NCBI GenBank assembly: GCA_964016885.1
Contig: OZ024742.1
Coordinates: forward strand, 253,146,001-253,210,000
Length of the DNA stretch: 64,000 nucleotides
From: Eledone cirrhosa
Lineage: Eukaryota
Reading direction: 5' to 3'
Shown: positions 1 to 64,000 of the stretch, piece after piece
How positions within the stretch are numbered: the stretch's first letter is position 1
Layout: each line of letters begins with the position of its first letter
Program-made: the position numbers and the translations under genes
Notes under the pieces: generated by a model
What the model saw: the letters and a program-made list of their open reading frames with translations, nothing else
The model's database searches: none
Told to the model about the DNA's origin: nothing

Positions 1-39
1 CAGGGAGACAGTCAAATGCTGGTTACGAGTGGGTAGGAT

Positions 40-110
40 GAGTTTAACATAAACCACCTGTTTAACATAAACCACCTGTTTAACCATGAGTTTAACATAA
101 ACCACCTGTT
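40..110. repeat. Short tandem repeat of ~20-bp unit (gtttaacataaaccacct)
   Basis: tttaacataaaccacctg occurs three times in 44-108. Confidence 0.8.
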
Positions 111-257
111 CATAGATGACCTAAAGCTTTATAGGACATCCTATGAACATATTGATTCCCTTTGTACAGATAGTTCATACATTCAGTACTGACATAGTAA
201 TTGAATTTGGCATAAAAAATGTGTGGGGTGCTACTACTGAAGTGAGGTAGAATTGGT

Positions 258-650
258 AAGATGGAAGGAATTGTATTACCTGATGGACGAGTTATGAAGC
301 AAATTGATGACAACAGGTATAAATACTTAGGTATCCTGGAAACAAACCAAATGAAAGAGAAGGAAATGAAAGAACTATTATCAAAGGAATATAAACGGAG
401 ACTGAAGTTGGTGTTAAAGACGAAGGTAAGTGGTCGGAATAAGATACTGGCTATCAAAACATGGGCTGTTGCAGTGGTAAGGTATAGCACACCTCCTCTC
501 TATAGATAGAGAGGAGGTGTGATGAAATTAAGGAGGGTAATAGAAAGACCAGGAAAATGATGATGCTCCAAGGGGCTCTACAACCCAAAGTGATGTGAAC
601 AGGTTGTATCTATCTCAACAGAGAGGAGGAACAGATCTTATTAGAACATA
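258..650 (+). pseudogene. Fragment of RLE-type (R4/Dong-like) non-LTR retrotransposon, C-terminal RT region
   Basis: ORF 261-509 YKYLGILE...EYKRRLKLVLKTKVSGRNKILAIKTWAVAVVRYS, then frameshifted PKSDVNRLYL..RGG; same motifs as ORF 3711-4712. Confidence 0.8.
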
Positions 651-745
651 AAGTAGTAATTAGGAAGTAGGAAAAATCCTTTAAACTCAAACCCAATTGA
701 ATCTTTATTCTAAGCTGTTTTCTATATACACATTCACACATACAT

Positions 746-747
<2 letters not shown>

Positions 748-785
<38 letters not shown>

Positions 786-1092
786 TGGAGGATTAGCGTA
801 AGTTTCCATCTGAAACCTTCTTCGAAGACAACCCTTCTAACTAACCACCCCACACCCCTACCTATCTCTAAAACCTTCTTCAACCTCACCCCATTACATT
901 TACATCCAAAATACTGATCACCATAGCCCTCTTCTTCTTCTTCTTCTTCTTCTTCTTCTTCCTCCTCCCCCACTCCTCCTTCCTTCTCACCATCACCCTC
1001 CTCCTCATCACCTCTTTCTCCCTTCTCCCTACACCCCCCTCACCTCTTCCCCCTTCTTCTTCTTCTTCTTCTTCTTCTTCTTCTTCTTCTTC
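748..1092. repeat. (GA)n and (CTT)n microsatellites, pyrimidine-rich tract
   Basis: (ga)n 750-780; (ctt)n 929-960 and 1053-1092. Confidence 0.95.
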
Positions 1093-1139
1093 ACATTATA
1101 ACTAATTTTATCTGCACATTATCTTTTGATGTACAAATA

Positions 1140-2110
1140 GCTTCTATTTCTTAAATTCCCCTTTGCATGTGTCTTGCAGCATTCTGTTCTTCTTGTAACT
1201 TTCTCATTTCATTATAACCAGCCGTAAAACATCCCCTTGAAACATCTAATGATGACAGTTGAGATCATTAATTTGCATTCTTTGTTTCTTTCTAAACAAT
1301 TCCAGGTTGTCTGCAGATGTTTGAAATGTTCCCAGAGGTTATTTTTTATTTTTATTTGCAACTAAATGTTATTTGGTCTGTATTTAATGTGCATGTTTGT
1401 CCATCTTGGCAGTTAAGGGATATTCCATCATGTAATGGTCTCTTTTCTTCTTTCAGAATATTTCTGTTTAATATTCTCTCTGTTTTCTCTAAGAATCGCT
1501 TGGTTTCACTGATGCCGCAGAAAGTCATCAATGCGTTATCATAGATTAGTGGTTTTAAGAAACTCTCTTGTTTCCAAATTGATCTTCCTACATAATGCTA
1601 TTTCTACATAATAAACTAACGATATTTCATTATTTCATAACCTGCATAACATTCAACATAACCTCCTCACATGTCTATATCTTGTAAACTGTACACGTCC
1701 AACAACACTTCCAGGCCACTTACTTTTTCTATCTCTTCAATGGTGGTGTCTCTCATTCGATCTTATGTGTTGTTATTCATACTATTTTTTTTTATTAATA
1801 CATGTCTGCTACTGCATATTAATTATCTAAAATTTCTCAGTCTTAACTCTTTGATACCAAACTGCCTGAAACCACTCCTGTTTCTATGGTACAAAGCTCT
1901 TTATTTCGAAGTGTATCTAAAAGATACTTCCCCCATAATCTTATGTAAGAACCTTTATGTTTTGTTCCCAATACAAACTTAATAATGACGAGGTTTGTCC
2001 CATTACTAAATTCCTCCAAATTCTTGATTATTTTCATAATTATTTGAAAACCATTGACAGTGTATTTCTTTAGAAATATTGTAAGGAAAGCATTAAAAGT
2101 AATCAAGTCC
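1140..2110 (-). mobile_element. Old interspersed repeat, possibly an L1-like ORF1 remnant; related copy at ~46215-46460
   Basis: 1870-2105 aligns by eye with 46215-46460 (aaaccac..tgtaagaacctt..gttcccaa..ttactaaat..aaattcttga); protein identity not resolved. Confidence 0.35.
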
Positions 2111-2559
2111 TGAACTTTACAACCTTCCTCTCATAATTTTTTTCAGCTAATTCAATTTATTACAATTTTTTTAGTATAAAGTATCACTACATGCCTTCCC
2201 ATGAAATTTCATCTAGGAGTGACTGTGTGTATCTGGTTTAGAATAGGTACACTTTATCCTCGCATGTTTTTAGAGGCGATTAAAAGAGTCTTGACACCAA
2301 GAACGTCGTCTAACTGCAAAATCTTGCCTCCAAAATAACCCCATGATGTGTATGAAGTTTGTGTTCGGGCCTTGCATGGTTAACTCTTGCTTTTTGTTGT
2401 TGTTGTTGCTGTATACTGCTGCATATTAACTATCAAAAACATTTTATTCTTAAAAATATTCAAGTATTGGACTCTCTGGCTTTGCTCTTATAAATTCGTT
2501 TTTCAATTAATCTAATCCACTAGAATTTGTTTTTTGTTTTGTTTTAACTTTAATTGTAT

Positions 2560-5500
2560 TATTATCATTATTATTATTTGAAACTTCCTTTGAGTTTTGC
2601 TTCTTTCCCAATCATGCCTAGTGTCAACTTGACACCTGAGGCAAAATTTGATAAAACACACATTTTACAATCAATTGTCACACAAATGGCACCACAAAGG
2701 CACAAACAACAGTAAATATCCTTACAAAGTTTTTAAATTGATAATTCTCTTCTCAAGACATGGACAGTGCCAGTCAGCAATATTTTCTGTATCTCTTGTA
2801 GAGATGGCTTTCCAGGTATCCAATCCAAATATTTTTCAGTACACTTTTTTATCATTTCAAGTGCACCGACTTTCATTGGTATTGTACAGGCCTTAAGATG
2901 CCATATTTTCGTTTTCTCAATTTCAATTGATATACCTACATACTTACAGAGCTTTCCAATTTTTTGCACCTCGTGCAGAGAGGGTAAACCAGGAATCATT
3001 TGCAAATATTGTTCTGTTCCTTTCTTGATCATTCCCAGTCCTCCCACAATCACTGGTATTGTAACGGCCTTGAGGTGACACATTTTCTCAATTTCAATAA
3101 GCAGATCTTTATATTTTCGTAGCTTGTCAAATTCTTTTGCCGCGATATTGTGATCACATGGGATGCTCATATCTATCAACAAACAGAGCTTGTTATGTTG
3201 ATCTTTTACAATGATGTCAGGTATATTTGCTTTTATGGCCCTGTCAGTATGTACAGGAAAGTCCCAGAGAATTGTTACTTTTTCTCCTTCAGTTACAACC
3301 TCAGGGAGATGATTGTACCACAGTTTTGATTTTGTAATGCTGACATATTACCCAGTGTAGATATTGGTCAACTCTGCCATGTCTATGTTTGTATTCTACT
3401 GGTGCTAAAACTTTACATCCATAGACTAAGTGATCCACTGTTTCAACCTCAGCATTACAGAATTAGCACTTTGAGTTTATTCCGTTTCTCATCACATTGG
3501 CCTGGTAATTACGGGTCAATAAGCTTTGATTTTGGGCTGCTAAGATGAAGCCTTCACTCTCCACCTTTAGCCCTGAACTACGTAGCCACTGATGGGTGTG
3601 CTTTTGGTCAACATCAACTTGTTTGCTATGGGCCACATATTTGCCATGCAGAGGTTTCTGCTCCCAATTTGATGCTAATTGTCCTTGCCCTTTTGCTTTT
3701 GCCAGTGATTTTATGTGCTTAGCAGCATCAGTTGCAACATTTTCTTTAGTCTGTCCAGCCTGGTATCAAGCATGAGATCAGTAGCATATTTTTTGCTCTC
3801 CTTCAAGATAGAATGAAGCTTCTTACTTCTCTCATGCTTTTCAACAAATTTCAGCATACAGTCGTTAGTTGTTTCAAGGTATTTGGCCAGTCCAATGATG
3901 GTCGTCTTGTAAGCAAGTTCAAATTGGATCAGGCCACGGCCTCCTTGAGTTCTTGGAAGGTAAAGATGATCCACATCTGCTTTTGGGTGGTGCATCCTAT
4001 TACAGGTCAGTAGCTTATGGACTTTGGTGTTGATTATTTTGATTTCACTCATATTCCAGTTCAACACACCAAAGCTATAAGTGACAACTGGGACTGCCAA
4101 GGAATTTATGGCTAGCACCTTGTTACGAGCATTTAGTTCTGATCTCAGAACTAGACGTACTCTCCTGTAACATTCTTTCCTTATCCTCTCTTTCATACTT
4201 GCATGCTGTATGCCAGAGCCCTCATTAATCCCTAAGTATTTATAGGTTTGTTCCTGCTCAAGTTCCTTTATGATTGTTTCAGCATCCAATTCAACTGAGT
4301 CTGAGTTGACAAGCTTCCCCTTTTTGAAAGTGGCCTTTGCACACTTGTCAAGTCCAAACTCCATCCTGATGTCATCGGTAAACGTTTTTACTGTCTGCAA
4401 AAGGCCTTCCAGTTCGTCATTATCTTTGCAATATAGCTTCAAATCATCCACATAAAATAGGTGGCTTATTTTTTTGTTGTCAATTCTATAACCGTACCCT
4501 GTTCTATTAAGTTCGGATGTAAGGAGTATTAAAGCTATGCAGAAAAGCAAGGGTGAAAGTGAGTCACTCTGGAATATACCACAGTTGATGTTTACAGTAC
4601 CCCAGTGGAATGAGACAATTGGAGATTTGTGTTCCATAATGACATATTGTGTTTCAGGAAGTTTAAGATCACAGGTGAGATTTTGAAGATGTCCAGTGAT
4701 CTCAGAATCCATGAGTGTGGTATGCTGTCAAAGGCTTTTTTATAATCGATCCATGCAGAACTGAGATTTCTGTGTTTATTATGACAGTTCTGAAGGATCA
4801 TACGATTAATCAAAAGTTGATCTTTGCAACCATATGAACCTCATCAGCACCCTTTTTGTTCAATGGGGAAAAGATTGTTCTCCTCCAAAAACATGTATGC
4901 TTTTTCCATGAGAATAGAGGTTAATAGTTTATAAGTGGTGGACAAGCAGGTCATGGGCCGATAGTATTTTTGGATCTTTGGTTTAGTTGTTCTTTGGTAG
5001 AAGGTAGGTAATGCCACTTGCTATCCAATCAGGTGTATTTTTTGGATCTTTCATAATTCCATTAAACAGCTTGACCAATTTATTGTGAGTGCACTGGAGT
5101 GAGGAAAGCCAGAAATTTGGCATCCTGTCTCTACCAGGAGATTTCCATTTATGAGATTTATTGAGTGCTGTCCTTAAGACCACTATAGATGTCTTCCCAC
5201 GCCTGTTCTTATAAATTTGTGTAGGATTTATCCAGCGACTAATCCAATCTACATTAGCATTATATGTCTTCTCATCACTACAAATCTTACTCCAGAAGTT
5301 TTCAACTTCTATTTTTTCTTCCTTACTTCTCTATAAAATGACTTGGCATTGGATGAGAACAACTTATTTTGCCTGTAGAAGTTGTTTCACTTCTCGAATC
5401 TATGAATTCGTTGGGCTTTTACTTGGACTTTTTGTTTCAGAGATTCTTTTGTTGAAACTATTGCTTCTCTAGAAGACAGTCCATATTTTCTCTTTAGCTT

Positions 5501-6615
5501 TCTTACCTTCTTGGATCTTATATTATTTCCAGCGGTTAACTAACTCAATAAAGATATTTCTCTTCTCATTACGTCAATCTCCTTTTCGATTCTACTCTTC
5601 CAAATTGGTTTACCTCGAAGGTTTGACTTTTTTTGTTGTTTTGGTGGTAAACAATTTCTTTCAATTACTCTAGCAGATACATACATGATTTCATTTAACT
5701 CAGTAAGATCAGGTTCTAGTTCTTCTATGATTTCTTTTGTCACAGAATTACCAATCATTATTTGTTTTCTATTTTGGATTGTATTTGGGAGTTTTTGAAG
5801 TGGTTCTCTATCATTTATACTAGAATGTCTTACTACTGCAAGCTCAGTCAGTATTTTTTGCTTTAATTCTTCATAATCTCCATGTGTTCTTCAGCAGGTG
5901 TTTAGTTTTCAATTACTGTTTCTAAGTCCCTCTCCTGGCTATTTTCAGCGGGTTCAATAGGGCTTCTCATTTCTACAAACCTATTTGTGATTTGGTCAGA
6001 TGGAGGTCTTTCAGTAAAGACTTGTGACTATCTCCAGGAGATTCTTCATCATTTATATTTATGTCATTCTCCACAGCCTGCTTGATCACAGTTAGTTCAG
6101 TGTCTGTGAGTCTATTATTTCTGAAGATATACCACCTTACATTTGCCAACTTATTTCCATCCATATCATGTCTGCTAGCTTGATTCCGAGTTTTCCAGAT
6201 TTTGTAGGAGTTTAAAGTGTGTCTGTCTTGTGAAGGCTTACCTAATGCATAGTAATATGCATATATTACTTCTTTATACTCTTCTCGGGTCCATTTCATC
6301 CTTTTAGCTTTTTCTTTTTGAGGTGGTTTGGGTGGTGGATCTGGAGGGCTCGAGTTGGGGCAATCCCCGATCAAGTGACCATCCAGGTCCATAATTGGAG
6401 AAGAGTTTGTGCCAGAGGAGGACTTTTCGATCTCAGGTTGGCACCTTCCCGAGGGATGCACTTCCTGATTAACCATAGGAAAAGCGATTTGGTATTGTGT
6501 ATTAATTTTTATTTGTTCATCTCGCAGTACATGCTTGCTTTACGCATGGTATTGGACGTACATGGAAAGTTGCCTGGCTCTTTGGGTAGTGCATTTGCTG
6601 GCTGGCACTGAGATC
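2560..6615 (-). mobile_element. Near full-length, frameshifted RLE-type non-LTR retrotransposon (R4/Dong-like)
   Basis: N-terminal RMKWTREEYKEVIYAYY (Myb-like); RT motifs WKSPGRDRMPNFW, AWIDYKKAFDSIPH, GIFQSDSLSPLLF, HLFYVDDLK, YKYLG; CCHC region CNAEVETVDHLVYGC; restriction-like endonuclease PDIIVKD..LIDMSIPCD..KLRKYKDL; both ends lie in (ATT)-like repeats. Confidence 0.9.
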
Positions 6616-6864
6616 ATTATTACTATTATAACAGTATAGTTATGGTCATTGCTGTTGTTGATTGAGGTGATATTGTTATAGTTACAGCTGTAAGAGGTGC
6701 ACGAGAATTTTCTCAACTGTTCTTGTGGTGTGAGTGGTGTTGGTGCTGGTGGCAGGGAGATTAATGCTGGGGGTGGGGGTGCTGGGAGTTGTAGTGGGTA
6801 GGGTGACATTGTAGCTTATAGGAGTTGCTTCTCCGATGTTATTTTCTGTCTATTTTGAGTTTGA

Positions 6865-7326
6865 GTTTATTTCAAGTTTCACTTGAAGAGGAAAATCAGG
6901 GTGGAGAGGCAAGTGCTGCTTTCTAGCAAGTTTGTTGAAAGGTGGGTGAATGTAGTGAGAATGGTCTGAGTGAACGGGACCGCTCTGAATATACGCCTGT
7001 ATTTTGAGAAATGGAAAAATTGAGAGAGGGCGCTTGCCCTGGTGGTCAGGGTGGCCGTGGTCTTTTGTGTGGTTTTCGCCACGAGTAACCCTCGGAGGTT
7101 TCTCCCCTATTGGGGAATTTTAATAGTTTCAATTTTCATTTTTATTGTTTATATATATATATATGTTTCTATGTCTTTTTCTTATTCTTTTCTTATATAA
7201 ATAATAAAAATCTTTACACGCACAAAACCCACATCGTACCGTCTTATACCGTCCTGTCGTCTGTAATGTTTTTATTGATGTCAGCCCTTGTGGCCAATAA
7301 AGAAATCATTATTATTATTATTATTA
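6865..7326 (+). mobile_element. 3' end of an L1/Tx1-clade LINE (ORF2 C-terminus plus 3'UTR)
   Basis: Encodes FKFHLKRKIRVERQVL..KFVERWVNV; ends gcccttgtggccaataaagaaa, matching the 3' end of the Tx1 element at ~50085-50110 (minus). Confidence 0.75.
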
Positions 7327-7511
7327 GGGCGGTGGATTGGCAGTATCGGTAGAGGGTCGGACGCCATGCTTTACAGCATAGTTACGTCCCTTTACGATCT
7401 GAGTTCAAATCCCGCCGAGGTTGACTTTGCCTTTCATCCTTACGAGGTCGATAAAATAAAGTACCAGTAATGCACTGGATAATTGCTGGCCTTGTGCCTA
7501 AAGTAGAAACA

Positions 7512-7557
<46 letters not shown>
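7327..7557 (+). mobile_element. tRNA-derived SINE, family A, (ATT)n tail
   Basis: A-box-like tggcagtatcgg, B-box gttcaaatcc, central gcctttcatccttacgaggtcgataaaataaagtaccag, (att)n tail; many copies in the window. Confidence 0.9.
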
Positions 7558-7558
<1 letters not shown>

Positions 7559-7561
7559 GTA

Positions 7562-7761
7562 AGGGAGGTGAATTGGCAGTATCGGTAGAGGGTTGGACGC
7601 CATGCTTTCTAGCATAGTTACGTCCCTTTACAGTCTGATTTCAAATCCCGTCGGGGTTAACTTTGCCTTTCATCCTTACGGGGTCGATAAAATAAAGTAC
7701 CAGTAATGTACTGTGTAATTGCTGGCCTTGTGCCTAAAGTAGAAACAATTATTATTATTAT
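7562..7761 (+). mobile_element. SINE family A, tandem second copy
   Basis: Near-identical to 7327-7557 and starts right after its tail. Confidence 0.9.
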
Positions 7762-9008
7762 GTAACTTTCCATCGAATTTTATCCAAGAATTATAACTAT
7801 GTTCTAGACATTACCTTTCTTCCTACAAAAAAGATTTTAGCATGCATTTTTCTGATTCTCCTTCAGAGAAGAAAAATATCCATCCTGTAAGTTACAACAA
7901 CATCCAGGTATTTTTAATCTAGTTACTTTCAAGGAAATACCATTTTTTAATATTTTGTTTATATATCCAACACATCTTTTACTGATCTTGATTTCTTTTC
8001 TGCGATTTTCTTCCTCTTCACAATATTATCAGTTAATAACCCTTTAGCAATGTGGAACAATCTTCTTAAATATGTTTCTTCATGCTCTCAGGAAATATGT
8101 ATTTTTTTAAAATTCTGAATGTTCGTTTGAATCTTGGCTGTTTCTTTCAGGTGGTGTGCAAATGACTAAGCCAAAAATGTTTTGAAAAACCATATTTCAG
8201 GTCAGATTATATTTTTTCTAATCATGTACTTACACACATATGCAAAAACAAACACACACATATATATACACACATTCACATATATATATTATATCATCAT
8301 CATCATCATTATCATTATCATCATCATTTAATGTATATTTTCCATGCTTGCGTGGGTTAGATGGGCTGTCATGTTATGAGGCTAGACAGCTCAAGTAATC
8401 ATATCTTACTCATATGATAAATTTTTTAATTGGTTGTCTACTATGATAAGGTACTTTTCCTAATGGCAACCACCTTACAGTGTGTACTGGGTACTTTTTT
8501 CATGGCATCCACACGACCACCTTACAGGTTGGACTGGGTACTTTTTGTTTTGGCACCTGCACTAATTACAACATTAGGATGATTGGTTTGTCAGACTGGG
8601 TAGGCATTGATCAGAGTATGTGTGTGTATGTAAATAGGGAGTGGGGTGCAGGTTATATGCTGTTTGCCAATGGGGGAGACATCCCACCATGGGAGAAGGA
8701 AGTGCTGGCCTATGAAGGTGATCCTGAGGCAGGTAGGCAGTGTCTGATATATTGTGGAATGTAGCTGGCATTTTGTGTTGGCCAAGATGAATCAGTAATA
8801 TATGCAGCTATGGAAACCATAAGCAGGAACCCTAATGGAATTGAAAATCTACAGTTGACTACAAACAAAATTAAATGTAGAATCCAACAAGACAAATATA
8901 CTTTTCATAAATTGCAAATATGAATGGTCAGTAGATTGGCTGCATATGTATTATTCTTAGATTAACAAAATATGCAGTAAAGTTAGAAAACAGTTAAGTA
9001 TCGTACTA

Positions 9009-9382
9009 TAGGGTGGCCACTGAAAGACTGAATGATATAAAACAAAAATAACTTTTACAAACACATGGTTCTTTATTTTTTAATTATTTTATTTGGAAAT
9101 ATAAGTAATTGTTTCTACTTTTGGCACAAGGCCAGCAATTATCTCAGTGCATTACTGATAAGTATGAAAGGCAAAGTTAATCTCGGCGGGATTTGAATTC
9201 TGACCACAAAGGGCCATAACTCTATGCTGCAAAGCATGGCATCCGACCCCTCTACCGATACTGCCATCCACCGTGCTCTTTTTCAGCATTATGTGTGATA
9301 AACAACAAGGGATGCTCTATAACCTGCAAAAAAATAAAATAAAAAAGATTGAAAATGAACAAGTTTTTCAGTGGCCACCCTG
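9009..9382. mobile_element. Tc1/mariner-type MITE with TA TSD and an internal SINE
   Basis: TA|tagggtggccactgaaa at 9007-9025 and tttcagtggccaccctg|TA at 9366-9384 form inverted termini. Confidence 0.85.
9105..9275 (-). mobile_element. SINE family A copy nested in the MITE
   Basis: Reverse complement of family A (gtttctacttttggcacaaggccagc...ctaccgatactgcc). Confidence 0.85.
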
Positions 9383-10448
9383 TAGTTGAATAGATACTGA
9401 TTCTACACTTTTCTTGCTATTCCTCAGAAGGTCAAAAGTCATGGACAAAAATATGACTATTAATTAAAAAATATTAAGTATAAAGTAAGGCAGTGAATTT
9501 GCAGATCATTAGAATGATGGATAGAATGCTTTGCAGTATTTGTTTCGGGTCTCTTTTCATTGAATTTAAATACAGCCCAGCCCAGTTCAATATTGCTTTA
9601 ATTCATTTGAGGTCAGTAAATAAGTACCAATCTATTTCTGATTTTCATTCTTCCTCACTCTCTCTGGAGAATATTGGCTGTGTTTAGACTTGGAGTCAGA
9701 TGGACTCTGCAAGGTTTAAAATATTTGAATGGCATCTCTAGGACTCCATCAGGAGTTCTGGATCCATGGAAGGATAGATGAATTAAATATAATGATTTTC
9801 TTTCAGTATAATAATAATTTCCTTTATATTCCAGTGCTATAATGACATAAATAATACACACACTAGAAGAACCAAACCAAGCCAAGCCTGATAACTCTTG
9901 TTGCAGTAATAGATTTGTTCTCTTTTCGATAATGTTTATTAAAGATTTTATTTCCTCTTTTTCAATCTCTAATGTTCTTTCTTAATATTTTTACAAGTTA
10001 GAATATTATTTTTCAAGAAATGTTTGATAGTTTTACATTAGTTAAAATAAAATATCCTCAATCCTGCATGAAATGTTGTCAGATATTTAAGTGAGTTTTA
10101 AAACTCTTTGCCTTTAGCTATCATAAAGATTATATTTAATAATTCAGTTTCATTGTTTTACACATTTACAATTTCTATTCCCGTTTGTTTTATAAAATAT
10201 TCCAACAGTTTTCAGACTGCACTTTTCCTGTATTGCCTGTCATGCTATGGCATTGTTTCCCAAACTTTGTGCCACAGCACACTGGAGTACCATAAGCAGG
10301 ATTTTGTTTTAAAATGTGAGAAATATAAATTGAAACTTGCAATAAAGTTCATATATAACTGTCAAGTGAAATTATTGCCAAAAAGATAAAGATATGCACA
10401 TTTCTCATTAATAACTTTGATCCATTTGTTGATTAAAAAAGGAAGTAC

Positions 10449-10955
10449 ACCAGGGTGACGGTTCATACAAGCAGGTCTAGGAGCAATTTCATACATTTTT
10501 GGGTAAAAACAAATCTCCTTTCAAAGCCAGTATACAAAACTGGGTGAAAAAGTTTGAGATCTATGGGACAGTGAAAAACCTCAATACAATGTCTGAAGAC
10601 TCTGCTACCCTTACTAGATGACTCGGGAAGTGTACTCAGGAAATAATTGATATGATCCAAGAGTCTGTTGAGTAGAGCCCAAAACGATCCTTGTGCAGAA
10701 GCCAATGCTTAGGTCTCTCCATAGAAATTTGCAGAAGGCTTGTCAAAGAGAATCTTAAGGAATATCCCTACAGAATACAGACTAAACAAACGTTTACTGT
10801 AGCTGATAAGACCAACAGAAAGGTTATGGCTGAGAAAATGCTGGAAAAGATGGAAAACAACACACATTTTTCTGAATTTGCTGTGGACCTCTGATGAAGC
10901 CTACTTTTATTTAGAGGGGAAAATCATCTCTAAGAACAATGTATTCTGAGAATCA
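10449..10955 (+). pseudogene. Tc1/mariner-superfamily transposase fragment
   Basis: cagggtg TIR-like start near 10451; RSQCLGLS..CRRLVKENLKEYPYRIQ, then frameshifted LLWTSDEAYFYLEG..SKNNVF containing the first catalytic D. Confidence 0.75.
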
Positions 10956-10959
10956 AAGA

Positions 10960-11092
10960 ATTTTTGTGTCAAAGGGGCAGGCTACGTCTACAATCAGCCA
11001 TGATATTTTTTCCTTGACAAAAACCACTAGGTCAGGCCTATTGTGTTCTAATTTCTTGTCTGTCTGTATCCTGAAATCCCATAACACCTTCA
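10960..11092 (-). pseudogene. RLE endonuclease fragment
   Basis: Translates KVLWDFRIQTDKKLEHNRPDLVVFVKEKISWLIVDVACPFDT. Confidence 0.8.
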
Positions 11093-11096
11093 AGAA

Positions 11097-11270
11097 GGTC
11101 AGACACCATGCTTTGCAGCAAAGAGTTACGGCCCTTTATGGTCTGAGTTCAAATCCCGCCGAGGTTAACTTTGCCTTTCATCCTTACGGGGTCAATAAAA
11201 TAAAGTACCAGTAATACACTGGGATAATTGTTGGCCTTGTGCCAAAAGTAGAAACAATTATTATTATTAA
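11097..11270 (+). mobile_element. SINE family A (5'-truncated)
   Basis: gagttcaaatcccgccgaggttaactttgcctttcatcc... and (att)n tail. Confidence 0.9.
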
Positions 11271-11529
11271 TATTATTATATTGTTTACATTGAATGTCTG
11301 TCATTTCACTCCAATATATGTTTCTGACATATTTCTTTGTAGAATTGTTATCAAGTTTTGAAATAAAGTTGACTTGTTTTGTTTACAGACAAGGTAGCTC
11401 TGAACTTTTGGCCTTAGGATGGTGCAAATTTTTATTTGAACATTTTCTGTTTGATTTTTTTTTCTCAAATAATTTCCATCATGGTATCAGGTTTAGCAGC
11501 AACTAATGAACAGCATGGAGGAGGAGTTT

Positions 11530-11874
11530 TCATCATTTCATCTTCATTTCATTTTACGTCCGCTTTTTCCCTGCTTGCAAGGGTGGGATGGGAACTGATT
11601 CTGGCTTGATTTCTACAGCTGGATGCCCTTCCTAACACCAACCTCATTTACAGTGAGTGCTGGGTGCTTTTTTGCTGTGGCACTTCCACGACCACTTTGC
11701 AGTGGAATGATAGGGACCCCAGTCCCTATCATCTCATTTCTACAGCTGAGTAAACTGGACCAATGTGAAATAAAGTGTCTTGCTCAAGGAAACAACACAT
11801 CACCCGGTCTGAGAATTGAACTCACAACCTTTCGATTGCAAGGTCAATGCTCTAACCACTAAGCCATGTACCTC
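11530..11874 (-). mobile_element. tRNA-derived SINE, family B, RTE-type tail
   Basis: Minus strand: catggcttagtggttagagc (A box), gagttcaattc (B box), ccttgagcaagacactt, tail cccttgcaagcagggaaaaagcggacgtaaaatg. Confidence 0.9.
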
Positions 11875-12009
11875 AATTTTTGTTATTTCTCACTAGCAAC
11901 GATTATTTCTCAATAGCAACGCTCTCCACTACTGATGCAAGCCTGTCATCATCAATTCTACCACCACCACCAGCACTATCACAATCATGACTACCACCAA
12001 AAATACCAT

Positions 12010-12300
12010 GACAGTCAGACTAAGAATATCCAAACAGAGCATCCCACCCTGTTTGGTCATTTGGTGAATTTTAATTAGCTTTGACCTTGAGGTGGCTGAC
12101 ACCATAATAGATGCCAAAAGGAGTAAGCAAGAGAATTGGTCTAGGATCAATCTTGAGAGCCTGCTCCAAGTTGAGTTGGAGAACCTGGAAAAGATCCCAG
12201 ATCTCATTTACATGTTGAATGGAGTGGAATTGTGTATGGGAGTGGAGGGCAGAAAGCCTAGATATCATCTGTGTTGGCCTAGATGTTGGCCTAGATGTCA
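12010..12300 (+). pseudogene. L1/Tx1 ORF1 remnant
   Basis: LLQVELENLEKIPDLIYM..MGVEGRKPRYHLC resembles VLVQRKPERVEKIPDKIIL..ILVEGKRPQCHKC of ORF 53212-53901. Confidence 0.6.
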
Positions 12301-13368
12301 TCTGTGATGGCCATCTATACCATAACAGATGCAGGACAGCCCAATTTCTTTAGCAGCCTGAATCCTTCCTTGAAATATCTCACTGGAGGAATGGAGTGGC
12401 ATCTCAGACAGTTAAAAGGATTAGCGAGTAGAGGACAGCGGTGCAGAAGCCTCCAAAACCTTGACACATATTGTGTCTTATTGATTTTGCTTATGAATTA
12501 CATTAAAGATATCTGTTAATTCTTGAATTGGATATGCAGTAGTTGATGAAATAACTGAATGATCATCGCTGAAATTGATGGAGATCCATCATATTACAAA
12601 AAATTTATGGCGCCTACTGCATCACTTGACACAATTGTCATTTATGAAATCATTTCCTGCACCTAGATTTTTCTGTTTTTACCACAGATATCTGCAGCAT
12701 TAGTTTCTAATGAAAACAAGCTTGAACAGTAACCAATGAAGCATTGATTTCAATTCAATTCAAAATTATAATTTTTTTTTACCAATGTTTTCTAGCATGG
12801 CAATGAAAAAAATGTTTTTTTAAAATAACAAAAAGCATTTAGGGGAAATTTCCTATTATTTTTTCTACTTATCCATTCATATTGTACCTCTTGAACTAGA
12901 ATATTCTCAACAATATGACTCCTTATTCAAATCAGTCTGATGATGATGATCATCATCATCATCAACATCATCCTCACCACAGTTTTATATCTATTTTCTA
13001 TGTATGCATGGGTTAAATGGGTTGTCACGTTCTGAGGGTAGATAGGGCAGGTGACCACATTTAGCTCATATGTTCCATTCTGGCATGGTTTCCTCTGCTG
13101 GATGCTTTTCCTAATGCCAAACACTTCACAGTAGGTACTGGGAGCATTTTAATGTAGCACCAGTACAACCACTATTCAACACTAGGGTGCTTGTGTCCTC
13201 AGGCATGATGGGATGACTGGGTAGAGATAGGGAGTAAGGGGAAGAAAGGGGTAGGTTTCATGTTGCTTGCTGATATAAACACACACTAGAGTAAAGTATA
13301 TACACTATGCCTCTTGTTTCTATTATCATAATCATTATCATTGATATTAGTATTATTATTACATTTGC

Positions 13369-13420
13369 CTAGTTCTGTGTTTGAAGAAAAGCTTTGTATT
13401 GAAACAATTGTAAGAACTAG
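13369..13420 (+). ncRNA. Degenerate type I hammerhead-like motif
   Basis: ctagttct-gtgt-TTGAAGA..GAAA-caattg-TA-agaactag; stem I ctagttct/agaactag with 4 extra nt, palindromic stem III, weak stem II. Confidence 0.35.
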
Positions 13421-13767
13421 ACTACTTAAGAACTTCTTTCTGTCATCTTAATTTGTTTTATATATATATATATATACCATCATCATCATTATTTTAACAT
13501 CCACTTTCCCTGCTAGCAAGGGTTTATGGGTCTACATAGACCAAGTCAGTACTGAAGCAGTAGCTACTGATTTCCCAGACAGGCCAGGTCTCACTTATGT
13601 ATGATCGCACTTAAGGGAAGTTGTCATGTCTTTGACACAACTGAGGGTCCTTCCAACCCTTTGTTTGGCAAGCTATCTATGGCAGGATGCCCTTCCTATC
13701 ACCAATGATTGTAGTAGGTTTTTTTATCATGTAGATCACCAAATACTAGGGAGGCTGTCATGCCTTG

Positions 13768-13834
<67 letters not shown>

Positions 13835-13837
13835 GAT

Positions 13838-14175
13838 GGAGGAACATGGCTTAGTGGTTAGAGCATTGGCTTTGCAATCGAAAGGTTGTGAGTTCAATTC
13901 TCAGACCGGGTGATGTGTTGTTTCCTTGAGCAAGACACTTTTTTTCAGATTGGTCCAGTTTACTCAGCTGTAGAAATGAGATGATAGGGATTGGGGACCA
14001 TATCATTCCACTGCAAAGTGGTCGTGGAAGTGCCACAGCAAAAAAGCACCCAGCACCCAGCACTCACTGTAAATGAGGTTGGTGTTAGGAAGGGCATCCA
14101 GCTGTAGAAATCAAGCCAGAATCAGTTCCCATCCCACCCTTGCAAGCAGAGAAAAGCGGATGTAAAATGATGATA
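13838..14175 (+). mobile_element. SINE family B, full length
   Basis: catggcttagtggttagagc head, RTE-like tail, (gat)n; flanked by (TA)n. Confidence 0.9.
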
Positions 14176-14197
14176 TATATATATATATATATATATA

Positions 14198-17046
14198 TCA
14201 ATAAGACAATAGAGGTAGTTCGAGTTAGTAATCAAATAATTAAGCTTAGATTAGTTGTAGGTAGGAGACTACTGACAATCATCTCGGTCTATGCTTCCCA
14301 AGCAGGCTTAGGCAAAGATGAGAAAGACTGCTTTTATGAGCAACTTTTGCAAACAACCGCAATGACAGAGGACGGTGACATCGTTATGCTAGCAGGAGAC
14401 TTCAATGGTCATGTTGGACAGCTCCAGGATGGTTACACTGGGGTACATGGTGGGCACGGTTACGGTTCAAGAAATGAAGAAGGAGTGAGACTTCTTGAAT
14501 TTTGTGATGTGAGTACATTGACTATTTGCAACACAAACTTCCAGAAACCTGCCAATCACCTAATAACCTACAAATCTGGTGAGAACCTAAGCCAGATTGA
14601 CTTCTTGCTAGTTAGGCAGCGGGACAGGCAGATAGTGTCTAATACCAAGGCATACCTTGGGGAAGAATGTACCCCACAGCATAGGTTAGTTGTTAGTGAT
14701 ATCTCAGTAAGGAAGAGATGGAATGAGACATATAGGAAGGTGTGGAGAAGAAAGGTCTGGAAGCTAAAAGACCTTTCACTAAAATACAAATTTAGGAAAG
14801 CCCTTCAAGATGTATATGACGAAAAAGAAGACGATTTAGAGATGTATAACATAGATAATAACTGGAATTTCTGACGTGACAACTTGCTGCAAGCTACTGA
14901 TGAAACCTGTGGCTGGAGCAGAGCTCCAACCAGACAGAGAGTGGCCTGGTGGTGGAACAGCACAGTAGATAAGGCTATTAGAGACAAAAGACTAGCATGG
15001 AAGGCTTGGAAAAAGGGTGGGAGTAGGGAAGAATATACAGCCACTAAGAGAGAAGCTAGACGTCAGGTGTACTTAGCACGCAGGGAGGCAGAGAGTAGGA
15101 GGTTTGCCAATGTTCTGCGACGGGAAGATCAGAGGCGTGCGGTGTTCCACATTGCAAGGCAGTGTGTCAATGCAAATCAGGATGTTGTTGGAGATAAATG
15201 TGTCCGGGATGATGCCGGTGTACTTAGTGTCACGAATGATCAGAAAAAGGAGGCCTGGAAATGTCATTATGAGAGACTGATGAATGTGGAGAACGAATGG
15301 GAGAGAGAGAAATTACCCTTGGTAGATCCGACAGAGGGACCAGCTATTGAGATTGATGAATATAGGGTCCAAGAGGCGATTAGGGAAATGAAAAATGGTA
15401 AGGCGGCCGGACCATTGGGAATAGTTGCTGAGATGCTGAAGGCATCAGGGGACGTAGGCACTAAACTGGTTGCACGCATCATCAATCAGGCTATATATGG
15501 TGGTGTCATACCCAAAGACTGGTGCAGCAGTATTCTCATAAATTGCTACAAAGGTAAAGGGGATGCTTTGGAGAGGAGCAATTATAGGGGTATAAAACTG
15601 ATAGATCAGGTTATGAAAGTGGCAGAAAGGATTTTAGCACAACTAATTAGAGAAAGGGTCAAACTAGATGAGATGCAGTTTGGTTTTGTGCCTGGGAAGA
15701 GTACAACAGATGCCCTCTTCTTGGTGAGACAAATGCAAGAGAGGTTCTGAGAGAAGAATAAGCCACTATACTTAGCCTTTGTTGACCTAGAGAAGGCCTT
15801 TGATAGGGTACCCCGATCTGTCATCTGGTGGTCCCTAAGGAAGCTAGGTGTTGAGGAATGGCTTGTGAGGACAGTGCAAACTTTGTACAGAGGTACTCTC
15901 AGTAAAGTCAGGGTAGGAATGGAGTTTAGTGAGGAATTCCAGATACAAGTAGGAGTACATCAGGGTTTGGTCCTCAGCCCGCTCTTGTTCATTATAGTCC
16001 TCCAAGCCATAACAGAGGAGTTTAAGACTGGCTGTCCATGGGAACTTCTCTATGCTGACGATCTGGTTCTTATAGCAGAATCAGTAGAGGAGCTAGAGAA
16101 TAAATTCTGGCTATGGAAACAGCAGTTGGAAGCAAGAGGACTGAGAGTGAATCTAGCTAAGACAAAAGTGTTGATGAGTAGAAAAGAGGACAAAACCCTG
16201 ATTCCGTCAGGGAAATGGCCATGTTCGATATGCAGAAAAGGTACTGGCATAAATTCTATAAAATGCACACAATGCAGATCCTGGGTACACAAGAGATGTA
16301 GCGGGATAGCAGGCAAACTAACAGGTAGGGAGAAATATGTATGCAGTAAATGTACAGGGAAATTAGACAGTAGAAGTCGCACTGATAGACACATTTTTCA
16401 AATGCAAGAGGGCGCTATAGAAGTGGTGGATAGCTTTCGGTACCTAGGAGATCAGATTAGCATGGGAGGAGGGTGTTCTGAGGCCATAGTATCTAGAATA
16501 AGGACGGGTTGGAAGAAGTTTAGGGAGCTGCTTCCTCTGTTGACGAAGAAGGGTTTCTCCCTGCGTATGAAAGGCCGGTTGTATGATGCCTGTGTGAGGA
16601 GCGCGATGCTGCATGGTAGTGAGACATGGGCAGCAACTGCAGAGGATATGCGACGGCTGGAGAGAAATGAGGCAAGCATGCTCCGTTGGATGTGCAGTGT
16701 AAATGTGCGTGAACGACCCAGCATAAATGTGTTGAAAGAGAAACTGTGTCTGAGAGGGATAGAATGTAGTGTACGGGAAAGGAGACTGAGGTGGTATGGA
16801 CATGTGATGCGCATGGAGGATGACCGATGGGTGAAGAAGTGCCAGGAAATGCCAGTTGAAGGAAGACGTGGTAGAGGTAGACCACGAAAAACATGGGCGG
16901 AGGTGGTGAGAACAGACCTCAGATCATTGAAGCTCACGGTGGAGATGACGAGGGACCGTGACGAGTGGAGAGATGCTGTGCTGAATAAGACCCGTTTCAC
17001 CCTTGCAAGCAGGGAAAAGCGGACGTAAAATGATGATGATGATGAT
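14198..17046 (+). mobile_element. RTE-clade LINE (5'-truncated APE, RT, internal PHD finger), interrupted by single stops
   Basis: APE motifs GDFNGHVG, SQIDFLLV, QHRLVV; RT NYRGIKL, QFGFVPG, VDLEKAFD, QGLVLSPLLF, LLYADDL, FRYLG; C-terminal GRRGRGRPRKTW; (gat)n tail; ORFs 14140-14874, 14884-15750 and 15865-17028 share one frame. Confidence 0.95.
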
Positions 17047-17495
17047 ATATATATACATGGTTGTGATGGGGGAGAGGTCCATCATTTCATCACTAAAGGT
17101 TGGGGTCATGGTGGTGCCAAGCCTCCCTTGGTGGTCTAAAAGGAGGGTATTTATATACTGCTTGGGTCCTCTGGTTGTGTGTTGTCCATCATTTGGGTGT
17201 GTGCCAGGCTTTCCTTGGATGAGAAAGTGTTGGGAGTGCAAGGAATCAGCAGAGTATGGTGAAATAGATAGTGTAGTGAAAATATTATTTTGTAATATAG
17301 TCCCAACACAGTTCCATTGAGTTACAGTGACCAGGTCATAAACTATGTAATGAAAATATTATTTTGACACCAACAAACAAATGAGAAATGTAAAGCGAAT
17401 TTAACAATAGATTTTGTGAGTTTTTGAAGAGCTAAAATAACTCTTCCACAATGTAATTGCTTTAGTTTCATATACATATATAAATGTGTGTATGT

Positions 17496-17532
<37 letters not shown>

Positions 17533-17552
17533 ATATTTATACATATATATAA

Positions 17553-17598
<46 letters not shown>

Positions 17599-17714
17599 CA
17601 CACACACACATACATACACATATATACAATATTTTATATATATATACATATATACAGATATAATATTCCATATATATATACGTACATATATATATAACAC
17701 ACACACATATATAT

Positions 17715-17887
17715 CAGTAGAGGGTCGGACGCCATGCTTTGACGCAAAGAATTACGTCCCTTTCCATTCTGAGTTCAAATCCTGCCGAGGTTAACTTTGC
17801 CTTTCATCCTTATGGGGTTGATAAAATAAAGTACCAGTAATACACTGGGTATTTGCTGGCCTTGTGCCAAAAGTAGAAACAATTATT
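17715..17887 (+). mobile_element. SINE family A
   Basis: Same B box, central domain and tail. Confidence 0.9.
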
Positions 17888-18356
17888 TCTTTTTATTCTT
17901 GAAACTATGGTAGAGAGACAATCATTGAGACGTCTAATAGAGACAAATAATTTTTTAATTGATAAATATATATATAGTTAAGCATAGGGTTAAAGTTCCA
18001 TACAAATCAAAGATAATGCAATAAAAATAAGTGGAAATGATCAGAAGTGTATTTAAAGAATCTTTTTACTTTAATAAAAAAAAAACCTCAAATATTTCTA
18101 TAATTTTTACATCAAGTAGATTCAAGCTTCATCAAATATTTTTACCAGTTTTGATTAATTACAACAAAGTTTTCTAATAATAATAAATTTAACAAATTCA
18201 TTTCTCATATTTTGTAAATTTTTAAACATTTGATTATTTTCTATCTGAAGCGCCTCCTTATATATATTTTTGTGCAGATGGGCTGGTGGGGGTGGATGTA
18301 GAGTTCAAATGTTCTGGATTCAATTTGATTCAATAGAAATTTCTAGAGTTTATTCT

Positions 18357-19480
18357 CATCATCATCATCATCATCATTTTACGTCTACTTTTCCCTGCTT
18401 TCAAGGGTGGGATGGGTCCTCTTCAGCACAGCATCTCTCCATTCATCACGGTCTCTCGTCATTTACTCTGTGAGCTTCAGCGACCTGAGATCAGTTCTCA
18501 CCATGTTTTTCGTGGTCTTCCTCTACTGCATCTTCCTTCCCCTGGGATTTCTTGGCACTTCTTCACCCAGCAGTCATCTTCCATGTGCATCACATGGCCA
18601 TACCAACACAGTTTTCTCTCCCACACACTACAGTTTATCTCTCTCTCTCTTATACACAGTTTCACTCTCAATTCGTCCATGCTTGGTCATTTACGCACAT
18701 TGATATTGCACATCCATCGGAGCATGCTTGCTTCATTTCTCTCCAGCTTTTGCATATTCTCCGCAGTTGCTTCCCATGTCTCACTACCATGCAGCGTTGT
18801 GCATCTCATACATGCATCATGCAACCGACCTTCCGTTCATAAGGAGAAACCCTTTGTTGTCAACAGAGGAAGCCACTCCCTAAACTTCTTCCATCCTGTC
18901 CTTATTCTAGATACTATGGCCTTGGAGCATCCTTCTCCTTTGCTAATCTGATCACCTAGATGTCGGAAACTATCAACCACCTCTATAGATCCTGCCTATA
19001 TTTGAAAAATGTGCCTATCGCTGACACTTCTATCAATTTTTCCCGAACATCTACTACATATGAAGTTTTTCCGTCCTGTTAGTTTGCCTGCTATTTACGC
19101 CAACTCCTTTTCTACATATTGGGCATAACCATTTCCCTGATGGAATCAGAGTCTTGTCCTCTTTCCAACTTATCAACACTTCAGTCTTTGCTAGGTTCAC
19201 TCTCAGTCCTCTTGATTCCAACTGCTGTTTCCATAGCTAGAATTTATTCTCTAGCTCCTCTACTGATTCTGCTATAAGTACTAGATCATCAGCATAGAGA
19301 ATTTCCCATGGGCAGCCAGTCTTAAATTCCTCTGTTATGGCTTGGAGAACTATAATGAATAGGAGCAGGGTGAGGACTGAACCCTGTTGAACTCCTACTT
19401 GTATCTGGAATTCCTCACTAAACTCCATTCCTACTCTCACTTTATTGACAGCTCCTCTGCATAGCTTACACTGTTCTCAC
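18357..19480 (-). mobile_element. 5'-truncated copy of the PHD-RTE LINE family
   Basis: RVGMEFSEEFQIQVGVQQGSVL..GCPWEILYADDLVL, GRPRKTW and the same tail as 14198-17046. Confidence 0.9.
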
Positions 19481-20049
19481 AAGCTATTCCTCTACACCTT
19501 CTTTCCTAAAATAGAAATACAAATAACAGTAAAGATCTGTGGCATGATGTATGCATGGGAGGGTTTTTCTGCAAGTGTGCAAGTTCAATTGAGACAAAAG
19601 TTCAAGATTTCATTCATGTTTTGTTCTGGTTGTTGGTGCTATAACAAGAGAAAATAACAATAACAATAAAAATGAAGATAATGTTAAAAAGTCCTTTGGT
19701 GTGAGCGTATGTGTTCCTGTATGGGGTGGGGTGGTGGTTTACAGTTGTCAAAAAAAATTTTCTGGAAATTTCACTAAAATCTGAAAGTAAGGAAAAAATC
19801 CGTTAATGAAATTCAAATTTCTAATTGTGAATTTTGTATATTTTTTATCCTGTCTATATCAATAAGTTATTCTGGAAATGTGATGACTTTTTCTTTTCTG
19901 CTGTGGTGTAAGCATATTTGTATGTGTATGTGTGCCTGTGTGAGGTTGTGCACACATAGAAATATGGGTATTTTATATTTAGAGTCAGCCAATTTTGTTG
20001 TTCTTATCTATTGTTTATTATGTAATATCTAATGGATAACAATTATATG

Positions 20050-21070
20050 TTTAAAGCATGGCTTGTATTTTTTTAATAAAATGCTTTTTTATTGATTTGT
20101 TGTCATTTTGTAATTGAATCTGAGCATTTGTAAATGGGGAATACTTTAAAATTAGTAAGATCATTCCCACACATGTAGTAATGTGACTACTTAAGGGGAT
20201 TTGTTTTGTGTTTTTATGGATTTGTTGGCAATGTATGGTAATTCTCTTGTATAATGACAATCCCATCTGTCCTATCTAATTTCCAGACATCCATGGCATG
20301 TTATCTCATAAATTAAGTTCTCAGCATTGCATGTGAAATTTTCTTTTCTCTGAAGATTTCTCTTTAAATTTTAACTCTGGTCCTTCAATTAGGTATTAGT
20401 AGGTATCACAATTTGATCTTCAACGTTTTGTAATAGTGGGGGTGGGAGTTTCTTTATAGGTTTTTTTACTGTAGTAAGTATATCTTTTAGTGTTTGGGGC
20501 TGTCTTTTACTTTTGATGATTTATAATTTTTTCTATTTTTTTTTCATTTATTGATCTTCATATAAAATGTGGAGGTGGTCAAATATTTCGACATTTCTGA
20601 GGTTAAAAGTGAATGTTTATGGTAAAACTATTTTCTTGTTTTTCTTAGTTCCTGAATATCAATATATTTTGTCCTTTCTAATCCATTGGTGAATAAATCA
20701 AGCTGGAAGATTCCTTGAATGAGCATATCTTTCAATTCGTTCAGTCTTTGATCATGTTTTGTGGGTCTGTTACATATTCATTTAGCTAGGGGAAGAGGAA
20801 TGTTCATTTTAGTATGTTTAGGATAGTTCGATATAAAGTGAAGGTACTGTTTGGTGTCTGTAGGTTTTATAAAAAATGTCTGTTTTTATTCTCCTATCAG
20901 TTTGTATGATTGAAATACTCCCAAATGTAATTACTTGTGGTTAAAATCATCCATTGTGAATTGAATGTTATTTATTAAATTCTGAATCAGATTTTTGAAT
21001 TCTGTCAATTTGTCAAAGATTTCTTGCCATGAGATAAAGTAATCATCCAATTATCTTTTCCTGCTCTTTT
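20050..21070 (-). mobile_element. Decayed Penelope-like element (RT end plus GIY-YIG endonuclease)
   Basis: Minus translation: R*LDDYFISW (~21030-21060), YKPTDTKQYLHFISNYPKHTKMNIPLPLA (~20785-20870), FTCNAENLIYEITCHGC..IGQMGLSLYKRITIH (~20235-20340). Confidence 0.8.
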
Positions 21071-21509
21071 TTTTAGATATATGTAGGGATTACTTGTATG
21101 TTTTAATTGCTGCAATTTTAAAACATAGGATTCATTTTGAGTAACTGTATTAAAAAAGAAAATACAGCACAAACTGCCACAAACAAATAAATCATTTCAC
21201 TACACAAATAAGGAAAAGAAAGGAGCTGATTGTCAGATGAGACAAAAGAAAACTAAGTTTCTATTGATTTTTCCATTGCTGATACTATCTTCCATTTGCA
21301 AATCCTAGCTGAAAAAAGGAGCCAATTATCTGATGGCAGGAGGCAGGATTTTAACTCTGTATGTACACACAGCCAGACAAAATATCACAAATCATTCTAT
21401 CTGATACTTTAACAGTTCTGCCAATCCATCATTTGTAAACTCATACTTTGTTTATCAACTTTAAAAGAATGAAAAGCAAAACTGATCCCACATGTAATAA
21501 ATATAATCC

Positions 21510-21905
21510 CAACAAGATCTGGTGAAGTAAAAAACCTTTGATTGGTACCAAAATGAGATTTTACAACAGCAATGTATTTTCAACATTCCTGTTTGGGTAT
21601 GAAATGTGGAGTGTGAAGACCAGCCAAGAGAACCAATTAGATGCTTTTGACACCAAATGCTTATGCAAAATCCTTGGCATCAGGTGGGATGACATCATCA
21701 CCAACAAAGAAGTCCGTCAACGAACCCACTAACATTGTGTGTCTAATATCATGTGCAAGAATCAACTTGGCTGGTTGTGATACGTCATCCAAAAACTGAG
21801 TGAGAGACATGCTAATCAGGTCCTGTATTGGTACCCTCATAGAAAGAGGGTGAAGAGGATATCCCAAGATGAATTTGTGGCAGACAATCGGCAGAGACCT
21901 GAAAA
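21510..21905 (+). pseudogene. Old RTE-clade LINE 3' fragment
   Basis: TKMRFYNSNVFSTFLFGYEMW..LDAFDTKCLCKILGIRWDDIITNKEV. Confidence 0.8.
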
Positions 21906-23352
21906 CTGTTATAATAATGTGTCACACCTGTTTATATATCTGTACAAATGAAGGTAAAACTCAAGTATTCACCAGACATAATTTCAAACTACCAATGAGA
22001 TCACTACAATGAGATTCTACAATCTACTGACAGTTCATTTCAGTTATTATTTATCGACATTTCGCCTAGTCCACTTTTAGTTATGAGGGGTTTTCCCCTA
22101 CAACAAAAATGGTCAACAAAATTTGGAATAATGTATTGATAGATGCAACTGTTCATGATCATTGGAGCACTTTGGCTATCTTGTGCATCTCAAGATGCAA
22201 AAGCTTCTAAGTCTATGTCCCAGACTAAGTCAAAACAATATTATCAAAAGGTATCTCAATTCATAACTTTTCAAATTTCATCATGCATCAATGAACGAAT
22301 ATTTGTGTGTATGTTTAGAAGGACATACTATTAAGTAACATTTTGTATCAACAATGTATTTCCTTATAGAAGACATTACAAACTTCTAGGTAACTTTCAT
22401 AAATGTTAAAAGTTTTGAAATTGTTCTATATAAGTTGGAGTATCAAAGGTTGATAGTGGTTGTTGTGTTGAAATATCGGAAATATATAGCCATTTCTTTA
22501 ACAGTGAATCATGTAACAACAAAAGAGATAGCATTAATATTTTAGTATAATTAAATGAAAGTTCATACAAGTTAAACCGGGCAGTGACATATTGAAAGCT
22601 GTCAAATACAGAAAAGTCCATGCTCTCTTCTTAAATATGCTAACAATGAAAAGGTAGAGAAAACAAAAACTTTCAACAGACAACTTCAAATTGATTACTA
22701 GAACATTCATAGGGTGTATGGCCTTTGTAAAAACCTCAGGTGGATGTTACCTCATAATCAAAGCAGACATGATTTAACACATATTATTGCATAGAATAGT
22801 GAGGGAATACTTTGAAAGAGCAAGTTCAACTCAAAGAGTTCGTTCTTGTGGATGTCCATCTTGGTCCCAACTGCAGTAATTAAGAAGGTGGTTTAGGAGT
22901 GGAAGACACCAAATATTTCCACTTCCGTAAATTCAATAATAAACTTATTAGAGAGTGACCTGTACTTTGACATATGCTTGTTCTACAAGTTACAATCAGT
23001 CACAAAATATCATCATCATCATCATCATCATCATCGTCGTCATTGCTTTAACTTCTGCTTTTCCTGCCAGCAAGTGTTGTATAGGTTTACATAGACCATG
23101 TCAGTACTGAAGCAGGGCTACTGATCTTCGAGACAGGTCAAGGATCTGTGTCTTGATTATGTGCAGTCTCACATTCTATCCAGTACACAGGAGAGGTTCT
23201 CATGACTTTGACAAACATTCTATGGCTGGATGCTTTTCCTGTCACCTGCCCTTCTTATCACTTATCTTTGCTAATTACCTGATAATCAGATGGACATCAT
23301 AAATTCTCTGTTATGTCAGTTGTCTTTTTTCCACTGTAGCCTGTTATACAAA

Positions 23353-23640
23353 GACATGGCTGAGTGGTTAAGAATTTTGCTTTGCAATCATAAAATCTCA
23401 GATTTGATCACAGCATGGTATCTTGGATAGGTGTCTTCACCATAGCCTCAGTCCAAGTATTGTATGTGAAATTCAGTAAGTAGCAACTGTGTAGATGTTG
23501 TGCCACACTAATTCTGCTTAAGAATTACACAAACAGTAAATGTGCCTGTGGAATACTCAACCACTTACACATTATTTAAACAAGTGAATGCTCATCATCG
23601 AAATGTATGGAAGACCCATCACTATTGCCAGGCACAAATT
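23353..23640 (+). mobile_element. Degenerate tRNA-derived SINE
   Basis: gacatggctgagtggttaaga A-box head with decayed body. Confidence 0.5.
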
Positions 23641-23717
23641 GATTAATTCAATATTGACTGAAAATAAAACAATCATTAGTTGTTACGAATGGCTTTTTTT
23701 CCTTACCTTTATCATTC

Positions 23718-23872
23718 TGTCACCTTGGTATAGCTTTCTTTATATATGTCACTTGTCACCTTGATATAGCTTTCTTTATATAAGTCACTTTGTCACTTTG
23801 GTATGGCTTTCTTTATATATGTCACTTTGTCACCTTGGTATGGCTTTCTTACTTTACATTTGTCATCTTGGT
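23718..23872. repeat. Minisatellite, ~35-bp unit (tgtcaccttggtatagctttctttatatatgtcact), ~4 copies
   Basis: Direct tandem copies visible. Confidence 0.85.
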
Positions 23873-24459
23873 TTATTCTCAAGGAAATACCAACCCTATG
23901 TACAGGGCTGTATCATTCATAAGGTTGACTAACATGCTCGTCTCAGATTAGTAATGATAAACTTAGGAAAATTAACAAAGAGAGGACTAGAAAACAAATG
24001 AAAACCCAAACAATTCCCCAAATAATTTTTTATGGGGAAACCTTAAGAAATTATTTTTTTGAAAATTAATTAATTAATAAGTGTTATTAAATTGATAAGC
24101 CCTAATTTTACTCCGTAATGTTTATTCAAGTCAAAATACGAGTATTAAATATAACAGCCAAACTAAAAACTACATAGTTGATGCATTACTAATAATTTTT
24201 TAATCTCTACATCTAGTCTTCCATAACTTTTAAGATTTTTCGGACTATTGTAAAGTTTGTTTATGTTTTTATGAATTATTTCGTGTTTGGAGACATTCGG
24301 ACATGTGGTTGGTAAAAAATATGTAATGATTCTGATGAATTCAATACAGAGGAATAAAATGCAACTTCCTTATGTATTTGAATGAAATGCATATATATCA
24401 ACTAAAAAGTGTATTAAAACATGGTTATTATTTATTCATTATATATATATATATATATA

Positions 24460-24574
24460 GGAAAAAGTATGACTCCGACGGCAGAGCTCAAGCCGTTTCG
24501 ATGGCTATTTCTGGACTAAATTAGAATGTTTAGCCTGGTGAATAAATAGCCGAACTTGTCAAGGGGGTACTTCC
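24460..24574 (-). ncRNA. Type I hammerhead ribozyme, U3-A8 core variant, in the inverted pLTR
   Basis: Minus: ggaagtaccccc-TTGACAA-..ggctattt...aaatagcc..-GAAA-cggc ttgagctct gccg-TC-ggagtcatactttttcc. Confidence 0.7.
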
Positions 24575-26071
24575 TTATATGGGAAGATTATAGTTGTCAA
24601 GAGGATTGGAGGTATGGGTGGCGGAACTTGCCTGTAGAACAATAGGGGAGTGAGTGGAGCGGTCAAGCGTTGAAAGTGATATGTATACAGCAGATTCTAA
24701 GGATAGTGTATGAAGTGGAGGAGGGACGTTATAGAATAAGTAAACACCTATTGGGAAAATCTTCTTTAGACTCCTCGAAAAACACTTCCCACTACAACAC
24801 CGCTACCACAACATAATCAACAAAAGCACCATCAAACTCTCCTACAGCACCACACCTAACTTCGCACAAAACATTGTCTCCTCAAACAACAATAAACTCA
24901 ACCCCTATGGAAGAAATAACCTAGACATCAGTGGAGAGCCGACCAGGGGGTGTAACTGCCCTGATAGATCTACCTGCCCCCTCAACAACAAATGCCGAGA
25001 ACGTAACGTGATCTACCAGTGCAACGTGAGGACGGACACCTCCAACAAAGCTTATATAGGATTAACCGCGTGTGACTTCAAGACCCAACTCTACCAACAC
25101 CGACATACTTTCCGAAACCTGGTCCGGCGACATGCCACTACACTTTCGGGCCACATCTGGGACCTCGAAGATAATAATATAACCTACAATCTCACTTGGA
25201 GCTTACTGTTCAGAGCTAACTCTTACACGGGAGGACGCCGTCCGTGTAACTTATGCTCGGAGGAAACATTACAAATGCTGTTTTCGAAGGACCAATTCCT
25301 AAATAAGAAAGACAAACTGGTAACCGCATCCAAACACAGATTGCGTAGGACTTACCTCGCCCTCAAACCCCATAACGGTGGGTAGACAAGGGCTGATACT
25401 CCCCCCTCTTGCCGAATAAGTTAGGGGAAACCTCAGCTTACATAGGTATATGCATATCGTTTCTTTTCTTTTCCTCTTTGTCTTCTTCTTCCCCCTGTCT
25501 CATCCTATCACTTCCTTCCACCCCCTATTTTCTTCCTCGTCTGCTTTTCCCCTTTCGCCTAGCCCGATGCAGCCAATCGGGCCTCTGTAGCATCAGTTCC
25601 CCACCCCTGTAATTTTAAGATAGAATTGTCCGAATACGTTTTATTAACTACTTATAGCAGACGAGTTAAACCCCTTTAATTCTGTATCAGTTCTGGTACT
25701 ACTCAATTTCTACAAGTTTTTTCTATTCTCAACTTATTAACCTGTAATTGTAAGATAGCATTGTGATTTTTTTTTTATTCATTTCTCACTATCTAATTTT
25801 ATATATATATTTTTTATTTATTTTTATTTATTTCTATTATCTTTTATTGTCTCCTACTCTCATTCGATTTACTTATTCTATAACCTCCCTCCTCCACTTC
25901 ATACACTATCCTTAGAATCTGGTGTATACATATCACTTTCCATGCTTGACCGCTATTGTTCTACAGGCAAGTTCCGCCACCCCTACCTCCCACCAAATGC
26001 CATTATAGACTTATTTGTGTTTACAACAAATGTTAACCAATACTCTTGACAACTACAATCTTCCCATATCA

Positions 26072-26185
26072 GGAAGTACCCCCTTGACAATTCGGCTATT
26101 TATTCACCAGGCTAAAAATTCTAATTTAGTCCAGAAATAGCCGTCGAAACAGCTTGAGCTCAGACGTCGGGGTCATGCTTTTTCC
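26072..26185 (+). ncRNA. Type I hammerhead ribozyme, U3-A8 core variant, in the 3' pLTR
   Basis: cccc-TTGACAA (26084-26090), stem II cggctattt/aaatagccg, GAAA (26146-26149), GTC (26166-26168), gggg; stem III has mismatches in this copy. Confidence 0.65.
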
Positions 26186-26291
26186 TATTTACCACTCTAC
26201 TACCCTAAGTATTGAGTACTCTGGTGCGTTATGGTCCATCTGGTTCCTTACCACAATTCCTTTGTTTTATATATATATATATATATATATA

Positions 26292-26437
26292 TCATCATCA
26301 TCATCATCAGGTTTAGCGTCCGTGTTCCACGCTTGCATGGGTTTGGACGGGGGTTTTCCCACTTGAGGCAAGAGTGGTTGTCTTGCTCGCATAGGACTGT
26401 CTGGCGGGTTTTCTACAGTTGGATGCCCTTCCTAACA
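26292..26437 (-). mobile_element. SINE 3' part (family-B-related), same as 43795-43945
   Basis: Near-identical reverse complement of 43795-43945; (gat)n tail. Confidence 0.8.
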
Positions 26438-26461
26438 TAGATATATATATGTATTTATATA

Positions 26462-29400
26462 TCTATCTAAGGCGGGTAAAATTCCCGAGATCCATGGACG
26501 AGTTCTCTCCAGCGGTCTCTGTCCCTCATTATCGCTGCCATGTCCTGCATCTCCAACAGACCAGTGTCTGTCCTTAGGGCATCAACATATGTTAACCTTG
26601 GTCTTCCTTTTCTAGTGTGTCCATGTAGGGGCTCCCAAAGGAGTACTGAGTGCAATGTCAACTCTGGATGTCGGTGAGCATGTCCAGCTAACCTCAGTCT
26701 CCTCTGTGTCACTTTTGAGCTGACTCTTGGGATGCTCCCATACAGCTCTGAGTTTTTCATCCTCAGTGTATACTGATTAATGTTCAGAGCCATCCTCAGC
26801 ATTCTCGTGTAGCACCCATCCACCATCTGAGTGAGTTTCTTGGTCAGTGTCCAAGTCTCAGACCCATACAGCAGCACAGACTCCACTACAGCAATGAAGA
26901 GGCGGACTTTCAGGTCTCTACGAAGGTCCGACTTCCACACCGATCTCAAGCTGTGGCATGCCGCCCAGGCCTTGCTCTTCCTCTCAACCACATCATCTTC
27001 CGTATTCCCAATCTTTGCTCCCAAATACAGGAAGTCCTCAACCAATTCCAGCGGCTTCCCGCCTACATTAGTGATCCCCTCTGGCTTCTCAACATTCTCT
27101 ACCAGATATTTTGTTTTAGTCTCATTCATTCTCAGCCCCACCCTCATCGACACAGTCTCAACCTCCCGCATCAAATCCTCTGCCTCCTTCACTGTATTTG
27201 TCACCAAAACTATGTCGTCGGCAAATTCAGCATCCGATACCTTTTTCGCCTTAACTCTCCTGCTCTGAGCCGGTGCTACAGTAAAGCCAGAGACCTGGTG
27301 TTTCTCCAGTGCAAGGCGCATACAATAGTCCACTACGATGATAAAAAGGTAGAGAGCCAATGTATCTCCCTGGAGCACTCCAGCCAGTATCTCAAAGAAC
27401 TCTGTCATCCCATCAGGTGTAATGACTTGGGCTTTGGTGTTGGTGTAGAGCAGTAATATCAGGTCCACTATCTTCTTGGGGATTCTATAAGCCTGTAAGA
27501 TCTTCATCAGGCAGTAACGGTTCACAGAATCAAAGGCCTTCCTAAAGTCAATGAAAACCATGACCGCAGGAAGGCACTTTGCTCTAGCTCCCTCTAATAT
27601 CCTCCTCAGCATCAGGATGTGACTGGTGGTCGATCTACCCTCTCTGAAGCCGTTCTGGTTGTCCCTGAGCTTCTTCTCCATCTCAGGCTGGATCCTGTTA
27701 AGAATCATCCTGTTGAGGGTCTTTGCCACAAGTGACATCAGTGAGATCCCCCGGTAGTTGTTGGTGTTAGAGAGATCTCCCTTCTTTGGCACTGGGACGA
27801 TGTTACTGATCCTCCACTGATTCGGGGCAACTCCTTTCTCCAGTGCCCCGTTACAGAACCCCAGGATGATATCATCAAAATCACACCTCTTCATCACCTC
27901 TGATGCCACTCCATCTTCTCCATGAGCCTTGCCCTCCTTGATCCTCTTCTTGGCTCTCTGAAGCTCCTCTCTGGTGAAGGGCTCTGTCTCAACATCCAGT
28001 TCCTCAAATAGCTGCCTGATCTCCCCAGTGCTCTGGGCTGTGGAGGGTGGCTCTCCTAGTAGGGTCCTAAAATGGTCTAGCCATTTCTTCTTCCTATCCT
28101 CGGGCCCCGTTCCCTGGATCTGACTCGAACACCTTCTCTTCCTCCCTGTGATCTCGTTGATGATCATCCAGCTCTCCTTACATCCAGATCTGTCAACCGC
28201 TCTCTCCACACTTCTGATCTTCTCTATCAGTGCCTCCTCTCTGACCTCAGTGTAAGCGGTACAGAGCTCTTCCCTCATCACCTCCACAGTCTCCATCCTC
28301 TCCTCCGTAGGATCAGCATAGAATTGGTCCCTGGCAGCTTTCAGGTGTTCTCTGGCTGCACACACTTTTGGGTTTGCAGAGCTGACGTGCTTCCCTTTGT
28401 TCTTTTTCCTCGGCACCAGGGTTTCACTTGCTTCCGCCACTGCATTGGTGAAGTGCCCGTACCTCCTCGTCACACTCTCCTCAGTCCATCCAATCTCTCT
28501 CTCCTCTGACTCTCCACACAGAGCACTAAACCTGTTTCTCACTTCCACTGTGAACCTCTCCTGTAGCTTATCATCTTCCTTGAAAGCTCCCCAGTCATAG
28601 ATTGTTCTCCAGGGCTGAGCCTTGCTCTTTCTTAAGCTCACGCGGACCTCACTCATAACAAGCCGGTGGTCACTACCCAGTGTACTGAAATAGCTGTATG
28701 GTTCCGTGTTCAGAACACTATTCCGCCACTTTTTCCTCACCAGAATGAAATCAACCTGGGACTTGGACAGGTGCATATCTGAGATGTAGGTCCACATCTT
28801 CCCCAGATTCTTCCTAAACCCTAGGTTGGTCGCCATCAAGTTCGCCTCCAGCAGGGTGTCTCTCAGTAGTCTTCCATTTCGGTTGGTGTTGTTATGGAAG
28901 TACCAGCAAGGATCTTCACTGCCCTCCTTACTCAGATGTGCATTGAAGTCCCCCAAAACAAGCAGGATATTGTGTGCCTGAGTGGTGTTGACAGCTCTAC
29001 ACACCTCCTCATGGAACTCTTCCGCATTCACATCACTGTCTCCCTTGGTTGGACTATAGGCTGAGATGACTGTCAGTCTTGGGTTTCCATTGAAGGTCAC
29101 CCTCAACACTCGCGGGGAGATAGGCATTATTTCCCTCACCAACAGATTGGTTTTTGCACTGAACACAAAACCCACTCCTCCTACTGCAGCATTTGTTGTG
29201 TTCTTCACTGCCGATGTAGTGATGAGCTGGCTCTTCCTCCCAATTATCACACTCCTCACGGGCTCATCGTGTAGGATCCTGTGTTCTTGGATCGCGAGTA
29301 TCTGTATACCACTCTCCTCGAACAGATGGCCCAACTCCTCTCTCTTCCCCAGCGTCCGAATAGTCCTCACATTCAAAGTGCCCATTTTGATGGCTCTTCT

Positions 29401-29629
29401 GCAGGACAAAACTGCATTCTTTATATTTGTCTCAGAGACAGCTGATCCATCATCCACTGGCCCTCTCTGTGGCTCTAAGCCAGCAGAGTCATAACGACCA
29501 GGCTGCTCCTTGACTGTAATTAGGGGCTCTAACCCTAGTGCTGTTAGATCGACTCTCCATATTTCTTTTCAATGGCTGACAATACCTTACCGGCGCCACT
29601 TGAATAAGGTAGTTATTTACCCCATAAAT

Positions 29630-29632
<3 letters not shown>
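26462..29632 (-). mobile_element. Full-length RTE-clade LINE flanked by (TA)n
   Basis: Single APE-RT ORF, short 5'UTR, essentially no 3'UTR, (TA)n at both ends. Confidence 0.9.
26467..29457 (-). CDS. Intact 996-aa APE endonuclease-reverse transcriptase (RTE clade)
   Basis: GTLNVRT, AIQEHR, GDFNAH, SQVDFILV, SDHRLV; NYRGISL, QNGFREGRST, FIDFRKAFDSV, GVLQGDTL, FADDI, FLYLG, LLYGSETW, GRPRLTY; no stops. Confidence 0.95.
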   Translation of the reverse strand: MDDGSAVSETNIKNAVLSCRRAIKMGTLNVRTIRTLGKREELGHLFEESGIQILAIQEHRILHDEPVRSVIIGRKSQLITTSAVKNTTNAAVGGVGFVFSAKTNLLVREIMPISPRVLRVTFNGNPRLTVISAYSPTKGDSDVNAEEFHEEVCRAVNTTQAHNILLVLGDFNAHLSKEGSEDPCWYFHNNTNRNGRLLRDTLLEANLMATNLGFRKNLGKMWTYISDMHLSKSQVDFILVRKKWRNSVLNTEPYSYFSTLGSDHRLVMSEVRVSLRKSKAQPWRTIYDWGAFKEDDKLQERFTVEVRNRFSALCGESEEREIGWTEESVTRRYGHFTNAVAEASETLVPRKKNKGKHVSSANPKVCAAREHLKAARDQFYADPTEERMETVEVMREELCTAYTEVREEALIEKIRSVERAVDRSGCKESWMIINEITGRKRRCSSQIQGTGPEDRKKKWLDHFRTLLGEPPSTAQSTGEIRQLFEELDVETEPFTREELQRAKKRIKEGKAHGEDGVASEVMKRCDFDDIILGFCNGALEKGVAPNQWRISNIVPVPKKGDLSNTNNYRGISLMSLVAKTLNRMILNRIQPEMEKKLRDNQNGFREGRSTTSHILMLRRILEGARAKCLPAVMVFIDFRKAFDSVNRYCLMKILQAYRIPKKIVDLILLLYTNTKAQVITPDGMTEFFEILAGVLQGDTLALYLFIIVVDYCMRLALEKHQVSGFTVAPAQSRRVKAKKVSDAEFADDIVLVTNTVKEAEDLMREVETVSMRVGLRMNETKTKYLVENVEKPEGITNVGGKPLELVEDFLYLGAKIGNTEDDVVERKSKAWAACHSLRSVWKSDLRRDLKVRLFIAVVESVLLYGSETWTLTKKLTQMVDGCYTRMLRMALNINQYTLRMKNSELYGSIPRVSSKVTQRRLRLAGHAHRHPELTLHSVLLWEPLHGHTRKGRPRLTYVDALRTDTGLLEMQDMAAIMRDRDRWRELVHGSREFYPP

Positions 29633-29714
<82 letters not shown>

Positions 29715-30149
29715 CATATATATGCATATACATATATATGCGGTGCCCCAGCATGGCCTCAGCCGGATGGCTGAAACAGGTAAAAGAGTATATATGTATA
29801 TATAATTATCAAACTCGTGTTTTTACCTATCACTCATTGAGAGTTTCAGTACACCAGTGACAAATAACCTTCTGTTTCATATATGTCATCAACACCATCA
29901 TCATCATTTAACATCCATGATATATATATATAATATATGTACACCAATTTCCGTAACTTTTGGAGTTATTGGAGGTGGCGCTAATATTAGCACTCAATGC
30001 TAAAGCAGCTGTATAAATGATGCATAATAAGATGAAGTTTCACATGAATGTTTTTATAGATTATCGACCAATTACGTATGATTCACAGATGAATGGCTTA
30101 AGGCCCATATTTGTATTATAATATACATATATATTTAATCAACATAGGG

Positions 30150-30815
30150 AACCACTTCTGCCTTCTATTAATATTGCTGATCATACTCTTCAAGAGAGAA
30201 ACTCTATATGCCTTCTTGGTCTGACATTATCTAATGATTTGAGCTGGAATAATTATATCACACCGATTGTGATTTCTGTCATGTGTGAAACATTTTTCAA
30301 GCCTGAAAATATCTTATATCATTATGACTCTACTATTCATATTGAATACTCTAACCACATCTGATATGGTGCTTCTACCTTGCACCATGAGAGTCTAGAT
30401 AAGATCTAAAGAAGAATCATCAACATTATTCAACATTATTGGTCCTGACTTAGGTTGTTTTCAATCACTATCATACCATCGAAATGTTACTTCGTTTTGC
30501 TTTTTTTTATAAATATTTTCATGGGAATTCTTCTGATGAGCTTTCCTCTTTGTTTGCCCGTCTTCATGAGTTTAAACAGAGTACCAGATTAACAGCTAGG
30601 TCTCATCTATATACAGTTGAAGTTCCTAAATGCAATTGCAAATCTTATTCTGATAATTTTGTCCCTTGCACATCTTGCCTATGGAATTCTGACAATGACA
30701 ATTTTAAAAAATTCAAAAGTGTCATCAATCATCATATCCCTCTTTTCCTTTTCCCATCTCAGTAAACCCTAGCATTTTACTGGCTCTGTTGCCTTGTTTT
30801 GGGTTTGTAAATAAT
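30150..30815 (+). pseudogene. Decayed 3' end of a CR1/Jockey-group LINE
   Basis: LSNDLSWNNYI; FFYKYFHGNSSDELSSL..STRLTARSHLYTVEVPKC..NFVPCTSCLWNS. Confidence 0.6.
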
Positions 30816-30886
30816 ATATATATATATACATAAAAGATAAAATGAAGTTTCAATTTAATTTCTTTTTATTCTTCATGAAATATGAT

Positions 30887-30972
30887 GCATGTTTTGCAGA
30901 TGATGAAATGCACACAGGTATATATATATATATATATATACCTGTGTGCATTTCATCATCTGCAAAACATGC
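30887..30972. repeat. Perfect hairpin, ~33-bp arms around a (TA)n loop
   Basis: gcatgttttgcagatgatgaaatgcacacaggt / acctgtgtgcatttcatcatctgcaaaacatgc. Confidence 0.9.
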
Positions 30973-31001
30973 ATCATCTGCAAAACATGCATATATATAT
31001 A

Positions 31002-31448
31002 TCTATCTAAGGCGGGTAAAATTCCCGAGATCCATGGACGAGTTCTCTCCAGCGGTCTCTGTCCCTCATTATCGCTGCCATGTCCTGCATCTCCAACAGA
31101 CCAGTGTCTGTCCTTAGGGCATCAACATACGTTAACCTTGGTCTTCCTCTTCTAGTGTGTCCATGTAGGGGATCCCAAAGGAGTACTGAGTGCAATGTCA
31201 ACTCTGGATGTCAGTGAGCATGTCCAGCTAACCTCAGTCTTCTCTGTGTCACTTTTGAGCTGACTTTTGGGATGTTCCCATACAGCTCTGAGTTTTTCAT
31301 CCTCAGTGTATACTGATTAATGTTCAGAGCCATCCTCACCATTCTCGTGTAGCACCCATCCACCATCTGAGTGAGTTTCTTGGTCAGTGTCCAAGTCTCA
31401 GACCCATACAGCAGCACAGACTCCACTACAGCAATGAAGAGGCGGATT
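31002..31448 (-). mobile_element. 5'-truncated copy of the intact RTE LINE
   Basis: Near-identical to 26462-26908; one premature stop at 31211. Confidence 0.95.
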
Positions 31449-31466
31449 TTCATATATAGTGGCAAT

Positions 31467-32615
31467 GTATTTGTTTTGAAAAGTTTTTGATATAAAATCA
31501 TGTGTTGAAACAGATATTGATATATTTAGGGAGGGTCATGTTGTCCTAATATTGCCCCCCAAAATAGTAAAACGCACTCACTGCTTAGTTTGGCTTTCGC
31601 TTCAGTTTCAGTATATTTTTTTTCATATTTCCATAAATAATTTAGCTGGCAATCAATGTTTATCAATGATTGACCAACAGTTAAAAAAAAAAATAATTAT
31701 AATTTCTCAAAGTTCTTTTGTCACACATTTCTGTGACATCTTCAGTGATTATTGCTGTGTTTTCTCCCGTTGTGTTTCTATAACTTTTTTGGTTGTCTCT
31801 GTTTGTGCATGTGTTTGTGTGAATGTATTCTGTTTGGCGTGTGCTTGTGTATTTGTGTCTGAGTCTGCGTGTGTTTATGTGTTTATATTCTATCTTTGGC
31901 CACTAGTGTGTGTTTGTGTGTGGTTGTAGCTATTCCACTCATGTTTTCTGTTCAGCCTAGGTTTTCTAAAAAGAAAACCCAGTACTATATGAACATGCCA
32001 GACTAAAACATGATTGTAAAATAGACAACATAGAAGTTAAAATAATATCTAAACATAGGAATGACTCGACACTTAGACCAATTAGGGAGGCTAAAGAAAT
32101 AGAATTAAGAAAACCTAGGCTAAACAGAAAACATGAGTGGAATAGCTACAGCCATACACAAACACACACTAGGGATCAAAGATAGAATATAAATATACAC
32201 AGATACAATAACAATACCCACACGTCAACACACACTAGTGACCAAAGAAAGACTATAAACACATAAATGCATGCAGACTCAGACATGAAACATGAGCTTA
32301 CACCAAACAGAATACATGTACACAAATGCATGCAAAACCAAAGATACCTAAACAAAGTTATAGAAACACAACAACGGGAAACACAGCGATAATCACTTAA
32401 GATATTACATAAATGTGTGACGAAAGAACTTTGAGAAATTATATTCATATATATATATTTTAACTGTTGGTCAATCAGTGATAAATATTGATTGCCAGCT
32501 AAATTATTTATGGAAATATAAAAAAATATGTTGAAACTGAAGCGGTAACCAAACCAAACAGTGAGTGTGTTTTACTATTTTTTTGGCAATACTAGGACAT
32601 GACTCTCCCCAATTA
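31467..32615. mobile_element. Fold-back (inverted dimer) of a non-coding repeat, arms ~31527-31968 and ~32108-32612; relative at 62841-63332
   Basis: The arms are diverged reverse complements around a ~140-bp spacer; each carries a decayed HHR-like CTGAAGA-gtcaca/tgtgac-GAAA motif. Confidence 0.85.
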
Positions 32616-32812
32616 TAACAATACATATATGTATATATGTATATATATAATATTCTATGTCTATATTCACATATATATCGCTATTTCAGAGCATTTATTC
32701 CAATTTCTAATTTCTGCCGGACCGGCAACCGCTCTTTCAAACCAGTTCCTGTACACAGCTAAGTATTCTATAAGTCTCTAGCTGTGTCATTCTCGATAAA
32801 AGCACTGGATAT

Positions 32813-32855
32813 GTAGTCCTGATGATTTCTAACAAGAATGAAACGCGTAGATTAC
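32813..32855 (+). ncRNA. Minimal type I hammerhead ribozyme
   Basis: gtagtc-CTGATGA-tttctaacaagaat-GAAA-cgcg-TA-gattac; stem I gtagtc/gattac extended by a 16-bp helix attctcgataaaagca/tgcttttatcgagaat; palindromic stem III. Confidence 0.9.
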
Positions 32856-33122
32856 TTCCCTTGCTTTTATCGAGAATCTAATTGTAATACGTGACGTATT
32901 CTATTCTATAGCGATTAGGTCTTCAAAATGTTTATTATAAACATACAGAATATTTTCGAATATTCTATGTCTATATTCACATATATATCGCTATTTCAGA
33001 GCATTTATTCCAATTTCTAATTTCTGCCGGACCGGCAACCGCTCTTTCAAACCAGTTCCTGTACACAGCTAAGTATTCTATAAGTCTCTAGCTGTGTCAT
33101 TCTCGATAAAAGCACTGGATAT

Positions 33123-33165
33123 GTAGTCCTGATGATTTCTAACAAGAATGAAACGCGTAGATTAC
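33123..33165 (+). ncRNA. Minimal type I hammerhead ribozyme (second unit)
   Basis: Identical to 32813-32855, shifted by 310 bp. Confidence 0.9.
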
Positions 33166-33367
33166 TTCCCTTGCTTTTATCGAGAATCTAATTGTAATAC
33201 GTGACGTATTCTATTCTATAGCGATTAGGTCTTCAAAATGTTTATTATAAACATACAGAATATTTTCGAATATTCTATGTCTATATATATATATATGTTT
33301 ATCCCAGGTTCAATTAGGGGTAACCACAGTAAGTAAGGTACTCAATACATAGCATAGTATAAATATT

Positions 33368-33450
33368 TAATATAGAAATGGCTTCTACAGGACTAGATGA
33401 TTTCCTTCGAATGAAACGGTTCTAGTCCTATAGAAGCCATTTCTATATTA
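33368..33450 (+). repeat. 30-bp-arm hairpin enclosing a hammerhead-like core remnant
   Basis: taatatagaaatggcttctacaggactaga / tctagtcctatagaagccatttctatatta (1 mismatch) around (GA)TGA-tttccttcgaat-GAAA-cggt-TC. Confidence 0.7.
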
Positions 33451-34256
33451 TATATATATTTAAATTGGCACTACTGATGCCACAATAAAATACACTTAGC
33501 CCACACTGTAAAGTGATAGTACTGATACCATGGTAAATGGACCCAGGCCACTCTGTAAAATGGTAGTGCTGGGGTCACAAGAAAGCTCTCAGTTCACCTT
33601 GTTATATGCTAATGGCAGTGTTACAATAAAATGCACCTGATACATGCTATGAAGAGGTTGTTGTTAGGAAGAGCAGCCAGTCAGAAACCTCACTAGAATG
33701 GAATGTATGAGTGAGATGTAGTCATCTGACTTGTCTGACATCAGAATGTAACAACCCACCTAACCTTTGCAAGTATGGAAAATAGAAATAAATTATTGAT
33801 ATACATACTCATAGAGAGAGAGAGAATGAGGTAGAGAAAAATGTGCTGCTATAGTGTTTAAAATATTTAAGTGAAACATATTTACTTTACCTCTCTTTGT
33901 ACATGTGTGTGTGCACAGAGTGAAAGAGAGAGGGAGAGGGAGTGATATATATATATATATATATATAGACAGAGAGAGAGAGAGAGAGAGATGCTATGGA
34001 GGTAGTACATTATACAAAGGGGATTTTGAAGTCATTTATTAGGAAGTAATTGTATTTTTTCTTCTGTGCTTAAATAAGCACTTTCTCTGTTACTATGACT
34101 GTTTTAGCTCTGCAACATCCATTTCCCGCGCTACATAGATATTTAACAAGTAAGGTGTTAAAGAAAACAATAGAAAGAATATTGAATATATGAAATGAAG
34201 ATTAGGTTCACAATATCTTTTGTTGTTGAAAATACTGTGTACCTAAAAATCATTAA

Positions 34257-34495
34257 CCCTTTCATTACCATATTTCCAATGAAAGACACTGCCTACGATG
34301 TTCAAATCATTTTTTAAATAATCAAGAATTTGGAGTAATTTAGTAATATAACTAACTTTCTCATTATTAAGTTTGTATTTGGAACATAACTTAACAAAGG
34401 TTCTTATATTAAATTATAAAAGAAGGTTTTTAAATGAATATAAATACTTGAAAATAAATACCAAGGGCATTTCAGATAGTTTGGTATCAAAGGGG
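34257..34495. mobile_element. piggyBac-like MITE with TTAA TSD
   Basis: TTAA|ccctttcattacca ... tggtatcaaagggg|TTAA. Confidence 0.7.
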
Positions 34496-34509
34496 TTAAT
34501 ACTATGTGT

Positions 34510-34945
34510 AAGTATTCTTAGTACTAATTCTTACAACTGGTGCCTCTGCTGACAACAAAGTGCTTCTCTTTCAGACTGTACAATGCCTCTAGGAAAACTG
34601 CTAAACATAGCCTTGACTTCAGAAGACCTGAGAAGGTTAGAAATAAATAAAGTGAGTATGCTCTGAAAGATATGTAACATTAGTATGCATAAACAACGTA
34701 GCATAAGCGAATTGACAGAAAAACTTGGCATAAGAAGTGAAAGTAGTGTGCAAGAGAGAAGACTGCATTGTATGGACATATGATGCATTTGGAAGTTGAC
34801 AGCTGTTTAAAGAAGTGCAGGGAATTTCAAGTGGATGGGAGGGACTCATGAAAGAGGTAGACATAGGATGAAGTAGTGAAAACTGATCTTAGGAAGCTGA
34901 ATCTCATAATAGAGTTGACAAAGGACTTGATTAGAAGACTTGCCT
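34510..34945 (+). pseudogene. Old RTE LINE 3' fragment
   Basis: Decayed LVPLLTTK..EDLRRLEINKVSML..EKLGIRS..VQERRLHCMD, homologous to the C-terminus of ORF 15865-17028. Confidence 0.75.
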
Positions 34946-35392
34946 AACAGGAATTTGACCTAACCTGACTTGACCCATCCATCTGTTCTCCCCTTTATTC
35001 TCACTATCACAGCACACCGCACCTGTTTCATCTCCCCCATCATGCTCCCCTCAAACTACTCTAACTTTCACACTCTATCAATAACTCTTACCTTCATACC
35101 CCCTCACGACCCAGGTGGGTAGACCTCGGCTGTATTTCCTTCCCAATTACAAACTAAGATAGAGGAAACCACAAGAATACTTAGGTAGAAATACAATTTT
35201 TTCTTTGTTAGTTATACATTCTATTACACTTAGGTGGATCTTTGCATATTTATACTATTATAAACAGTTCCTAATCTTCCTTGGGTAATATTTCTACTCT
35301 AGTTAAAATATACATACAGCCCTATGGAACTGGCCGAACAGATAGCTCTGACACCTTACTAGACTAGGGTTGATTTTTGGGGTGAATGATTA

Positions 35393-38038
35393 CACCGTGT
35401 AACAAAAATTTTTTTTTCTCTGTTCCTGGCTTGTAATCACTTTTTTTGTGTTGCTTAGGTCCCAAATAAATAAAAAAGTGCTATTAAACAGTTAAAAGTT
35501 TGGGTCTTTAAAAATTCTAAGCTATTCACTAGAAATATATTTTATCTTGGATTTTAGGTTGTATGTAAGTTTAATTTGCTTATGTTAAATGATTTTTTTT
35601 TTATATGTTTCAGGTTAAATTAAATTATAAAATAAAGAGTAATACCTAAAGAAAATTATAAAAGTGCAATAAAGTATAACATTGTTAAAAAGTGGATTAA
35701 AGAGATTTATTGATACTGAATTTTTGCACCCTGAATAAAGGGTAAGTTGTGTTTTAAGCACAAATTTTCATTAGTATGATTAGTGTTCTTTTATATTATT
35801 TAAATATGTATTTCCCTTTCCAATATTTATTTTGTATTGCATATCAAATTTATTTTGTATTTTAGGTTTCGATCATGACATTAGACTTGTAATTAAAAAT
35901 TTCTTTCATTGAACTGCACTGCAATTTGGTGCTAAATATTAATTTTTGTTTTCAAAATTTGATGACTTTAGCCTGAATTACCCTACTTATTTTATACATG
36001 TATGTTCACTTAACATGTTTTTATTTATACTTTCAGATCTATAAGATCTATATTTTCTGACTGCATGTATTTCTATATTTTTAGAATGGCTTCAAAGGCT
36101 GCTGGCACCACCCTGACTCTTTCTGTTTTATATGTGGTGAGTATATAAAGAAGAGAGGCAAAAAATTCTCCTTGGAAACGTTGGTGAAGGTTTGTGAAGC
36201 CTACCAGAAGTACTTTGAGATGCCAGTTGGGGACCAGGACAAGCCCTGGGCCCCTCACTACTGTTGTGAACACTGTAAGAAGACGCTGGAAGGGTAGCTG
36301 CGAGGTGAGAAAAGGTCCCTGAAATTTTCCAACCCGCGGGTCTGGTTAGAGCCAACAGACCACGCCACAAACTGCTTTTTTTGCATGGTGGATGCAAGCA
36401 GCGGAAAGGAAAGAATATTGCTGATGTAGATTATCCAGATCTTCCATCACCAATTGCTCCAATTCCTCACTGCTCCAAATATCCCGTGCCCGTGCCACCT
36501 GCTCCAGATGAAGTCCAAGACAAGTATTCTGATGAAGAGGAGGAGATGGATGCTGAGGACTTGGATTACCTGCCTGAGGTACCAGAAAAAGTTCCTCACT
36601 TCCCAAACCAAAAAGAAGTCAATGACTTGGTCTGGGATATGGGTCTGACCAAGTCTAATGCAGAGCTATTCGTCTCCAGGATGAAGCAATGGAACTTGGT
36701 CAAGGAGGAAGTGCAGGTGACAAGTCAGAGAAATCGACACAAACCTTTCTCAGGCTTTTACACTCTTAGGGATGGCCTCTGCTTCTGCCATGACGTGCCT
36801 GGACTGTTTGACATTATTGGGGTGCCGTTTGTGCCCAAGGAGTGGCGGCTATTTATAGACAGCTCCACCACAAGTTTGAAGGCTGTCCTCCTCCACAATG
36901 GAAACAAGTTTCCGACACTGCCCCTAGCTCATTCAGTAGGCCTGAAGGAAGATTACTACAGTGTGAAAGTCCTCTTGGAAGCTCTGCAATACAACCAGTA
37001 CAATTGGGAAATCATTGGAGACTTCAAGATGGTGGCTTTCCTGCTTGGACTCCAAGGAGGCTTTATAAAATTCCAATGCTTCCTCTGCCTTTGGGACAGC
37101 AGAGCCACCTCTGACCACTACAAAAGAAAGAACTGGGAGCAGTGAACAGAATTTGTTGTTGGGACGCGGAACGTCATGTGGGAGCCACTGGTTGATCCCA
37201 GGATTGTGCTCATGCCGCCACTGCACATTAAGTTGGGGTTGATGAAGCAGTTTGTGAAGGCTCTCAATCAAGAATCAGCCGCTTTTAAGTACATTCTTGA
37301 GTTCTTCTCCAAGTTATCTGAGGCCAAAATCAAAGGTGGAATTTTTGTTGGACCTCAGATAAAGAAGGTGTTTGAGTCTACCGAGTTCTCCAATAAGCTC
37401 AATAGGATTGAGAGAACAGCATGGAACTGTTTCAAGGCAGTTGTTAAGGGCTTCCTGGGCAACTACAGAGCTGAAAACTACTAGCAACTGGTGCAGGATC
37501 TGATAAAGGCTTTTGGCGCCATGGGATGTAGGATGTCGCTTAAACTTCATATGCTGGATGCTCACCTGGAAAAATTCAAGCACAATATGGGCACCTACTC
37601 AGAAAAACAAGGCGAACGATTCCACCAAGATGTGAAAGAAATAGAGCGGAGGTACCAGGGCCACTACAATGAAAAAATGATGGGGGACTATCTGGGGGCT
37701 AGTGCGGGAATGCGACCTGGACTACAACTGCAAATCCAGGAAATCCAGTCATTTCTGACGTGTATAAGTTGCTTTATAAGTGTTATTTGTTTTTACTTGT
37801 TTGCTTTTGATAAGCTTGTGTAATAAAATAAATATATACTCTGTTGATTTAATTATATGAACTGATAAATTAAAAAAAAATGTGTTTTTTCTTGAAAAAT
37901 ATGAAAATTTCGAAATATCAAACTCCTGACCACAAACCCAAACTTCTAATTAAATAATAGTGATTTTTATAATAATGGGATATAACAAACCAGGAAATGA
38001 CAATTAGAACCAGGGAACAAAAATTATGTTACACGTTG
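35393..38038 (+). mobile_element. Chapaev3 (CMC superfamily) DNA transposon, both ends intact
   Basis: TTA|caccgtgtaaca ... tgttacacgttg|TTA: TIRs with CAC start and a 3-bp TTA TSD; internal transposase. Confidence 0.85.
36086..37760 (+). pseudogene. Chapaev3-type transposase with stops and frameshifts
   Basis: HPDSFCFICGEY..GDQDKPWAPHYCCEHC..DHATNCFFC; WRLFIDSS..SLKAVLLHNGN; GDFKMVAFLLG..CFLCLWDSR; PPLHIKLGLMKQFVKAL; SLKLHMLDAH..QGERFHQD. Confidence 0.85.
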
Positions 38039-38450
38039 TTATAGTAAATTAGTGTATTGAGGTGCCCTTCCTGTGCATTAGAGTAATTGATAACTAAACT
38101 TCTTTATCAAGAACTGAATTAGTATTAACATCTAAATGCTTTGGTCTTTAGCTAAGTGTTATTTAACTTAAACTCCCTAACTACTTTCTTTGATTCTTAC
38201 ATGCTGAAATTGTATTCTTACCTCTTTGAATTGTAGGCTACCATCTCTTTAAATGAAAGATAGTTGTATAGATTTCTCTCTTAACGCCTGACTGGCTTGG
38301 CACCCACAAGTCACATTGTCTTCTTGCTCCCTCCCCTTTGTCCTTCAGGAACATTGACCACTCCCCGTGACAGACAACAAAAACAACAAATTTTTAGGTT
38401 TTTTTTGCTTTGATTTCTGCTTTTTTCGTTTTGACTGCATGCCCTTATAT

Positions 38451-38645
38451 GGACTGTACCCCTTGATAAGTTCAACTAGATTCCCGCTGTTCTAATACTG
38501 GTGGCTTGGTTCGGATCTAGCTGTTGAAACGGCTGGAGCTCAGCCATTGCGGTCCTGACTATTTTCCTATTACCCACTCTACTACCCTAAGCATTGAGTA
38601 CTCTGGTGCCTTATGGTCTATCTGGTATTTTACCACACCTTCTTT
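38451..38645 (+). mobile_element. Solo pLTR-like segment with a U3-A8 hammerhead, related to 26072-26262
   Basis: cccc-TTGATAA (38463-38469), ctagattcc/ggatctag, GAAA-cggctg gagct cagcc-ATT, then the shared tail ccactctactaccctaagcattgagtactctggtg. Confidence 0.7.
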
Positions 38646-38724
38646 GTTCTTTAGCACCTACTTCAGTAGTGGAGCACTCTTCGATCCATACCACACTCAA
38701 ATCCTGACACTACTGCCAAGCTTC

Positions 38725-38759
<35 letters not shown>

Positions 38760-38767
<8 letters not shown>

Positions 38768-41700
38768 TGCAGTATCGTAAAAGAGAATAGAGAGAAGAGG
38801 TATAAAGAGGTGCGATACAGAATATTACATGCCAAAAGCGGGTGCGTAAGTGTTCGATGCCTGGGTTATCAAGGTTAAATATTAGAGAAAATTAATATTT
38901 AGTGTACAGGATTAAGCAGAGCGGTGATAGGCAAAATAATTAATGAAAGAGTTACAAGCCATTAAATCATATCTTTATAAAGCTCTTACACATGTTTTGC
39001 CCAATGGGGTTCGTCTGAGGCAGATATTAAGGCAAAGTTTTTAATTAAATACCCTGTTCGGGTAAAATAATAATTTAACATCAGAATGCATATTACATAT
39101 ATGTTGTTAAGTATAGAAAAATGGTGGAAAGATGTTAGTATGCTAAGGGAGGTAATTACCGGTGCTGGTATAATGTTTCTTCTCAAACTAATGACCGCTA
39201 CCGGCTTAGTAAGAAATTTTATTTATTATTTAAAAGGAATTAACGTAAGTAGGGTTGGTCAACTCAATGTAATGAGGCGGTGTTAAGGTGTGAGTATGAA
39301 TTATTAGTAAAGTCATTAAAGACTATACACAGGTTTAACTAGTGCAATGTGGCAAGTTCGGTGTGAGTTTGAAGGTCTAGAAAGGTAAAGTCACTTTAGA
39401 TAGAATTTGTATATTTATATGATCAGTTGTCTAAGAAATAGCTTGGGTATAAGCGGCGGTTCTGTAAAATTACCCAAAGATCGGTCTGACCGTGTGGATG
39501 AATATAGCAGGGTAGGCCCAGCTGAATATATGCAGTGCAGCTTCCTGGAGGGAAAACAGAGGGTGGATGATGGTGTTGTTCCAAGTTGTTTAATGGTAAG
39601 TCAACCGCCGGTAAGTCAGGCCAGAGTGTGGTGTTGAGAGCATCAGGTGTTATGGTGGTTATGTAGTTGTTGGGGTCCATCTATAGAAAGATTGTTGCAG
39701 TCGATGGCCGCAATTGATAACAGTTTCAGCCTGACTATTCATGAGGTCCAGGGGTGCTTGCACTATATAATATAGTTCCATCAGGCAGAGTTGGCAGCTT
39801 TTTAAAAAATTGTATGTTGTTGTTTGGTTCACAATTTCCCAATGAGTGGTGAAGCTAATGTTAGTGTCATTTAACTGGGTGATATAATTAGCGAGAGAGG
39901 TAGAGTATCTAAGCTTCCTATTCCTAAAAGAGTGGAGATGTGCCCGAAATCTTGTCTTGAACGCTCCAGAAGTAGCTCCTATGTAAGACTTAACACTATT
40001 ATGACTAGTAACCGTGCATCTATAGATAATATTTTTAGTCAAGCAGTAGCCTCGGAGTGGACAGCCCACAGGGTTACGACAATTGCAATGGTTTTTTGTT
40101 GTCACCTCTAAGGTGGTGAGTGTTGGTGTTAATTGTATTGTTATTATTACCACCATCACCATAGCTACCATAGTTGTGGTTGGCATTATTATCGCTATAA
40201 ACATGCAAAATGGTGCCATTCCCACCTCTCATGCTATAGCGTCTTCTACAGCCATTGTTAGAGCTGCTATGGTTTCTAACCGTGTCGTCGGTCACACTAT
40301 TGGTGCTGCAGTTAGTTTCTACTATGATGCTATTGTGTAATCTACTGCTAATACTAAGGTACCTGTTCTGGTTACTACTATCGTTATCGTGCAGGGCGAG
40401 AGAACTGTTAAGGTTAACTGAGTTGTCATATTCACTAAAATTCTTATTACTAGCATGTTGTATTCTAGTGAGCTTGCTGTGGTTACTTATTGCTATGAGG
40501 TCGGCTAGATTAGGTGTAGTGGAATAGGAGATTTTTAAGTTATTCTTATTGAGGATTTTTCTGTATCTGTGGTTTGGTGGAAAGTTCCTCTCTAAGGTGT
40601 CAAAAAAGATACTGGGTAACTTGGAGGCCACACTCCGAGAGTAGAGGGATGGAACCATAGGACATTACGGTGGCGATTCTGCGTAGTTCTAGGGTTACTA
40701 CGGGTTTTATTGCCTTAGTAGGTGCCCCTATCATGGCTATAGGGCTGCTGTATAATGTGTGCTCTGTTGGCATTATGCCTGAGTGCACAGACACCCCCAG
40801 TACGGCAGTTTAGGGTTACCCTAGGCGGGTTATAAGGTGTAGGTAACAAACTGTCACCTTTATTAAGCTCGTAAGCGGGGAATAATTCCAGTAGGCTGCA
40901 GTTATTACTATAATCAGCCGGACCATGATGGTGTGGGTATGGTAATATACCCGTCCCGCTAGCTTTATGGTTAAGATGCGGGCCGTAGCCAGTGATATTA
41001 TTAACTCTTCTAATACTTTTTATGCTTGTAGGGCCGCTGTGGATTTGGTTATAGGTATGGCTCGCTATAACACTGTTCCTACACGAGGGGGGCTTTATAG
41101 AGCCTGCGTCGTGGAGGTATGAAATTTTGCTGTTATAACCTGAATCAGCCAATGCCTTGTTATAATAATCAGCAGTTTGGCTGAAGAGGTCTTCATTAGC
41201 AGAAAGCCTCGAGATTCTATGTGAGATGCTATACACAATAGAGTTGAGCATAGATTTAGGGTGGTTAGAAGCATAGTTGATGTAGGAAAGGACCTCACCA
41301 GGCTTGTGGTATGGTCTGTATAAGCCGGTACCTAATTATAATGTAACATCTAAGAAAATAACTATATTATGGTTGTGGTCTATAGTTACAGAGAGGCCTT
41401 ATGATTTAAAGAACTTGTGTATATGTTTATTAAAGGTTTTCTATCCTACGAGGCCTATGGTTCTTTACAGTGAATAGGGCATCGTCCCTATACACACCTC
41501 CTTGTAGCACAATGATCTTGTCTCTAAGTCTGTGCAGGAGGTAAATCCCAGCCATGTCAGTTGCCTGCGCTGAGTCACTTGACCCCATTGTGATATCAAA
41601 GTTATCAGGATGGCTGGTTCTGGTCCAGTAGGAGCCCTCGAAATAAATAATGGTTCTCCGCGCTCAAGCACTATATCTATTTCTTTTTTAGTTAAACTAG

Positions 41701-42532
41701 TGTTAGATCTAGCTAAGATGAGGGCCTTATTTAGGAGTATAGGGGAAATAGAGGCGTAGTAATTGTCTATGTCGAACTGGATAAATTTCAGAGATGCCTT
41801 ATCGGGTAGATCTGTGAACCATTTAATGACCTGGTCGGTATTGTTCCAGAGACGGACCTTAGCTTTACTATTAAGTTCAGGTATTATCCTATCAAGAATC
41901 ACTTTGCTAATTCTACCTATATCTGAAGTGGAGGAGCATATTAATCTTATAGAGGGTCTTTCATTAAAATTATATTTGTGATCCTTAAGAGAAAATTTTG
42001 GTGCCATAGGTACATAAGGGTTAGTGTATTTATCTATATCTAAGCTAGTTACAATGTCTTTGCCTAATCTATTAATGTTGTTTAAAGTGCTACTAGGCAT
42101 TTTCATGTAATTTTTGTTTAATTCATTATAGATGAATTGTCTGTATCTACTTACATTCAACTTATACAAGTTCTTAGTTTTAATAGATGCAATAAAAAGG
42201 TGCCTGTCATTCTTGATCTTAGTGATGAGAGAGTCCGGGGATGTCAGGAACGTATTGCTGCATTTGCGTCTATTCTTAAACTTGATATTTTTGATCATCT
42301 TGAGCAAATCTTCCTTAAATGAGTCCAACAGTGTATTGTGCGGTGGGTTCCGGTAGGTCTTAAAACCGTATTTTTCTTTAGGTACTGGAAGATTATCAGT
42401 ATCCTTATCCAAATGGTAGGCCCTCCATCTGACCCTACGTATAAACGAATTCGTAGTGGAAATGAGTTGTTTAAGGTAAGTTTTCTGCTAGGTATAGACT
42501 TGAGAGACATAGGTAACGGTTGTTTCTCCAAC
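38760..42532 (-). mobile_element. Near full-length, frameshifted Naiad-type Penelope-like element
   Basis: EKYGFKT..PP..FKEDLLKMIKNIKF, KTKNLYKL, LKDHK.NF..P.IRLI, FIQFDIDNYYASI; C-terminal CNCRNPVGCPLRGYCLTKNIIY..YIGAT..CQLCLME GIY-YIG; decayed HHR at 38982-39022 in the 3' region. Confidence 0.9.
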
Positions 42533-42565
<33 letters not shown>

Positions 42566-42669
42566 AAAGGTAAACAGAAATAACAACACAATTGGTACAG
42601 TATATGGAAGGTATATATATAATATATGCAAATATATATATATATATATGAAGCATATAGACAATATGC

Positions 42670-42915
42670 TCCCACACCCTCCCACTGCAAAGTGGTCGTG
42701 TAGGCGCCACGGAAAAAAAGCACCCAGCACTCACTGTAAATGAGTTGGTGTTAGGAAGGGCATCCAGCTGTAGAAATCAAGCCAAAATCAGTTCCTGTAT
42801 GAGCTAGGCATGGTCAGCCGACCAGACACTGCCCACAACAGGACAACACGTCTAACCCAGGCTAGCATTGAAGAACGGACGTAAAACGGACGTAAAACGG
42901 TGATGATGATGATAT
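42670..42915 (+). mobile_element. SINE family-B-related 3' part
   Basis: ccactgcaaagtggtcgtg..ggtgttaggaagggcatccagctgtagaaa..ggacgtaaaacg (gat)n. Confidence 0.8.
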
Positions 42916-43263
42916 AGATGATGATGATATATATGATGATATATATATGTATATATTTGTATATATATATATATATAAATGGAAAAAATTAAATTTCATT
43001 TCTCACTCTTAGTACGGCTAATAAATATGGCTAATAAATACGGCTAATAAATATAAGTATGTATACGTACATACATATATGTATACAGATGTACACTAGT
43101 ATGTATATACATACATACATGCACACATACATATATATATGTACGTATGGGTTTACCGAACATTTATTATAATGCTCGGTTTGTTTGTAAACAAACAGCC
43201 CGAATTAGAGCCATACAGTGTTCGGCAACCATCGTTGCCCTTTTGTTCAACACTGACAAAGGA

Positions 43264-43306
43264 ACGATGTACTAGTTTCTAGCTTATTAGCTGCCATCAG
43301 CACCGT
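43264..43306 (-). ncRNA. Minimal type I hammerhead (A9G variant) in a ~300-bp unit between (TA)n tracts
   Basis: Minus: acggtg-CTGATGG-cagctaataagcta-GAAA-ctag-TA-catcgt; extension ctgaca..ggaa/ttcc..tgtcag. Confidence 0.75.
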
Positions 43307-43461
43307 ATACCTTCCTGTCAGTCGATTGAACGTTTGAAAGTATATACTTTCCTTATGCATATTAACGGCTGAGCAGCCTAATTTGCATATAGAGTGATTT
43401 AGTCGGCCGGGTGTACCGAAAAAACGATAAATGGAAAAAATGAATATATATATATATATAC

Positions 43462-43534
<73 letters not shown>

Positions 43535-43674
43535 AATTGCAAACAGAAATAACAAAGCAAATGACACAATACAATGAAGAAATATATTAGTTTTATGCTT
43601 GATTATAGTAGGAAAAGAGTCTTAATCTTTTGAACGCTAGCCCTTCATCAGAAAATAGAATTATATATATATAT

Positions 43675-43945
43675 GTGGTTGGTATTAGGAAGGGCATCCA
43701 GCTGTAGAAAACACGCCAGACAGTCCACGCTGTAATGTGGCCGTGTAGGCAACACGGTAAAAACCTCCCAGCCCCACACTGTAAATGTGGTTGGTGTTAG
43801 GCAGGGCATCCAGCTGTAGAAAACCCGCCAGACAGTCCTATGCGAGCAAGACAACCACTCTTGCCTCAAGTGGGAAAACCCCCATCCAAACCCATGCAAG
43901 CGTGGAACAGGGACGTTAAACGATGATGATGATGATGATGATGAT
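43675..43945 (+). mobile_element. SINE family-B-related 3' part with internal duplication
   Basis: ggaagggcatccagctgtagaaaa twice; tail ccatgcaagcgtggaacagggacgttaaacgatgatg. Confidence 0.8.
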
Positions 43946-44211
43946 ACATATATACACACAAACACATATACATACATATATATTGTTTGTTGTCATGATT
44001 TGGGTGGAGATATGTCTTGTCAATACTGGGAGAGAGAGAGAGAGAGAGAACAGTGATAAAAATACTCTACTTGTATGTAGAGAGCTATATGGAAGAGTAT
44101 ATGATGTCAAGCATTAAATGAGATAAGAACCTTATTCTATCTTTTTCTTCGGTTATACACACACAAACACACACAGACACACAGACACAGAAACACAAAC
44201 ACACACATATA

Positions 44212-44271
<60 letters not shown>

Positions 44272-44984
44272 CTGCCATATTTGTTATGCATGTTATTTTA
44301 TACAGAATTTCTGACACTATTGCTTCATTAGCAATAAAGTACGGTATACAGTGACAGTCTTTGTAATGTTTCTTTTCCCTCTTCTCTTCCTCCTTCATAT
44401 ATTAACTAGAATGTCTTCCTATTTACCGTTACCGAAATGATGTCATTTGTCATTGTTTCATTTGTTTGTTGTTTTGTCTAATGGTGGCATGCTTAATGTT
44501 TCATTTGATCTGAGTTGTTGTTGATTTTATTGTGGTGGCTATTTCTTTCTTTTCTTCTATCTATTTACATTCTATGCTATTAGCTTTACCATTCCATCTT
44601 CAGAATTTTAACTTTGATCCGAAGATGAAGCAGCAGAGTTTCATTCCTTATTTCTCTCTCCCCTAATGATGCAAAGTTGAGAAATTTTCTCTGTTGTCAT
44701 TTTATGCTCTTTCATGTTTCATAAAATTGAATGAAGCATTGGAGATGCTCAGGTGTACAATAGTATTTTAAAAACTTATTACAGTTTATTATTTTTTTCC
44801 TGTGGGAATTGACATACTGTTCATGTTGATTATAGCTGTCTACTTGTTTACTAATCTTTACCTTTTATCCTTTTGTAGTTGATAAATAAATTACGAGTTC
44901 AGTCCAGGAGCATTGGATTGGTGGAATTGTTCAACTGGCTGCTTTGCAATATTTAATCTCATTATGTGAGTTCAAATCTTGCTT

Positions 44985-45275
44985 CCTTCTATCAGAAATT
45001 GTGACTGGCATATAGTATCCACAATGGAAATACCAATAGAAACATAGTTTCCTTGCCCTGATCTGATGATTGACTCCTTTCTTCTGCCAGGAATTGTGAT
45101 GAAAGATAGTATCAGCAATGGAAAAACCAACAGAAACATTGGTATCCTTGACTTAATGTGACAATTGGTTCCTTTCTTCTGCTACCAATTGTGACCAGCA
45201 GATAATATCAGTAATGGAAAGACAAATTGAAGTATTCTTTCCTTTGTCCAACCTGACAGTTGATTCCTTTTCTTT
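44985..45275 (+). repeat. Three diverged tandem 95-bp units; dispersed relatives at ~21215-21335 and ~48250-48320 (minus)
   Basis: aattgtga at 44997, 45092 and 45187; core gatagtatcagcaatggaaa. Confidence 0.8.
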
Positions 45276-45660
45276 TTAGTTAAATGAAGCAAACTTGAGT
45301 AGTCTGCTTCATTGTTCTATGTTCTTTCATGTACCAGAATATTAAATGAAGCATTGGGGATTTTCAGATGCACATTTATATTTTTTAAATGTTTATAATT
45401 TATCATTATGCATCAGATATTTTCAGCAACAAAAAATTATACATTGGAAATTAAACTTTGATATTTGTTGAACTAAGATGTCGAGGCATGGTTTCTCTCC
45501 TCTCCCCAATACATTTGCCCATATTTGCCTTGTTGGGTGAATGTACCTCATTGTAAAGATATCTGGTGGATGGGATCCAAATATGCCTGTTACTTTGCTA
45601 GGCTATCTTATGGACAGACTACCATCTTGCTGCATTATATAATAATTAGAAAACAATTAT

Positions 45661-46026
45661 TTTAATTAAACACACAGTATATTGCCAAATATACTATACA
45701 TACATTCATGTATACATTGCTATTTCAGAGCACTAATACTAATACCTAACTTTTGCTGGACCGGCAACCACTCTGTTTAATCAGCTCCTAAATATTACTG
45801 GAATTCTATAAGAATCTAGCTTCTATAACTCTCGGCACAAGCAAAGGAGTGAGTGGTCTTGATAAATGCTAATAAGCGAGAAACAGGATTGTCGATCACT
45901 TTTCTTTGCTTTTGCCTAGAATAAGTAAGTGACATAGTCACTACTTTAAAACTCATAGCGAATGGTCTCCAAAATGTTTTTAATTAAACATGCAGTATAT
46001 TGCCAAATATACTATACATACATTCA
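45661..46026 (+). mobile_element. 318-bp monomer plus 48-bp terminal redundancy, homolog of the 310-bp retrozyme-like unit
   Basis: taattaaaca..cagtatattgccaaatatactatacatacattca at 45663 and 45981; shares gctatttcagagca, ggaccggcaacc, attctataag and atagcga.tggtct.caaaatgttt with the 32649 unit. Confidence 0.85.
45852..45900 (+). ncRNA. Type I hammerhead ribozyme, U3-A8 core
   Basis: agtggtc-TTGATAA-atgctaataagcga-GAAA-caggattg-TC-gatcact; extension agcaaagg/tctttgct. Confidence 0.85.
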
Positions 46027-46779
46027 CTTATTTTAGTATTTATTTAATAACTATTAATATGTTTTCTTTGCCCCCTTTCTTCTCTTAGCACTTCCTTCCA
46101 TTATTCCCCACCCTTACCTTCCAGTGTCCTTTTTGAGTCTCCCAGTATGCCCAGCAAATTAGTAGCACTCCCTTGAAAATCACTGTTCTCACCTTTTCAA
46201 TACTATGTAACCTGAAACCACCCCTAGTTCTATGATACAAAACTATATATTTTGCAGTGTTTATATTTGTGTAAAAAACCTTCCATCATAATTTTATGTA
46301 AGAACCTTTGTTATGTTATGTTCCCAACATCATCATAATAACAAGCAAGTTAGTTATATTACTAAATCACTCAAAATTCTTGAGTATTTTCAAAATTATA
46401 TGAAAATCATAGGTAGGGTATTTCATTAAAAATGTGGTAATAAACGGTTTAAATTGATTAGCATTTATTAATGCCATTTATTAAACCATATTCTTGTAGT
46501 TTCTTTTAGTTTGTTTAATTGTTTGCTGTTTGAGATCCAGGACTGCTCTTTTTTATTTGTATTAACTGTTTTAATTTGACCATTACCACAATCAGCACAT
46601 TATTATCAACATCTTCATAATCATCAACATCTTCATCATCATCATCATCATCATCATCATTTTATGCCCATGCTCTCTGCTGGAGTAGTTTGGAGAGGTT
46701 GTTATGAGTAGTGAGGCATCTTGTTTATATGTTCCATATTTGCCATGGTGTCTATGACATGATGCATTTCCTAGCACCA

Positions 46780-47180
46780 ACTACTTTACAGAATGTAATA
46801 CTTCACAGAATGTACTGGATGCATTTTATTGTTACATTAGCCAACCACTTTACAGAGTATACTGGGTGCATTTCAACATGGTACCAGCACTACTACTTTA
46901 CACAGTATACTGGATGCATTTTGTCATGATTCCAGTACTAACACTTTACAGAGTGGACTTGGTATATTTTATCATGGCACCAACAGCACCACTTTACAGA
47001 GTGAGGTGGGTGTATTTTGTCATGGCACCAGCACTACCACTTTACTGGGTGGACTTGGTATATTTTATCATGGCACCAACACAACCACTTTACAGAGTGA
47101 GGTGGGTGTATTTTGTCATGGCACCAGCACTGCCACTTCACAGGGGGTGGACTGGGTATATTTTATGATGACACCAGCAA
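46780..47180. repeat. 48-bp minisatellite derived from an internal module of SINE family B
   Basis: Unit tttacagagtgaggtgggtgtattttgtcatggcaccagcactaccac, ~8 copies. Confidence 0.85.
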
Positions 47181-47699
47181 TTTGTCACACGCTTGCCCAC
47201 ACTGAAGTGTTGTCTTTACTCAATATTTTCTCCTTTTGATCACCAACCACCAATCTATCATGGCACCAATGTTCTTTCAACATTTTATAGAAGTGGGTGG
47301 AATGTAAAGATATTTTTTTTCATAATCTTTCTTGTCCATGTATGTTTTATCAGTGTTTCATTGTCAGCTACTTTGATAAATGTCTGTCTTTGTCAGCAAC
47401 TTTCACACAGTTTTACCATCATGAGTTTCGATGCTACCTACTTAGTTTTAAATCAAAATTTATCAGTAAAGGCGTTTTCACTAAAATACAATCTTCCGTT
47501 TCAATTTTTTTACTGAGTTTTATTTTCTGATGAGAAAATACAATAAATAAAATGTGGGGTGGCAGTAAAATATGCAGACTCTTAGGTGTCAGTGAATACG
47601 TCAATGTTTCTTTCTTATACAATTTCTATCTTGGAAATGGTCTGACATTAACAAATATATTTTTTGGAGTAGTAACTCTCAGGCTTCATCATTTTCATC

Positions 47700-48085
47700 A
47701 TCATCATTTCATTTTACAACCGCTTTTTCCCTGCTTGCAAGGGTGGGACGGGAACTGATTCTGGCTTGATTTCTACAGCTGGATGCCCTTCCTAACACCA
47801 ACCTCATTTACAGTGAGTGCTGGGTGCTTTTTTGCTGTGGCACCTCCACGACCACTTTACAGTGTGGGCTGGGTGCTTTTTTGCCATGGCACCTCCACGA
47901 CCACTTTGCAGTGGAATGATAGGGACCCCAGTCCCTATCATCTCATTTCTACAGCTGAGTAAACTGGAGCAATGTGAAATAAAGTGTCTTGCTCAAGGAA
48001 ACAACACATCACCTGGTCTGAGAATTGAACTCACAACCTTTCGATTGCAAGGCCAATGCTCTAACCACTATGCCATGTGCCTCCA
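47700..48085 (-). mobile_element. SINE family B, full length, internal module duplicated
   Basis: Near-identical to 11555-11874 plus one extra internal module. Confidence 0.9.
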
Positions 48086-48591
48086 CTATATCATATATCA
48101 TATTTCTTTGAGTCTTATGTCATCCCTGTTTCTGAAGCTAAACTACAAAAAGGAATAAATGACGTCCTTGTGTATACTATAACCTTAGAGTATAGATATA
48201 GTTTGATCAAGATCCAAGATCTGATTTGCTTACCAAAATAGGGTAGAACTCGTCAAATCAGACCAAGGGAACTCTGTTTCCATTGGTCTTTTCATTGCTG
48301 ATACTATCTACTGGTTACAACTATTGGAGTACAACCATGTCTATGTAAATAATTTTGTACATTTGTAGCATATTATCCATCAAAATGTTAATCTTACACA
48401 CATTTCATGACAGTATTCAGGTTCTCATGACTTTAAAGATGTAAAACTACCTGATGTTTAACATTTTGTATAGAAGCACCCAATGAATGCATTTGCAATC
48501 TTGTCATTTGGAATGAATATTTTTATGTTTAGTAAAAATTTCTGAAAACATGTACATGTACATGTGTAAAACATCTCATAAGTTTACTTCA

Positions 48592-49162
48592 TAACAACAA
48601 CAGCAATAACAGCAGTAACAGCAGCAACAACAACAGTAACAGCAACAACAACAACAACCATCAACAACAATAGACAACAGAACAACAACAGCAACAACAA
48701 CAACCACTGCCAACACCACCACCAACACCAACAACAACAACTACATTAACAAACGACAACAATCACCAAAAACCACTGCCACCACCTCCACCACCACCAA
48801 CAACAACAACATTAACAACAATAACAACAATAACACCACCAACAACAGACAAAAGAGACAGAGAAGGAGAGAGAAGGAGGGAGAGAGAAGGAGAGAGAGA
48901 AATAATGGGGAGCAAGAGATGGAGAGAGAGAGAGATAGAGGGTGAGAGAGTGGGAGAAAGAGAGAGAGATAGAGGGTGAGAGAGTGGGAGAAAGAGAGGG
49001 AGTTAGATATGGAAAGAGAGAGAGGGAGAAGGAGAGAGAGGGAAAAGGAGAGAAAGAGAGAGTGTGTGTGTGTGTGAGGGAGAGAGAGAGTCTGTGTGTG
49101 AGGGAAAGAGAGTGAGAGAGACAAAGAGAAAAGAGAGAGACAAAGAAAAAGAGAGAGGGAGA
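48592..49162. repeat. (CAA)n-type tract followed by a (GA)-rich purine tract
   Basis: Low-complexity sequence. Confidence 0.95.
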
Positions 49163-49764
49163 CTTTCATTGAAAAAAGGAGAAAAGACACTAAGCTGCCA
49201 TTTGAAACAAATTCTTGTCTTATATATCTGAATAGAACTTGTTTCAAATTATTTGCAACACTTAATGATGTTTTGGAGCAAATTATGTTGGCAACAAGTT
49301 ACCTATGTTGGCATACATTCTAACGAAAACTCCTGATAATGTATAAACATGTTTGAAAGAAAAACATTTTTCCAAAAGAATATTTCTTTGCAATAACACC
49401 CCCCCACAAAAAAACCCAACAAAACTAGTAACATCCGTTACCTAGAAAGTTGTTCTTAACGAAGAGGAAAACATTTTATCGAAATTCTGAAATGCTACCA
49501 GCATATTAAAGGTTTCTTATTCTTTCATTGGTAAAAATATGTCAATACCTCTTTAGGATGTAAATTAATTAAATGTGATGTTATCTATGGAGATGAGCTC
49601 TACTTTCCCAACCCCTAGTCTAGCTATAATCCAATTCTTTTAAGTATTAGATTTTATCTTGTGTCAATTTCCACTACTCGTGTCTGGCTAATTGTGGGTA
49701 AACATTACCTTCTTGTAGGTATTAATTAGTAACATAAACATAATTAAAATACATACATACTTAC

Positions 49765-49842
<78 letters not shown>

Positions 49843-50043
49843 CAGGGAGTGTAAACACAGAAAATATCCTAAAAAATATATAAAAAATATAGATTCCAAA
49901 AAATTCACTGCACTTACTATATGTGCCCATACCGCGGTTTCAGATCCCAAACAAATAGATAATCCAAGCAGATTAGGGAGAAAAGCCTTCTGACGAGGAT
50001 CTCTGATGAGGATCTACAACTGAAACTTCGATGTTACTAAACT

Positions 50044-50082
<39 letters not shown>

Positions 50083-50085
<3 letters not shown>

Positions 50086-53000
50086 TTCTTTATTTGCCAC
50101 AAGGGCGTACAAAAATGGGACATTGCAAGACGTCACAGCGGGGGTTTTACATAAAATCTTTAACAATGATGAATAACAATAAACTAAATATAAAATATAA
50201 CCATTGAAATCCCTATTAGGGGGGAACGTTACTGTGGGGTTGTTTTACACCAAGTGGATAGAACAACCCTCAACACCAGGAGCACGTTTTGTAGGTGTTG
50301 TCTTCCTTAACCTACAGGTTTATATACAAAGAATGCCCATTCACTCGGGCTATTTTCGCCACATTCACCCACCTTTCAGCGAATTTACTGGGGTGTAGCA
50401 CCCCTCTCTCCACTCTCACCTTTCTTCTGAAGTGGTACTTAAAGACGGGCATGAGTTGTTGTCCGGAGAGAAAGGTGTTTTCATTCAGTCCTTTTAACCT
50501 CGTCCACCATATTTCGCAATATCCACCAGACAGAGGAAAACTGCCTCTCCTTCATTCTTAAATGAAGGCGGTGGAGTGATTCTCACTATGGACTCAGCTG
50601 ACAACTGGATGCATCCCACACATGACAGTAGCTGTTCGATATAATCCACAGGTCGGTCACCCCTGGGCACTGAACAATTGCGTGCAGAATGGTTTCGATG
50701 TTCTGCTTGCATCTTGGACAGGTCCTTTTGGCAGGATCTCTGCCAGGGCGTCCGTGCCTGTAGATTTTTTTCTCGAACTGGTAGAGCTCCTCGATAGTAC
50801 TGCCAGGTCAGGGACTTTTGGAAGTTATCCATAGGCCCTGGATGGAAAGTCCTCCAGAACAGACTGGTCAGTTCGTTCTCCTCGATGCCTAGAGTTTCCC
50901 CGAGAACATCGTCGGACTTATCCCCCACTAGTCCCCTATAGAATGTCGAAGTGGAGTCTCTGCTGATTGCCGTTTCCGCTTGGTAGAGGGCTCTGAGCGC
51001 CTGAAGGCACTCTAGGTACCAGGCGCCCATTTTCGGTCTTCGCTTGACCCAGGACTGCAGCTCTGTTAGTGAGACGAATTGTGGAAGAGCAAGGTCTCAC
51101 AAACGACAGCCACACCCGTTCGCCGGTCAGGAATACCTGGAGATGGCGTAGCCTCAGCATGTGTTTGAGCATCATCAGCCATAGCATGCCCAGCCCCCCG
51201 TTAGAAGGGTGTTGACAGCAGATGGATCTACTCACCACTGGAGCCTGTTTCTTCTAGAGGAACTTGAAGAGTAGGCGTTCCATTTTGGTGAGGTGTTCGC
51301 GGGACCAGGCATGACTGTCAAGTGGTAGTAGATGACGGATGCTATGTAAGTGTTCACCACCTCCACTCGACCTTTCAAGGAGACTTTGTACTCAGTTCAC
51401 TTCAGGGTGAGTGCAAACACCTTTGCTATGACCTCGTTCCAGTTCTTGTCCACCTGGATGTCTGGACGAAACCAGACCCCGAGCAATTTCCCCAGTCCTT
51501 CTGCCCAGCGTCCAATGACACTGTCGGAAGGCATGGGTTTGCCTCTCCATGTGCCGAGTTGCAAACCGACAGACTTCTTTGGTTTTAGTCTTGCTCCTGT
51601 CAATGTTTCGTATTTCTGTAATAGGTTGCCGATTACTTCGATTTCCAAGGTTTTCAACACCATTACGGTTACGTCGTCGGCTTAGGCCGACGCTGCTTTG
51701 TGCAGTCCTGGTTCGATTGGGATGCCCTGCAACAGCTCCAACTTCTGCAGTAATTGCTCGAGAGTCAGTACATACAGAATGGAGGAGAGAGGAAATCCGT
51801 GACGGATGGAACGCATGATTTGGAATGGCTCCGATAGGTAGTAGCCATTCACCTTGACTGCCGAGCAGATGCTGGTGTGCATTGCAGTGATCCAGCCTCT
51901 GAAGACGGGACCGAATCCGGCCACCTTGAGAACCGCTTCCAAGTATTGATGCAGAGCCCCACCGAATCCAGGTTTACACCCTACCCTCTCTATGATGTAT
52001 TGCATGAGGTGGAGGTTGTCGTGTATGGACCTGGTCGGGATTGCACACGTTTGTGCTTCCCCTACCAGGTTCTTAACGACAAGCGCCAGCCTCGTTGCAA
52101 ACACCTTGGCCAAAATCTTTCACTCTGTTGAACAGAGTTATGGGCCTGAAATTGCTGATCTCATCCCCCTTGTTCTCCAGTAGACTGCTTCAAGGATGCT
52201 AGAGAACAAGTCTGGCATGCCTATGTAAAACTCATAGGGTAGACCATCTAAACTGGGTGATTTGCATTTCCCACAGTGGCCTAGGGCATCTTCTATTTCG
52301 CATGCTGTGATCGGCCTTTTGCAGTTGCTCCATGTCCACAGTGGTGCACTTGGGAAGTCTAGTCGATATCTATCAGCCAGTTGGAATTGGCTGATGAGAT
52401 TTTTGAGGTTATTACACCCCGCTCTATTATCACAAGCTCCTATATAGTCCCAAAATGCGTCTAAGATGCCATTCCAGCAACTGTGGTTGCGATGTCCCAG
52501 TCGGGGCATATATGGCCACCAGTCGGAAAGCTCCGCCTTCACTACCATCCATGTCCAGGACTACCAGGCTGCCCTCCAGATCCAAGTAAATCGTCTGTAC
52601 TTTGAGATCCATGATTTTTCGAAACAAAACAGCAACTCCCCCTCCACCTCCTGACTGACAGAGAGATGCGTAGATCTCAAAATCATTAAACATGGGGGTT
52701 AGCTGCTGTTTGTTGTGAATCATGAACTCAGTGATGGCTATCACATCTATACAGTGTGACCTGAGATCATTTAAAAGTTGACCCTGTTTCCAGGGCATCC
52801 CAGGCCACGTACATCCAAACACTCACTTGTATAGTTGCCATGTTGGTGAAGAAGAGTTAGGGAGAGAAAAGGCAGGAACACTTACCTTTTAGTTTCCTGG
52901 AGGTTGGGTTGTTTGATCTCCATGTCCAGATTGGGGGTGTTTGGGGAGGGAGGGAATCCTTTTAGCAGGACACAGTTAAGGGGTTTTTGGCAAGGGGGCC

Positions 53001-53971
53001 CACATCATGTGGGAAGTTCCCTTTTAATGTTTCGTGTTGTAGGGTCGTTACCCTCATTAGTTTAAGGTTTGGGGGTGGATCGTTGGAGGGGGAAGGTTTT
53101 TCCCTTCCATTTGGATTGTGGGGTCCTTTCGGACAGTTTCTACCAGTTCTTTGTTTGTTGTTTTTATGTATATGTAATGTGTTTTGTTTTTTATGTCTAC
53201 TGTTTCTGTTTCTAGTTTTCTTTTTGTGGTTTGGGTTTGTGATTGTGGTGGTGTGGGCGTTTGTTTTGTTGGTGAAGTGTCTGGTTGTGTTGGTGGGGAT
53301 TGTGTTGTTGGTGTGGTTGTCGTGTGAAGTATTTGACAGAGAGGGAGGAGGCAAGGGAGGGTTTCTCAGTGGGGTTTTTTGTATCTGTTGTTGTCTCTGG
53401 TCTGTGGTGATGTGGGACTGGATGTTGCAAGTTTTTTGTGTTGTGTTTGGTTTGGGGGTGTTGATGTTGGGGTTTTGGTGTTGGTAGTAGCACCTTGTTT
53501 GTCCTTGGTTTGTTTAAGAGAGGGCAAAAGTGTGTGGTTTTCCCACACTTATGACACTGAGGTCTTTTCCCCTCCACTAAAATGGAGATAACATCATCTT
53601 CGAGGATGATTTTGTCTGGGATTTTTTCTACTCTCTCTGGCTTCCTTTGTACCAGAACCTTGATGCAGGTTCCAAACCAGTTATTCCGGTCTGTCCTGTC
53701 TACAGATAGGAGGGTGTCCTCACGCTTCTTCAGGATGTAGCATAGGATCCACCATATGTTGACCGCTGCTGGGATTCTGGGTATTTTTATTTTGTAGGTT
53801 CTTCTTCCCATGTATGTGGGGAAGAAGATGTGTTGACCCGTTTTTATTGGGTGCACTGAGTGTTTTTGAGCCAGAGTTTCGCTCTTAAAGAGCACTGACA
53901 CACTTCCATACTGTTTGGCTTGTTGAAGGTTATGCCACGTCTGGCATGATGTCTTTTAATGCAGCTTCAGA
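50083..53971 (-). mobile_element. Decayed L1/Tx1-clade LINE (ORF1 and ORF2 with internal deletions)
   Basis: ORF1 53212-53901 with VEGKRPQCHKC; ORF2 APE (DVIAITE, RLVAIYAP), KSPSLDGLPYEFY, QTCAIPTRSIHDNL, GFPLSSILYVL, ADD, NGGLG, RGALPVR; 3'UTR ends aataaagaaag next to (TA)n. Confidence 0.9.
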
Positions 53972-54058
53972 GGAGTATGGCTGCAAAACAGAAACTTAAA
54001 GGAATTGACAGAAGGGCACCACCAGGAGTGGAGCCTGTGGCTTAATTTGTCTCAACAC
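53972..54058 (+). rRNA. 18S rRNA fragment (87-bp pseudogene piece)
   Basis: ggagtatggctgcaaaacagaaacttaaaggaattgacagaagggcaccaccaggagtggagcctgtggcttaatttgtctcaacac matches the conserved eukaryotic SSU segment GGAGTATGGTTGCAAAGCTGAAACTTAAAGGAATTGACGGAAGGGCACCACCAGGAGTGGAGCCTGCGGCTTAATTTGACTCAACAC with a few substitutions. Confidence 0.92.
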
Positions 54059-54060
54059 AT

Positions 54061-54091
<31 letters not shown>

Positions 54092-54379
54092 TAGATAGAT
54101 ATAGATATAAATATATGAGCAAGACATGGTCACCTGACCCAATTTGCTTCTAATGGGACAACCCGTCTAACCCATGCTAGCCTGGAAAATGGATGTTGAA
54201 CAATGATGAAGAGGATGATGATGATATGCATGATAGACTCCCCCACCATGAATGGCAGATGAGGGTCCAGCAAATACTACATGTTTATGAGCACCCTTGA
54301 ACACCATCCCTTCTGATATGCAATTTTAGATTCCCATGCAATTGATCATGGTGCTCCCTTCTACTGGCCTTAACATCCA

Positions 54380-56930
54380 CAAGCAGGCCAAAGCAAGTTG
54401 ACCTCTATCCTTGCCAATCCCCACCTTGTCCCTACAATGATTCAATATGCACATCACAACATTTCATGTTGTCCTTCAGCTTGTCCTCAAATTGGAAGAG
54501 GGGGGTGACAATTTGTTAGCTGACAAAACAACAGCTGCTTTGGCAAAAGTGATGATCCCTTTTTACTAGGTGGCCAGTCCATCTGATGTTTGTTTTGATT
54601 AAGATTGCCTCCATACTAGCGATATTGCAGTGTTTAAGAACCTCACTGTTTCTGATCTTGTCAGATCATTTGATGCCGCAGATTTCTTGTGAGCATCACA
54701 TGTGGAATGAATCTAACTATGTAATGTGAGTGTGATATGTGGTCCATGCCTCAGCATCATAGAGAAGTGTGGTGAGTACAACAGCTTTATAAACTTCAAC
54801 CTTCACCCTCAAAGATGCATCACTACAAGCCATCATAGCCTTAATACAGTTTATCAAACATAGAGATGGCTTTTGCAATTCGGTTCTCTACTTTTTTGTC
54901 CATTTTTGCATCACTAGTTATGACTGAGCCAATTTAGGTGAAAATACCAACTGTCTTAAGCTGTTTGCCATCTACAAAAACTGTTGGTAGAGCAGGTGGC
55001 TGATTGTAAGTCTTAATGCTTTACATGCATTTGAAAAAGCATTTAGAAAAGTTTGCATGTCTATTAATTTGTAAGTCCCCAGAGCACAATTATCTGCAAA
55101 CTGAAAATCATGGGCTACCTGGACAAGACTCTACGTTTTTGCTTTAAACCATTGCTGGTTGTAAAGACCTCCTGTTATTCGAAACTCAAAAGAAACTCCC
55201 CCATTAGTATTTTGAAAAGCATCAGTGAGAAAAACAACGAAAAGAAGAGGAGCCAAAATACATCTTTGTTTGATTCCATTGTTCACATCAAAAGTTTATG
55301 AGCATTCACCATCAGAGTTAACAGATACTTTCATTTCATAATGGAAGGATTTTATGATGTCAAGCATTTTCTTTGGTATACCATGTTTTTGATTTGAAGG
55401 ATGATCCACAAGGTATCACAAGACACAGTATCAAATGCCTTAGGGAGGTCAACAAAGGTGACGAAGAGTTCCTTTCCATGTTTCATAGATTTTTCCTGCA
55501 GTTGTCTCAGACTCAACACCATATCAACAGTGCCTCACCCCAATCTAAACCGACACTGATTCAGGTAGCACAGATTTTGCAACAGAAAAGTTTAGAAGTT
55601 TAGGTAGTTCAGGATAACTCAAGCAAATATCTTTCCTGCAACTGGCAAAGATATATCCTCCTATGGTTGTCACATACACATCTGTTACCCTCGTTTTTGT
55701 AAAGGTGTACAATTGAGGTTTCTTTAAACTGCTGTGGTACTGAATCTCTCTCCCATACACATGTTAAGAGTTTTGTCGCCAGAATTTGGCTCCCATACTT
55801 GTATACTTCAGCTACCAGACCATCAGCGTCTGAAGTCCTGTCATTAGGCAGTTGAGTGATGACAGTTTTAATTTTTGAAAGAGAAGATTGTGTGAGGTAT
55901 TGCAAAACAACTTGCTGCAAAACTTTATAAATAATATCCATATCAACATTTGTGTCACCCTTGGTTATGTCACCCTTGTCTATTAATAATTCCTTTTCAA
56001 GAGAAAGGACTGGATATGAACCATTTGAAATAGAGCCAAATACTTCTTTAAAGTTCTGATAAAAGGATTTTACATCAACTTTGCAGATGTTTCTTGGAGG
56101 ACTTTTGCTTTTCCTTTCCACTAGTTTTGTTTCATTTTATGAAGTTTGGTCCCAGCACAATTCTTTGCTTGTTTAAAAGATTTATGTTTGGAAATTGAGT
56201 TCTTATCAAGCATTTAGTTATGGTGACATTTATGCATGCATGTCCTTGAGAAGTGATCGTATTTGTGGATCATTTGAGTCAAACTAGTCATGGTGCTTCT
56301 GATGGACATAGCCTAATGTTTCTTTTACTGTCTTAAAGAGTCTGTCTCTCAGGCTTGTCCAAGAGGTCTCAATAACATTATTTATAATAATTTCAGGTGA
56401 CTTTGTTTCAAAAGAATCATTTAAGGATTGTGCAAGGTTTTTATTCTTCAGCCTGCTTTCATTTAATTTTTTATGTGGAGCAATTTGTTGTGTCTGAATG
56501 GGCTTTTGAATTCTCATGTTTATGTGAGAACAAATGAGTTTATGATTAGACCATACTTCTCCTATTGAAAGAGTGCAAGGAAGATTTACATCATGTCTGC
56601 TTGTCTGACATGTAATTATATAATCAATTAAACGATAGTAACCAGATCTTGGCTGTTTCCAGCTAGTCTTTAAATGATTTTAATGTTAGAAGACTGTATT
56701 TGTAATTAGAAGATAAAATTCTGTACAAAATGACAGCAAAAGAGTTAGTCTTTCTAATCCCTGTATACCTAAGACTTTCCATGCCTGGTGGTCACTTCCC
56801 ACTCTAGTATCAAAGTCCCACATGCATTCTTCTAAGCTGCACATGAAGACAGTAATAGAATTCTTCTTTAAGCTGAAATGACGAGTTTAATGTTAGGTCA
56901 TATCAACTAAAAAATGAACAATACCAGTTT
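54380..56930 (-). mobile_element. Old RTE/BovB-like LINE remnant
   Basis: DGLVAEVYKYG..VPQQFKETSIVHLYKNEG..CDNHR; FVDLPKAFDTVS; SDKIRNSEVL..IRWTGHLV; many stops. Confidence 0.8.
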
Positions 56931-57034
56931 AGTTGCCAATGACCTGGCCATGTTACAGGTTGTCCTGGGTTACATGTTTCCAAAAGTGCTCAAGAGTAAC
57001 CTGACACAACTATATATATATATATATATATATC

Positions 57035-57110
57035 AGATAGGGTGTGGTAAAAGCCAGCTAGACCATAACCCACCAGAGTACTCGATATTTTGAGGAGTAG
57101 AATGGGTAAT
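57035..57110 (-). mobile_element. Isolated pLTR tail of the U3-A8 HHR family
   Basis: Minus: attacccattctactcctcaaaatatcgagtactctggtgggttatggtctagctggcttttaccacaccc, matching 38569-38640 and 26187-26260. Confidence 0.7.
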
Positions 57111-57450
57111 GTCAATGTATGTGAACGACCAAGCATGCATGAGTTGAGAGAGAAACTGTGTATAAGAGGGATAAGTTGTTGTGTGCAGGAGAGAAGACTG
57201 CGATGGTATGGACATGTGATGCGCTTGGAGGATGATCGCTGGGTAAAGAAATTCCAAGAAATGCCAGTAGAAGAAAGACAGTAGAGGAAGACCACAAAAG
57301 ACATGGGTGGAGGTGGTGAGAGCGGACCTCAGATCTCTGAAGCTCACGGAGGAGATGACGAAGGACCGTGACAAGTGGAGAGATGTTGTGCTGAATAGGA
57401 CCCATCCCACCCTTGCAGCCAGGGAAAAGAGGATGTAAAATGATGTTGAT
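57110..57450 (+). mobile_element. 3' fragment of the PHD-RTE family
   Basis: VNVCERPSMHELREKLCIRGI..ERRLRWYGHVMR; tail cccatcccacccttgcagccagggaaaag. Confidence 0.9.
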
Positions 57451-58250
57451 AATAAATATATGTATGTAAATATATAAAATTAGAAGATGTAGGATGCTCA
57501 AGCCTAGAAAATAACTGTAACAACAATAAGACAGGGTTAAAAAATTTGGTACAGACTCTGAAGAACGGAAAAAAAGATGCTACCAGTGGCCGCTATGAAG
57601 AATCAAACTTTATATCTATCAACAACAGCAGGGATGGCTTCATCATACAGTATTTTGTATTTAAACAGAGGTTACACAAGAATAATTATTGCATGAAAAC
57701 TTTTAAAAGAATATTTTAGGATTCTTTATATGGTCCATAGTTTTCTACACTTGTCTACCATATGAAATTATTCTTCTGTTTATCTAGAGCTTCCTTGAGG
57801 GCATGGTCTCTATATGTTGATTGGTTGAATCTGCTATCTTTAAGTGTGTCTGGAGTTTCTCATGGTCATATTACAGTTAAGTTGATTAATACGTTCATTG
57901 ACAGCTATCTCTGGCTGGGTAATAATGGTCGCAATAGACTTTTGGTATGGGTTGCTCAGTTTGTTCATGGTAATAAATTGTTCCTTGCAGCTAGTAATCT
58001 AATAGATTTTTCTCATTTCTCTGATTTAGATTTTTTTGTCTATCTCTGTGGGAGAGCAAGCAACATGTCAGGGGTGTGAATGTGTATAAATGTATATGTG
58101 TGCATATATATATATTATTGTTTAATGTCCACTTTCCATGCTAGCATGGGTTAGATGGGTTGTACAATTTAACCTATTCTAGCGTTGAAAGTGGACATTA
58201 AACGATGATGATGATGACTATAGACACAACATACACACACACACACACAC

Positions 58251-58311
<61 letters not shown>

Positions 58312-58312
58312 T

Positions 58313-58343
<31 letters not shown>

Positions 58344-58635
58344 AACCCACACACTATAAAGTTGAATTAAAAAACCATTGGGGAAAATTTGAAAATGCAT
58401 ACATCCCAACTTTAATGACCATAATAATAGTCAATCACTATAAATAATAATTCAGAAAATTAAGTACAAAAAGTGGACAGTGGTACCTCCATGCATGATA
58501 AGGGGTGTAAGAAGAACAATACATATGATGTCATGGGTGTATTACAAGTATGAGGAGGTGATGGGATTCAGTTTCTTAAGGTTAGTCTTCTGTACTTCAT
58601 CCCATGTCTTCCTTGGTCTACCTCTACCATGAAAC

Positions 58636-58689
<54 letters not shown>

Positions 58690-58895
58690 CATGGTTTGGC
58701 AGTATTGGTAGAGCGTCAGACACCATGCTTTGCAGCATGGAGTTGTGGCCTTTTACGTTCTGAGTTGAAATTCACCGTGGTTAACTTTGCCTTTCCTCCT
58801 TACAGGGTTGATAAAATAAAGTACCAGTAATACACTGGGTAATTGCTGGTCTTGTGCCAAAAGTAGAAACAATTATTATTATTATTATTATTATT
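58690..58895 (+). mobile_element. SINE family A within (ATT)n
   Basis: Family A motifs. Confidence 0.85.
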
Positions 58896-58924
58896 ATTTC
58901 CATTATTATTGTTATTGTGCATCA

Positions 58925-59385
58925 TTACTGCTTTACCAAGCACACCTCTGTGCACCTTGGGTATGAGCAGTGTAGTTTTTGCTGATGTTGTTTCTATTGT
59001 ATTGATAGTACTTTTTGTAATATGTGTGCAGTGCCTAGTAGTGCTATCTTTTGTATGCTATATATATTTGTAAGTCCTGGGGTTTTAGCTATGTTAGTCT
59101 GTATGTTTTTTTATCATTACCAGAGCACATATTATTATAGGTATTGTTTCTCTTTTCATTTTCCACAATAGAGTTATTTCTATCTCTAGATCTTTATATT
59201 TGGAGAGTTTCTCTATTTCCTTGGAAGATATATTGTCATCTGTGGTGATAAATACATCTATTATAAGGCATTCTTTTTCTTTGTGGTCTTTGACTATAAT
59301 ATCTGGTTGGTTAGTCTTGATCTCTGTCTGTACGTATTGGCATATCCCAGAAAATGGTTACTTTGTCATTCTCTGACAGTTTTTC
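58925..59385 (-). pseudogene. RLE element 3' end (endonuclease)
   Basis: ENDKVTIFWDMPIRTD..PDIIVKDHKEKECLIIDV..KEIEKLSKYKDLEIEI. Confidence 0.85.
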
Positions 59386-59413
59386 TGATGTCTGTTATTA
59401 TAATTATCATTAA

Positions 59414-60075
59414 GGGCAGTGGATTAGCAGTATCAATAGAACAACGGATAACATGTTTCACAGCAGAGTTATGGCCATTTACGTTCTGAGTTCAAATCCC
59501 GCCGAGGTTAATTTTGCCTTTCATCCTTACGGGGTCGATAAAATAAAGTACCATTAACGTACTGGGGTCGATTTAATCGACTTTCCCCTCCCCCAAAATT
59601 ACTGGCCTTGTACCTAGAGTAAAAATCATTATTATTATTATTAGCATCAGACAACATGCTTTATGGCAAAGAGTTACGGCCCTCTACGTTCTGAGATAAA
59701 ATCCTGCCAAAGTTAGCTTTGCCTTTCATCCTTACAAGGTCAAAAAAATAAAGTACCAGTAACACACTGGGGTTGATTTAATCAACTTTCCCTTCCCCAA
59801 AAATTTGTTAGCCTTGTGCCTAAATCAGAAATGATTATTATTATTATTAGGGTGATGAATTTGCAGTATTGGTAGAGTGTCAGACAACATGCTTTGTGGC
59901 AAATAGTTACATACCTTTAAGTACTGAGTTTAAATCCTACTGAGGCTAGCTTTACCTTTCATCATTACGCAGTTGATTAAATAAAGTACTGGTAATGCAC
60001 TGGGTTTGATCTAATTAATTTTTCCCTTCCCATCAAAATGCTGGTCTTGTGCTAAATCTAGGAAAAATTATTATT
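59414..60075 (+). mobile_element. Three head-to-tail SINE family A copies (longer subtype)
   Basis: Copies at ~59414, ~59645 and ~59849, separated by (att)n tails. Confidence 0.85.
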
Positions 60076-60649
60076 TTTATTGTTGTTGTTGCTTGAACTT
60101 CTGTTTTTGTTTTCTTACATCACAATTAATATAAAAGCTAAAAAGAAAATTCTTAAGCTTTATCATTTCTTCAGTCTAAGCTGTCATTGTCCTGCAGTAA
60201 AACATAAGATTTCAGCTCAAGGGAATGATAAAAGAATTCATCAAACAATATTAAAGAATTTAAATGTGTAGCTGGAAGTTTTATTTATATTTTGCATGTG
60301 AAACAAATGAAGTTTATCAAACACGATACTGAGAAGAAGTGGTCAAATATTCATTAGCCAGTAGTATAACGCAATCTAACAGTTGGGTAATTTGCTTGGC
60401 TGGGGAATTGTATAGAAAAAAAGTGAAGTACTAACAATTGAACAGAAAACACATCGAAAGAGGAGCCAGGAAACAAAAAATCAGCTATTAACTGCCAAGT
60501 TAAACATCAGAAACTGCAAGAGGAGGCACACGAAGTTGAGCATGGCATAGATTCATTATTGTAAAGCATACAATAACTATGGAAATGTAATGAGTAGCAG
60601 GAAACATGAGAAACTTTATTTGGGGCATTATAACTTCTCCTAACACCAG

Positions 60650-61900
60650 ATTCCCTGACAGCAGGGAATCTGGTGTTAGGAGAAGTGAAAATTAGGAACA
60701 GAATTTTCCATTGGTCTTTGTGCTGGGAATAATTCCATTGAGTGAAATATTGTGGTAGATAAAGTTGGGGGTATGATCTGGGAAAGATAAAGGAAAGCTC
60801 AATCACCTGTTATTTATAGATGATTTGAAGTTTTTCTCAGAATTAGACAATGAAGTCCATTCTGTGCAGATTTTCTCAAATAATATCAACCTGAGAACAC
60901 TTGAGGCAGATGATATAAACTGCACATAAGAAAGAGTATCTGTGATGCTTGAGAAAGATATTGGATTCAAAGCTGAATGCCGGAAAAATAATTTTGGCAT
61001 TAAACTTGCACACAGTTGTAATTGTGCGATATGGAACTGGCATTCTAAATTGGACAGAGGATGAGCTAAAGAAAGACAGGAAGACAAGAAAACTTCTAAC
61101 GATGCATGGGTCCATCATTCATGCACAGACATTGATCGTCTATACATGAAGAGAGCAAATGGAGGAAAGGGACTAATAAGTATAGAAAACTGTGTGCATA
61201 TTGAACATGGGCGCTTGCTGAGATATCTAACCCAAAGTGAAGAAATCTTGCCAGTAGTAGTAAGAGAAGAGAACATTGAAAGCAGGGAGAAATGAGAAAA
61301 GAAAGCAAGATATACAAAAAGGACATAAAGAAGCATTATGCAACAATGGGTTACTCAAGTAATTTTGTATGTTCACAATTGAAGTTGCTAGAGAACATAG
61401 GTAGGACTGCATGAATTAAGGATCACTTGAAAAGGACACTGAGAGTACTATACCTGCAGTACAAGATTAAGTTTGGCCATTAATTGGAGGGTCTGTCCTA
61501 GAAATGAGCAAATCTGTCAGTTGTGCCAAACATGTAATGCATTTCATGAAACTATTATTCATAATGTAAATGAAGGCCCAGATTTGCCCCAAACCAGTAT
61601 AAGTTTTGGCACAGACAAAGCAAATCATGAGAGTTTTGTAATTGATATTGTATGCCCATATGATTCATGGATAGTTAAGAAGAAAGGTGAGAAAGTTTAT
61701 GTGGAATATGAAAAATGTGAAGATAATACTGATTATTGTTGGAGCCTTGAGGACACTATCAAAAGATATTGAGAAGGACATAAATAAAATAGGATAGAAT
61801 AACCAGTAGAGTTATTGTAAAAAGTCTACCTCCTTGACACAGCTACAATTATCATGAAAGTACTACACAGCGGAAGAGAACATATAACATGGTATCGCAG
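60650..61900 (+). pseudogene. Decayed RLE-type non-LTR element (RT to RLE)
   Basis: NHLLFIDDLK; RKILDSKLNAGKIILALN..VIVRYGTGILNW..DRKTRKLLTMHG; IDRLYMKRANGGKGL; VIDIVCPYD. Confidence 0.85.
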
Positions 61901-62758
61901 GCTGCAGGTAACAAGCCCATTATTCATGCAAGAATCCAGGAGTTCCAGTAAAATCTGTTGCAAAAGATCAAATAGTAATAATATTCCTATAATAATAATC
62001 CAAATTGAAAACCAATCTCTAGAATGCTATGCAAAATGGATGGCAAGAAAAACCTCTATATGGCCAATACTCTAAAAATACTGAATAGGGGGAAGTGGAC
62101 AACCAAAATCACAAAACTTAATAATTTCTTTTATTTATCATTGTGGCTTTAGATGAAGAGGACATTACAAACACATGCTACAACATGAAGATAGAGCTTT
62201 ACATAGAAAGTGAGGTTTGTTAGAACAAGATAAAAGTATATACAGTATCCATATAAGGTATTCACTTCTGTACTTAGGATCACTTAAGGTACATTACAGA
62301 TCCACAATCACCCTGATCAAGTATTATTGGCCTCCTTAATTGTCACTTTTCAACCTACAAGCAATATTTTTCATGTACATTTATATTATATTTGATACAC
62401 ACACAGACAAACCATGTACATATACAATGTTAATACACCCAGACATACATACACACCACCTTGAACAGTGTATACACTACTCCAACAACACTTACACATA
62501 CAAAGAAGAATCAAATACAGCACACAGATTCCTTTTTTATGCTCTTCTAATCCATGAAACTCACCTTTCTGTTTTCTACTACTCCTGATGAAGGACTAAC
62601 GCCCGATATGTTAAAATTTCTTTTCTTCTGTTTCAAGCATGGAACTAATAAGACTATTGCTATTGTATCTCTATTTCTTTAATTATATATATACATAGTT
62701 TCAGAAGATCCTGTTAAGGGTGAAAGCAGCGATTCTTTGCTTAAACTTTAATCTGTTA

Positions 62759-62840
<82 letters not shown>

Positions 62841-62845
<5 letters not shown>

Positions 62846-63332
62846 ATATTCGAGGATGGTTATGTTGCCAATATTGTCAATAAAAGACACACATAGTATT
62901 TGATTTTCACTTCAGCTTTATCATTATTTATTAATTAGTTCATCAAAGTTCTTTTGTCACACATTTTGTGACCTCTTTAATGACTATTTGCTTTCCTCTG
63001 AGTTTCCTCTTCTTTTTGGTCTTATTTTGTTTACTCCATCTTGACTTTCTGTGGTGCATTTCATTGCACATGCGTTTGTAGTATCTGCACCTGTGTGTGT
63101 ATCTTTGTGTCTGTGGGTTTGTATCTCTATTTCTCTGTTTGTGTCTTCATATGTCTTTTTTCTCTTTCTAATGCATCCTATTCTGTCTTTAGTCATTAGG
63201 TAGTAGGCTTGAGGTGTTACTATTCAATTTGTGTTTACTGTTGAGACACTATTGGCAACATGGCTATCTCCAAATATAACAACATTTGTTTCAACATGAT
63301 TTTAAATACAAAATCTTGCAAAAACAAATATA
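62841..63332. mobile_element. Non-coding element with ~38-bp inverted repeats, relative of 31467-32615, in (TA)n
   Basis: ttgttatattcgaggatggttatgttgccaatattgtc (62841) versus gacactattggcaacatggctatctccaaatataacaa (~63245-63282); internal caaagttcttttgtcacacatt as at 31708. Confidence 0.75.
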
Positions 63333-63716
63333 TATAGATATATGGTGGCTGCCAACTCGTTTTTGAGTATGGCCACTACTTTAAATCCATGTAGGAGAAC
63401 CGCTACCAATGCGCTGAACAAGTGTGACTTTTTAGTATAGCCAGCAACTTGAAAACTCTGGTACAAACACTACACTTGTGACAATTATTGACACATAGTG
63501 CTGGGCCCATGGTACCATGTGATGACAAGTGCAGAGAGATCTCCAGATACAAAGCAATGCCTGTGCCGTGAAGCTTTTATAGTGAGCAAAGGCACTGCAC
63601 AAAGCCAGTCCCACTCTCTTAACCAAGATGATATTTACCAAAAAGAAGAACAAGTCAACATCATTGGATACCATCAGGGTTGCAGGTGTTATATCAGAGT
63701 TTTCCAGATATATACA

Positions 63717-63750
<34 letters not shown>

Positions 63751-64000
63751 CATACATATATATATATTTATATATATACTTATACTATATAATACTTTGT
63801 GTGTGTGTGTGTGTGTGTGTGTATGGGTATATATGTGAACATATGTATCAACGCGCCCCCCCCCCCGGGGGGGGGGGCAACCCTTTGATTAAAATTAAAT
63901 CTACTTATCCAAGTACCCTGGCCAATGTAGTTTCAGAATATATATGGTTATGAGGGGGGGGGGGGGGCGTCTATCTCCAACACCATAGGAGGAATTTGTA

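Follow-up and report, generated by a model that had tools for sequence, protein, structure and literature searches.

The genome of Eledone cirrhosa contains a truncated Penelope-like element (PLE) whose 3' region, the pLTR, is present on both strands and carries a hammerhead motif with an unusual core and a very long second stem. The locus raises the question of which kind of PLE this is, whether such a hammerhead is the property of a family or the product of decay, and what determines the points at which copies of the element end. We approached it from the window, that is, the whole stretch of 64,000 nt that was analysed, together with related reads, Hydra-type loci and published elements.

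Anatomy of the insertion

The element, at 24460-26267, is bounded by (TA)n runs on either side. Its features, and those of a related fragment elsewhere in the window, are the following.

24440..24459, no strand: (TA)n target, left side
24454..24744, minus strand: inverted, 5'-truncated copy of the 3' end of the element, which stops about 20 nt past the cleavage site, ahead of hairpin 1
24465..24572, minus strand: type I hammerhead of the 5' copy (56-nt domain II; core at 24562-24556, GAAA at 24499-24496, GUC at 24479-24477)
24744..25385, plus strand: 5'-truncated ORF; GIY-YIG endonuclease at the C-terminus, almost certainly of Hydra type (CxCx5C at 24951, YIG at 25053, CxxC at 25245)
25386..26267, plus strand: 3' untranslated region, or pLTR
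26074..26180, plus strand: type I hammerhead of the 3' copy (core U3-A9 at 26084-26090, GAAA at 26146-26149)
26080-26083/26169-26172, plus strand: helix I of the 3' copy, with an extension at 26074-26078/26176-26180
26091..26145, plus strand: long domain II of the 3' copy (proximal, covarying 9-bp helix and internal loop; in the distal part, a partly conserved 7-bp helix and an 8-nt loop)
26149-26153/26163-26167, plus strand: helix III of the 3' copy, enclosing a near-palindromic loop
after 26168, plus strand: predicted cut of the 3'-copy hammerhead
26190..26267, plus strand: 'tail', at the 3' end of the element only; its terminus aligns 4 nt ahead of hairpin 2 of the longer copy at 38654
26194..26222, plus strand: first of the bulged leader hairpins of the Hydra clade, hairpin 1 (ACUC-UACU-loop-AGUA-UU-GAGU-ACUCU)
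26268..26292, no strand: (TA)n target, right side
38453..38730, plus strand: pLTR fragment, diverged, from a related subfamily (UUGAUAA core at 38463; 56 nt in domain II), in which hairpin 1 (GAGU at 38596) is accompanied by a hairpin 2 that is degenerate (GAGC at 38672)

An inverted partial pLTR beside a truncated GIY-YIG frame had been described in the initial annotation of this DNA, and the alignment agrees. It sets 24454-24744 against 25868-26191 of the other strand, with identity in 260 columns, 16 mismatches and one gap per copy (14 nt in the 3' copy, 48 nt in the 5' copy); the inverted part makes up the first 285 nt of 24460-26267. The element is likely to have arisen long ago by the 5'-truncated insertion into (TA)n of a Penelope-like retrotransposon from the Hydra clade, with the usual inverted partial copy at its 5' side.

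Several other repeats were noted in the window. A lone tail fragment at 57043-57114 (minus strand), with a degenerate hairpin 1, ends at (TA)n and has unrelated sequence upstream; it is probably a very short 5'-truncated insertion. Adjoining the element, at 26467-29568 (minus strand), is the insertion of an unbroken 1033-aa frame resembling a LINE with an APE endonuclease and a reverse transcriptase (RT), which we take to be RTE-like; the segment 26452-26751 is repeated at 30992-31291. A repeat of about 235 nt, both dispersed and in tandem, has (ATT)n at its bounds and looks SINE-like; it occurs at 7308-7761, 11070, 17696 and 58686-60081, and a hammerhead scan of this repeat found none. A long inverted repeat occupies 15888-19459, its arms of more than 1 kb matching in pieces at 81-88%.

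Clade of the element

The frame at 24744-25385 encodes 213 aa and is a GIY-YIG-type PLE endonuclease by homology, as had been proposed, with 5,965 relatives at E <=0.001. Pfam gave no match for the frame itself and nothing relevant among 10 of its homologs, and comparison of the endonuclease alignment with viral contigs found no relative. The endonuclease terminates the frame; in full-length homologs the RT lies upstream (P0001-P0003, P0019, P0048) and carries RWR and DKT (for example in P0019, P0048 and P0113), a region that is gone from the window copy. The motifs of the endonuclease are a CxCx5C linker (CNCPDRSTC), YIG and CxxC (CNLC). CxxC and CxH stand beside conserved E and N, the last Cys, present in nearly all relatives, being Ser in the window copy, and a near-invariant Arg is replaced by Gln. 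Because the segment 24460-26267 is without an RT and has Gln at this Arg, the window copy is, judged from its sequence, dead.

Elements of the Hydra clade are described as having a C-terminal GIY-YIG domain, a CxCx5C linker, CxxC and CxH near conserved E and N, and RWK-type and DKT motifs (PMC8557442). In Naiads, according to the same source, the endonuclease is N-terminal and bears a CCHH motif and a CX2-5CxxC finger; these elements are described there as lacking canonical hammerheads. Among the conserved endonuclease columns the CCHH pattern is absent, and the linker is CxCx5C rather than a CX2-5CxxC finger. We are nearly certain, on these motifs, that the element belongs to the Hydra clade. 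The 'Naiad-type' label first given to it is wrong, since its endonuclease is C-terminal, its linker is CxCx5C and its pLTR holds a three-helix type I hammerhead. With Hydra elements such as Hydra-1_Obim and Hydra-2_Amil it shares the C-terminal GIY-YIG, the linker and the CxxC/CxH motifs around E and N, and also the (TA)n target, the sense hammerhead in the 3' pLTR, the inverted truncated copy and the tail (PMC8557442). The hammerhead itself differs: the Hydra rows of File S2 of that paper all have C3 at the core start and a short stem II, whereas the element here has U3 and a long domain II; Hydra-1_Obim is a different family with a canonical hammerhead (PMC8557442).

Another Hydra-type PLE, also decayed, retains remnants of its RT and endonuclease between (TA)n runs at 38760-42550 (minus strand). 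Its endonuclease is about 30% identical to the one studied here, and the stretch UUGAUAA ... GAAC at 38872 is possibly what is left of a U3-A8 hammerhead.

Twin bulged hairpins in the leader

Downstream of the hammerhead cut lies a bulged hairpin made up of GCUC, an upper stem, a loop, the other strand of the upper stem, a UY bulge, GAGC and ACUBU. A motif present at 26214, in the tail, as well as in published consensi of Hydra elements, is the 3' arm of this hairpin. In hairpin 1 of the window the closing pair is A-U; in most relatives it is G-C.

Its occurrence was followed in Hydra-type loci collected with an alignment of 10 proteins, not the closest kin of the window element. At least 403 loci were confirmed among at least 605 candidates, and the best 80, which form 61 clusters, were surveyed. 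Within these best 80 of at least 403 loci, the motif was counted 81 times in sense and 3 times in antisense orientation, and the hairpin was found in 45 loci (34 of the 61 clusters), compared to 2 loci in antisense. In the same best 80, the hairpin lies downstream of 36 of the 50 hammerheads with a tail of at least 100 nt, in 35 cases 52-74 nt past the cut; the hairpins are usually paired, 54-77 nt apart, ahead of the start codon, and hairpin 2 stands 22-47 nt upstream of the first AUG in 17 of 18 long-ORF leaders.

Pairing of the two arms was assessed in 76 distinct motif instances, 60 of which form the closing 4 bp and the next pair (shuffle mean 2.5, maximum 8). A plain MAFFT alignment of 40 instances, chosen by the analyst from the 76, has 92.8% of its cells paired. 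Double-sided cells numbered 35, against 12.1 for shuffles, a value reached in none of 500 shuffles, and slid controls gave 1 to 6. A hairpin model built from 31 metagenome instances, with no window sequence among them, finds 26183-26226 (E 5e-5) and 38565-38608 (E 0.005), which are the top two of its six matches in the window. The upper stem has G-U in 6 cases and A-C in 2, counts too small to settle RNA over DNA. Rfam, applied to 12 of the 80 loci, gave no match to either a hammerhead or the hairpin.

A literature search, with subscription journals and Repbase reports outside its scope, returned no prior description of these hairpins, and the words 'hairpin' and 'stem-loop' are absent from the main text and the supplement text of PMC8557442. 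By eye, the leader hairpins are recognisable in the consensi of Hydra-1_Ajap, Hydra-2_Ajap and Hydra-2_Amil given with that paper (PMC8557442).

Insertion ends and a proposed start of reverse transcription

The 3' ends bounded by microsatellites fall into two classes, one situated 29-51 nt past the cut (12 of 13 ends, the other being at 74), and one situated 37-48 nt past hairpin 1 (7 of 7). Six of 28 ends could be projected onto a hairpin (L003, L017, L026, L052 and both window ends, from 5 families); for the other 22, there was no relative extending into a hairpin. All six projected ends sit 4-10 nt 5' of the hairpin base, and five of them read TAT or TATA. TAT stands ahead of 44 of the 56 hairpins, compared to a mean of 23 and a maximum of 34 in shuffles; the loci include related ones, which are not independent. 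One of the 22 unprojected ends, that of the copy that stops at 38730, is 58 nt past hairpin 2 and is unexplained by a start at the hairpin.

We lean slightly towards the view that the hairpins position internal initiation of reverse transcription, with protein binding and priming as presumed steps. The segment behind the cut would be the 5' leader of the element, with its two bulged hairpins. The RT-endonuclease would most likely bind a hairpin, and reverse transcription would begin 4-10 nt 5' of that hairpin, where a UA-rich stretch would pair with the nicked (TA)n strand. The two hairpins would then be two start sites: the inverted copy, with its short end, would have started at hairpin 1, and the main copy, with its tail, at hairpin 2. 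Whether Hydra-clade PLEs of several animal phyla possess in these twin hairpins, each with a short UA-rich stretch ahead of it, an undescribed cis-acting signal that binds the telomerase-related RT-endonuclease and places the internal start of target-primed reverse transcription 4-10 nt upstream, seems to us evenly balanced.

Internal initiation has a precedent in Poseidon, where reverse transcription starts at two internal sites behind the hammerhead and produces a tail (Frangieh et al. 2024, PMC11167929). The Poseidon element PAc of Anolis shares with the present one two adjacent internal starts that yield an optional tail, and an AT-rich target (PMC11167929). The start in PAc is inside an AC-rich stem-loop within the ORF, and the tail is 30-40 nt (PMC11167929), whereas the twin hairpin described here is clade-wide and belongs to the untranslated leader, and the tail of the present element measures about 78 nt.

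The twin hairpins may instead serve translation of the uncapped, ribozyme-cut RNA, or act as an internal promoter or a DNA endonuclease site, and the clustering of ends may reflect TA microhomology alone. Such a role, which we hold to be possible though rather doubtful, would suit the position of hairpin 2 shortly before the first AUG. It would also suit the D. virilis tail DNA, which is required for endonuclease recognition (PMC11167929), and the IRES-like functions proposed for R2 and L1Tc ribozyme leaders (PMC6765202); the upper-stem G-U and A-C counts are too few to speak for RNA. Translation, however, has no need of a second hairpin and fails to predict two classes of ends just 5' of hairpins, and the covariation of the upper stem favours a folded single strand.

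The hammerhead in the two genomic copies

The hammerhead in each pLTR copy is of type I; its core is U3-A8 and its domain II has 55-56 nt. The core UUGACAA, preceded by CCCC, is found at 26084 (plus strand) and 24562 (minus strand); domain II, of 55 nt in the 3' copy and 56 nt in the 5' copy, is closed by GGCUAUUU/AAAUAGCC, and GAAA and GUC follow, motifs that the initial annotation had already read from the sequence. Positions 3 and 8 pair as U3-A8, and G5, A6, A9, G12, A13, A14, A15.1-U16.1 and H17 are canonical. Helix III is undamaged in the 5' copy only, the 3' copy lacking two of its pairs, and helix I is undamaged in the 3' copy only, the 5' copy having one C.A mismatch; G10.1 is missing from the 3' copy. 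Because each copy has a damaged helix, a first strict hammerhead scan missed both. The ad hoc score used on the 80 Hydra-type loci also misses the 5' copy.

Rfam reported no hammerhead and no other relevant family in the window. A relaxed core scan of the window gave 16 loci, compared to 8-24 per shuffle; a strong class, with a stem II of at least 8 bp and a stem III of at least 4 bp, held 1 locus in the real sequence, while all of 30 shuffles yielded 0. Domain II by itself folds better than all of 200 shuffles (z -3.7 and -4.6), while the whole genomic motifs do not outdo all of them (z -0.7 and -1.6). About 120 nt upstream of the element, at 24332 (plus strand), a further stretch reads CUGAUGA ... 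GAAA with a 6-bp stem and an unconvincing helix I; it is inside the chance level of the relaxed scan.

The hammerhead as a family trait

Contigs of four runs (X1, X5, X6 and X7, of 10 runs listed) were placed on 25860-26275 at 80% likeness, which gave 15,417, 36, 14 and 6 pieces, respectively. In the depth-weighted majority of X1, helix III is restored (86% and 95%), G10.1 is present (73%), and so is the helix I extension (93%). U3, A8 and the GGGG strand have no variant at or above 10%; N7 varies (18%). Since the family reads restore the helices that are damaged in each copy, the non-minimal, core-variant hammerhead first ascribed to the lineage is a family trait, and not the product of two decayed copies. 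Among the X1 pieces, depth over the core is far below the depth alongside, since pieces are clipped at the gap. Depth is high over the tail; separate mobile units were considered as the cause and rejected, 5' truncation accounting for it.

The copy at 38463 retains U3-A8 and has three double-sided changes in the proximal helix II, where 3 of 10 pairs change on both sides among three sequences, two of them independent. On these three sequences, covariation is confined to helix II and the helix I extension, and none was seen in helices I and III or the distal helix. Stem I has an internal loop, and its extension differs in the copy at 38463. A loose end from X7, a second organism, has the core with U7, and another loose end has A at 10.2, which is able to pair; loose ends from X5 and X6, of depth about 2 where listed, have the core minus one U, with which the 3-8 pair is impossible.

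The family-majority form folds into three helices (z -2.6, with 2 of 300 shuffles as good). The open three-way junction, however, has a computed probability of 0.07 alone and 0.002 with flanks. G10.1-C11.1, at the base of helix II, is weak in the majority form (probability 0.06). Helix III and its loop make a near-palindrome, for which the dimer duplex is computed at -27 kcal/mol, against -6.5 for the hairpin. A pairing of the domain II internal loop with the tail, noticed by eye, was dropped, its 6 bp being judged to be within chance.

The family hammerhead is probably competent for cleavage. The U3-A8 pair, isosteric with C3-G8, stands in for it; domain II has lengthened, in the probable account, by distal expansion upon a conserved base helix of 9-11 bp; and helix III is a stable one of 5-6 bp, with a near-palindromic loop that also permits dimers. 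Tandem copies would be transcribed through the pLTR, and the multimeric transcripts would be cut after GUC by the hammerhead, probably conditionally and perhaps only with the help of a protein, as in PAc, where the hammerhead is protein-assisted and dispensable for insertion in vitro (PMC11167929). The cut would not be required ahead of insertion.

The hammerhead may, alternatively, be a relic, in which U3 and A8 are two transitions fixed in the family past the need of cleavage and the long domain II reflects relaxed selection. We judge this unlikely. That PAc insertion in vitro can dispense with cleavage (PMC11167929), and that 8 of 9 predicted Xenopus retrozymes failed to cleave (bioRxiv 10.64898/2026.07.22.740005), would agree with it, as would the weak base of helix II, the low junction probability and the two low-depth loose ends with broken cores. 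Against a relic stand the joint changes of U3 and A8, by which pairing of 3 with 8 is preserved both in two subfamilies and in a second organism, N7 meanwhile being free to vary, and the three compensatory pairs of helix II; the paired swap is also found in L048, L049 and at 45859.

Rarity and precedents of the hammerhead

A sense hammerhead was found by the ad hoc score in the 3' region of 54 of the best 80 of at least 403 Hydra-type loci; 20 of the remaining loci have less than 300 nt of 3' sequence and no match, 6 have none, and there were no reverse-strand hammerheads in these 80. The core is C3-G8 in 52 of these 54 hammerheads from the best 80 of at least 403 loci, and U3-A8 in 2; domain II measures 10-36 nt in all 54, with a median of 17.5. 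With 54 of 54 surveyed hammerheads inside this range, the 56 nt of the present domain II are an outlier in the Hydra clade. The two U3-A8 cases, L048:1768 and L049:1937, belong to unrelated Hydra-type elements on metagenome contigs and have a short stem II. The exact long-stem pattern was found in 0 stretches of the metagenome contigs.

The initial annotation had presented the link between a U3-A8 core and a protein-coding PLE as new. It was reported in 2014 for the pLTRs of Schistosoma Cercyon PLEs, with about 1,300 hits (PMC4209133), the only match of a literature search for U3-A8 by name. A U3-A8 hammerhead is known to be natural and active in vitro (PMC3088659). The literature search found no report of a natural hammerhead with a long stem II. 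The Schistosoma mansoni Cercyon hammerheads share with ours the U3-A8 core in a PLE pLTR, a longer helix II, motifs close together on opposite strands and a palindromic helix III region (PMC4209133); their helix II is of 7-8 bp and their helix III minimal (PMC4209133), whereas the element here has a domain II of 56 nt and a helix III of 5-6 bp. PLE-X1_sMoe of spike moss has, by our own count from File S2 of PMC8557442, a domain II of about 54 nt in its hammerhead, but its core is C3-G8 and it is an EN-less, Chlamys-related element, unlike the U3-A8, Hydra-type element studied here (PMC8557442). The hammerhead is a genuine, though modest, departure from the PLE hammerheads already known, and each of its features has a precedent.

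Retrozyme-like units in the window

Two homologous retrozyme-like units are present in the window. One, at 32649-33286 (plus strand), has a C3-G8 core and is a perfect 310-nt dimer with canonical minimal hammerheads at 32819 and 33129; the other, at about 45690-46040 (plus strand), has a U3-A8 core at 45859 and a longer helix III. By sequence comparison, this is a natural core swap (C3-G8 versus U3-A8) within one family of units. No homology of the units to the 3' region of the element was detectable (best blastn E 7.9), and no match to the hairpin was found in them; the role of likely helper for such units, first assigned to the element, is not borne out by these comparisons. The shared U3-A8 core is no sign of descent, because U3-A8 recurs independently. 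Retrozymes as derivatives or clients of PLEs are a published idea (bioRxiv 10.64898/2026.07.22.740005; PMC7229834).

That the element is a Naiad with a new hammerhead, acting as helper of U3-A8 retrozyme-like units, is highly improbable: a (TA)n target and an inverted pLTR are compatible with Naiads too (PMC8557442), a minimal U3-A8 hammerhead exists at 45859 and PLEs are proposed as general helpers of retrozymes (bioRxiv 10.64898/2026.07.22.740005; PMC7229834), but the endonuclease is C-terminal with Hydra motifs, the units share neither homology nor hairpin with the element, and their family contains both core types.

Implications

Taken as a whole, an old Hydra-clade insertion, a hammerhead belonging to the family and a start of reverse transcription positioned by hairpins make up what we regard as a probable account of the locus. 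The hammerhead widens the range known for PLE ribozymes, and descriptors that require C3-G8 or a short stem II miss such cases. The hairpins, whose position predicts insertion ends, matter more than the hammerhead.

PLE reverse transcriptases are sisters of telomerase RT. The binding motif of a PLE RT has been narrowed to 172 nt in vitro (PMC11167929). With a hairpin of 30 nt, covarying and twice repeated, template recognition and the choice of an internal start by PLE RTs become testable. If the proposed role of the hairpins is true, one motif would account for both alternative 3' ends and for the optional tail, as well as for some of the (TA)n preference; the hairpin would be a portable start signal for PLE reverse transcriptases.

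Follow-up and report, generated by a model that had tools for sequence, protein, structure and literature searches.

A young hammerhead retrozyme family of Eledone cirrhosa, likely written into (TA)n by Hydra-clade Penelope-like elements

The tandem dimer described here lies in a 64,000-nucleotide stretch of the Eledone cirrhosa genome (the window; contig OZ024742.1, positions 253,146,001 to 253,210,000). We regard it as likely that the dimer represents a young non-LTR retrozyme written into (TA)n by a Penelope-like element (PLE) of the Hydra clade, with the enzyme likely rolling on a 310-nt RNA unit. The footprint of this process consists of two priming sites, a random run length, and a single haplotype per insertion. 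It addresses the route by which animal retrozymes get back into DNA, as well as the origin of the tandem and inverted insertions of PLEs (PMC8557442). Because the footprint has been mapped and intact candidate enzymes occur in the same genome, both mechanistic questions are testable. The combination of the PLE two-arm pattern with evidence for a single-unit template is unusually good mechanistic evidence for a known class of element.

The window copy and its hammerhead

The original prediction, made from the letters of the window, was of an exact 310-bp tandem dimer of a non-coding unit with a short third start, embedded in (TA)n, and these points are borne out (Table 1). TRF calls a repeat at 32649-33286 with a period of 310, 2.1 copies, and 100% matches, and the two full units agree in every letter. 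The third start is 18 nt long, with C33281 as its last non-TA base, and (TA)n follows on the right; on the left, the flanking TA tract is imperfect. The longest stop-free run around the unit is 59 codons on the plus strand and 46 on the minus strand, the GC content of the region is 0.34, and searches of the unit for a tRNA head, an ORF round the circle, or Pol III A/B box matches found none. The sequence of the unit is the most frequent haplotype of the family (21/89 insertions). Relative to the family, the window copy is atypical in having a single short-end arm of 2.06 units and no inverted arm.

Table 1. Positions of the retrozyme copy, its ribozymes, and nearby PLE remnants in the window
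Feature	Position	Strand	Remarks
Hydra-clade PLE remnant	24744..25385	+	C-terminal endonuclease; young subfamily has intact 784-codon frames
Left TA-rich target tract	32626..32648	.	End of fold-back element 31515-32623
Unit 1	32649..32958	+	310 bp; 5' junction inside TA tract; no inverted second arm
TA-rich pad (unit 14-30)	32662..32678	+	Short 3' ends land here
Family long 3' end site (unit 56-63)	32704..32711	+	Site not used by the window copy
16-bp helix around hammerhead 1	32789-32804/32862-32877	+	Second copy at 33099-33187
Type I hammerhead 1	32813..32855	+	From sequence, co-fold, and sub-threshold HH9; predicted cut after 32849
Predicted monomer from double cleavage	32850..33159	+	310 nt; putative circle precursor
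Unit 2	32959..33268	+	Same sequence as unit 1
Type I hammerhead 2	33123..33165	+	Basis as for hammerhead 1; predicted cut after 33159
Unit 3 start	33269..33286	+	Corresponds to the family's short 3' end at unit position 18; then (TA)n
Broken Hydra-clade PLE	39659..42487	-	RT precedes endonuclease; frames of 927-928 codons in young relatives

Several other repeats surround the dimer. A fold-back element of 1.1 kb (31515-32623), with arms that are ~83-94% complementary, terminates in the TA tract where the dimer inserted. On the other side, a 39-bp inverted repeat at 33359-33459 surrounds a decayed hammerhead-like core with a stem II resembling that of the retrozyme unit; relatives at three loci (L193, L196, and L277) have an intact core and the same U-U-closed stem II, and the repeat is probably an older short element bearing a ribozyme. 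Two LINE-like frames with endonuclease and RT motifs are present at 26467-29568 (minus strand) and 14089-17028 (plus strand), one with 1,033 open codons and the other broken by stops. Further, the region from 24267 to 42649, dimer included, has a segmental copy on the same contig at 252789500-252807900, 381 kb upstream (loci L160 and L132). The two copies are 100% identical over 9.9 kb and 99.7% identical over the next 9.9 kb; either the segment was duplicated very recently or the assembly contains a doubled haplotype.

On reading the sequence, we find the proposed hammerhead parts and the cut sites at 32849 and 33159 to be in place. In hammerhead 1, stem I (32813-32818/32850-32855) has six pairs, one of them G-U; the core (32819-32825) is followed by stem II (32827-32830/32835-32838), GAAA (32840-32843), and a palindromic 6-nt stem III (32843-32848), and the predicted cut falls after A32849, which is unit position 201. 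The original prediction overlooked that stem II is closed at its base by a U-U mismatch (10.1-11.1). The surrounding 16-bp helix had been described as a perfect extension of stem I; its pairs are Watson-Crick throughout, with pair probabilities of 0.52-1.0, but it is joined to the ribozyme via two internal loops and a 3-bp stem. The 98-nt motif has a fold z of -5.8 (0/200 shuffles fold as well), and the monomer has a fold z of -4.4 as a linear and -4.1 as a circular molecule.

Stem III has a 2-nt loop and closes only across two copies. When two copies are co-folded, the double hammerhead is the predicted minimum (-17.7 vs -11.6 kcal/mol for two monomers), and it is still lower when the 16-bp helix is included (-68.7 vs -62.6), which agrees with the dimeric hammerhead through a palindromic stem III that had been envisaged. 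PMC4209133 reports this dimer route where helix III is short and palindromic, and also a core variant with U3-A8. The Rfam search that had been suggested reported solely Hammerhead_HH9, at 19.2 bits (E 0.25) and so below the gathering score of 52, while Hammerhead_1 was absent from output that keeps only the best overlapping match of a clan. Some doubt attaches to the activity of the hammerhead because of this far-sub-threshold score, the U-U pair in stem II, and the Xenopus retrozyme dimers, of which 8/9 failed to cleave in vitro (10.64898/2026.07.22.740005). A hammerhead pattern with C before GAAA gave 10 genome matches, comprising 2 variants of the unit and 8 unrelated single motifs. We regard the retrozyme as almost certainly a functional hammerhead repeat family.

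Family size, age, and selection on the RNA

Genome copy numbers were counted as pattern matches to pieces of the unit. Exact copies of the 31-nt core number 4,587, most of them 310 bp apart, against 0 for a control; leaving the core free and fixing stem II yields at least 5,052 units. The exact long-end form (unit 56) has 1,013 matches and the short-end form of the window copy has 143. A rough extrapolation, using the share of unselected long ends that have the counted form (5/8) and ~8.5 units per insertion, would put the family at ~1,600 insertions and ~14,000 units.

Sporadic divergence inside arrays is 0.05%, and the family is therefore young, in line with the recent spread that had been proposed. 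That proposal was derived from the identity of the two window units, which by itself says little, since at this sporadic rate 620 bp would be identical about 3 times in 4. An older subfamily has a 312-bp unit of 94.5% identity, and sister families are roughly 70-80% identical over the shared part. The older sister families (L268-L297; 4,760 genome matches) share the end region (unit ~240-90) and the long-end position with the young family, and differ from it in the sequence of hammerhead and helix; a long helix of another sequence stands at the place of the 16-bp helix. A weak 3-bp hairpin at unit 32-44 (pair probability 0.08) is kept in sequence in the 4,760 sister-family matches. It resembles hairpins that follow the long ends of two Hydra-clade PLE families of this genome (families A and B below), but in the retrozyme it follows the short end, and the short end of family B has no hairpin.

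The counts also bear on whether the dimer is an assembly artefact or a chance hammerhead-like match. The duplicated region 381 kb upstream, identical over 9.9 kb, and the sub-threshold Rfam score could be read in this sense. Against this stand thousands of units at ~1,000 or more loci, structure-preserving variation, and independent contigs over the joint: three runs from other studies each yield a closed contig of 340 nt (310+30) with 0-1 differences over the head-to-tail joint. An artefact is hardly credible: at the family level the 4,587 core matches, mostly 310 bp apart, and the three contigs speak for a real repeat.

The same closed 340-nt contigs could instead reflect a viroid-like RNA that crosses species and of which the genome copies are a record, as could the presence of 76-100% of the unit's words in 20 public runs, which between them carry 17 coded organism labels. 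However, two of these runs (X1 and X3) also contain scraps of other host repeats at a depth of 2-4, the mark of trace host DNA; a third (X2) is the host species itself, with its unique DNA present at 99-100%; and not one read falls on the unit body in 1,938 million letters of raw data from organism J, though a sister run has the unit. In the runs tested, which were 6 of the 24 listed, the spread over 17 labels is trace DNA and not transfer, and a viroid-like agent is very improbable. The runs listed as containing the unit include no RNA data set, which is neutral as to expression.

Variation among copies is informative about the RNA. Variant types in helices keep pairing in 7/9 cases when they are array-wide and in 2/18 when they are sporadic (Fisher p 0.0012), and inherited variants of the 16-bp helix retain pairing. 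Core variants are absent (0/32 types, ~1.2 expected), a weak test alone. The commonest array-wide variant, T178A (25/89), converts the U-U of stem II to A-U. Upstream of the family landmark we collected 46 hammerhead rows, of which 29 were compared and 17 rare young-family rows were left out. Among the sister-family rows (n=11), the core pair is C3-G8 in 3 and U3-A8 in 8 and never mixed, and stem III has other, longer sequences that are perfect palindromes in 6/11 rows. The pairing-preserving inherited variants, together with the core covariation in sister families, indicate that the ribozyme is maintained. This argues that it works; what role it would play is a separate question.

Some details of the variation can be recorded here. 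The commonest inherited variants cluster at unit 175-186, at hammerhead positions that are free to vary (N7, the base of stem II, and loop 2). Eight insertions are fixed for one extra nucleotide at unit 204, just 3' of the cut, and both A167G and A150G turn up repeatedly on different backgrounds. Variant types number 8 for A>G and 7 for T>C, and A-to-I editing as a source of the recurrent A>G variants is inseparable from selection for G-U pairs.

Insertion anatomy, template, and helper

Insertions were mapped at 131 loci, 10 of them picked via the core, 70 via the short end, and 51 via the long end; matches of <90% identity, the window duplicate (L132), one inter-locus overlap, and L001-L030, which overlap L031-L040, were left out. 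This gave 137 insertions, of which 105 are complete. Nearly all complete insertions (98/105) consist of divergent arms arranged head-to-head and ending in (TA)n, and 7/105 have one arm, like the window copy. A long end (unit 56-63) is paired with a short end (16-30) in 91/98 two-arm insertions, a pattern that recurs in each pick group (core 8/9, short end 39/46, long end 44/50). Two short ends never occur together (0/98), two long ends were scored once (1/98), and one odd end is present in 6/98, three of these six being older variants with a blast end at 56. The short 3' ends of the family fall at unit 16-19, 21, and 29-30, and 221/229 scored 3' ends run into TA repeat, about half of them having been picked by a pattern that requires TA.

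The other ends behave differently. The 5' ends are evenly spread over the unit (chi-square p 0.11) and are not enriched at the ribozyme cut (7/192 within 197-207, 6.8 expected), and arms cross the cut site 794 times without a surplus of stops. The expectation of permuted start points therefore holds in part: the 5' ends are random, whereas the 3' ends are fixed at two sites. Arm length has a mean of 4.25 units and varies smoothly from 0.1 to at least 19, and an exponential is not rejected (p 0.09). The long-end arm is the longer one in 60/89 insertions. At the inversion point, 54/96 show an overlap of 1-8 nt between the arms. Formation of the second arm by fold-back copying of the first cDNA was considered and is ruled out by the 29/89 insertions in which the short-end arm is longer. 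One insertion contains 272 nt of GC-rich, unrelated sequence between its arms (L037:2599-2870), which comes from neither PLE family A nor family B and is possibly a capture of another RNA.

PLE hallmarks, as listed in PMC8557442, are an inverted 5' copy, a one-sided 30-40-bp tail, and (TA)n targeting. The inverted 5'-truncated copy is present in 98/105 complete insertions and missing from the window copy, and the one-sided tail is seen in 91/98, where ends at 56-63 are matched by ends at 16-30 (tail 26-40 nt). Mobilization by PLEs had been suggested for the window copy, and this footprint of two arms, one-sided tail, and (TA)n supports it; we consider it very probable that the family was integrated by PLE machinery.

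Haplotypes carry most of the information on the template. Across 89 insertions of at least 3 units (687 units), arrays are uniform inside and different between loci, with 35 haplotypes, many of them nested. Counted per array, variants present in every unit number 129; a further 85 are confined to a single unit and 17 to a pair of units, and 5 occur in intermediate numbers. The two arms share a haplotype in 53/59 insertions (37 non-reference), compared with a shuffle mean of 7.5 and a maximum of 17. Where a new variant fills a 20-unit array, one unit must have been the template. Sporadic indels at unit 197-206 are absent from 731 units. Haplotype does not predict where the long end falls (p 0.78, n=45), and ends are thus reset at each insertion; the short-end type is weakly linked to haplotype (p 0.019 unadjusted, n=52). 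The repeated copying of one unit that had been proposed is supported by the single haplotype per insertion and by the cut-site crossings. A closed monomer fits the one-haplotype arrays, the uninterrupted crossings, and the non-inherited long ends, and we favor, with reasonable confidence, a covalent circle as the main template.

A rival, unlikely as the main route yet live, is that the same PLE machinery copies a linear RNA of more than one unit, its 5' end possibly made by the hammerhead, with the RT jumping back from the 5' end by homology and no circle involved. Mirrored variants in both arms, which are impossible from a monomer circle and occur in L228, L212, and, in mixed form, L204, are the reason to retain it. 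In L228, each arm goes twice through one haplotype before changing to another; L212 has one mirrored variant, and L204 switches haplotype within a single arm. A linear, terminally redundant template would account for the mirrored outer units of L228 and L212 and for the irregular recurrences in L215, L037, and L110 (in L215, one variant unit recurs five times at irregular spacing), and terminal redundancy could also explain near-perfect 3,531-bp PLE tandems with 0-1 differences over four units. However, mirroring is found in 3/89 insertions vs 68 unmirrored, and ~34 mirrored would be expected at the present array variant density, an expectation that loses force if source copies were always very young. 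The jumps would also have to be near-perfect, given the 794 cut-site crossings with no surplus of stops and no sporadic indels, and the long ends are not inherited with the haplotype. The linear, terminally redundant template with jump-back is probably a minor route, and a small minority of insertions likely derive from multi-unit templates or later rearrangement.

Another possibility is that short PLE-type insertions were lengthened later through unequal crossing-over or slippage, as satellites are (array growth of this kind is discussed in 10.64898/2026.07.22.740005). The 17 two-unit variants, doublets that are mostly 2-7 units apart, do point to some local duplication or conversion. Such growth predicts many intermediate variants, against the 5 seen beside 85 singles and 17 doubles, and it sits poorly with arm lengths that run smoothly from 0.1 to 19 units without rejecting an exponential and with inverted arms that are both long and alike; we judge it improbable.

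For the preferred reading, rolling on a circular unit, we envisage the following sequence. A tandem copy would be transcribed, and neighboring hammerheads are predicted to pair via the palindromic stem III and to cut after unit 201; the product would be a 310-nt monomer, to be circularized by a host ligase. A PLE endonuclease would nick both strands of (TA)n, and the two free 3' ends would prime reverse transcription within the unit, at 56-63 in one case and in the other at the TA-rich pad (14-30), which we infer to anneal to the nicked target; the footprint of this step is observed. Each RT would then roll past the ribozyme junction for a random run of ~4 units on average, the pattern of lengths being that of the mapped arms. 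In the final step, the far ends of the two cDNAs are seen joined, mostly at 1-8 nt of microhomology, which gives the head-to-head arrays.

The helper had been sought in the Naiad clade of PLEs. That label is wrong: in both PLE remnants of the window the RT precedes the endonuclease and Hydra-clade motifs are present, and neither they nor their intact relatives have an N-terminal GIY-YIG endonuclease. According to PMC8557442, the Naiads of cephalopods are old remnants, and the marks of the Hydra clade are a C-terminal endonuclease and RWK-like, DKT, CxCX5C, CxxC, and CxH motifs. Intact PLE frames of 714-928 codons are present in the genome, so that autonomous PLEs co-occur with the retrozyme. 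The window remnants fall into two families, A and B, that have young intact members. Family A encodes 784 codons and terminates at two sites separated by 83 nt; it forms near-perfect 3,531-bp tandems and carries a complete U3-A8 type I hammerhead; family B has 927-928 codons, a tail of ~168 nt, and a U3-A8 core; families C and D, found with a distant query, have 719 and 714 codons. At least four PLE families of the genome carry Hydra motifs. In families A-D the endonuclease comes last and RWK-like, DKT, and CxCX5C motifs are present in translations read by eye against PMC8557442, and by eye the helper candidates also show the CxxC and CxH motifs expected of the Hydra clade; a Pfam scan of five PLE proteins gave zero matches. 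Families A and B, whose ends were mapped, also insert as divergent arms in (TA)n with one end longer and the other shorter.

The remnant at 24744..25385 represents a candidate class of helper. Blastn detected no similarity to the unit in 8 family A loci, nor in the PLE portions of a set of 30 loci (families C, D, and A), and none was found by eye in the ends of family B; the mapped PLE tails (83 and ~168 nt) differ from the 26-40 nt of the unit. No chimera with one retrozyme and one PLE arm was found; retrozyme and PLE insertions only lay side by side in common TA tracts. We nevertheless hold that the helper was probably of the Hydra clade. More tentatively, it may be that two Hydra-clade RTs, starting from two fixed sites inside the unit at the two nicks of a (TA)n target, roll round the same ribozyme-made 310-nt circle, that the RNA is filtered for structure in each cycle, and that autonomous Hydra elements multiply through circles in the same way. 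At one place (L141-L142, G000:C1:437.20-437.21 Mb), an autonomous Hydra element forms >4 head-to-tail 3,531-bp units with a short inverted arm; four units have 0-1 differences, and the element's hammerhead, of the U3-A8 type, is complete and has a long stem II.

Relation to known retrozymes and Penelope-like elements

The anatomy of a non-LTR retrozyme, as first proposed for the window copy, is upheld with respect to unit size, hammerhead, lack of coding capacity, fold, and co-occurring PLEs, and the family belongs to the known class of metazoan non-LTR retrozymes in all features tested here. Examples of that class come from coral, mussel, and axolotl (Cervera and de la Pena 2020, PMC7229834), and a vertebrate survey is available (Li, Clavereau and Pollet 2026, 10.64898/2026.07.22.740005). 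As far as the available sections of these two papers describe them, such retrozymes are non-coding tandem units of 150-450 bp with low GC content, one type I hammerhead per unit, a weak palindromic stem III, self-paired RNA, and thousands of copies, and PLEs are their proposed mobilizers; the axolotl HHR_Amex2 shares the U-U at the base of helix II. Mobilization by PLEs and rolling reverse transcription are proposed in the accessible parts of PMC7229834, 10.64898/2026.07.22.740005, and PMC7761336, in which an end footprint is not reported. The PLE link in 10.64898/2026.07.22.740005 is made via co-occurrence and homology, with the mechanism deferred to future work. Retrozyme repeats show no helper-indicating motif according to PMC7761336, and circles are suggested as templates for PLE tandems in PMC4209133.

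Our searches of the literature, which covered main texts outside subscription journals, found no cephalopod retrozyme and no two-armed retrozyme insertion. Two-arm insertions, fixed 3' ends, (TA)n targeting, and the one-haplotype pattern go undescribed in the available sections of the metazoan retrozyme papers. Further, Xenopus retrozymes are homologous to PLE pLTRs (10.64898/2026.07.22.740005), whereas the 310-bp unit matches none of the four PLE families examined, and published retrozyme circRNAs have been demonstrated, whereas the 310-nt circle is here a proposal drawn from genomic DNA.

Among PLEs, the Hydra clade (Craig et al. 2021, PMC8557442) shares with the retrozyme (TA)n targets, an inverted 5'-truncated copy, a one-sided tail, a hammerhead near the 3' end, and head-to-tail tandems. 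The retrozyme differs in having no ORF, in arms that reach at least 19 whole units, in a cut site ~140-165 nt upstream of the 3' ends (beside the ends in Hydra elements), and in a tail of 26-40 nt compared with 83 and ~168 nt in the two mapped Hydra families. The Naiad clade likewise shows a (TA)n bias, an inverted copy, and a 30-40-bp tail in the same source, but its endonuclease is N-terminal and canonical hammerheads are missing, whereas the PLEs of the window have a C-terminal endonuclease. Comparable too are non-autonomous PLE derivatives such as MRC1 of Chlamydomonas, also in PMC8557442, which lack proteins, are moved by a PLE, and form multicopy head-to-tail insertions; their 3' ends are similar to those of the helper, and in the sections available they are not described as ribozyme circles.

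Follow-up and report, generated by a model that had tools for sequence, protein, structure and literature searches.

The insertion at positions 45660-46026 of the window (the whole stretch of 64,000 nucleotides of Eledone cirrhosa DNA that was analysed) is probably a 5'-truncated copy of a non-LTR retrozyme with a U3-A8 hammerhead ribozyme, likely pasted by a Neptune-type reverse transcriptase (RT) of Penelope-like elements (PLE) from a likely circular RNA. The U3-A8 swap by itself is an already-known natural variant, described for hammerheads in PMC3088659 and PMC4209133. The part worth following is that insertions of this lineage have fixed ends at two sites, called S1 and S2, with one site per inverted arm.

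The insertion and its family

The best offset over the insertion corresponds to a period of 318 bp. Its start is repeated at its end, as an earlier note on this DNA had stated for ~48 bp; the repeat measures 49 bp, with identity at 47/49 positions (Table 1). This repeat was rejected as a target-site duplication, since the same sequence is present in other copies of the family. The same note considered the 318-bp unit to be homologous to, but diverged from, the 310-bp unit of a dimer located at 32649-33286, and the alignment of both agrees with this (70% identity over 352 columns, E 7e-34). The copy starts at a phase unlike that of the dimer, and its 3' end falls at the same site. It is flanked by AT-rich sequence that is not (TA)n.

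Table 1. Positions and strands of the insertion, its parts and the related elements
Feature	Position	Strand	Description
Whole insertion	45660..46026	+	5'-truncated non-LTR retrozyme (unit of 318 bp, 1.15 units present) with its 3' end at S1 (unit phase 48)
5' copy of the 49-bp redundancy	45660..45708	+	Family sequence, not a target-site duplication
3' copy of the 49-bp redundancy	45978..46026	+	Ends at S1
~35-nt "tail" between S1 (phase ~42-49) and S2 (phase ~80-84)	45709..45744	+	Only internal in the 45660-46026 copy
Extended stem I hairpin around the ribozyme	45830..45921	+	
Type I hammerhead	45852..45900	+	Cleavage predicted from the consensus fold
Young C3-G8 sister retrozyme	32649..33286	+	310-bp unit present 2.06 times; ends 3' at S1, within (TA)n
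Locus L111	3309-6122 of that locus	-	Neptune-like PLE, 938-aa frame; terminal repeats with U3-A8 minimal hammerhead
Locus L112	3488-6019 of that locus	+	Neptune-like PLE, 844-aa frame; terminal repeats with U3-A8 minimal hammerhead

With a GC content of 34.6%, the 318-bp unit is a low-GC sequence in the ~170-400 nt range of non-LTR retrozymes, and it contains one type I hammerhead. It is non-coding, the longest ORF touching the region being of 46 aa, and the RT plus GIY-YIG ORF of an autonomous PLE is absent from the insertion. Relatives of the unit are many and dispersed in the 3.0-Gb genome (58 matches scored from 40 candidates, out of a total of 3401), and tandem copies, also characteristic of retrozymes, are found for the family at many loci, the 45660-46026 copy alone having 1.15 units. 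At two loci (L241 and L239), U3-A8 insertions are tandemly repeated together with their flanks, with a spacing of 1.2-1.5 kb. Other degenerate tandem repeats are present in the window at 44997-45270 (95 bp), 46800-47179 (48 bp), 7308-7761 (236 bp), and 59647-60081 (233 bp).

The copy differs from the family at 16/318 positions (5%); six of these differences affect the stems of the ribozyme, its loop II or the extended stem I, and none affects the core. By comparison, 43 near-full units of the family differ from the majority by 7% on average. On sequence grounds it is an old, decayed insertion, likely inactive and, with one ribozyme and 5% decay, probably a dead end. An identical second copy (L002) was rejected as a sign of recent activity, since it lies within a duplication of at least 10 kb with 99.0-99.9% identity: the region 39767-49654 of the window is found again ~380 kb away in the same contig, as a result of either a recent event or assembly redundancy.

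Hammerhead fold and the 3:8 pair

In the hammerhead, stem I is formed by 45852-58 and 45894-900, stem II by 45867-70 and 45875-78, and a near-palindromic stem III occupies 45883-45892. U3 is at 45859, A8 at 45864, G12 at 45880, A15.1 at 45883, U16.1 at 45892, and C17 at 45893, after which cleavage is predicted. All the core letters (U4, G5, A6, A9, G12, A13, A14, A15.1, U16.1, and H17) are present, with U-A at 3:8. The earlier description of a U3-A8 hammerhead with paired stems is thus correct, but stem II is composed of 4 bp and not 3, and an A.A mismatch that adjoins it at 10.1/11.1 (45866/45879) had passed unremarked. The first pair of stem II is U.G in this copy and C-G in most others. The 10.1-11.1 base pair, usually G-C in type I hammerheads, is unpaired in 79 of 81 U3-A8 rows (A.A in 55, C.A in 22) and paired in 2, the C3-G8 sisters having U.U or A-U. 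Perreault et al. reportedly rejected hits on 10.1/11.1 mispairing.

With the three helices placed around the core and stem I open, 95% of the cells are paired among 28 distinct copies, versus 20-44% when the helices are slid. Stem I is prolonged to a hairpin of ~24 bp (fold z -4.3 versus 200 shuffles) and the alignments show an invariant AA at the start of loop II. The lowest-energy fold (-33.3 kcal/mol) pairs U3-G5 with stem III, the hammerhead fold having -30.9 kcal/mol; in the 318-bp subfamily, this lowest-energy fold pairs 45854-45862 with 45884-45889, that is, the core start with stem III. Such a competing fold could possibly be an off-state of the monomer.

Rfam gave no match at gathering score in the whole window and no hammerhead at 45660-46026 even at E<=10, in agreement with the earlier statement that this class would escape a strict CUGANGA pattern. 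The C3-G8 dimer reaches 19.2 bits on HH9, versus a gathering score of 52. Standard models undercount hammerheads.

Among 26 representatives, 11/16 pairs change on both sides, so that the covariation of the stems across subfamilies that had been proposed is found. The covariation score is 0.443, versus 0.239 for shuffled and at most 0.136 for slid alignments, in controls that leave relatedness in and with one of the 26 rows (L177) coming from another family. Within one subfamily group, 1/15 pairs changes on both sides. All the classes shown have a self-complementary stem III, though its sequence and length vary; such a stem III has been seen in hammerheads acting as dimers (PMC4209133). Since the stems and the self-complementary stem III covary across subfamilies, the alignments point to selection on (dimeric) cleavage. 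The family of L177 (239-295), to which some U3 or C3-A8 pattern matches also belong, is a further hammerhead family, dispersed and C3-G8, whose stem II differs but is likewise closed by an A.A mismatch, and whose stem III is palindromic.

Regarding the 3:8 pair, the 26 representatives have U-A in 17 cases, C-G in nine, and no unpaired state. Exact matches in the flanks of the family itself (n=38) correspond to U3-A8 in 37 cases and U3-G8 in one. With a broader pattern, 13,827 cores were obtained genome-wide: 13,478 are C3-G8, 322 have U3, and 27 are C3-A8, none of the latter being of the 318 type. The first 100 of the 322 U3 cores, counted by eye, comprise 87 U3-A8 and 13 U3-G8 (11 of them from another family). 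Mixed states are rare singletons, nearly all from an unrelated hammerhead family, and the independent variation of U3 and A8 that could have contradicted the earlier note is not what the copies display. Of 151 rows, 144 were parsed, with U3-A8 in 68/73 of one stem-I class and C3-G8 in 56/70 of the other. Between the main U3-A8 subfamily and the others, identity is 68-90%, and a pattern search for a C3-G8 form with 318-type stems gave one match, which belongs to the other class. To judge from these sequences, U3-A8 is fixed in several subfamilies and the sister subfamilies are C3-G8.

The covariation claimed for 3:8 is correct insofar as U3 and A8 go together, but it rests on only one or two events in an unrooted tree. 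In this tree (38 rows, positions 3 and 8 masked, four picked loci yielding no usable row) two double switches are needed, and a single clade of all the C3-G8 rows, with one switch, is not rejected (p-AU 0.30); in a first tree, the 3:8 state was unreadable in 22/76 rows. The change would need one or two double switches, and may have run in either direction. Several divergent U3-A8 subfamilies keep the core and the stems by compensatory change, U3-A8 is also present in hammerheads of two PLE families of the same genome, and PMC3088659 cites reported in vitro activity of this variant. Against these facts, it seems highly improbable that U3-A8 is a crippled or neutral form that hitch-hiked in successful source elements, with the ribozyme unneeded or supplied in trans by C3-G8 relatives, even if such a history would agree with the small number of switches, the unpaired 10.1/11.1, the competing lowest-energy fold, and the C3-G8 nature of the currently abundant family.

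Insertion ends, mobilisation and RNA template

In a survey of loci not picked for length, 161/191 segments end in the S1 or S2 windows, which represent 13% of the unit; these windows were set after the data had been seen, the loci were sampled by short patterns, and U3-A8 subfamilies are pooled with old C3-G8 ones. The strict modes of the 3' ends are phases 49 and 84, ~35 nt apart, and the 45660-46026 copy ends at phase 48. A dinucleotide-repeat flank is present at 117/161 of the S1/S2 ends. A random permutation of both ends was rejected by this count. The earlier note had read the permuted start as a sign of a circular template and had asked for a table of start and end phases: the scattered 5' ends are indeed found, but the 3' termini have two fixed positions, so that the permuted start loses its value as evidence. 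Varying 5' ends together with fixed 3' ends are what 5' truncation during target-primed reverse transcription ordinarily produces.

Both orientations are present at 61/110 loci. Of 62 inverted pairs, 40 combine S1 with S2, three S2 with S2, and none S1 with S1, 19 being unclassifiable; one end of each kind is thus found in 40/43 classifiable pairs. U3-A8 loci alone give 15 S1+S2 pairs, one S2+S2, none S1+S1, and seven others. In the young 310-bp family, for which 14 insertions were fetched, all of the 11 two-armed ones have one end of each kind. Assembled contigs of two runs from one sample, possibly the sample of the assembly itself, confirm the sequence of the ribozyme and show, at S1, loose ends in (TA)n; an exact-pattern search of metagenome and viral contigs gave no match.

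PLE insertions are known to show 5' truncation, an inverted arm, a tail of 30-40 bp at one end and a bias towards microsatellites (PMC8557442), and the tail is as long as the stretch that separates two internal sites of RT initiation (PMC11167929). The insertions of the lineage studied here share the inverted 5' arms, the two 3' ends with a ~35-nt tail and the AT-rich or microsatellite targets. Fixed two-site ends and inverted arms are the PLE "tail" signature, and by this analogy it is likely that a Penelope-type RT mobilises the retrozymes. This signature at retrozyme ends leads to exact predictions about start sites, target and template.

Candidate enzymes are present in the same genome, where a GIY-YIG search gave 10,597 candidates, with 150 matches scored. 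The 938-aa frame of L111 contains an RT (E 2e-6, just below the Pfam cut-off), a CX4CxxC linker, plus GIY-YIG at its C terminus, and is Neptune-like. This element has two (TA)n-flanked ends and inverted arms, the ends being 68 nt apart and not 35; two other PLE families have tails of ~30 nt (few copies). A PLE family of the L102 type carries another U3-A8 core. In its (TA)n tail, the 310-bp dimer carries a small, separate fold-back element (33290-33465) whose hammerhead-like centre is decayed; relatives of this element with intact cores and inverted arms are found at L116, L120 and L123.

With respect to the RNA template, 95/161 segments read through the cleavage site, which indicates that the template is not merely a cut linear monomer. 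Among young insertions with at least three full units, all units are identical in 7/10, and up to 14 units are found over both arms; eight different units occur among 12 young insertions. Clustering of 5' ends at the cleavage site was rejected as proof of cleavage in vivo, since the young family shows no excess (3 versus 2 at a control phase, both low counts). In the old family, 5' ends are denser just 3' of the cleavage site and four first-round 5' ends fall at that site +/-1, a position confounded with the hairpin; some linear cleaved template is possible. The identical multi-unit young insertions and the lack of ends at the cleavage site favour a circle, so that a circular RNA template is likely on sequence evidence.

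The main rival reading replaces the circle by a linear multimer, uncleaved and derived by transcription from source units in tandem, that a PLE would mobilise; the 1.15 units would then reflect 5' truncation. Uncleaved RNA was the prevailing substrate of the PLE in vitro (PMC11167929), the fixed 3' ends, the truncation and the segments running past the cleavage site would fit equally well, and identical units are also expected from homogeneous source arrays. We consider it unlikely, however, because truncation would shorten the arrays at every round, yet young arms reach ~10 units, and because the long-kept core, stems and palindromic stem III would require cleavage to have a role in the cycle. 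Of nine frog retrozymes that had been predicted, eight showed no cleavage (10.64898/2026.07.22.740005).

The length of the copy would say nothing about the template if it were the remnant of a longer array collapsed by inter-unit recombination. Sampled U3-A8 copies do have at most ~2.1 units, fewer than the young sister insertions, but many old segments are shorter than one unit (median 188-222 nt), as truncation predicts, and no direct trace of collapse was found. Such an origin, which would leave the assignments of family and mobiliser unchanged, is very improbable.

According to the preferred reading, in which a PLE enzyme copies a circle, tandem source copies would be transcribed and cut by paired (dimeric) hammerheads and the cut RNA would be ligated to 318-nt circles. 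A PLE protein would nick AT-rich DNA and reverse transcription would start inside the RNA at S1 or S2, or at both in two-armed insertions, circling round the RNA past the cleavage site until fall-off, which at 45660-46026 would have happened after 1.15 turns. A more specific version is put forward tentatively, as a possibility that falls a little short of probable: the PLE would prime both strands and start at two internal sites of one circle, giving inverted rolling-circle arms, one of them tailed, and 3:8 would have switched on two occasions, the non-canonical closure at 10.1/11.1 differing on each (A.A or C.A beside U3-A8, U.U or A-U beside C3-G8), rendering a natural series of active core variants missed by Rfam.

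Comparison with known systems

The 318-bp family resembles the non-LTR retrozymes of metazoans such as coral, mussel and axolotl (PMC7229834) and those of frogs and other vertebrates (10.64898/2026.07.22.740005) in its low-GC, non-coding unit of ~300 bp with one type I hammerhead. The occurrence of monomers to tandem arrays, the joint presence with PLEs as well as the short palindromic stem III are also shared with metazoan retrozymes, from which the family differs by its U3-A8 core and its unpaired 10.1/11.1. In both works, the autonomous mover and the template of animal retrozymes are stated to be open, and the support for a link to PLEs consists of co-occurrence and pLTR homology. The latter is reported for 21 frog families (10.64898/2026.07.22.740005), whereas no pLTR homologous to the retrozyme unit was found in 35 PLE loci, a small part of the 10,597 candidates. 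Two-site fixed 3' ends, one per inverted arm, were not found described in the accessible text of the retrozyme literature searched, including the main texts of PMC7229834 and 10.64898/2026.07.22.740005, whose supplements may bear on them; no account of inverted arms was seen in the text of these two works either, and a literature search for a prior report in cephalopods found nothing relevant.

The same compensatory core swap is present in the minimal hammerheads of the Schistosoma mansoni PLE Cercyon (PMC4209133) and in the variants of PMC3088659. Hammerheads of the Cercyon type were missed by a C3-G8 descriptor and amount to about 1,300 matches (PMC4209133). As described in these sources, those motifs are minimal, tied to repeats of autonomous PLEs and usually have G10.1-C11.1. 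In contrast, the U3-A8 of the 318-bp family belongs to a retrozyme unit whose stem I is long, in a lineage that also includes C3-G8 sister subfamilies. This lineage would thus provide matched natural U3-A8 and C3-G8 ribozymes, as far as their sequences indicate.

Finally, 5' truncation, an inverted 5' arm, a tail of 30-40 bp, two fixed 3' ends and AT-rich or microsatellite targets are shared with the Poseidon PAc element (PMC11167929) and with Neptune and Naiad (PMC8557442). Unlike these PLEs, the 318-bp family has no ORF, and it is constituted by a cyclically repeated unit with the hammerhead located ~130-170 nt upstream of the 3' ends.
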